26,591 nucleotides of DNA from Candidatus Woesearchaeota archaeon (GTDB lineage Archaea; Nanobdellota; Nanobdellia; SCGC-AAA011-G17; GW2011-AR18), in contig JACRKJ010000043.1 of NCBI GenBank assembly GCA_016219825.1, positions 1 to 26,591 on the forward strand, given 5' to 3'. The notes beneath the pieces are model-generated. The model was not told where the DNA came from and did no database searches. It saw only the letters and a program-made list of their open reading frames with translations. Every line of letters starts with the position of its first letter. Positions within the stretch are counted from its first letter, which is position 1. A program made the position numbers and the translations under genes. Shown piece after piece: positions 1 to 26,591 of this stretch.

Positions 1-669
1 ACAGATTTAACAATTCCTGACACTGGAAGACCTGCTGACTGCCCCAGCGGCGCTGAGTTTGGCGTTGATAATGACTATGATAATGTTGGTTTAACAAGCT
101 GTGATTATTGCCCGAATACAAGCCCTCAACCTGCCGCAGATCCAACTGCTCCTGTTGATCCTAACGCCCCGCCTTATGTTGATTTATTTGGGTGCGCGCA
201 AAACCAGGACCCTATTGAACCTCCCACATCCCAAACATTTGAATCCTGCACTGGGGCTGGAGGCATCCAATGCGAGGCTGGAGATAAATGCAGCCAAGGA
301 AGCTTTGTCAACGCTGTTGACCAAGCCGGCTGCTGCGTGAAAGATCCTACTGCTGACTCTGCCGCTGAAGGACCGTTCTGCGAGCGTGACGTTACGAACT
401 CATTGGGAGGAGAGACATTCACTTTGGATTATGGGCCATGCCAAGACGCTGACGCGAATGGACAAGGTTTTCGGGAAGTGAAGGGAGCGACACCAGAACA
501 ATTAACCTCTATTGGGATTACATTAGTTAACGGCAAAGAAGCGTGCACTGTCCTGCCCGCGCAGAAAAATAAAAAAGTCCCATTCTTCTCTCTCACCAGC
601 GCTTTTCTCAGTCTTCTCCTTCTTGGATTATATTCCTTTTTCCAGGTTCACAAAAAAAGAAAGCTTTAA
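1..669 (+). CDS. 5'-truncated Cys-rich surface protein with C-terminal VPFF-TM-basic tail
   Basis: Frame 1 is open from base 1 (TDLTIPDTGRPADCPSG...CTGAGGIQCEAGDKCSQGSFVNAVDQAGCCVKD...) to TAA at 667-669, so the track start at 337 is an internal GTG. The C-terminus is VPFFSLTSAFLSLLLLGLYSFFQVHKKRKL. Confidence 0.8.
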   Translation, partial: TDLTIPDTGRPADCPSGAEFGVDNDYDNVGLTSCDYCPNTSPQPAADPTAPVDPNAPPYVDLFGCAQNQDPIEPPTSQTFESCTGAGGIQCEAGDKCSQGSFVNAVDQAGCCVKDPTADSAAEGPFCERDVTNSLGGETFTLDYGPCQDADANGQGFREVKGATPEQLTSIGITLVNGKEACTVLPAQKNKKVPFFSLTSAFLSLLLLGLYSFFQVHKKRKL

Positions 670-672
670 AAC
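658..672 (+). promoter_or_regulatory. BRE/TATA-like promoter of rpoL
   Basis: A-rich run followed by TTTAAAA at 665-671; first T is 29 nt before the ATG at 694. Confidence 0.6.
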
Positions 673-693
673 TTCTTCCTGTCTCCAAACTCT

Positions 694-966
694 ATGGATA
701 TTCATATTCTCAAAGAAGAAAAAGATCTCCTAGAAGTTGAAATCGTTGGTGAAGGGCATACTTTCTGCAATCTTTTACGAGATACATTAAACAATCAAAA
801 AGAAGTCAAACACGCAAGTTACATGATCCAGCACCCGCTTGTCTCCAATCCTATCTTAGCTGTCAGAACATCAGCTGGAAAGCCGCGCAAAGTTTTCCTC
901 GATACCTTACAAGAATTAAAAAAATCAAACACTGAATTAAAAACGCTTCTTAAAAAATTAGCGTAA
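694..966 (+). CDS. rpoL: DNA-directed RNA polymerase subunit L (Rpo11)
   Basis: 90 aa with the RpoL/RPB11 motifs EIVGEGHTFCNLLRDTL and ASYMIQHPLVSNP. Confidence 0.95.
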   Translation: MDIHILKEEKDLLEVEIVGEGHTFCNLLRDTLNNQKEVKHASYMIQHPLVSNPILAVRTSAGKPRKVFLDTLQELKKSNTELKTLLKKLA

Positions 967-1034
967 TCTTTAGCAGATTCGTTACCTATTTAAATTCTGA
1001 TTGTTCCTTTCTTCTTTAAAGAGGATTTATTGAC

Positions 1035-2858
1035 ATGCGCCAGAACAATTATTCGTTACTCGCTTTGGGATTTTTCTTTTTTCTTTTTCTGATTTTTCTA
1101 GCTTTCACCCCTACACTTACCGGGTTCGCCACTGTTACTCTTGGACAAACGCCAGCAGCGTTTTCCCCAGGCATTTTGAATTCCACTTTCACCCTTTCCA
1201 TTGTTGGCGGAGAATTTGCCAAGAACGCGACGCAATTAAGCGCGACAGTTTATTCTGGAACAAACGCTGTTGTTTCTGGAACAAAGACATTACATTTTCT
1301 TCTGAACCAAACATTAGACCTGCCGTTGATGCAGCAAGAGCAGGAATATGGGTTTGGGCAGGCTGGCAATTATATTTTAAATTTAAGTTTATACCAATTA
1401 CAAGTTTCACAATCCGGCACTTATATCTTGAACCTTACTTTGTTTAACGCGACAGCTGTCCTTGATTCATCAGCCCTTGCTATTGCTGTCCAAGCTGTCG
1501 GGGTTTCCGATGGCAAAGGACAACCAAACATTACGAATGTCACTTTCGCGAGCGCTGGCAGCTTAGATGCGCTCGCTTCTGGAACTCTTCAATCTGAATT
1601 CAGAATTGGATCGTATTTGAGATGCAGCGTCCAATATTCTGGCGGAGACTTGAACATCAGCTTCTTCAAACCTGGAGACATTATTCCTGGAAGCGCTTAC
1701 AGAATTTTTACCGGGACAGACTTAACTTGCGTTAATAACACTTGTTTCGCCACGCTTTTCGTCAATCAAACCTTTTTAGGACAATGGGGATGCTACGCAG
1801 AAGCAGCGAATACAGCTGGCAAAGGACAACCACGCATCGGCAATTCATTAATCATGCGCAACAGCCCGCCTACATTACGAACGCCGTTTGAGAATCTCAC
1901 TTTTCCTGTCTCCTCTGAAAATTCCTCATTAACGCTTGACATGAGCGCGAACTTTTTTGATCCTGACACGCAAAATTTAACGTACCAAATTTCCGGATTG
2001 CAGCATTTATCGTTTACCGCGGCAGGAAATAACATTATTCTCACCAATCCGAACAATTATCAAGGAACTGACCACGCGCAGTTCACTGTTTTTGATGGAT
2101 TTACCTCCACGTCCAGCTCTTTTATCACTTTGTTTGTCGGGAATGGCCCAGCCGCACCAACTTCAAATTCTACAAACCAAACCTGCATCCCCCAATGGGC
2201 CTGCAAATGGGATGCGTGCACTGGCGGAAGCCAAACAAAAACCTGCACAGACTCCAATTCCTGCACTGACGCGCAAAATCCAGGCGGGGAAACGCAAAAT
2301 TGCACTGAAGAAAATACTTCCATTCCTGAAGGAGAAATTCAATTTACCTCAGACCAAACACAGACTGAAACTTCCTCGTTCGCGTGGTGGCAGATTTTAT
2401 TGCTTGTTTTAGGCGTTGGCGCGATGATCGCTGGCGGAATTTTATTTTATTTACAAAGACGGAAAGAAAAAAACCAAGCTGTTATTCCTCAAGAAAAATC
2501 TCCTGAACAAAAACCTGCACCTGCTACTGAAACAAGTCAACAACCACAGATTGCAGACGCTCAGCAAGCACAACCTGTTGCAGCGCAGACTTCAAACTTA
2601 TCACAATTGCAAACCTATGTGGAGCAGCTTATGACTGAATATGGGAAGACACAGCAAGAGATTGAACCAGCATTACTGCAGGCTGGATGGAATATTGATG
2701 ATGTGAAAAAAGTCTGCAAGTACGCTACCTTAAAAGTTTTTATGAAAACGAAATTTGACCAAGGATTTTCCGTTGAGCAATTGAAAGCAACTGTTTTAGC
2801 GAAAGGATGGAAACCAGAAATCGTTGAGCACGCGCTGAAAGAACTAGGGAAAAACTAA
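1035..2858 (+). CDS. Membrane-anchored multidomain surface glycoprotein
   Basis: 607 aa. N-terminal hydrophobic segment, Ig/cadherin-like stretch (FFDPDTQNLTY), Cys/Trp module CIPQWACKWDACTGGSQTKTCTDSNSC, TM helix (WWQILLLVLGVGAMIAGGILFYL), Q/P-rich linker and two cytoplasmic GW repeats. About 18 N-x-S/T sequons by hand count. GAGGA SD at 1021-1025. Confidence 0.8.
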   Translation: MRQNNYSLLALGFFFFLFLIFLAFTPTLTGFATVTLGQTPAAFSPGILNSTFTLSIVGGEFAKNATQLSATVYSGTNAVVSGTKTLHFLLNQTLDLPLMQQEQEYGFGQAGNYILNLSLYQLQVSQSGTYILNLTLFNATAVLDSSALAIAVQAVGVSDGKGQPNITNVTFASAGSLDALASGTLQSEFRIGSYLRCSVQYSGGDLNISFFKPGDIIPGSAYRIFTGTDLTCVNNTCFATLFVNQTFLGQWGCYAEAANTAGKGQPRIGNSLIMRNSPPTLRTPFENLTFPVSSENSSLTLDMSANFFDPDTQNLTYQISGLQHLSFTAAGNNIILTNPNNYQGTDHAQFTVFDGFTSTSSSFITLFVGNGPAAPTSNSTNQTCIPQWACKWDACTGGSQTKTCTDSNSCTDAQNPGGETQNCTEENTSIPEGEIQFTSDQTQTETSSFAWWQILLLVLGVGAMIAGGILFYLQRRKEKNQAVIPQEKSPEQKPAPATETSQQPQIADAQQAQPVAAQTSNLSQLQTYVEQLMTEYGKTQQEIEPALLQAGWNIDDVKKVCKYATLKVFMKTKFDQGFSVEQLKATVLAKGWKPEIVEHALKELGKN

Positions 2859-3124
2859 CTGTAAATCTTATCGTGATGATCCAAATCGTAAAACGCTACT
2901 AAATCCTCCCCCCTATTATATTTGAAGATAAGCACAAATGATCCTTTAATATGCACTCTTTTAAATGACTGCATTGGAGAGCGCAAACTTTTGTAATGGT
3001 TAATGTCAACACATTCTATGATCTCTTGTATTTTATTCATTGTTGCTTCATACAACACACGATCTTTCTTGCTTAGTTTCATAAGGTTCTTCTGAAGATT
3101 TTCTTCAATGAGAAATTTACGCAT
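2855..3124 (-). CDS. RelE/YafQ-like type II toxin (mRNA interferase)
   Basis: 89 aa with FKRVHIKGSFVLIFKY and a C-terminal LDHHDKIY typical of archaeal RelE-superfamily toxins; overlaps the upstream small gene by 8 nt. Confidence 0.8.
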   Translation of the reverse strand: MRKFLIEENLQKNLMKLSKKDRVLYEATMNKIQEIIECVDINHYKSLRSPMQSFKRVHIKGSFVLIFKYNRGEDLVAFYDLDHHDKIYS

Positions 3125-3362
3125 TTCCTATTTCTTTTCTTAAACCCGCGATTGAATTATATGATTTGAAATTTCCAGCCTTTTCCATTCTTTTTAGTTT
3201 TTCAGTATATTCTGGCCGCAACTGCGGCTCAAGGAGTTCTTCTTCAAACTTGTCAATAACAAATCGAATCGCGTCGTTTTTGTTCTTTAGACCGTATTTT
3301 CCTTTGACAACTGTCAAGACTTGGTCTTCATGCTCATTTAGTTTTACTAATGTCTGCGCCAT
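3117..3362 (-). CDS. Putative antitoxin (DUF2683-like)
   Basis: 81 aa from ATG 3362 (MAQTLVKLNEHEDQVLTVVKGKYGLKNKNDAIRFVI...LEPQLRPEY); directly upstream of and overlapping the toxin. The track start at 3419 lies in the promoter region. Confidence 0.75.
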   Translation of the reverse strand: MAQTLVKLNEHEDQVLTVVKGKYGLKNKNDAIRFVIDKFEEELLEPQLRPEYTEKLKRMEKAGNFKSYNSIAGLRKEIGNA

Positions 3363-3460
3363 TTTTGTAATCAATTGTAACTTTTTGCAATAAAACATAA
3401 ATATAAATGTTTTTATCAATGTTGCCTTACGCTGTAATTATTTAGATTATCTTTTTTTGA

Positions 3461-3473
3461 AAAGGTTTAAATA
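3461..3473 (+). promoter_or_regulatory. BRE/TATA-like promoter
   Basis: AAAGGTTTAAATA upstream of the 3520 ORF. Confidence 0.55.
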
Positions 3474-3519
3474 GTCCCTGTGCTCTAAATTTCTTATTCA
3501 TACAAGAGCGTGAAATTGA

Positions 3520-4479
3520 ATGCATGACGGAACAAAAGCAGCATTGTTCGCCTTAGCGAGCATCCTTCTTGTGGCTTTCGCCTCAATTTTATATTTTCAA
3601 GATTCTGAACACACCAGTTCTTTAACTGATTATTCCACTTCAGCTGTGTATACTGTCCCTGATGGTGTCAGCTCAAGCGCTTCAGCTTCACAAGAGGCTG
3701 GGTTTGAAAGCGTCACTGGCGATGTTGTTCGACAAAATACTAAAGGTGTTGGGGGGGTTTGCACTACTAAAAACGACTGTAATCCTGGTTTAACCTGCAC
3801 TAACGGAAAATGCGCTGGATTTGTTGCGCAGGCACAAGGCATTGATGAAAGCAAGGGTTTTCAAGATACTGATTTACAAGATTCTGGTTTAGGCAAAGGC
3901 GCTTTTGGCAGTGGACTTGAAAAAGGTTCTCGAAAAGGCGTTAAACATAGTGTTAGTGAAGTTGGCGGATTATTAGATATGTTAAAAAGTATTTTCTCAC
4001 GATTGAGTTCTATTGAAGCTAGATTAACTGCTCTTGAAAGCAAACCTGCTTTAGGTTCATCTTCCACTGCTGGCTCTTCTACAGTTGGGTCAGCTGCCTC
4101 TTCTGGAAATCCACCCCCTCGAATCCCATTTACTTTTGATGCTGTTTTTCAAGGCGGGAATGGCAATTTAGAAATTCGTGATGCAACTGAACCTGTTGAA
4201 GCTTGCTGGTTTGCTGATAACTATGATAATAAAAAATATCTTTATCGTATTGCTCTAAAATCCTTAGAATTTTATTCTCTTTGTGGGGATAGTTGCAGAA
4301 CAGTGCATGCAGGCAGTCCTTATTCTTATCAGGCTGCAAATAGCATTACTATTGATAATATCTGCGGTTATTATAAAGTCACTTCTGGATTTTGTCCAGC
4401 GACTTATTCAACAAGCGTCGCTTGTGTTCCTTCTTCAAATGTTAAAAATGCATATGTTGATATTGCTAAATTTAATTAA
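3520..4479 (+). CDS. N-terminally anchored extracellular protein with Cys knot-like motif and short coiled coil
   Basis: 319 aa. TM/signal ALFALASILLVAFASILYF, motif CTTKNDCNPGLTCTNGKC, heptad stretch LKSIFSRLSSIEARLTALESK, Ser-rich linker and Cys-containing C-terminal domain. Confidence 0.75.
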   Translation: MHDGTKAALFALASILLVAFASILYFQDSEHTSSLTDYSTSAVYTVPDGVSSSASASQEAGFESVTGDVVRQNTKGVGGVCTTKNDCNPGLTCTNGKCAGFVAQAQGIDESKGFQDTDLQDSGLGKGAFGSGLEKGSRKGVKHSVSEVGGLLDMLKSIFSRLSSIEARLTALESKPALGSSSTAGSSTVGSAASSGNPPPRIPFTFDAVFQGGNGNLEIRDATEPVEACWFADNYDNKKYLYRIALKSLEFYSLCGDSCRTVHAGSPYSYQAANSITIDNICGYYKVTSGFCPATYSTSVACVPSSNVKNAYVDIAKFN

Positions 4480-4481
4480 TT

Positions 4482-4736
4482 TTATTTTTTCTTTATTTTA
4501 TACAACCCTTCCAAGAGATCTGTCCCCGCATAGCCAGCGAGGATCGCTAAACGAGGCTCTGTCACCACCATACCAGCAACAACACCTACACTACTTGCCG
4601 TTATAATCGTTACCAAGAAATACCAGAGCTTGAATTTTGGCTTCTTTTCCCTTCGGTAGTGCTTCGCAACGCCGACAACACCACGCGCAAGACCGCCAAG
4701 ACCACCGAACAATGCAAGCATAAACATTTGGCTCAT
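4482..4736 (-). CDS. Small Gly-rich membrane protein
   Basis: 84 aa with three hydrophobic segments (LALFGGLGGLARGVVGV; LWYFLVTIITASSVGVVAGMVV; LAILAGYAGTDLLE) and a basic C-terminus; TTTAAAGG promoter-like motif at 4771-4764 on the minus strand. Confidence 0.7.
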   Translation of the reverse strand: MSQMFMLALFGGLGGLARGVVGVAKHYRREKKPKFKLWYFLVTIITASSVGVVAGMVVTEPRLAILAGYAGTDLLEGLYKIKKK

Positions 4737-4832
4737 TTTGACCTGAATTCTACTTCTTTTTCACCTTTAAATCCTTTACTTTATATTTTTCTGGCTCAAA
4801 TTTTAGATCTGTTTCTTTAATGTTACTTTTTT

Positions 4833-5158
4833 TCATATTTCAATAATGATCTTATTTTTCCCAGATGGAAGGATGATTACTTCCCTTTCTTTTTTAAGAT
4901 CCATAAAGTTCGCAATTTCTTTTGGTATTCTTATTGCTAGGCTATTTCCTACCCGCGCTACTTTTGTTTTTTTCGCTAGCCCAAACAACCATAATTCTTT
5001 TGATTTTCGCTGTATATTCTTTACCACTCCTGCCTCGAAGAGCGTCTCCCCGCATTTTACGCATACTCTCGCAGGGAACTTACCAAGAGAGACTCCAAAC
5101 TCGTGATGCTTATCCTCTTTGCCTTTAAAATTTGATGTTTACATGTTTTATCTTTCAT
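4833..5158 (-). pseudogene. Zn-ribbon (YgiT-like) plus AbrB/MazE fusion split by a -1 frameshift (pseudogene, recoded gene or sequence error)
   Basis: The AbrB frame stays open upstream of the track start 5027 through FKGKEDKHHEFGVSLGKFPARVCVKCGETLFEAG to a TAA at 5141-5139, with no ATG in that stretch. ATG 5158 (GGAGA at 5175-5171) reads MKDKTCKHQILK and joins this frame by a -1 shift at T TTA AAG (5129-5123), giving 108 aa. AbrB motif: KVARVGNSLAIRIPKEIA. Confidence 0.65.
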
Positions 5159-5262
5159 TTTAGTTGAAATTCTCCATTTATCACTCTTCTTTTTTGTTTT
5201 CCTTTCCAGCCTAATGCAGAAATGAGGATATTTGTATCAATCACTATCTTTTTCTTGCCCAT
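5155..5262 (-). pseudogene. Truncated PIN-domain (VapC-like) toxin, 35 aa
   Basis: Manual translation gives MGKKKIVIDTNILISALGWKGKQKRRVINGEFQLK-stop. IDTNILISAL is the first strand and helix of a PIN domain. It overlaps the upstream AbrB gene by 19 nt and is too short to appear in the ORF track. Confidence 0.75.
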
Positions 5263-5504
5263 TTCACCGCTTCTGCTACATCATTTGATGTTGCTTTTTG
5301 TTTTTTTACATGTTTTTCTATCTCCTTTGATAACTTCTCGAATTCTGCCCTTACATTCGGCATTTCCACTTTTTTAAACAAGACTCCTTCCTTTACAGGC
5401 ATTGCTATAAACCGATCACCTGGCTGAAATGATTCACCTTCCCTGATTCCTTGAGGAACGACCAATTGACCTTTTGGGCTCATCTTTACAAATTCTGTTT
5501 CCAT
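5244..5504 (-). CDS. AbrB/MazE/SpoVT-family antitoxin
   Basis: 86 aa with VKMSPKGQLVVPQGIRE and PGDRF; strong SD GGAGGGTGAG at 5517-5508 and TTTATAT at 5557-5551. Confidence 0.85.
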   Translation of the reverse strand: METEFVKMSPKGQLVVPQGIREGESFQPGDRFIAMPVKEGVLFKKVEMPNVRAEFEKLSKEIEKHVKKQKATSNDVAEAVKWARKR

Positions 5505-5867
5505 TGCCTCACCCTCCAGTTTTACTGTTTAACTATAAAACAATTAAACTATATAAATCTTTGTTCCTATCTCCCATTGTAACGATTTATGAATTTCCCC
5601 CTGTCTTGAAAACCTCCTCATCTTTGTTAGAATCTTTTCAGGATTTTCGCCCATATCTTTATGAATCCTGTTTTGTATCTTTTCTTTATGTATATCACAT
5701 CCCTTTCCATTCAACAAGGAGCAATAAAAATCCCCTTGAATATTCTCAAAGAACTACAACGGCACCACTGTTCAGAATTAGTCTTTATTTATGATGAAGG
5801 GAAGTTGTTCTGCAGCAAACCAAGCAGGTTCGCCTCCCTTTCCCATGAACTCGCGGAGCAGAATGAA

Positions 5868-5882
5868 GAAAACATTTAAGTA
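5868..5882 (+). promoter_or_regulatory. BRE/TATA-like promoter of signal peptidase gene
   Basis: GAAAACATTTAAGTA; first T at 5875 is 29 nt before ATG 5904. Confidence 0.6.
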
Positions 5883-5903
5883 GGGGCATTTATTGCTGGT
5901 TTT

Positions 5904-6494
5904 ATGGTTGCTTCTTATCGAAAAAAATTGAAACGATTATGGCATTTTATCTGGGAAGAGGATTCTTTCGCGAGCTGGGTTGTCAATGTGCTGCTCGCGT
6001 TTATTTTAGTGAAGTTCGTCATTTATCCTGGATTGGGATTTTTATTGGGAACGCAATTTCCTGTTGTCGCTGTTGTGTCCGGCAGCATGGAGCATGACGG
6101 GAATTTCAACACCTGGTGGGAAAGCCAGCGTTCTTACTACACAAACATCAATATCACCCAAGAAGAATTTTTACAATACTCTTTCCGCAATGGGTTTAAC
6201 AAAGGAGACTTGATGATCTTAATCGGAGCGAAGCAGATCCAGCGAGGAGATGTTCTTGTTTTTCAAGGCGCAGTTCCAGATCCAATTATCCACCGCGTCG
6301 TGAAAGTATATCCTGGAAGTTATCAAACAAAGGGGGACCATAATACGGGTTCAAGGCAGGATGAAGTCTCTATTACAGATGACCGCATTTATGGAAAAGC
6401 GGTTTTCCGCATTCCTTATCTTGGCTGGTTCAAGATTCTTTTTGTTGAGCTCATCCAAGAGATTATTCATTTGGTTCAATCTGCTTTCGCTTAA
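5904..6494 (+). CDS. sec11: Signal peptidase I (archaeal Sec11/S26B type)
   Basis: Catalytic Ser box VVSGSME, His box IIHRVV, TKGDHN and RIPYLGW; N-terminal TM segment. Confidence 0.92.
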   Translation: MVASYRKKLKRLWHFIWEEDSFASWVVNVLLAFILVKFVIYPGLGFLLGTQFPVVAVVSGSMEHDGNFNTWWESQRSYYTNINITQEEFLQYSFRNGFNKGDLMILIGAKQIQRGDVLVFQGAVPDPIIHRVVKVYPGSYQTKGDHNTGSRQDEVSITDDRIYGKAVFRIPYLGWFKILFVELIQEIIHLVQSAFA

Positions 6495-6545
6495 CCTTCA
6501 AAAAGATTTATAAATTCTTGTTGCTTTTTGTTTTTGGAGAATATC

Positions 6546-6839
6546 ATGTTTTGCAGCAAATGCTCAAGTTTACTTATGCCTGTTGACGGCACGATGCAGT
6601 GCCCTGCCTGCAAGACTGTCCAAGGCGATGGAAAGATCGCTGAACGAAAGAAAAAACAGAAAGAAATCGCTGTTGTGCAAGATGGAAAGACAGAACACCT
6701 CCCTACAGTCAAAGCTGACTGCAAAAAATGCGGAAATACTGAAGCATATTTCTGGATGCTCCAAACTCGCGGAGCAGACGAGCCTGAAACACGATTCTTT
6801 AAATGCACAAAATGCGAGTATACATGGAGAGAATATTAA
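6546..6839 (+). CDS. tfs: Transcription factor S (TFIIS/RpoM-like)
   Basis: 97 aa from ATG 6546 (GGAG at 6536-6539). Two Zn ribbons, CSKC...CPAC and CKKC...QTRGADEPETRFFKCTKC, with the catalytic DE pair intact. Confidence 0.95.
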   Translation: MFCSKCSSLLMPVDGTMQCPACKTVQGDGKIAERKKKQKEIAVVQDGKTEHLPTVKADCKKCGNTEAYFWMLQTRGADEPETRFFKCTKCEYTWREY

Positions 6840-7195
6840 TGAGTTATTTTGAGCTGCCTGAACACGATCTTGGCGACATCGTTGAAAGAACAATTCTTAC
6901 TGACATCCCGCAACCTGACCAGCCTGTTCTTCGTGAACGCGTGCTTTCGGTTGTTTATACTTATGAAGGAAATGATATCAGCGCCCTTACTGTCCTTATG
7001 TACGCTGTGCAGCAAGGAAAATTAGACGCTTATTTAAGCAAACTTGAGGAGTATCATCGGCGCACTCTTGCGTATATCCATCCTGAAACACGAAGAAATT
7101 TCCACACAACTGGAGCACAAAAAGCACAGGTTTTTTTCTTGAACTGCTTGCGGGAATTAGGCGTCCGCCCTAATGAATATATTCCAAATCTTTAA
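6839..7195 (+). CDS. Hypothetical soluble protein
   Basis: 118 aa from ATG 6839, which overlaps the tfs stop (TAATG); GGAGA at 6826-6830. No motif recognised. Confidence 0.65.
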   Translation: MSYFELPEHDLGDIVERTILTDIPQPDQPVLRERVLSVVYTYEGNDISALTVLMYAVQQGKLDAYLSKLEEYHRRTLAYIHPETRRNFHTTGAQKAQVFFLNCLRELGVRPNEYIPNL

Positions 7196-7228
7196 ATAGA
7201 AGCATTTCAAGATGAGTTCAGGAAAAAG

Positions 7229-7711
7229 ATGGTTGAAGAAATTGCTCAGCAAAGCTTGATTTTCTTTCCTGTTATTGGATTGGGAATCATTTTAGGACTC
7301 TATGAACTTATTTTAATTCATCGTGATGAGAGTTTCCGCGGCAGCCACTGGCTGGGGCATGGACTTCATTCTGTTTTGTTTATGATGATCGCGTTGTTCG
7401 CAGTATTTAACACAGACTATTTTTTACAGGTTACAGGCATCAGCAGTTTAGACTGGTCTTCCTGGCTGATCAGCCCATGGACGATCCGTATTTTGGTCGG
7501 CATTATTTTGAACATTAAAATGCACGCGACATCCGCAGTCATTAAAGGACGGGCGTTTTCCGGCGGCATCTCCGGCAACCTGGCTGAACATTGGACGCAT
7601 ACACTTTTAGTCTCCGCATTCGTCGTTACCGCCCCGCTTTACTGGCCAATCTTACAACCATTCCTGCCTTGGTGGGCTGGCGGAACAACTCCAGAACCTG
7701 CAACCCCATAA
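7229..7711 (+). CDS. His-rich polytopic membrane protein of unknown function
   Basis: 160 aa, about four hydrophobic segments and seven His (LIHRD, SHWLGHGLHS, KMHATS, EHWTHT); TTTAAATA at 7191-7198. Confidence 0.8.
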   Translation: MVEEIAQQSLIFFPVIGLGIILGLYELILIHRDESFRGSHWLGHGLHSVLFMMIALFAVFNTDYFLQVTGISSLDWSSWLISPWTIRILVGIILNIKMHATSAVIKGRAFSGGISGNLAEHWTHTLLVSAFVVTAPLYWPILQPFLPWWAGGTTPEPATP

Positions 7712-7744
7712 TTTTACTTTTTCAATACCCCTTTTCAACCAGCT

Positions 7745-7757
7745 AAAAGTTTAAATA
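7745..7757 (+). promoter_or_regulatory. BRE/TATA-like promoter of pcn
   Basis: AAAAGTTTAAATA; first T at 7750 is 29 nt before ATG 7779. Confidence 0.65.
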
Positions 7758-7778
7758 GCATTATTTGAAAGTTGCTGT

Positions 7779-8528
7779 ATGCGCCTTACATTAACAGAGC
7801 CACGATATTTGAAAGATAGCATCCTTATTATTTCTGAACTTGTCAATGAAGTCAATATCCGCATCTTCAAGGACAGGTTAGAGCTTGTCGCTATTGATCC
7901 AGCGAATGTGGCGATGGTCGTGTTCAAATTATTAAGCAGCGCCTTCACTGAGTTCAACGTTGAGGAAGAGAAAGTAATTGGCATTAATTTAGACCAATTC
8001 ACCCAGATCCTGAAACGATCAAAACCTACAGATGTAATTACACTTGATTTAGATGAAGAAAAAAATAGATTGAATATTGTCTTTAAAGGATCCACGATCC
8101 GCATCTTTAACATGTCCTTATTGGAAATCGAAGACCGAGAGCATAAAGTTCCTCCGTTGAAATTTGGAGTTCGCATCGAGACAAATACATTATTATTCGG
8201 CGACGCTATTGAAGACATGGATGTTGTCGCTGACAGCTTAAGTTTCCACGCCTTGACTGACAAGTTTATCATTAAAAGCGAGGGAACAACCAGCAGCGGC
8301 AAAGTAGAAATAACAAATGATGAAGAAACAACCATCGCCTCAAGCCATGAAGATGAAGTGCAGTCAAAATATTCCATTGAATACTTAAAAAAAATCGTGA
8401 AAGGATCAAAATTAACGAATAATGTGACCTTGGAATTCGGGCCAAACTACCCTTTACGCACGGAGTATAAAGTTGTGGATAAATTAAGCCTGCAGTTTAT
8501 TTTAGCTCCCAGGGTCAGCGACGAGTAA
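7779..8528 (+). CDS. pcn: DNA polymerase sliding clamp PCNA
   Basis: 249 aa with LVAIDPANVAMV, SKYSIEYL and the C-terminal FILAPR motif. Confidence 0.97.
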   Translation: MRLTLTEPRYLKDSILIISELVNEVNIRIFKDRLELVAIDPANVAMVVFKLLSSAFTEFNVEEEKVIGINLDQFTQILKRSKPTDVITLDLDEEKNRLNIVFKGSTIRIFNMSLLEIEDREHKVPPLKFGVRIETNTLLFGDAIEDMDVVADSLSFHALTDKFIIKSEGTTSSGKVEITNDEETTIASSHEDEVQSKYSIEYLKKIVKGSKLTNNVTLEFGPNYPLRTEYKVVDKLSLQFILAPRVSDE

Positions 8529-9657
8529 TCGCTTTCTTGTAAATATTTAAGAATTGACTGCTGACTACATCCAAACTCCATTCGTCTTCAATTGTTTTTC
8601 TCGCCGCATGCGCTATTTTGTCTAGATTTTTCTTCTCCACTTCCCGTATTTTTTTCACAATCGATTTTGGATCATTGGAATGAAGAAAGAACCCGTTTTT
8701 TCCATCTTGAATCAAACTTGGAAGATTTCCCACTTTCGTTGTTATTGGAATCACCGCGCAAGCCATCGCTTCCAGAACCGCATAGGGAAGGCCTTCAAAT
8801 TCTGATGGAAGAACCATGAACCTCGCTCTTTGCAGCCAGCGTTTGTATTCTTGTATATCCCTTATTCCTGTCAATGCCACATTCTTTCCCGCATTTTGCT
8901 CTATTTCCGAGCGCAATTCCCCATCACCCACTAACCAGAGTTTGTAGTCTGGCAATGACTTCATCGCCTCGACTAATTTATCCACTCCTTTCTGCCTTGT
9001 AAATCTCGCAATGTCAATTAATTCCTTGTTTTGTTTTTTGTATTTCGGCGTTAAGTAGCCTGTATCAACTAAGTTCGTGATCTTTACAGTCCTGTCCTTT
9101 CCAATATACCTGCTGTAGAAATCCAGTGTCTCTTTTCCCTGCGAGATAACATACTTGCACTGTTTTAGATTCAACCTCTCCATCCAGAAATAGATTTTAT
9201 GCGCGATGTTCGCAGCAGCCCAGTTTTTGTTCATTGTCTGTATTTTTTTAAATCCTTGATTATGGATGCCATGGGCTGTGGCCACAAACGGGATTTTCGC
9301 GAGGCCGCACACCAGCGCTGGCGTTGTCAAGCTCTGCGCGTCAGCTATATCTGGGTTTATTTTTCTTAGGGCTTTCACCGCTCCAATGATAAACGCGCAT
9401 TCAAAACAGACTCTATATACAATATCCAGCGGCAACAACAGCTTAGAACTTGTAAATCTCCTATGCGGAATCCCAACATTATGAAGCATTGCTTTTTCTG
9501 GAACAGCTAATCTCTGCTTTCCTTTTCCTGGCTTTGAAGAAATCAGATGCACTTCGTGGCCTTTTTTTATTAAGGCTGCCGCAAGATTTGTTTTATGCGT
9601 ATTGCCGCCGCCCTTCACATACGGATAGGGCATTAAATCAATAATCACAATTTTCAT
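8515..9657 (-). CDS. GT4-family (GT-B) glycosyltransferase
   Basis: 380 aa with N-terminal GGG...LIKKGHEVHLIS, KGVDKLVEA and the E-x7-E motif EGLPYAVLE followed by AMACAVIPI. Confidence 0.92.
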   Translation of the reverse strand: MKIVIIDLMPYPYVKGGGNTHKTNLAAALIKKGHEVHLISSKPGKGKQRLAVPEKAMLHNVGIPHRRFTSSKLLLPLDIVYRVCFECAFIIGAVKALRKINPDIADAQSLTTPALVCGLAKIPFVATAHGIHNQGFKKIQTMNKNWAAANIAHKIYFWMERLNLKQCKYVISQGKETLDFYSRYIGKDRTVKITNLVDTGYLTPKYKKQNKELIDIARFTRQKGVDKLVEAMKSLPDYKLWLVGDGELRSEIEQNAGKNVALTGIRDIQEYKRWLQRARFMVLPSEFEGLPYAVLEAMACAVIPITTKVGNLPSLIQDGKNGFFLHSNDPKSIVKKIREVEKKNLDKIAHAARKTIEDEWSLDVVSSQFLNIYKKAITRR

Positions 9658-9677
9658 TTTCTTCTTCTTTTTCAGAA

Positions 9678-9712
9678 CCTTTAAATACTTTTCAGAATGA
9701 CCTTTTTTATAA
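9678..9712. promoter_or_regulatory. Divergent promoter region between glycosyltransferase and epimerase
   Basis: Minus strand AAAAGTATTTAAAG with first T at 9685, 28 nt before ATG 9657; plus strand TTTTTATAA at 9704-9712, 27-29 nt before ATG 9733. Confidence 0.55.
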
Positions 9713-9732
9713 CTCTCCTGAGTTTTATTCCC

Positions 9733-10650
9733 ATGCCCTCTTATCGTGGAAAACGTGTTCTGGTCACCGGCGCTTCCGGCTTTATTGGAAAAAATTTAGT
9801 CCCACGGCTGCTTGAAGAAAAAGCTGTTGTCACGTCACTTTCCTTAGCCGCAGGCTCTCCCTTTCCAAATGCGGAGCATCTGTCTGTTGACTTGACAAAC
9901 AGGGGACAAACCCTCGCAGCATTGACTGGAAAAGAATTTGATTTTATTTTTCATCTTGCCGCGAATATTTCCAGGGATTCCAAAGACAAAGAAGCTGTGT
10001 TCGCCGCGAATGTGGAAGGAACACGGAACCTACTTGAAGCGCTCCGCTATACTTCTTATCAACGATTTGTTCTGCCGAGCACTGCTGAGGTTTACAACCA
10101 TAACGCTGTTCCCTTTGTTGAGACACAAGAAGCACATCCCCTTTCTTCGTACGCGCAATCTAAATTCCAGGCAGAACGCCTCTGCCTTGAAGAAGCTGCT
10201 ACTTATAAAAAACCAACAACCATTTACCGCATCGCTGTTTCGTATGGACCGCACCAGAAGCCAGCTCTTTTAATCCCCAACGTGATTCTTTCCTGCCTGC
10301 ATCAAACTGATGTTCCTTTAACACTTGGAGAAGAGACCAGGGATTTTATCTACATACAGGATTTAGTCGAAGCACTCTTAGTAAGCTCAAAACTTACTGG
10401 AAAAGGAGAAATTTTGAATATTGGAACTGGAATAGAATCAAGCGTGCGCTCTATCGCTGAATATATCCATGCAATTACACATTCACGCTCCAACCTCCAA
10501 TTTGGCATGTACCCCCTTCGCCCAGGCCAGCCAATACGCTATTGCGTCAACACTTTGAAAGCTGAACAATTACTGGGATGGAGAGCAACTACTTCACTTC
10601 ATGAAGGACTGCAGAAGACGATCGCATGGTATCAACGCCAGCAAATTTAA
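9733..10650 (+). CDS. NAD-dependent nucleotide-sugar epimerase/dehydratase (extended SDR)
   Basis: 305 aa from ATG 9733 with VLVTGASGFIG, HLAA, STAEVY and YAQSK (YxxxK). The track start at 9697 lies upstream of the TATA-like motif at 9704-9712. Substrate cannot be assigned. Confidence 0.92.
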   Translation: MPSYRGKRVLVTGASGFIGKNLVPRLLEEKAVVTSLSLAAGSPFPNAEHLSVDLTNRGQTLAALTGKEFDFIFHLAANISRDSKDKEAVFAANVEGTRNLLEALRYTSYQRFVLPSTAEVYNHNAVPFVETQEAHPLSSYAQSKFQAERLCLEEAATYKKPTTIYRIAVSYGPHQKPALLIPNVILSCLHQTDVPLTLGEETRDFIYIQDLVEALLVSSKLTGKGEILNIGTGIESSVRSIAEYIHAITHSRSNLQFGMYPLRPGQPIRYCVNTLKAEQLLGWRATTSLHEGLQKTIAWYQRQQI

Positions 10651-10663
10651 CTTTCTTGTTTAC

Positions 10664-10678
10664 GAAAACCTTTTAAAG
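10664..10678 (+). promoter_or_regulatory. BRE/TATA-like promoter of first pilin-like operon
   Basis: GAAAACCTTTTAAAG; TTTAAAG at 10672 is 29 nt before ATG 10701. Confidence 0.6.
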
Positions 10679-10700
10679 TGCGTTTCATCTAGTTTGTTTT

Positions 10701-11453
10701 ATGCAGAAAAGAGGGCAGGTCACGTTGTTTGTATTCTTAGGGTTAGTTGTCCTGATTTTAATTTCATTATTTTTTTACGTCCGGTCTCAGTATGGATTTT
10801 TTGTTCCTTCCCAAGATTTTTTATCCTCTAAAGCAAGCGATATCCAGCAGGATCTTGAATATTGCGTTGAGACAGAAGTTTCTCCGCTCGTTAAAGAATT
10901 CTCCTTACAAGGAGGAAATCTACACCCCACTTCGTTTGTTTTGTATCATGATTCTCCTGTTTCATTTTTATGCAGAAAAACAAACCATGGAACGTGTGTT
11001 AATTATTTAACTCCATTGGGGGGTATGCTAACGAATCTACAAAATTCTTTAGACCAGAAGTTAAACGCATGTGTGAATAAAAAATTATTATCTGAACAAG
11101 GATTCAGCATTACTGGGAATAAAAATGTTCAATCTCTTGTCCAATTACAAGGAAATTCAATCAGCGTTGTTTCCACATATGATGTCCAGCTTCATCGCGA
11201 CACCGCAAGCATGCGCATTTCCCCTGTTAGAAAAACAATCGCGGACGCCCCACTTGGGGAATTATATCCTGTTGTGCATGATATCCTAGAAAAAGAAGCG
11301 ACTGCTGGAACATTTGACCAACTGTTTTATATGCTGCAGAAGAAAGGAAAATACTTGATCGAAGTTGACAGGCCGTATCCACATACTATTTATAGAGTAT
11401 ATAAAAAAGACAGCACATATGAGTTCTGGTTCGCTGTTGAGGGGAAAGCATGA
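10701..11453 (+). CDS. Class III signal peptide (prepilin-like) protein
   Basis: MQKRG/QVTLFVFLGLVVLILISLFFYV: short basic leader, G, Q at +1 and a hydrophobic helix; 250 aa with Cys in the globular part; ATGA overlap with the next gene. Confidence 0.8.
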   Translation: MQKRGQVTLFVFLGLVVLILISLFFYVRSQYGFFVPSQDFLSSKASDIQQDLEYCVETEVSPLVKEFSLQGGNLHPTSFVLYHDSPVSFLCRKTNHGTCVNYLTPLGGMLTNLQNSLDQKLNACVNKKLLSEQGFSITGNKNVQSLVQLQGNSISVVSTYDVQLHRDTASMRISPVRKTIADAPLGELYPVVHDILEKEATAGTFDQLFYMLQKKGKYLIEVDRPYPHTIYRVYKKDSTYEFWFAVEGKA

Positions 11454-14400
11454 AGAAATTTGTAGCTCTCTTTGAAATTCTGCTTCTTGTTCTTACAAGC
11501 TTTACTGTTCTTAGTTTTTCCGCTCCTTCTGTTCGTGCCGCTCCTGTTTGCTGCGAGAAAACAAAAGCTGGAGAATTCTGCCAGTATACTGATGAACAAC
11601 AATGCGAGACTGGATTACGAAACGCAAATGATCCAAGCAAAGGAACCTATCAAAACGCGCCTACCAGCTGTGACGCAACTTCCTTCTGCAAACCTGGTTG
11701 CTGCAGCGATGAATTAGGAGATGGATTTTGTTATTCAAATACGCCAAAAGCGAACTGCCAGCTTTCTTATGGCGGGAAATTTTCTGAACAACCTGATTGC
11801 TCTACTGTTGGAAGCTGTTCTGAAGGCTGCTGTATTCTAGGAAGCCAGGCTTTCTTGAGCACTTCTGTCCGCTGCCAAAAAGAAGCTGCCAAATATCCTT
11901 CCCTTACCCTTGACTTTAAAGCTGATGTGAAAGATGAGGCAAGCTGTGTCGGACTGGCGAAGAGCGCTGATAAAGGCTGCTGCGTCAACAGCCAAGACAA
12001 CTGCAAATATGTAACACGCGCTGAATGCTCTGCCTCAACAAATGGGAACAGCACTGGATTTTTTTCTGGGAAAGCATGCAGCGATTTGGGATTAAGCACA
12101 TGCACCTGCGCTCCAGCTGATAAAAACACGCAAGGAAAAGACAACACTATGTGCATCCCTGACGATGATTCTGTATATTGGAAAGATAGTTGTGGGAATC
12201 CTGAAGGGATCAAGGAAAAATGCGATTACGCTTCTGGAACTCTCTGCGGGGATTCCAATGGCGACCGGATTTATACATGCGAAAGCGTCAATTGCAAGAC
12301 TGGGGATAAAAAATTAAGCTTGGATTTTGACAGCCAAGCGAAAGACAGCGTTACACACGATACAACTGTGAGAAATGGGGAAAGCTGGTGTTTGTATGAT
12401 CCTGAAATCCAGCCTGGCGGTGATGGACTGAGCAATGACCAGTTGTTATCCAGTGTCACTGGAAAAAATTTACGCAATCTTTTGTATGCTTCCCGCGAGC
12501 CTGTTGGATCACGACATTATCGTGGCTCTTGCATTAATGGAAAAGAATATGTTGAACCATGTTCTGATTTTCGAAAAGATTATTGTTTACAAAGTTCTGT
12601 TGGCGGCAACGCGAGCATGAACCTTGGGAATGATGGAGAGAAATTCACTGAAGCGAAATGCACTGAAAATAGAGCTGGAAGCTGCATCAGCGACTGCAAT
12701 AAAGCTGACCCAACTAAATTTAAAAAATCTGATGGAAGCTTAGACCAGGCTGCTTTTGAACAAGCGCTGCAAGAAGATGTGCAATGCTGCACTGATGTTT
12801 CAAAAAGAGATTGCGCATGGGCTGGAACAAAATGCGTTCCGCGTGTCGGACAAGGATTCAAGCACTGGGAAGGAGATGGCGTTACTACTTGCGCAAGCGC
12901 CAGCTTAGACTGCTCTTTTACTGTCAAGTGCAATGGATGGAGCAATCTTTTTGGACTTTGCAAAAATTATTGGTATCCTATTGATGGAAGCGGGAACCAG
13001 CTCAGCATTGACCAAATTCCCTGCTTGAGAAAAGAGTATGTGCAGACCGCGAATAATTATTGCAGAAGCTATGGCGACTGCGGCGCTGATTATAATATCG
13101 CGGGGAAATTAACCACTGAAGGATTTTCCAGCCCACCTACTTTGGGAGATGATTTTGAGAACATTGTCAGCTACGCAGGCGTTGATAAAAAAACGAGCGC
13201 TTACCTTCATGAGATCGCATTGAGCGCGAAGAATCCCCCACGATGGGATATTGGGTTAGGCGCAATTAATTTTTCCCTTCCTCCAGAACAGTATAACGCG
13301 TGGGCAGATTACTTTGTTGGAAGCGCTTGGGACATCCCTCATTGGCTCGCTCTCGCGAATGTCGCTCCTTATGTTGTTGTTGGACTTGCTCATTTGGCAG
13401 GATTGACTACAATTAGCGCGGAGCTTGGACTGACTTATCTTTCAGCGCCTTTGGCAGGTCTTTTTGCGCAGGCGACTGCAACAGCTACAACAGCTACAAC
13501 AGCTTCTGCCGTCGCAACTCTTATTCCTATTATCAATGTTGCTCTGATTATATATACTGTTTATTCCATTGTTGATGTCGCGAACGCTGACATACAGACC
13601 CTTTCTGTCAAAACATTATGCAAACCATGGAGTGCCCCTGTCGTCTCGAATGACTGCGAGAAGTGCAATCCTGATTACTGGAAAACAAAGGATGGAAAAC
13701 CCACTGATGTCAATGCGTTTAAGGCATGCTCTGAATACCGCTGCAAAAGTTTAGGAGCGACGTGCCAATTCATCAATCAAGGCACTGGCAATGAGACCTG
13801 CGTCAGCGTCAGCAAAGGCGATGCGCAAGCGCCGATTATCAGCCCATTAAAAGAAAAATTCGAAAAAGAATATCAAAATAATATCCAGACTGTGCAACAA
13901 GGATTAGAAGTTACTAAAAACTTCACTGTGTACACTCCTGTTGTTGTCGCGCTGCAGACTGATGAACCAGCGCGATGTAAAATGAGCTTCAAGCCTGGAC
14001 GGCCTTACAAAGAGATGGACGATATTTTCTTTGGCCAGTCTATTTTCCAGTATCCCCATGTACAGCCTGTCTATTTCGCGAGCAATAAAGTCGTTGATGA
14101 AAAAGGCGTTTCTTTACGCGGCGGAGGGGAATACAAACTTTATGTCCGATGCGAGGACGCTGGCGGCAACACCAATGAAAAAGATTATGTATTAAAATTC
14201 AAGGTTGATCCGCAGCCTGACGCGACCGCCCCTGTTATTCAAGCGACCTCTGTTGGGAAAGAAGTGTACTTGACTGCTGGGACCGGCAATAACACTGATG
14301 TCACCCTCTATACAAATGAACCAGCGGACTGCAGATGGAGCTTCAATCCACTGCGTTATACTGAAATGCCCGCGACACAACAATGCACGACGCGCCCGCA

Positions 14401-15139
14401 GCCTGATGTCTTGGGATACACCTGCGAGTTTAGGAATAATACGCAACTTGGCACAAAACCAATTGCCTTCAGCAAACCTGTCGCAGCAGGAGAAAAAATA
14501 TTCACCTATTTCAAATGTCAGGATAAATCTCCACAGCACAATTTCAATAAAGACCCTTATGATGTCACGTTTTATGGGACAAAACCTTTATCGATCACGA
14601 ACATTGAACCTAGCGGATCCCTCTTCAGCAATCTCGCTGTTCCAAATGTAACTTTGCATGTTGAAACTTTAGGCGGAGCAAAATCAAACGGTGAAGCGCT
14701 CTGCAAATACACGCAGCGAGCATCGTACGCGCATACTCTTTCCGCGATGGATGATTTTTTCCAGCAAACAAATGGAAGCAGCCATGAACAAACCTTGAAA
14801 TTATCGACTGGCGACCATACATTCTTTGCCGGCTGTTATGATGTCGCTGGCAACACTGCATATACAAATACTACCTTCAGTTTACTCGCAGATAATACTG
14901 GGCCAACGATCTTGAAAGCATATAAATCAGACCGCCCTTCGCAATTAATTTTAGCTGTAAGCGAGGACGCAACGTGCCAGGAAAGCGTTACGAATAAGAA
15001 TTTTGTTTTTGGCGAGGGAAACTTACTGCAGAAAGACGGGAATGTCCATACAAGTTTAACGCAATCTGATGTGTATTATATACATTGCAAAGATAACTAT
15101 AATAATATCGGCAATGTTATTACGCTAACGTTTGTTTAA
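11450..15139 (+). CDS. Giant Cys-rich secreted protein with internal hydrophobic hairpin and four C-terminal Ig-like repeats
   Basis: 1229 aa with a Sec-type signal (MKKFVALFEILLLVLTSFTVLSFSAPSVRA), about 64 Cys by hand count including repeated GCC motifs, a hydrophobic stretch at about aa 632-707 and no C-terminal TM helix. Confidence 0.85.
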   Translation: MKKFVALFEILLLVLTSFTVLSFSAPSVRAAPVCCEKTKAGEFCQYTDEQQCETGLRNANDPSKGTYQNAPTSCDATSFCKPGCCSDELGDGFCYSNTPKANCQLSYGGKFSEQPDCSTVGSCSEGCCILGSQAFLSTSVRCQKEAAKYPSLTLDFKADVKDEASCVGLAKSADKGCCVNSQDNCKYVTRAECSASTNGNSTGFFSGKACSDLGLSTCTCAPADKNTQGKDNTMCIPDDDSVYWKDSCGNPEGIKEKCDYASGTLCGDSNGDRIYTCESVNCKTGDKKLSLDFDSQAKDSVTHDTTVRNGESWCLYDPEIQPGGDGLSNDQLLSSVTGKNLRNLLYASREPVGSRHYRGSCINGKEYVEPCSDFRKDYCLQSSVGGNASMNLGNDGEKFTEAKCTENRAGSCISDCNKADPTKFKKSDGSLDQAAFEQALQEDVQCCTDVSKRDCAWAGTKCVPRVGQGFKHWEGDGVTTCASASLDCSFTVKCNGWSNLFGLCKNYWYPIDGSGNQLSIDQIPCLRKEYVQTANNYCRSYGDCGADYNIAGKLTTEGFSSPPTLGDDFENIVSYAGVDKKTSAYLHEIALSAKNPPRWDIGLGAINFSLPPEQYNAWADYFVGSAWDIPHWLALANVAPYVVVGLAHLAGLTTISAELGLTYLSAPLAGLFAQATATATTATTASAVATLIPIINVALIIYTVYSIVDVANADIQTLSVKTLCKPWSAPVVSNDCEKCNPDYWKTKDGKPTDVNAFKACSEYRCKSLGATCQFINQGTGNETCVSVSKGDAQAPIISPLKEKFEKEYQNNIQTVQQGLEVTKNFTVYTPVVVALQTDEPARCKMSFKPGRPYKEMDDIFFGQSIFQYPHVQPVYFASNKVVDEKGVSLRGGGEYKLYVRCEDAGGNTNEKDYVLKFKVDPQPDATAPVIQATSVGKEVYLTAGTGNNTDVTLYTNEPADCRWSFNPLRYTEMPATQQCTTRPQPDVLGYTCEFRNNTQLGTKPIAFSKPVAAGEKIFTYFKCQDKSPQHNFNKDPYDVTFYGTKPLSITNIEPSGSLFSNLAVPNVTLHVETLGGAKSNGEALCKYTQRASYAHTLSAMDDFFQQTNGSSHEQTLKLSTGDHTFFAGCYDVAGNTAYTNTTFSLLADNTGPTILKAYKSDRPSQLILAVSEDATCQESVTNKNFVFGEGNLLQKDGNVHTSLTQSDVYYIHCKDNYNNIGNVITLTFV
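13479..13504 (+). repeat. In-frame 9-nt tandem repeat (CAACAGCTA x 2.9)
   Basis: CAACAGCTA CAACAGCTA CAACAGCT, within the ATATATTATTAS loop of the hydrophobic hairpin. Confidence 0.8.
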
Positions 15140-15558
15140 TTTTCTTTTCGTTCTATTATCTTTATAATCTCTTTTGTTGAAAGAACCTTAACTTCTACTT
15201 GGTCTTTAAGCGCCTCGTCGTTTGACCAGAGAAAACATTGTTTTTTTAACGCAAGCGCCAGATAAAGAGCATCATCTGGATCTGGACTTATTTCTCTTGC
15301 TTTTGGCAGCTTTTCTTCGCATTCTTGCGCACTTACTGTTGTGACTACTTCCTTTAACGCTTTTACAATCTCTTCAAACTGCTCCCCTTTTCTTTTTGTC
15401 TTCTTCAAGATTTCCCCCCTATGCCTCTCAAATTCTTCAAAGAGAAATTCAGGGGCAAATAAATTTACACTGCTCGAGAAAATAATCTCCGCAGTTACGC
15501 TTTCTTTAATCAGGGCAGCAAAAAGAATATTTGCGTCAATAACCAGACTTAGACTCAT
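15136..15558 (-). CDS. vapC: PIN-domain toxin (VapC-like)
   Basis: 140 aa with LVIDANILFAAL, EEF, DPDDALYLALAL and LWSND; the acidic PIN residues appear intact. Confidence 0.9.
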   Translation of the reverse strand: MSLSLVIDANILFAALIKESVTAEIIFSSSVNLFAPEFLFEEFERHRGEILKKTKRKGEQFEEIVKALKEVVTTVSAQECEEKLPKAREISPDPDDALYLALALKKQCFLWSNDEALKDQVEVKVLSTKEIIKIIERKEN

Positions 15559-15776
15559 TTTCTGTAATGTTTTGCTACTGCATTGTTGACTTTTTTTCCT
15601 AACTCAACCGCGTCTTTTTCAGTCAATTCACTGTTTTTTGTGAATTCCTTAAACTTTTTTAGCAATGATACTCTTTTCTTAATCGCTTCCCTCGCTATAG
15701 CTGACCAATTAATTTCGTGGAATTCATCCATTTCTTTCTTCAGGTCTTCAGGTACAGAAAGTGTTATGCTTACCAT
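15555..15776 (-). CDS. Ribbon-helix-helix antitoxin (VapB-like)
   Basis: 73 aa, MVSITLSVPEDLKKEMDEFHEINWSAIAREAI; ATGA overlap with the PIN gene. Confidence 0.85.
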   Translation of the reverse strand: MVSITLSVPEDLKKEMDEFHEINWSAIAREAIKKRVSLLKKFKEFTKNSELTEKDAVELGKKVNNAVAKHYRK

Positions 15777-15820
15777 TGTTGTTTTATCTGTTTGTTCTGT
15801 TTATTATGTGTAATATGTTT

Positions 15821-15836
15821 TTATACTTAAACCTTT
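15821..15836 (-). promoter_or_regulatory. BRE/TATA-like promoter of VapBC-like pair
   Basis: Minus strand AAAGGTTTAAGTATAA. Confidence 0.55.
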
Positions 15837-15883
15837 TGTTTTTGCCGAAATCTATTGAACTGAGTTCCCTATCTAATATTCCC

Positions 15884-15896
15884 AAAGCTTTAAAAG
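15884..15896 (+). promoter_or_regulatory. BRE/TATA-like promoter of second pilin-like operon
   Basis: AAAGCTTTAAAAG; first T at 15889 is 29 nt before ATG 15918. Confidence 0.6.
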
Positions 15897-15917
15897 AGCC
15901 TTCTGCTCTTTTTTTAT

Positions 15918-16400
15918 ATGCAGAAAAGAGGGCAATTACTTTCCCAGCCGTTCATGGCTATTTTAGCGTTAGCGACTATCGCGTTTATTTTATTTTTTGG
16001 ATTTTATCTCATGAACACTGTCTTCAACACATCCAGGACTGTTGACACAAAAGTTTTCCAGAGAACTTTAGAGAATTCCGTCAATGAAATTTACCAGCGC
16101 CCTTCTGGAAGCTCGAAAGAAATTAACATCCGCGTCCCAAATGGAATCACCACCATTTGCTTTGTTGACCTTACCAGTCCTGCAGACCTCTCCTCCGCGC
16201 CGCAGCAGCTTCAACCAGGATTAACACTTTTACAAAAATCACAATCCTCTAAAAATGTTTTTTTCGTCTCTCAAAAAACCACTGAACCTTTAACTTTAGC
16301 GCATTTACGTCCGCAACATCTCTTCTGCGCGAATACAGGCACAGGCACTTTGAACGTTTTTGTTGAGAACATTGGAGAAACTGTCGATGTTCGCGCATAA
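15918..16400 (+). CDS. Class III signal peptide (prepilin-like) protein
   Basis: MQKRG/QLLSQPFMAILALATIAFILFFGFYLM; 160 aa. Confidence 0.8.
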   Translation: MQKRGQLLSQPFMAILALATIAFILFFGFYLMNTVFNTSRTVDTKVFQRTLENSVNEIYQRPSGSSKEINIRVPNGITTICFVDLTSPADLSSAPQQLQPGLTLLQKSQSSKNVFFVSQKTTEPLTLAHLRPQHLFCANTGTGTLNVFVENIGETVDVRA

Positions 16401-17355
16401 AAAAGGAGAGACTGAACAATTCAACTGGATCTTTGTTCTCGTAGCTGGAGCGATTTTCTTTTCGTTCTTTGTTTTTTTCACGTTTCGCTTCGCGCATGCG
16501 CAAGAGCAAAAACATAATTTAGCCCTCGCAAAAATATTATATGACGGAGCTTTAGGCGTCGCGGGCACAAAAAATAATTTAGACACCACCCTACAATTTC
16601 CCCAACCTGTAGAACTTATTTTCACCTGCCTTGGAACGAGGGCCGCATTCTCCATCAACCATGAAGACCCAGCAGAAGAACTTGAACCTTCCCTGCTTGT
16701 ATTTATGCCTGGCCATTTTTCCGGAACAAAAATCCAGACTTGGACGAGCTCCTGGAACCAGCCTTTTTTCATCAACAATATTGTTTACTTCTCCTCGCTG
16801 GAAAAAGAATATTACCTTATTTATGACCAAGCACACGCCTCTTTTGTTGATGAACTTTCCTTTCCTTCCCAGCTTCGTGTTCACAAACAAGCGCGCAGTA
16901 TTTTCATTCCCAATAGCTCACAATTAACTGTCGCTTTTTTTACGAATGAACCACCAACATCCCAAGAATTACAGAGCCTTCCTTCAGCAACCATCTTATT
17001 TGTCCAGCCTGAACAGCAAACTTTTTCTTATTATTCCTCAGCTGGAAAGCTATCCAACACAATATATTATTATGACTCTTCTTTTTTAACAGGAGCGCTT
17101 GTTTCTGACGTCTCTTCTTTTTCCTGCTCCTTGCAACGAGCACAACAGCGATTTGAAAAAATCTCCTCTTTGTACGCAGTCAAGGCAGGATTGCTAGACC
17201 AACACAGAATGAAAACAGACTGCTCTTATTCCACTATCCAGCAAACACTTCAACACGCGCCACAACTTCTTCCTATTCAAAAAGAAGCGTTGACTACAAG
17301 CTTGCTCGCACAAAACGCACAACTTATCGGCAACGGATGCAGGGGAGTTTTTTAA
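16387..17355 (+). CDS. Class III signal peptide (prepilin-like) protein, larger subunit
   Basis: 322 aa from ATG 16387 (GGAGA at 16374-16378); MFAHKKG/ETEQFNWIFVLVAGAIFFSFFVFF. Confidence 0.78.
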   Translation: MFAHKKGETEQFNWIFVLVAGAIFFSFFVFFTFRFAHAQEQKHNLALAKILYDGALGVAGTKNNLDTTLQFPQPVELIFTCLGTRAAFSINHEDPAEELEPSLLVFMPGHFSGTKIQTWTSSWNQPFFINNIVYFSSLEKEYYLIYDQAHASFVDELSFPSQLRVHKQARSIFIPNSSQLTVAFFTNEPPTSQELQSLPSATILFVQPEQQTFSYYSSAGKLSNTIYYYDSSFLTGALVSDVSSFSCSLQRAQQRFEKISSLYAVKAGLLDQHRMKTDCSYSTIQQTLQHAPQLLPIQKEALTTSLLAQNAQLIGNGCRGVF

Positions 17356-17356
17356 G

Positions 17357-17827
17357 ATGAAAGGACAACTCGCCCTTCAAGAAACAATCTTAGTTGTTTT
17401 CATTTTAACGGTCTTACTTATTTTAGGATTATTTTTCTTCTCTAATTACCAATTGCAGCAGATCAAGCAAGAACGACAACTCGCGTCTTCTGAACGATTT
17501 CATCAGATGATCTCTACTTTTCCAACGCTCGCAGAAGTCAGCTGCTCTCTTCAAGGCAATAGAGAACCATGCTTAGACACTTTAAAACTTACCGCGTTCC
17601 AGCAGACGATCAAAACAAATCCAGCTTATTATCAAAGCATTTTCGAATCGAAGAATATCACTGTTTCCACTTATTATCCCTCAACCACCCAGAGCTGGCA
17701 GATTTACAACCAAAAAAGCCCTTCATCTACAGGCAAAGACAGGATCATTACGCCGATTAGTCTGTACTCTCCTTTAGAAGGCAAATACTCTTTAGGCATT
17801 CTTGTCTTGGAGGATTACGTTGCATGA
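17357..17827 (+). CDS. Class III signal peptide (prepilin-like) protein
   Basis: MKG/QLALQETILVVFILTVLLILGLFFF; 156 aa; GGGGAG upstream and a 1-nt gap to the previous stop. Confidence 0.8.
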   Translation: MKGQLALQETILVVFILTVLLILGLFFFSNYQLQQIKQERQLASSERFHQMISTFPTLAEVSCSLQGNREPCLDTLKLTAFQQTIKTNPAYYQSIFESKNITVSTYYPSTTQSWQIYNQKSPSSTGKDRIITPISLYSPLEGKYSLGILVLEDYVA

Positions 17828-18291
17828 AAGGGCAAACTGAACTTGTCGGGCTTGTCCTTATTGTATTACTTCTGGCCGCAGCTGGCTTATTCTATCTGAA
17901 GTTTGTTGTGCTTCAACCAGACCAGCGTCCTTCTTCATTGGAAGCTGTTTCCCAATCCACGAATTTATTATATGGGATTATCCATGTCCCTTTATGCGCT
18001 AATTTCACTGCCCTTGATTTTTTAGACGCCTGCTCTTCACAACGCACCTTATGCGATGAACCACAGCCCTGCTCGGTTTTAGAACAACAGCTTCCCCTCA
18101 TCTTTGACCCAGTGTTTCATCGTTATATTGGGATGAATTATACCTTTTCCGCACAAACAGCTGATGAAAAAAATCCTTTTTTCAAATTGGGAATGAAATG
18201 CAAGCATGGAAGCACACAAGCGCGCATCTCTCCCAGAACATCCAACCAAATCTATTCCCTTAGCTTTGATTTATGCGCGAAACCAGTCTAG
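17824..18291 (+). CDS. Class III signal peptide (prepilin-like) protein
   Basis: MKG/QTELVGLVLIVLLLAAAGLFYL; 155 aa with several Cys; ATGA overlap and GGAGGA SD. Confidence 0.8.
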   Translation: MKGQTELVGLVLIVLLLAAAGLFYLKFVVLQPDQRPSSLEAVSQSTNLLYGIIHVPLCANFTALDFLDACSSQRTLCDEPQPCSVLEQQLPLIFDPVFHRYIGMNYTFSAQTADEKNPFFKLGMKCKHGSTQARISPRTSNQIYSLSFDLCAKPV

Positions 18292-18414
18292 TTTTTACAT
18301 AATTTCACTAAAAAGTGATAACGTAAATTTCTTTTCCCTTCATCCTGTTGTTGTTTATACCTGGTAAAAGCCGTGAATTTGGCCAAACTAACAATATGTA
18401 TGTTCTCGAGTATA

Positions 18415-18468
18415 GGAATCTTTATAAATGCAACAACGTCAACACCCAGTACACAACACTTGGAGGTG
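18415..18468 (+). promoter_or_regulatory. S-layer gene promoter and strong Shine-Dalgarno site
   Basis: TTTATAAA at 18421-18428 and GGAGGTG at 18462-18468, 6 nt before ATG 18475. Confidence 0.7.
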
Positions 18469-18474
18469 TTACTT

Positions 18475-20895
18475 ATGCAAGAACGTTTAGCGTTACGACA
18501 AACATTAAAGAAAGTTGCTGCTTTGGGTACCAGCGTAGCAATGTTAGGAATGACTATTACTGGGGCTGTTGCTCAAGAACAAGCTGCCGCTTCTAGCGCG
18601 AGTTTAAGCTCATTTCCAAAAGCTTTTACAACTAACACTGTCGTTGTTGTGGGTTCACATGCTGATCCTGCTGATAATTTAGCTGCAAGCGCAGTTGAAT
18701 TCGCTTTAGGCGCCGCATCCGCATCTGCAAGTTCCAGCTCTTCATCAACGAGCTCTACCACTTCTTCGACTACACCTTCTACTGGCGCAGTCCAACTAGA
18801 AGATGGATATAGCAAAGAAATTGTTCTTGGAACAGCTTTAACTGATTCCACAAACGCATTTGGCGCGACAGTCCGGGAAACACGTATCCCGACTTTTAAG
18901 AAAGGAACTGTCACTATCTCTATTGGAGGAACAACAAATTCCTACAATTGGCATGAAGAAGTTGGCTTTCGAGCAGACTCTAATGCGACTGTTACTTCAT
19001 CTTTAGCTTTAGCAAACCAAAATCAAGCTAATGAACAGTATAAGGACAATGTGCTTTTACGACTTCCATCAAGTTCGATTCGTTACGCATATGTCTTTGA
19101 CACTGCCTTGAAGACAAACAACTATATTTCGAACGCGACACAGACTGACCCTATTACATTGGATTTCTTAGGTAAAACCTTAGTTATTCAAAACTGTAAC
19201 AGCTCTCCTTGTACTGGAGCAACAACTGCCGCAAGTTCGATTACTGCCTTATCTGGAGACAAATTCCCAGGTTTGCATAAAGGGGATACCATTATGTACC
19301 AAGGAAAGAAAATCTCTGTTGATTCACTTGCCTCCTCTGGAGCTGCAATCAACGTTGATGGCAATACTATCGTTGTCAGCAATAACAACCAGCGAACAGA
19401 CCAAAAATCTGGCTTGCAAATCCGCGCAGAAGATCTTCTTGCGACAGGAACAAGCGGAGAAGGTTTAAGCACTGTTTCCTTGATTATTGGAAAAGATAAC
19501 GCGATTAAGACGTATAATGATGGAGATTACTTTATCGGGCAAGATAAATACACTCCTTTATGGACTTGGTCTCTTGCAGGCATTAATGGTGGAAATCCAA
19601 GCTTAAATGTGACATTGGGACAAACATTGACCTCGTACTCTATTACAGGCATTCCCAACTATCCATTGACGCATCCACCTTATCTTGGTGATGTGCTTTG
19701 TTGGCCAAACAACTATATCTGTGTTCAGGTTTCAAAGGTAAGTCAAACAGATGATCTCTTTGGAGAATATGTCTTGCGACCTACTCAAAGAGACTTGTAC
19801 GCAACTGATGACTCTGTTGTCAACTTTACCTCTGCAAATGTGCTTGAACTTACAGCACTTGGACAGAAGGATACAGGTATCAACGCAGGTGGAGATACAC
19901 AATCTGTTTATTTCTACCCTAATGCAACCTATGGTCTCTTGCTCTATAAGAAGAAACAAGATTCCAGCCACGCTATTCTTGTAGCAGCTGCTACAAACAC
20001 TCTGCACGCAGGTGATGGTGCTACAGCTGGATGGGGCGGTGCTATGGACGCAGTCGCTTTCGCAAATGCGAACGGGACGACAATGCTTCCAGGCAACTTC
20101 TCCGCGAGCGTCTTTACCTTGAACTACAAGAGCAGTAGCATTCCAGTAGATATTGCATGGAACTCAAGCGTTTCGCTTGCCAACATTACCCTTACTGGTG
20201 GAAGCGGCGCAGGAGCATTAAAGATCAATCCCTCAGGAACTGCGAATGATATTGTTGTTGTTTTGCAAGCAGCGAGTACTGGATTGACTTATTTGGGTCA
20301 ATCCCAATCTGATACTGTCAGAGGCGGCGATTTGGCTTACAATGGGACGACAGCTGTTGATATTTCCGGCTTCCGTGAAGATGGAAGAACTGTCAACGGC
20401 ATTATTGTTCGTTCGTACTATAAATCTGCGCCTTCTGATACGTTGCAGTTTGCATTGCCTCCAGACATTTCCAACTACAAAGCGACTGTGAAGTTAGCCC
20501 GCGCAGTTGGAGCTGGTGTTGTTGGTACTGTTGTTCCAGGCAGCACAAGCACTAGTGGCGTCAGTGAGAAGCTTGATACTGATGTTGTCAACAGCTTATC
20601 GCAATGGAATGTCATCAGTGTTGGCGGACCTGCTATCAACTCTGTAAGCGCAAAGCTGAAAGGACTGCCTTTCCCAAGTTACGGGGACGCAAGCGGTATC
20701 AAACCAAATGAAGGCGTCGTTGAGCTTATGCCAAACGGCAGCAACTGGGCACTCTTAGTGGCTGGCTATGAGAAAGACAATACACAAGCTGCTGGTGAAG
20801 TCCTTAAGAATTATGCGGACTACAACACACAACTTTCTGGCAAGACCTCAGTCGTTGTGAAAGGCTTGAAAGCAACTGGCATTACCGTTGCTTAA
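18475..20895 (+). CDS. S-layer protein (MJ0822-like S_layer_N / S_layer_C architecture)
   Basis: 806 aa from ATG 18475. Signal LKKVAALGTSVAMLGMTITGAVA, N-terminal VVVVGSHADPADNLAASAV, C-terminal NVISVGGPAINSVS...LLVAGYEKDNTQAAGEVL, and about 12 sequons. Confidence 0.88.
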   Translation: MQERLALRQTLKKVAALGTSVAMLGMTITGAVAQEQAAASSASLSSFPKAFTTNTVVVVGSHADPADNLAASAVEFALGAASASASSSSSSTSSTTSSTTPSTGAVQLEDGYSKEIVLGTALTDSTNAFGATVRETRIPTFKKGTVTISIGGTTNSYNWHEEVGFRADSNATVTSSLALANQNQANEQYKDNVLLRLPSSSIRYAYVFDTALKTNNYISNATQTDPITLDFLGKTLVIQNCNSSPCTGATTAASSITALSGDKFPGLHKGDTIMYQGKKISVDSLASSGAAINVDGNTIVVSNNNQRTDQKSGLQIRAEDLLATGTSGEGLSTVSLIIGKDNAIKTYNDGDYFIGQDKYTPLWTWSLAGINGGNPSLNVTLGQTLTSYSITGIPNYPLTHPPYLGDVLCWPNNYICVQVSKVSQTDDLFGEYVLRPTQRDLYATDDSVVNFTSANVLELTALGQKDTGINAGGDTQSVYFYPNATYGLLLYKKKQDSSHAILVAAATNTLHAGDGATAGWGGAMDAVAFANANGTTMLPGNFSASVFTLNYKSSSIPVDIAWNSSVSLANITLTGGSGAGALKINPSGTANDIVVVLQAASTGLTYLGQSQSDTVRGGDLAYNGTTAVDISGFREDGRTVNGIIVRSYYKSAPSDTLQFALPPDISNYKATVKLARAVGAGVVGTVVPGSTSTSGVSEKLDTDVVNSLSQWNVISVGGPAINSVSAKLKGLPFPSYGDASGIKPNEGVVELMPNGSNWALLVAGYEKDNTQAAGEVLKNYADYNTQLSGKTSVVVKGLKATGITVA

Positions 20896-20896
20896 A

Positions 20897-20923
20897 TTTT
20901 TTCTTTCTCTTTTTTCTTTTTTT
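20897..20923 (+). terminator. Oligo-T tract after the S-layer stop codon
   Basis: TTTTTTCTTTCTCTTTTTTCTTTTTTT immediately after TAA 20893-20895; archaeal intrinsic terminators are T-rich. Confidence 0.6.
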
Positions 20924-20969
20924 ATCATAATCTTTTTATATCCCTTCTTTCTTTGACTCTTATTCCCTT

Positions 20970-21581
20970 ATGAAAAAGCAACGCTACAGAAAGTCTGATG
21001 GAATATCATCAGAAATAAATGCTCGTGATCCTTCTTTGTTTAAACGACGATTCACTTTAGGAATCCTCGCTTTTGGCATTATCTTTCTCATGGTTGGATC
21101 TGTGTTAACCTACTGGGCAAGTTCAGCAGCAGATCAATCTGTGTATAATGGCTATTCATTTTTTCAGTCTGGACAAGGATGGACGACACAAATAGACGGC
21201 CAGACATTGACCTTTCCTGTTCTGCCTAAAGATGTCGCTTCATTTCCCAGCGTTCAGTTTGACCTTGACCCTTATCCTAAGTTATATCTTCTTTTTAATC
21301 CAGACAACTTTACTGAACAAAGCAGAGAGGTCGCGCAACTTCGAAGCGCGCTTTTGAGCACTGGAAAAACTATTGTTCCAGCATGCACACAATCTTTCTC
21401 CTGCGGCGACTTACCTGTTCTCAACTGCACAACTGCTGACGCGCCCAGCCTTCTTTTAGAGCAAAGCGATGTTACAGGATTATTCGCTTCTGACCGGTGC
21501 TTGGTTCTCCACTACGCGCCTGGGCAGTATGATTCCTTACTTGTTCATTTCTTGTATAAATATTACCATATCCTCCCATGA
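20970..21581 (+). CDS. Membrane-anchored extracellular protein of unknown function
   Basis: 203 aa with a basic N-terminus, TM helix FTLGILAFGIIFLMVGSVLTYW, YNGYSF, ACTQSFSCGDLPVLNC and DRCLVL. Confidence 0.8.
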   Translation: MKKQRYRKSDGISSEINARDPSLFKRRFTLGILAFGIIFLMVGSVLTYWASSAADQSVYNGYSFFQSGQGWTTQIDGQTLTFPVLPKDVASFPSVQFDLDPYPKLYLLFNPDNFTEQSREVAQLRSALLSTGKTIVPACTQSFSCGDLPVLNCTTADAPSLLLEQSDVTGLFASDRCLVLHYAPGQYDSLLVHFLYKYYHILP

Positions 21582-22201
21582 AACTGCTCTTTGTTTTTTT
21601 CTGCATTCTTCTTTTCATAAGCGCATGCTCTCCTCCAGACCCAACCCATTTTGTGTATCATGGAAAAAACGGCGATTATCCTGTTGATGTTGTGACACGA
21701 GGAAATTCCACTGATTATTACATTACTGTTTTATTTCAAAATGAAACTGGAAATGTTTCCTATCAAATCCCCCTTTCATTTAGCCCAGTGAGTGTTGTGA
21801 ATGTTTCTGTTGAAGGAAATATTGAGTCCGCGTTGAACAGACCCCAGGAAACTAACCTTGTTTATATCACCCAGGATCCGCAGACCGCTGTCCTTACAGA
21901 CCAAAAATCTGTGCTTGCTGTGTATGACATTGGGAAAATTTTAGGGACTGGAAGCGCTGGACTGTATAAAATTCCGACACTTCCCGCATTCACTTCCGCC
22001 ACTGAACGTTCTCAAATCAATAGCATCCCCGTTATTGCCTGCAGCAACGTTTCTTCAACTGCCGGCGTTATTTTATTGCAGTTAGGAAATACTACCCGTA
22101 TTCTTGTACAGAATGACTGCATCATTGTTGAAGGAACAAATGGGACAGAACTATTCCGCGCAGCAGACAAACTCGCTTACTCTCTTCTTGGCGTTTTTTA
22201 G
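21578..22201 (+). CDS. Lipobox-like extracellular protein, distant paralog of the preceding gene
   Basis: 207 aa; MKLLFVFFCILLFISAC, IPVIAC, NDCIIVEG, AADKLAYSLLGVF; ATGA overlap with the previous gene. Confidence 0.8.
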   Translation: MKLLFVFFCILLFISACSPPDPTHFVYHGKNGDYPVDVVTRGNSTDYYITVLFQNETGNVSYQIPLSFSPVSVVNVSVEGNIESALNRPQETNLVYITQDPQTAVLTDQKSVLAVYDIGKILGTGSAGLYKIPTLPAFTSATERSQINSIPVIACSNVSSTAGVILLQLGNTTRILVQNDCIIVEGTNGTELFRAADKLAYSLLGVF

Positions 22202-22257
22202 ATCTACGGAATATTTATATACTAGTAATTGCTAATATTTTTTAATTCAATAAACTG

Positions 22258-22938
22258 GTGAATTCATTGGCACAACAACCAAAACCCATTTCTTCTTTCG
22301 TTCTTTTCAGCTTGTTTTTTTTAGCAGGTTTGTATTTAGGATACAGCGTTTTTTCCTTTTTAAATTCCTGGCGATCTAATCCCTCCGCGCTTGGCGCAGC
22401 AACCAGCACTGTTGGGAACTTTACCGTGAGCCTTGTCAGCACGATCGCATGCACCTGGAGCGATGCAGCAATTAACATCACGTTTGGCACGCCAGGCTCT
22501 ACCATCACCCAAGGCAATACTCTCAACGCGTCCCGCAATTACAATTATTCCACTGATGGCGCTGGCAGCGCTTCCAATGGCAGCGATTACAATGTGACTG
22601 CCGCAGCCACCAATACAGTTAAGGTCAACATTACTCTCGCTGGACAGTCTCTTCTTGAAACAGCTGGCGGCAATGTCTTGAACATTACGAATATTTCCTG
22701 GGGATCTAATACCACCACCGCAAACAGCACTGGCGGTACTGCGCTTGATAACATGACCTATCCTGGCGTGCCCTTTAACTCAAGCTTCCAGGGTGATACA
22801 TCCCATCATGTTGCCACGCTTGAACCTGCAGGCAGCTCTGTCTGGTTTCGATTCTGGCTCGCTGTCAACAGCAACCAAGCTGCTGGTCTCTATCGCGGCA
22901 ATTACACGATGACCTGCTCAGACTCAGGATCAGCATAA
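22258..22938 (+). CDS. Sequon-rich two-Cys beta-sandwich surface protein (subunit A)
   Basis: N-terminal TM helix, exactly two Cys (IACTWS, TMTCSD) and 14 N-x-S/T sequons. Start uncertain: GTG 22258, or TTG 22267 preceded by GGTGA at 22257-22261. Confidence 0.8.
   Translation: MNSLAQQPKPISSFVLFSLFFLAGLYLGYSVFSFLNSWRSNPSALGAATSTVGNFTVSLVSTIACTWSDAAINITFGTPGSTITQGNTLNASRNYNYSTDGAGSASNGSDYNVTAAATNTVKVNITLAGQSLLETAGGNVLNITNISWGSNTTTANSTGGTALDNMTYPGVPFNSSFQGDTSHHVATLEPAGSSVWFRFWLAVNSNQAAGLYRGNYTMTCSDSGSA
22410..22429 (+). repeat. 20-nt exact direct repeat shared by subunits A and A' (second copy 23659-23678)
   Basis: TGTTGGGAACTTTACCGTGA at both sites, followed by TTGTCAGCAC at 22433-22442 and 23682-23691. 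Confidence 0.85.
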
Positions 22939-22939
22939 A

Positions 22940-23518
22940 ATGATCCCACGTTTTTCCCTCTTTTGCGTCTTACTTCTCCTTTTGAGTATTCCTTTCGCTG
23001 CCGCTGATATCGGCATTGGATTAAGCCCAGCTAAACGTGTTTTCCATAATATTGAAGGCGGACAAACTATTGAGGAAACTTATACTGTCTATAATACAGG
23101 GGATGGTCCAATCAACGCTAATCTCGGCGCAGATGGCGCAATCGCTTCATTTGTTACAGTTATCCCTAAAGCTGTTTATGTTGAGCCTGAACCTCAACCA
23201 CATTCATTGCCTATTAAAAATGGAAAACAGTTTACAGTGCGATATAAAGTTCCTACTGGCTGGGAAGCGAAGCTTTATACTGGACAGATCGTCGCATCTG
23301 GCGGCGCTGCTGGCGGGACGCTTGGCGGTAATGTCGCTGTCGCGATGGTCGTTGAACTTTATTCTATTCCTACGAAATATTTCTGGAATCGCATCAGCAA
23401 AGAACAATACCTGCTTACTGGGAGTATCTTCTTATTCTTGATGCTTCTCCTCCTTACTCTTGTTTATATGCGGCGCAAAGGGATTCAAATCCAACTTGTT
23501 AAATCAAGACGTCCCTAA
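22940..23518 (+). CDS. Secreted single Ig-like domain with C-terminal TM anchor (partner B)
   Basis: 192 aa; signal ending FAAA, then DIGIGLSPAK...YTVYNTGDGP...YKVPTGWEAKLYTGQIVA, TM helix LLTGSIFLFLMLLLLTLVYM and a basic tail; 1-nt gap from the previous stop. Confidence 0.8.
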   Translation: MIPRFSLFCVLLLLLSIPFAAADIGIGLSPAKRVFHNIEGGQTIEETYTVYNTGDGPINANLGADGAIASFVTVIPKAVYVEPEPQPHSLPIKNGKQFTVRYKVPTGWEAKLYTGQIVASGGAAGGTLGGNVAVAMVVELYSIPTKYFWNRISKEQYLLTGSIFLFLMLLLLTLVYMRRKGIQIQLVKSRRP

Positions 23519-23560
23519 TTTAGGGAAAACAATAAAAACTAGATCTACTCTTCTTAGTTT

Positions 23561-24124
23561 ATGCAGAAAGCGGTGATTTTCCTTTATCTGTCTCTTTTTC
23601 TCGTTCTTGGGTTTTTATTAGGACTTTTTTCCATTCATTATACTGGGCATCAAACTTTTGTTGGGAACTTTACCGTGAATGTTGTCAGCACTGTCTCCTG
23701 CACTGTCAGCACTGATGGAATGAACGTTTCATTTGGAAGCAATTTAGAAGATGGTGAGGTTTATAACGCTACAAAAAATTATAACTATCGAACTGTCGGC
23801 ACTTCTTATAATATTACCAATGATCAGACAAGCACTACCACAATGAATGTCAGCATTAAAGGAATTGATTTTATTTCTGATTCATTGGTTCTTAAGATAG
23901 GTAATCTCTCATGGGCGAGCAATGATACCTCCCCTAATGGGACTAATCTTCTCTTTCCAGGAATGGCGAATCTATCCACTAGTTATTCTTCCCTTAATCT
24001 CGCTTCTGATCTCAGCGCTGGAAGCACAGCATGGTATCGTTTTTGGATCCGTATCCCTGACAATCAACCTGGAGGTTCCTATCAAGGAAATTATACTCTT
24101 TTATGCCAAGCAAACAACCCTTAA
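23561..24124 (+). CDS. Sequon-rich two-Cys beta-sandwich surface protein (subunit A', paralog of 22258-22938)
   Basis: 187 aa with an N-terminal hydrophobic helix, two Cys (VSCTVS, TLLCQA) and 10 sequons; co-linear motif match to subunit A. Confidence 0.82.
   Translation: MQKAVIFLYLSLFLVLGFLLGLFSIHYTGHQTFVGNFTVNVVSTVSCTVSTDGMNVSFGSNLEDGEVYNATKNYNYRTVGTSYNITNDQTSTTTMNVSIKGIDFISDSLVLKIGNLSWASNDTSPNGTNLLFPGMANLSTSYSSLNLASDLSAGSTAWYRFWIRIPDNQPGGSYQGNYTLLCQANNP

Positions 24125-26591: not shown

What the first reader, a model, noticed from the sequence alone, without database searches (positions are those of the whole stretch)
10701..18291. Candidate DPANN contact apparatus: five non-canonical prepilin-like genes plus a giant Cys-rich protein
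Seen: five genes begin K[KR]G or MKG followed by Q/E and a hydrophobic helix (KRG/QVTLF, KRG/QLLSQ, KKG/ETEQF, KG/QLALQ, KG/QTELV), and none has Glu at +5. They form two tightly coupled units (overlaps of 4, 14 and 4 nt and a 1-nt gap) split by a TA pair, directly upstream of the S-layer gene. No ATPase, TadC-like platform or prepilin peptidase is in the window. Established: Q+1 recalls EppA-processed DUF361 pilins, which do have E+5, and minor pilins that prime a tip often lack E+5. Inference: this is a dedicated tip complex that displays the 1229-aa protein, plausibly for host attachment. I know of no characterised system with this composition.
Basis: partly seen in the sequence, partly recalled or inferred. 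Interest (0 to 1): 0.8.

Follow-up and report, generated by a model that had tools for sequence, protein, structure and literature searches.

The report
Pilin-like genes with giant surface protein
Five genes for type-IV-pilin-like proteins and one giant cysteine-rich surface protein form an unannotated module kept in about nine of ten genomes of a whole class of tiny, probably host-dependent archaea, which makes it a strong but unproven candidate for their cell-surface attachment structure.

Summary
Genes A (10701-11453), B, C, D and E (15918-18291) start with K[KR]G or KG followed by Q/E and a hydrophobic helix. None has Glu at +5. The stated overlaps and the PIN toxin-antitoxin insert are real.

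The set is far from chance. The B-C-D-E order is kept in 30 loci of the order and in 10 loci of other orders. Family C occurs in 269 of 301 genomes sampled from the phylum. A is always coupled to a giant Cys-rich protein.

AlphaFold models of A and C are confident (pLDDT 91). Both show pilin-like N-terminal modules, though matches to solved pilins are weak.

The genome encodes a class III signal peptidase, T4F ATPases and platform proteins on other contigs. In sister orders the module lies directly beside tandem small major-pilin candidates.

Best reading: these are the minor-pilin and adhesin structural genes of a type IV filament. "Tip display" is not shown. Sister-order giants carry their own transmembrane anchor and cytoplasmic tail. 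S-layer adjacency was seen only in loci of the window's own order.

A second cassette on another contig pairs an A paralog with a 2227-aa giant bearing a lytic transglycosylase domain.

No paper describing the module was found. This scan has reported the same module before in other genomes.

The parts
10671..10678 (+). TATA-like box TTTTAAAG, 23 nt before the ATG of gene A. It is the likely promoter of the A-giant unit.
   Evidence: Read directly from the sequence. The same box and spacing occur before gene B. Inference only; no transcript data were available.
10701..11453 (+). Gene A: a 250-aa prepilin-like protein (KRG|QVT.F) with four conserved Cys. It is the proposed adaptor pilin of the giant.
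   Evidence: ORF. In a 16-sequence alignment K3 and Q6 are invariant. The model has pLDDT 91 and pTM 0.82. Best solved match is GspK at Z 6.1, with many minor pilins in the top 50. A bacterial TadE cluster matches with TM 0.63 by the hit. The 4-nt overlap with the giant gene is kept in relatives.
11450..15139 (+). Giant gene: 1229 aa with a Sec-type signal peptide. It has four 'CC' cysteine modules (aa 34-220), 47 Cys up to aa 544, a hydrophobic Ala/Gly-rich stretch (aa 629-704), and four Ig-like repeats each with a Cys pair (aa ~800-1229).
   Evidence: Only a partial Big_13 match in Pfam. Homologs were found in 36 of 41 relatives, with one to four copies per locus, usually adjacent. It is homologous to sister-order giants (HMM E 6.5e-17 to 3.5e-8). 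Atlas neighbours are all 'hypothetical protein' of Nanobdellota or Woesearchaeota.
15136..15776 (-). Inserted toxin-antitoxin pair: a PIN_2 toxin (15136-15558) and a 73-aa partner (15555-15776). It is not part of the module.
   Evidence: PF10130, E 2.4e-25. At the same site relatives carry other inserts: an HTH-nucleotidyltransferase pair, an AAA_14/DUF4143 ATPase, or a MazE-like pair. In sister orders the giant and B are contiguous.
15889..15896 (+). TATA-like box TTTAAAAG, 22 nt before the ATG of gene B. It is the likely promoter of the B-C-D-E unit.
   Evidence: Inference only.
15918..16400 (+). Gene B: a 160-aa prepilin-like protein (KRG|QLLSQPF). Gln, not Glu, sits at +5 class-wide.
   Evidence: The family HMM weakly hits pilin-like genes beside the ATPases on C55 and C41 (E about 5e-5).
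16387..17355 (+). Gene C: a 322-aa prepilin-like protein (KKG|ETEQFNW). It has a pilin-like N-module, an alpha/beta subdomain and a C-terminal four-helix bundle.
   Evidence: Model pLDDT 91.2, with helix 6-59 and strands 66-146. AFDB rank 4 is a 'Class III signal peptide-containing protein' matching residues 11-133 (probability 1.0, TM 0.57 by the hit). No solved pilin matched. The family is present in 172 of 201 genomes of the order and 269 of 301 of the phylum sample.
17357..17827 (+). Gene D: a 156-aa prepilin-like protein (KG|QLALQET). Glu is at +6 in 31 of 34 family members.
   Evidence: The best PDB profile hit is the geopilin N-domain at E 0.086, which is not significant.
17824..18291 (+). 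Gene E: a 155-aa prepilin-like protein (KG|QTELVGL). Glu is at +3 in 23 of 26 members, and the ectodomain has six conserved Cys.
18475..20895 (+). Neighbouring S-layer gene (806 aa from ATG 18475), with its own TTTATAAA box and GGAGGTG ribosome-binding site. It is a separate transcription unit.
   Evidence: PF05124, E 1.4e-8. The start was chosen by likeness to ortholog N-termini. An S-layer-like N-terminus follows E in at least 13 of 23 loci of the order, and no S-layer-like gene follows E in the five sister-order loci whose gene maps were read.

Best explanation
The stretch holds the accessory structural genes of a type IV filament (archaeal pilus-like) system of a Woesearchaeota-type DPANN archaeon.

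Shown:
- A-E are five distinct protein families with a conserved class III (prepilin) signal.
- A and C have pilin-like N-terminal modules in confident predicted models.
- The six-gene module A-giant-B-C-D-E is conserved across the class.

Inferred:
- The genome's single class III signal peptidase (on contig C14) cuts after the G/A at -1.
- A T4F ATPase and platform encoded elsewhere (C55, C41) then insert the subunits.
- B-E, which are single-copy and keep a fixed order, would act as a core minor-pilin (priming) set. The filament's major subunit would be the small K[KR][GA]|QGLS.NVIII-type pilin. This pilin is encoded directly after E in sister orders and on C14 here.
- A is translationally coupled to the giant and co-duplicated with it, so it would be the pilin-like adaptor that ties the giant to this complex.
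- The giant is disulfide-rich and carries Ig domains, so it would be an adhesin.
- The likely role is adhesion to surfaces or host cells.

Whether the giant rides on the filament tip or stays in the membrane beside its base is open.
For: The motif and the ORFs are. Synteny was seen in 6 long loci, 30 loci of the order and 10 loci of other orders. Family C is in 172 of 201 genomes of the order and 269 of 301 of the phylum sample.

Model A has pLDDT 91, with GspK as top match at Z 6.1 and 12 pilins or pseudopilins among the top 50 rows. A TadE cluster in the ESM Atlas also matches it. Model C has pLDDT 91, a 54-residue N-terminal helix plus sheet, and an AFDB match to a class III signal peptide protein.

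The machinery is present. Peptidase_A24 is on C14, T2SSE ATPases are on C55, C41 and C8, and T2SSF platform genes are on C55 and C41. The peptidase is found in 292 of 301 genomes of the phylum sample.

In 9 of 10 sister-order loci, B-E lie inside pilin islands. These include two to four tandem pilins of 77-121 aa, immediately after E in at least one locus (L078) and within a few kb in the others. Some of those genes are weak homologs of this genome's C14 pilin cluster.

The B family HMM hits pilin-like genes beside the ATPases. The 4-nt A/giant overlap and the co-duplication of the A-giant pair are seen.

A second cassette, a long A paralog plus another giant, is conserved. The long A paralog is in 77 of 81 genomes, and a giant homolog follows it in 14 of 14 loci.
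Against: - No Pfam or NCBIfam pilin family matches any of A-E.
- Structural matches to solved pilins are weak (Z below 8). C has none in the PDB.
- The module is not linked to an ATPase or platform gene in any complete genome examined.
- Sister-order giants are type I membrane proteins with a cytoplasmic tail. That argues against transport on a tip.
- There are no expression, processing or imaging data. No RNA run was listed.
- B, D and E were not folded individually.
Confidence: 0.55

Rival explanations
1. The module builds an envelope-embedded pseudopilus or scaffold, like the bindosome, or an S-layer passage device, rather than a filament tip. In this reading A-E form a short membrane-proximal stub. 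The stub holds the giant in the quasi-periplasm, or locally opens or anchors the S-layer. The giant stays anchored in the membrane.
For: Sister-order giants have a transmembrane helix plus a cytoplasmic tail, and the window's giant has a central hydrophobic stretch. The module sits directly upstream of the S-layer gene across the order. The 2026 survey of archaeal T4F notes Ig-fold, S-layer-like proteins in T4F loci and proposes that they prime the envelope for the filament (PMC13705601). The Sulfolobus bindosome is a precedent (PMC3047682, listed).
Against: No S-layer-like gene follows E in the five sister-order loci whose gene maps were read. In sister orders the module abuts tandem small pilins typical of a real filament. 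Several Woesearchaeota giant paralogs have no strong hydrophobic segment.
Confidence: 0.25
2. These are not pilins at all. A-E would be ordinary N-terminally anchored (signal-anchor) membrane proteins of envelope biogenesis. Their K-K/R-G start would merely reflect the positive-inside rule.
For: No pilin family is matched by sequence. C's ectodomain is mostly non-pilin. No assembly genes lie nearby.
Against: The [KR][GAS]|Q motif is near-invariant, with family-specific conserved positions (Glu+6 in D, Glu+3 in E, Gln+5 in B), across many families of genomes. The predicted modules are pilin-like. The genes are embedded in pilin islands. The B family HMM hits pilin-like genes of the ATPase loci.
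Confidence: 0.1
3. The module is a competence-type (Com-like) pseudopilus for DNA or nucleotide scavenging, with four minor pilins plus extras. The giant would be an unrelated neighbour.
For: Only the gene count and size pattern resemble ComGD-GG. From general knowledge, DPANN depend on scavenged nucleotides. Nothing here tested this reading.
Against: The giant is translationally coupled to A and co-conserved class-wide. No DNA-binding or ComEA/ComEC-type gene was seen in the loci read.
Confidence: 0.05

Closest known systems
Bacterial T4aP minor-pilin/PilY1 priming and tip complex (fimU-pilVWXY1E) and the T2SS GspH-I-J-K pseudopilus tip
   Same: One module holds four to five different pilin-like genes plus one non-pilin protein of about 1200 aa with a Sec signal. 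One subunit is much larger than the others (C at 322 aa, compared with GspK). Glu+5 is missing, as in GspK and PilX. GspK is the best solved match of model A.
   Different: There is no sequence homology. The signal is the archaeal class III type. The giant is built of Cys-rich modules and Ig-like repeats, with no vWA or beta-propeller match. The giant has hydrophobic or transmembrane segments. The genes are unlinked to the ATPase and platform genes. Complex formation is untested.
Epd pilus of Methanococcus maripaludis / archaeal T4F 'system 1' (EppA-processed DUF361 pilins)
   Same: It is archaeal, has Gln at +1, and uses several minor pilins plus large accessory proteins. This genome has an Epd-like locus on C55 with QxSxE pilins, an ATPase and two platform genes. 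PMC13705601 reports system-1 pilins in 1990 Nanobdellati genomes.
   Different: A-E lack the QxSxE motif and Glu+5, and they do not match PF04021. They lie in a separate locus. Whether the C55 machine assembles them is unknown.
Tad/Flp pilus pseudopilins TadE/TadF/TadG
   Same: Model A matches a bacterial TadE-family cluster (TM 0.63 by the hit). Both have small pilin-like proteins alongside a larger pilin-like partner.
   Different: This is structural likeness only, on a short module. No Tad-specific genes are present.
Sulfolobus bindosome (BasABC plus class III-signal binding proteins)
   Same: Class III-signal proteins carry functional ectodomains and are kept at the envelope by a T4F-type machine. 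A-family relatives in AFDB carry cadherin, carboxypeptidase-regulatory-like or S8 peptidase domains.
   Different: There are no solute-binding domains or ABC transporter genes here, and giant partner proteins are present.

Membership tests
Archaeal type IV pilin-like proteins (class III signal peptide) | An N-terminal [KR][GA] cleavage motif followed at once by a hydrophobic helix of about 20 residues | tested here: met
   All five genes have it. It is conserved class-wide in 21-36 members per family.
Archaeal type IV pilin-like proteins (class III signal peptide) | A long N-terminal alpha-helix packed on a beta-sheet (the pilin 'lollipop') | tested here: inconclusive
   In C, helix 6-59 plus a sheet matches a class III protein in AFDB. 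In A, helices 3-31 and 37-69 plus a sheet give pilin and pseudopilin matches at Z 3.7-6.1. All matches are below the level that proves a shared fold. B, D and E were not folded.
Archaeal type IV pilin-like proteins (class III signal peptide) | Cleavage by a class III signal peptidase (PibD, FlaK or EppA) | not testable with these tools
   The peptidase gene is present on C14 (PF01478, 57.6 bits; weak FlaK_Arch match).
Archaeal type IV pilin-like proteins (class III signal peptide) | Assembly by a T4F ATPase and platform protein | not testable with these tools
   The genes are present on C55 and C41. They lie far from the module in closed genomes.
Archaeal type IV pilin-like proteins (class III signal peptide) | A match to curated pilin models (PF04021 Class_IIIsignal, PF07790 Pilin_N) | tested here: not met
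   There is no match for A-E even at E up to 1. The genome's C55 and C41 pilins give sub-threshold matches.
EppA-dependent DUF361 (Epd) pilins | Gln at +1 | tested here: met
   Gln+1 is present in A, B, D and E of the window and dominates class-wide. C is variable.
EppA-dependent DUF361 (Epd) pilins | The QxSxE motif with Glu at +5 | tested here: not met
   Position +5 is F in A, Q in B, F/Q in C, Q/M in D and I/L/M in E.
Minor-pilin/PilY1 or GspHIJK tip complex | Homology of the subunits to FimU/PilVWX or GspH-K | tested here: inconclusive
   No sequence match was found. GspK is the best structural match of A at Z 6.1.
Minor-pilin/PilY1 or GspHIJK tip complex | The large partner has a PilY1-type vWA or beta-propeller domain | tested here: not met
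   The giant has only a partial Big_13 match and Cys modules plus Ig-like repeats. No fold prediction was made for it.
Minor-pilin/PilY1 or GspHIJK tip complex | The subunits form a complex | tested here: inconclusive
   The co-fold of B-E gave 'no answer'. It is not used as evidence.

The most novel reading that the evidence does not exclude
A-family pilin-like proteins would be general adaptors that load interchangeable giant extracellular proteins onto one type IV filament machine. The same genome has A plus the Cys-rich giant, and a long A paralog plus a 2227-aa giant whose variable C-terminus is here a murein lytic transglycosylase. The four-subunit core B-E would be shared. Together they would form a pilus-based device for presenting adhesins and cell-wall-cutting enzymes to host cells. 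That would be the physical basis of episymbiosis in Woesearchaeota and Pacearchaeota.
Probability: 0.25. Interest if true: 0.85.

Novelty: new variant of a known kind. Interest (0 to 1): 0.7.

Why it matters
Woesearchaeota and Pacearchaeota are abundant, uncultured archaea with tiny genomes. They are thought to live attached to hosts, but no attachment structure is known for them.

This module is one of their most conserved lineage-specific gene sets. All six of its families are annotated as hypothetical. It links pilin-like subunits to giant surface proteins. Through a sister cassette, it also links them to the large murein-transglycosylase proteins that Castelle et al. (2021) proposed as host-wall binders.

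This gives concrete targets for testing how these cells contact hosts: antibodies, proteomics of sheared appendages, and cryo-ET of enrichments. It would also extend the bacterial arrangement of four core minor pilins plus a large adhesin to archaea.

Tried and rejected
- The co-fold of processed B, C, D and E gave the verdict 'no answer'. The score was 0.60. A control with chain 2 swapped scored 0.58, and controls with the partner swapped scored 0.00. It is not used for or against binding.
- Profile searches of C and D against PDB sequences gave nothing significant. The best for D was the geopilin N-domain at E 0.086.
- Foldseek against the PDB gave no match at E <= 0.001 for model A or model C.
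- Pfam and NCBIfam gave no family for A-E or the giant. Scanning every member of the B and D alignments also gave nothing consistent.
- Language-model neighbours of D and E include DUF7287, DUF7288 and DUF7285 clusters of other archaea. No HMM corroborates this and no paper mentions these families, so it remains a lead only.
- The search for related loci with the C alignment failed because there was no conserved stretch. With the giant alone it returned one named relative, a Woesearchaeota MAG.
- The word-indexed homolog search with the C profile gave only 12 hits, all 'hypothetical protein'.
- An RNA-run search listed none. The only holder is a groundwater metagenome.
- I tested whether the lytic transglycosylase domain is a constant feature of the second giant. 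It is not. Three orthologs lack it, and only residues 1 to about 1870 are conserved.
- Co-occurrence of the peptidase and family C is uninformative, because both are near-universal.


Full report
**Observation.**
- A: 10701-11453, 250 aa, MQKRG|QVTLF.
- Giant: 11450-15139, 1229 aa.
- A minus-strand pair at 15136-15776.
- B: 15918-16400, MQKRG|QLLSQ.
- C: 16387-17355 from its ATG, HKKG|ETEQF.
- D: 17357-17827, MKG|QLALQE.
- E: 17824-18291, MKG|QTELV.

The overlaps of 4, 14 and 4 nt and the 1-nt gap are correct. None of the five has Glu at +5. The inserted pair is a PIN_2 toxin (PF10130, E 2.4e-25) with a small partner, and the next gene carries the S-layer outer domain PF05124.

A and B each have a TTT(T/A)AAAG box 22-23 nt before the ATG. 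This suggests two transcription units with very short leaders. The S-layer gene has its own TATA-like box and a GGAGGTG site before ATG 18475.

A crude FlaFind-like scan found four of the five genes among 37 hits in the 732-kb genome. About 0.4 are expected in 7.6 kb.

**Where it comes from.** The only named relative of the giant in the species-genome collection is a Candidatus Woesearchaeota MAG. Homologs of C are labelled Nanoarchaeia, Nanoarchaeota or Woesearchaeota archaeon. The sequence is held by a groundwater metagenome run. The assembly has 732 kb in 85 contigs and is 80.6% complete.

**Conservation.** The giant has homologs in 36 of 41 relatives, with one to four copies per locus, usually adjacent. 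Long loci from six genomes of different families show one block. It runs: signal peptidase I, TFS, a membrane protein, PCNA, one to three (A + giant) pairs, a variable insert, B, C, D, E, the S-layer gene, and two small genes.

A profile of C finds the family in 172 of 201 genomes of the order (94 of 102 high-quality ones). It finds it in 269 of 301 genomes sampled from the phylum at 80% completeness or more, all in the same class, covering 200 of 225 genera.

The order B-C-D-E is kept in the 30 loci of the order and in 10 loci from other orders. In those other orders the arrangement is contiguous: A (400-500 aa), a giant of 1700-2000 aa with 76-118 Cys, then B, C, D, E. No S-layer-like gene follows E in the five of these loci whose gene maps were read. 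Within the order, an S-layer-like N-terminus follows E in at least 13 of 23 loci. So the six-gene module is class-wide, and the S-layer adjacency was seen only in the window's own order.

**Are they pilin-like?** A position table over 21-36 members per family gives K at -3, K/R at -2, G/A/S at -1 and Q at +1 for A, B, D and E. C is more variable at +1. Each family has its own conserved positions:
- F+5 and G+9 in A.
- Q+5-P-F in B.
- QFNW in C.
- E+6-T+7 in D (31 of 34).
- E+3 and G+6-L+7 in E.

This degree of conservation is not expected of a mere signal anchor. All ectodomains have conserved Cys pairs.

No curated pilin model matches.

AlphaFold2 gave confident models for two families.
- A has pLDDT 91.1 and pTM 0.82. 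It has helices 3-31 and 37-69, then an alpha/beta domain.
- C has pLDDT 91.2 and pTM 0.84. It has one 54-residue helix (6-59), a sheet (66-146), an alpha/beta subdomain and a four-helix bundle.

For A, Foldseek found nothing in the PDB. The exhaustive VIA search put GspK of the GspK-I-J tip complex first (Z 6.1). Twelve of the top 50 rows were type IV pilins or pseudopilins: PilB, PilJ, PilX, TTHA1218, PilA4/5, EpsI/J, PilV, XcpV/W, a Shewanella pilin and FimU. The ESM Atlas search added a bacterial TadE cluster (TM 0.63 by the hit). All Z values are below 8, so this shows enrichment rather than proof.

For C, the PDB searches are dominated by its C-terminal bundle. In AFDB clusters, residues 11-133 match a 121-aa 'Class III signal peptide-containing protein' (probability 1.0, E 3.7e-3, TM 0.57 by the hit).

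AFDB relatives of A include proteins that add cadherin, carboxypeptidase-regulatory-like or S8 peptidase domains. So the A module also occurs as a carrier of functional domains.

**Machinery and pilin context.** The genome has one Peptidase_A24 gene on C14. NCBIfam's FlaK model matches it only weakly. It has T2SSE ATPases on C55, C41 and C8 and T2SSF platform genes on C55 (two) and C41.

C55 is an Epd-like locus, with pilin-like genes starting QVSFEY and QIATEY and a sub-threshold PF04021 match. C14 carries five more prepilin-like genes, including a 149-aa KRG|QSLPMNVVII protein.

In 9 of 10 sister-order loci, B-E lie in pilin islands. These contain two to four tandem pilins of 77-121 aa of the K[KR][GA]|QGLS.NVIII type, immediately after E in at least one locus (L078) and within a few kb in the others. 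Several island genes are weak homologs of the C14 cluster.

The B profile hits the pilin-like genes next to the ATPases on C55 and C41 (E about 5e-5). The peptidase is found in 292 of 301 genomes of the phylum sample. In closed genomes the ATPases lie 40 kb or more from the module. This agrees with the scattered T4F genes reported for Nanobdellati (PMC13705601).

**The giant.** It has a Sec-type signal peptide and four roughly 45-aa modules that each begin with CC (aa 34-220). There are 47 Cys up to aa 544. A hydrophobic Ala/Gly-rich stretch with two segments spans aa 629-704. Four Ig-like repeats follow, each with one Cys pair. Seven of the ten N-glycosylation sequons lie in aa 781-1140. Both halves therefore look extracellular.

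Sister-order giants are homologous (HMM E 6.5e-17 to 3.5e-8), but four of the five examined are type I membrane proteins (the fifth, L075, showed no internal hydrophobic segment at the threshold used). These four have a huge Cys-rich ectodomain, one strong transmembrane helix, and a Cys-free, Lys/Arg-rich tail of 150-260 aa. Several paralogs within the order have no strong hydrophobic segment. This is the main reason to doubt a simple 'displayed at the tip' picture.

**A as partner of giants.** The A and giant genes overlap by 4 nt here and in relatives, and the pair duplicates as a unit. Contig C65 carries a 711-aa A paralog (family HMM E 3.9e-29). It is directly followed by a 2227-aa secreted protein whose C-terminus is an SLT lytic transglycosylase domain (PF01464, E 5.6e-8).

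The long paralog is present in 77 of 81 genomes of the order. A homolog of that second giant follows it in 14 of 14 loci. Only residues 1 to about 1870 of this giant are conserved. Three orthologs lack the SLT domain, so its C-terminal end is variable.

Castelle et al. (PMC8204110) described such murein-transglycosylase proteins of up to 3000 aa in Pacearchaeota and Woesearchaeota. They proposed attachment to bacterial walls, within a module of 51 mostly unknown lineage-specific families. They did not report the pilin-like partner.

**Mechanism.** Most likely (0.55), A-E are processed by the class III peptidase and assembled by a T4F machine encoded elsewhere. B-E would be a core minor-pilin set, and A the adaptor for its giant adhesin. 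The small QGLS.NVIII pilin would be the major subunit.

The main rival (0.25) keeps the same parts but places them in a short envelope-embedded scaffold or S-layer passage device. In this rival the giant remains membrane-anchored. That the proteins are not pilins at all (0.1), or serve DNA uptake (0.05), is less likely.

Every step after 'pilin-like families in a conserved module' is inference.

**Comparison and novelty.** The gene logic resembles the bacterial fimU-pilVWXY1E and GspH-K sets and, among archaea, the Epd/system-1 locus. Defining features of those families are not met: QxSxE with Glu+5, curated HMMs, and the PilY1 domains.

Full-text searches found no paper describing this module. 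The 2026 T4F survey (PMC13705601) and the 2019 'dark matter' review (PMC6393860) come closest. The review lists a DPANN-specific secreted family next to S-layer-like genes. I therefore class the finding as a new variant of a known kind.

After forming this reading I looked up the scan's own notes. The same module has been reported before in at least eight other genomes, with the same overall verdict. What I tested here independently agrees with those notes.

I did not see the following points in those note summaries:
- the tandem small pilins next to E in sister orders;
- the membrane topology of sister-order giants;
- the conserved pairing of a long A paralog with a second giant.

Noticed in passing
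own genome, contig C65 (L084:1327-10139): This is a second cassette. A 711-aa A-family prepilin-like gene is directly followed by a 2227-aa secreted protein with a C-terminal SLT lytic transglycosylase domain. The pair is conserved in the order (77 of 81 genomes; 14 of 14 loci). The SLT end is variable, and three orthologs lack it.
   Followed up: partly
window 15136-15776, and the same site in L023, L025 and L031: The gap between the giant gene and B is an insertion hot spot. It holds PIN_2 plus a partner here, an HTH-nucleotidyltransferase pair in G025, an AAA_14/DUF4143 ATPase in G023, and a MazE-like pair in G003. Sister orders have no gap.
   Followed up: partly
window 18373-18477: The S-layer ORF listed from GTG 18373 most likely starts at ATG 18475. 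The N-terminus MQERLALRQTLKK then matches orthologs, and GGAGGTG lies 6 nt upstream.
   Followed up: partly
window 20970-22201: Two coupled genes after the S-layer gene (203 and 207 aa) have homologs at the same place in two of the relatives' loci compared (G012, G030). They have no family match.
   Followed up: no
own genome, contig C14 (L082:9447-14066, minus strand): This is an island of five prepilin-like genes. It includes a 149-aa candidate major pilin (KRG|QSLPMNVVII) and lies on the same contig as the only class III signal peptidase gene (202-1065).
   Followed up: partly
window 11450-15139, aa 629-704 of the giant: The giant has an Ala/Gly-rich hydrophobic stretch with two segments between two Cys-containing halves. 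Four of the five sister-order homologs examined instead have one strong transmembrane helix near the C-terminus and a basic cytoplasmic tail.
   Followed up: partly
window 1035-2858: This is a 607-aa surface protein with a Big_9 Ig domain (E 1.5e-7) and a C-terminal transmembrane helix. It is another large surface protein on the same contig.
   Followed up: no
window 22258-26010: These are duplicated pairs of secreted or membrane proteins with no Pfam match. My loose scan flagged 23561-24124 (MQKA|VIFLYL) as weakly prepilin-like.
   Followed up: no

Follow-up and report, generated by a model that had tools for sequence, protein, structure and literature searches.

The DNA that we analysed, a window of 26,591 nucleotides from a Candidatus Woesearchaeota archaeon (contig JACRKJ010000043.1), encodes a giant cysteine-rich protein, P0001, that belongs to a real and widespread, though apparently undescribed, family of envelope proteins with a probably exported hydrophobic loop. 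The interpretation that we prefer, while holding it with some hesitation, is that this variable module may be exported whole and then insert into a host's or partner cell's membrane, an action that would be translocon-like in a protein that is non-homologous. What rests on sequence is that the operon is pilin-like, that the paralogs occur in pairs, that the hydrophobic module is hypervariable and that its insert has lost sequons.

The family numbers 1,007 representatives at E below 1e-30 (50% clustering), and the database names of the homologs are Nanoarchaeota, Woesearchaeota and Pacearchaeota. Its profile matches 88 of the 201 genomes of the class, among them 33 of the 34 from this order and 30 of the 31 from the family f34. 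The whole protein had no match in Pfam, NCBIfam or PDB sequences except a sub-threshold Big_13, and its Atlas matches were to unnamed archaeal clusters only; an alignment of the module from 16 members likewise had no match, and an Atlas search with aa 560-730 gave no usable match. Fold searches with the whole model were filled by Ig domains. With the model of the core, which is larger than the advised 400 residues, none of 48,161 chains reached a Z of at least 5 in VIA, and there was no BFVD match at E of 0.001 or less and no viral match below E 0.35; such nulls do not establish that the fold is new, nor do they rule out any family. The family is not described in the literature that was searched, a coverage that lies outside the subscription journals, and the module 98 families of PMC8204110 may include it as an unannotated member.

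Table 1. Features of the giant gene and of its cluster, with positions in the window
Feature	Positions	Strand	Basis or remark
250-aa partner with pilin-like KRGQ leader; overlaps the start of the giant	10701..11453	+	
Giant Cys-rich exported protein P0001	11450..15139	+	1229 aa, 64 Cys; W-type paralog, Nanobdellota family
Signal peptide, N-terminal; AxA-like site ahead of the first CC	11450..11542	+	Sequence
Small disulfide-rich repeat units, aa 34-285	11549..12304	+	Cys pattern; AF2 pLDDT mostly 70-88
Conserved Cys core domain, N-terminal part with invariant DCG anchor, aa 297-560	12338..13129	+	
Looped-out hypervariable module, DCG to C724, aa 546-723	13085..13618	+	128-438 aa among 121 homologs
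H1a/H1b Gly/Ala-rich uncharged stretch, aa 632-672, xPLGxL-like motif	13343..13465	+	pLDDT <50
Point where the ~84-aa charged insert of P0002 is absent	13445..13453	+	Comparison with P0002; one contig spans the sequence
H2 helix, aa 687-711, W-class motif N..(W).YT.Y...D	13508..13582	+	Confident helix prediction, pLDDT 78-95
Cys core, C-terminal part, aa 712-792, 7 Cys; predicted partner of the N-terminal part	13583..13825	+	Cys parity, covariation, AF2 pTM 0.76
Tandem Ig-like domains, aa 793-1229	13826..15136	+	Pfam Big_13 below cut-off; Foldseek and VIA Ig matches, Z up to 9.3
Four genes with pilin-like leaders (160, 322, 156, 155 aa), conserved downstream	15918..18291	+	No NCBIfam match; no Pfam at cut-off
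S-layer-like protein and two conserved small membrane-anchored proteins, end of cluster	18400..22201	+	Pfam S_layer_C E=1.4e-8; synteny

The giant has a leader of cleavable appearance and no C-terminal anchor (Table 1). By a loose pattern, 147 of 172 homologs have an AxA-like site no more than 14 aa from the first CC; a class III signal for the giant's own leader was dropped, the F/Y/L-Q/E-I/L element being found in just 56 of 172 leaders and the AxA-like site being common. None of 121 sequences has a KD19 window of 1.6 or more in its C-half, so that a C-terminal transmembrane anchor was not found in any of them. The preliminary description had drawn attention to an internal Ala/Gly/Leu-rich stretch with a single charged residue, about 47 cysteines before it and about 17 after it. 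The stretch is real, covering aa 632-708 (nt 13343-13573; the end given earlier was off by 1 nt), 77 residues with one Glu among them and with 17 Ala, 12 Leu, 11 Thr, 8 Val, 7 Ile and 4 Gly, and the cysteine counts were borne out, with 0 inside. The longest run containing no more than one charged residue measures 80 aa, a length that was reached in 0 of 10,000 shuffles (maximum 73). A Logan contig covers positions 13131-13903 without differences, possibly from the source sample and hence not independently; none of the data sets listed as carrying the sequence was of RNA. The earlier term "hairpin" fared less well: the hydrophobic stretch stands, but instead of a clean pair of helices there are H1a (632-651), H1b (655-672), a Thr/Ala linker and H2 (687-711), and the structure prediction that might have told whether a hairpin is shielded gave an AF2 pLDDT below 50 across aa 608-684.

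The hydrophobicity of the stretch is moderate. Its best 19-mer has a KD of 2.08 against a median of 2.5 for 24 putative single anchors of the same genome, and its best window on the summed biological scale scores +2.0 against their median of -2.0, on approximate scale values and for control anchors that were picked by hydropathy. P0001 and its closest relative, P0002, are 67% and 64% identical in their two halves, and P0001 is without about 84 aa of charged sequence that P0002 has directly after aa 666. The 80-aa uncharged run is so long partly because this insert is absent, which joins H1a/H1b almost directly to H2. By this comparison, P0001 is best described as a reduced W form from which the insert has been lost; its H2 is more hydrophobic than that of a typical W protein (KD 2.1 against 1.25).

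Homologs keep the hydrophobicity of the module and not its sequence, which is a check that the preliminary description had proposed. A KD19 window of at least 1.2 is present in 115 of 121 homologs over a module length of 128-438 aa, and the number of hydrophobic segments in each module varies from 0 to 5, with odd and even counts. We pooled 272 unique proteins; both anchors were present in 255, and clustering of the modules at 40% identity reduced these to 189. A tree of the flanks contains two well-supported W clades of 21 and 55 sequences (support 1.0 and 0.976); the T class is the remainder, which forms no clade, and was counted as 110 sequences with three divergent rows excluded. W-type modules have an amphipathic H2 with the N..W.YT.Y...D motif and a charged insert with a median of 122 aa and a span of 60-310 aa, and in one subclade the insert includes a LysM domain or up to 12 Cys. 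T-type modules have a strongly hydrophobic H2 and are mostly uncharged, with an uncharged run of median 60 aa and maximum 149. An uncharged run of at least 35 aa is found in 42 of 76 W modules, 103 of 114 T modules and also 20 of 76 N-halves, so this statistic separates poorly, as does the hydrophobic moment, the helical amphipathicity of the inserts being barely above that of shuffled sequence (0.217 against 0.191). The two types occur together: one W and one or two T paralogs are present in 12 of 14 loci of relatives (one of them, L023, by the tree only, BLAST having typed both of its paralogs as W) and the pairing recurs in 8 of 8 additional loci of the same order, while f34 loci hold T types only. 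No T paralog was found in the assembly of the present genome, which is 80.6% complete and has a single giant.

The order of genes around the giant recurs in relatives as PCNA, one to three units that each consist of a KRGQ-leader protein of about 255 aa and a giant, four genes with pilin-like leaders, an S-layer gene and two small membrane proteins; some of these loci are rearranged, interrupted or ended by the edge of a contig. In the present genome a glycosyltransferase and an epimerase occupy the position of the other partner and giant pair of the relatives. In 7 of 10 f34 loci and in L026, one paralog is split in two, an N-half and a C-half in which a separate leader precedes the module. 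Fusion of the KRGQ protein with the Cys core and Ig domains was seen in four distant loci, and in the fused forms L029-L031 the module is about 95 aa and is without a long hydrophobic run, so the core evidently can work without the long module. The genome encodes three secretion ATPases and a prepilin peptidase, all over cut-off. A loose pattern detected the K/R-[GAS]↓ leader motif in 21 of 23 partners and in 36 of 43 proteins of the four downstream families. Glu at position +5 of the mature pilin is a feature of type IV filaments. The partner has Gln at +1 and, in 21 of 21 cases, Phe and not Glu at +5, and +5 varied in the downstream families.

Archaeal type IV filament loci (system/clade 1, Epd pili and the "adhesin or minor pilin" proteins; Makarova et al. 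2016, PMC4858521; PMC13705601) share several features with the present genome. Genes with K/R-G↓Q leaders are clustered with one for a large exported Cys-rich protein with Ig folds and with an S-layer-like gene, and the ATPases and prepilin peptidase are encoded away from the cluster, a scattering of filament genes that is reported to be typical of Nanobdellati (PMC13705601). These loci differ from the present one in that the giant has no DUF2341 or PilY-type match, in the residue at +5 of the partner, and in the internal hydrophobic module and T/W pairs, which are absent from the descriptions in the available extracts of PMC4858521 and PMC13705601.

The preliminary description had also supposed that both flanks of the stretch are extracellular, and this was upheld by cysteine parity, covariation, the model of the core and the sequons of the C-half. 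Among 236 complete homologs, 211 have an odd number of Cys in each half, and for the C-half alone the number is odd in 238 of 247, a pattern common to both classes; if every Cys pairs, one disulfide must therefore lie across the module. Mean-field covariation over 255 sequences returned, as a mutually consistent set, the cross-module pairs 487-719, 489-717, 470-768, 472-762, 473-766, 550-764 and 553-735, with modest scores and with some of the top pairs possibly noise. The AF2 model of aa 297-799 has a pTM of 0.76 despite 101 low-confidence residues, and H2 is confident in it. The two flanks are thus predicted to make one disulfide-closed core domain. In the C-half, the column-controlled odds ratios are 1.5 for NxT (z 7.6) and 0.58 for NxS (z -7.6), the z values being inflated by kinship; this skew is present in both T and W and is glycoprotein-like, which argues that the C-half is outside. 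The genome encodes AglB/STT3. A single-pass topology with the Ig half in the cytoplasm was rejected on these grounds, an internal C-half being opposed by the cross-module parity and contacts and by the skew in both classes.

An ordinary two-pass topology would leave the insert in the cytoplasm, blind to AglB, and its sequons would then occur at chance. The inserts of the 76 W modules contain 4 sequons where 58.7 are expected (0.07), against 0.89-1.02 for five control patterns, and the trimmed core of these inserts, which is 25% charged, contains 3 against 43 expected; T inserts contain 2 against 29.8. Cytoplasmic windows have sequons at 0.97 of expectation, windows matched in their A/E/K/Q-rich composition have 44 against 43, and resampling gave 4 or fewer sequons in 0 of 5000 draws; the z and P values of our tests are too strong to the extent that the sequences are related by descent, though the inserts share little sequence. 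Cytoplasmic tails, with 6 sequons against 5.9 expected, come from three tails only and are too few to count. In eukaryotes, sequon frequency is reported to be neutral in cytosol-facing regions and to be reduced by loss at buried sites (PMC5562741), a rule that we infer to extend to archaea. Elsewhere in the giant the ratio is 0.68-2.0 in the variable loops of the N-half and 0.55-1.2 in the Ig domains, while the N-half overall is depleted to 0.29-0.32 and the partner proteins to about 0.2-0.3. Since depletion extends to the N-half and the partners, plain burial in a complex explains the loss from the insert equally well; taken from sequence, the depletion says that the insert is probably exported and glycan-intolerant, and not that it enters a host. 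P0001 has no insert, and the test bears on it through its relatives.

The helices and their charges bear on the same question. On the summed scale the two W helices have medians of +4.1 and +5.5 against -2.0 for the 24 anchors and so are not anchor-like in hydrophobicity, and their flanks show no positive-inside bias, with 1.05 and 1.49 K/R per 15 aa on the side that would be cytoplasmic and 2.08 and 1.42 on the outside; the control anchors have 3.5 K/R after the helix. The T-type H2, at -2.0, is as hydrophobic as real anchors. A two-pass arrangement with a cytoplasmic insert is suggested by the two hydrophobic zones on either side of a soluble loop, by the K/R around the T-type H2 (2.0 after it against 0.4 before) and by sequons in the C-half that are near neutral in total (0.88-0.95). 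It is disfavoured by the loss of sequons from the insert, set against about 1.0 in the cytoplasmic controls, by the weak helices and by the absence of a positive-inside bias in W. For the W type this arrangement is largely refuted, and we regard it, with its single-pass variant, as very improbable. The alternative that the preliminary description had raised, that the protein anchors itself in its own membrane, accordingly has largely lost its ordinary two-pass form for the W class, and the hydrophobicity of the T-type H2 keeps anchoring of some kind alive as a rival.

Anchoring of that kind would take the form of a tight or re-entrant hairpin that enters from the outside (or of a short-looped two-pass in T proteins and P0001), and the Cys core with its Ig arm would then be an adhesin. 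It would account for the anchor-like H2 and near-absence of charge in T modules, for a giant with a cleavable-looking leader and no anchor at its C-terminus, and for the finding that the long hydrophobic module is present in loci that encode the pilin-like anchor separately and missing from those with a fusion of the two; the 80-aa uncharged run of P0001 also agrees with it, and a re-entrant hairpin fits the loss of sequons. The W helices, which are far weaker than anchors, and the 0 to 5 segments in odd and even number speak against it, and by itself it leaves unexplained both the kept pairing of T and W and a glycan-free charged insert of 60-310 aa. We think it somewhat unlikely. It is also conceivable, and in our judgement a good deal of an outside prospect, that the module enters no membrane: the helices would form a buried core that joins T, W and pilin-like proteins into a complex at a filament tip or across the envelope, and the insert would recognise the host surface. 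Loss of sequons marks buried sites and interfaces (PMC5562741) and reaches across the whole core and the partners, the polar-aromatic motif of H2 is conserved and confidently modelled, and one insert has a LysM domain. Interfaces, however, usually keep their sequence and length, whereas the module keeps only its composition over 128-438 aa, and neither the uncharged runs of the T modules nor what appears to be a single paralog in the present genome is readily accommodated by a joining core.

On the reading that we prefer, insertion into the membrane of another cell, the giant would leave by Sec, past the oligosaccharyltransferase AglB, and would be held at the surface by the 250-aa pilin-like partner, on an assembly that resembles a type IV filament. 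The variable module would loop out of the predicted disulfide-closed core and, on contact, the Gly/Ala hairpin H1 would insert into the target membrane; H1a/H1b (aa 632-672) is likely to be the inserting hairpin. The amphipathic insert would spread on or through that membrane, and the strongly hydrophobic T protein and the amphipathic W protein would co-assemble in the manner of major and minor T3SS translocators. Several observations stand in the way. The LysM domain and the up to 12 Cys of some inserts would be hard to thread across a membrane, and domains of this type suggest that the insert stays outside the target; a T-type H2 as hydrophobic as an anchor should stop in the cell's own Sec channel; the distant fused forms are without the long module, and P0001 has neither an insert nor a T partner that we could find. 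The depletion of sequons reaches the whole N-half and the partners, and the tests of uncharged runs and amphipathicity are weak. The fuller proposal, of an undescribed translocon in archaea of the Woesearchaeota and Pacearchaeota type, in which paired giants on a type-IV-filament-like assembly, with a new disulfide core fold, co-insert their glycan-free, looped-out helical modules into the host membrane and open a feeding conduit while the insert sets the host range, is one that we put forward as doubtful though worth stating.

Colicins, T3SS translocators and large clostridial toxins have no sequence or fold link to the giant in our sequence and fold searches, in which the module was represented by a model with pLDDT below 50. 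The T3SS translocators SipB, IpaB, YopB and AopB, with SipC, IpaC and YopD, are secreted as pairs of a more and a less hydrophobic member, whose shielded helical hairpins and amphipathic helices insert after secretion (PMC9993115); the T and W giants would resemble them in their proposed working only, as an exported pair of unequal hydrophobicity, and differ in having a Sec-type leader, disulfides and Ig domains and in a cluster that contains no injectisome or chaperone gene. Like the pore domains of colicins and alpha-pore-forming toxins, the giant is a soluble exported protein with a Gly/Ala-rich uncharged stretch beside charged helical segments. Unlike them, it has its module as an internal loop of a disulfide core with a threefold range of length, and neither an immunity gene nor any homology was found. 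TlyC-like toxins have been reported in DPANN archaea (PMC9723730) and are separate from the giant family by the annotation there, being set apart by description in the part of that source available. Class II fusogens (HAP2 and the archaeal Fsx1) share with the giant family an archaeal occurrence, abundant Cys, export and Ig-like domains, and differ from it in that the giant is without a C-terminal transmembrane anchor; as to their domain I-II-III fold, the best superposition, on Fsx1 (58 residues, Z 4.6, rmsd 4.0), lies within background and was set aside. In the extracts available, PMC9723730 and PMC8204110 describe other DPANN candidates and not the giant family.

How DPANN archaea attach to hosts and open cytoplasmic bridges is an open question, and the giant is a candidate for plugging into hosts. 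The attachment organelle of Nanobdellota, with its cone, portal and filament, was seen in Nanobdellales; its proteins are unknown according to PMC11420986, and the same is said of the nanotube genes in bioRxiv 10.64898/2026.06.04.730037. The giant family occurs in the same phylum as the organelle. If insertion into host membranes were true, this would be a categorically new system of membrane penetration, without common ancestry with T3SS translocators, colicins or class II fusogens; the rival readings, too, leave an envelope machine that is very widespread and whose core fold has no match. The evidence on topology turns a vague "surface protein" into something testable, with a bounded module (DCG to C724) and two types of paralog, and nature has supplied variants whose insert is deleted (P0001), encoded apart (f34) or lacking (the fused forms).

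One of the paralogs of the giant is naturally split at the hydrophobic module in loci of f34, another family in the class (L032-L038), and in L026. Its C-terminal half carries a leader of its own and a linker that is free of N-glycosylation sequons (0 against 5.9 expected in five proteins). The two halves are often separated by an unrelated gene. In the homologs P0068 (aa 776-820), P0067, P0073 and P0080, the hypervariable loop has received a LysM domain or Cys-rich mini-domains, hinting at a role in host glycan recognition. An amphipathic, W-type copy at L022:15327-16004 apparently lacks most of H1, the Gly/Ala-rich uncharged part of the module, when compared with the near-identical P0016; this shortfall may be a natural deletion, or it may come from a short repeat at which the assembly collapsed.

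A single giant, as in the window, occupies the locus in two other genomes (L027:7396-11508 and L051:2852-6991), and a distant relative encodes an exported protein of 1372 aa with 133 Cys (L029:10885-15003). In genome G000, a protein of 711 aa that is homologous to the KRGQ partner (C65:1327; E 9e-30) is followed by a 2227-aa protein with 46 Cys (C65:3459); this is a second pilin-like plus giant pair, belonging to another family.

Other genes of the window.
Feature	Position	Strand	Remarks
GT4-type glycosyltransferase and NAD-dependent epimerase	8515-10650	- (glycosyltransferase)	Flanked by PCNA and the pilin-like partner
PIN-domain gene	15136-15558	-	Inserted directly after the giant, convergent with it
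Run of Asn/Thr-rich exported surface proteins (226, 192, 187 and 635 aa)	22258-26010

The glycosyltransferase and epimerase take the place held in same-family relatives by the strongly hydrophobic, T-type gene pair. A Pfam search with the four surface proteins returned no confident match. Insertions of PIN, nucleotidyltransferase-like or ATPase-like genes, the latter two labelled by eye, are often present in the clusters of relatives as well. Elsewhere in the window, a RelE-type toxin-antitoxin pair and an AbrB-type regulator are suggested, on visual inspection, by small genes at 2855-3419 and 5244-5504 (minus strand).
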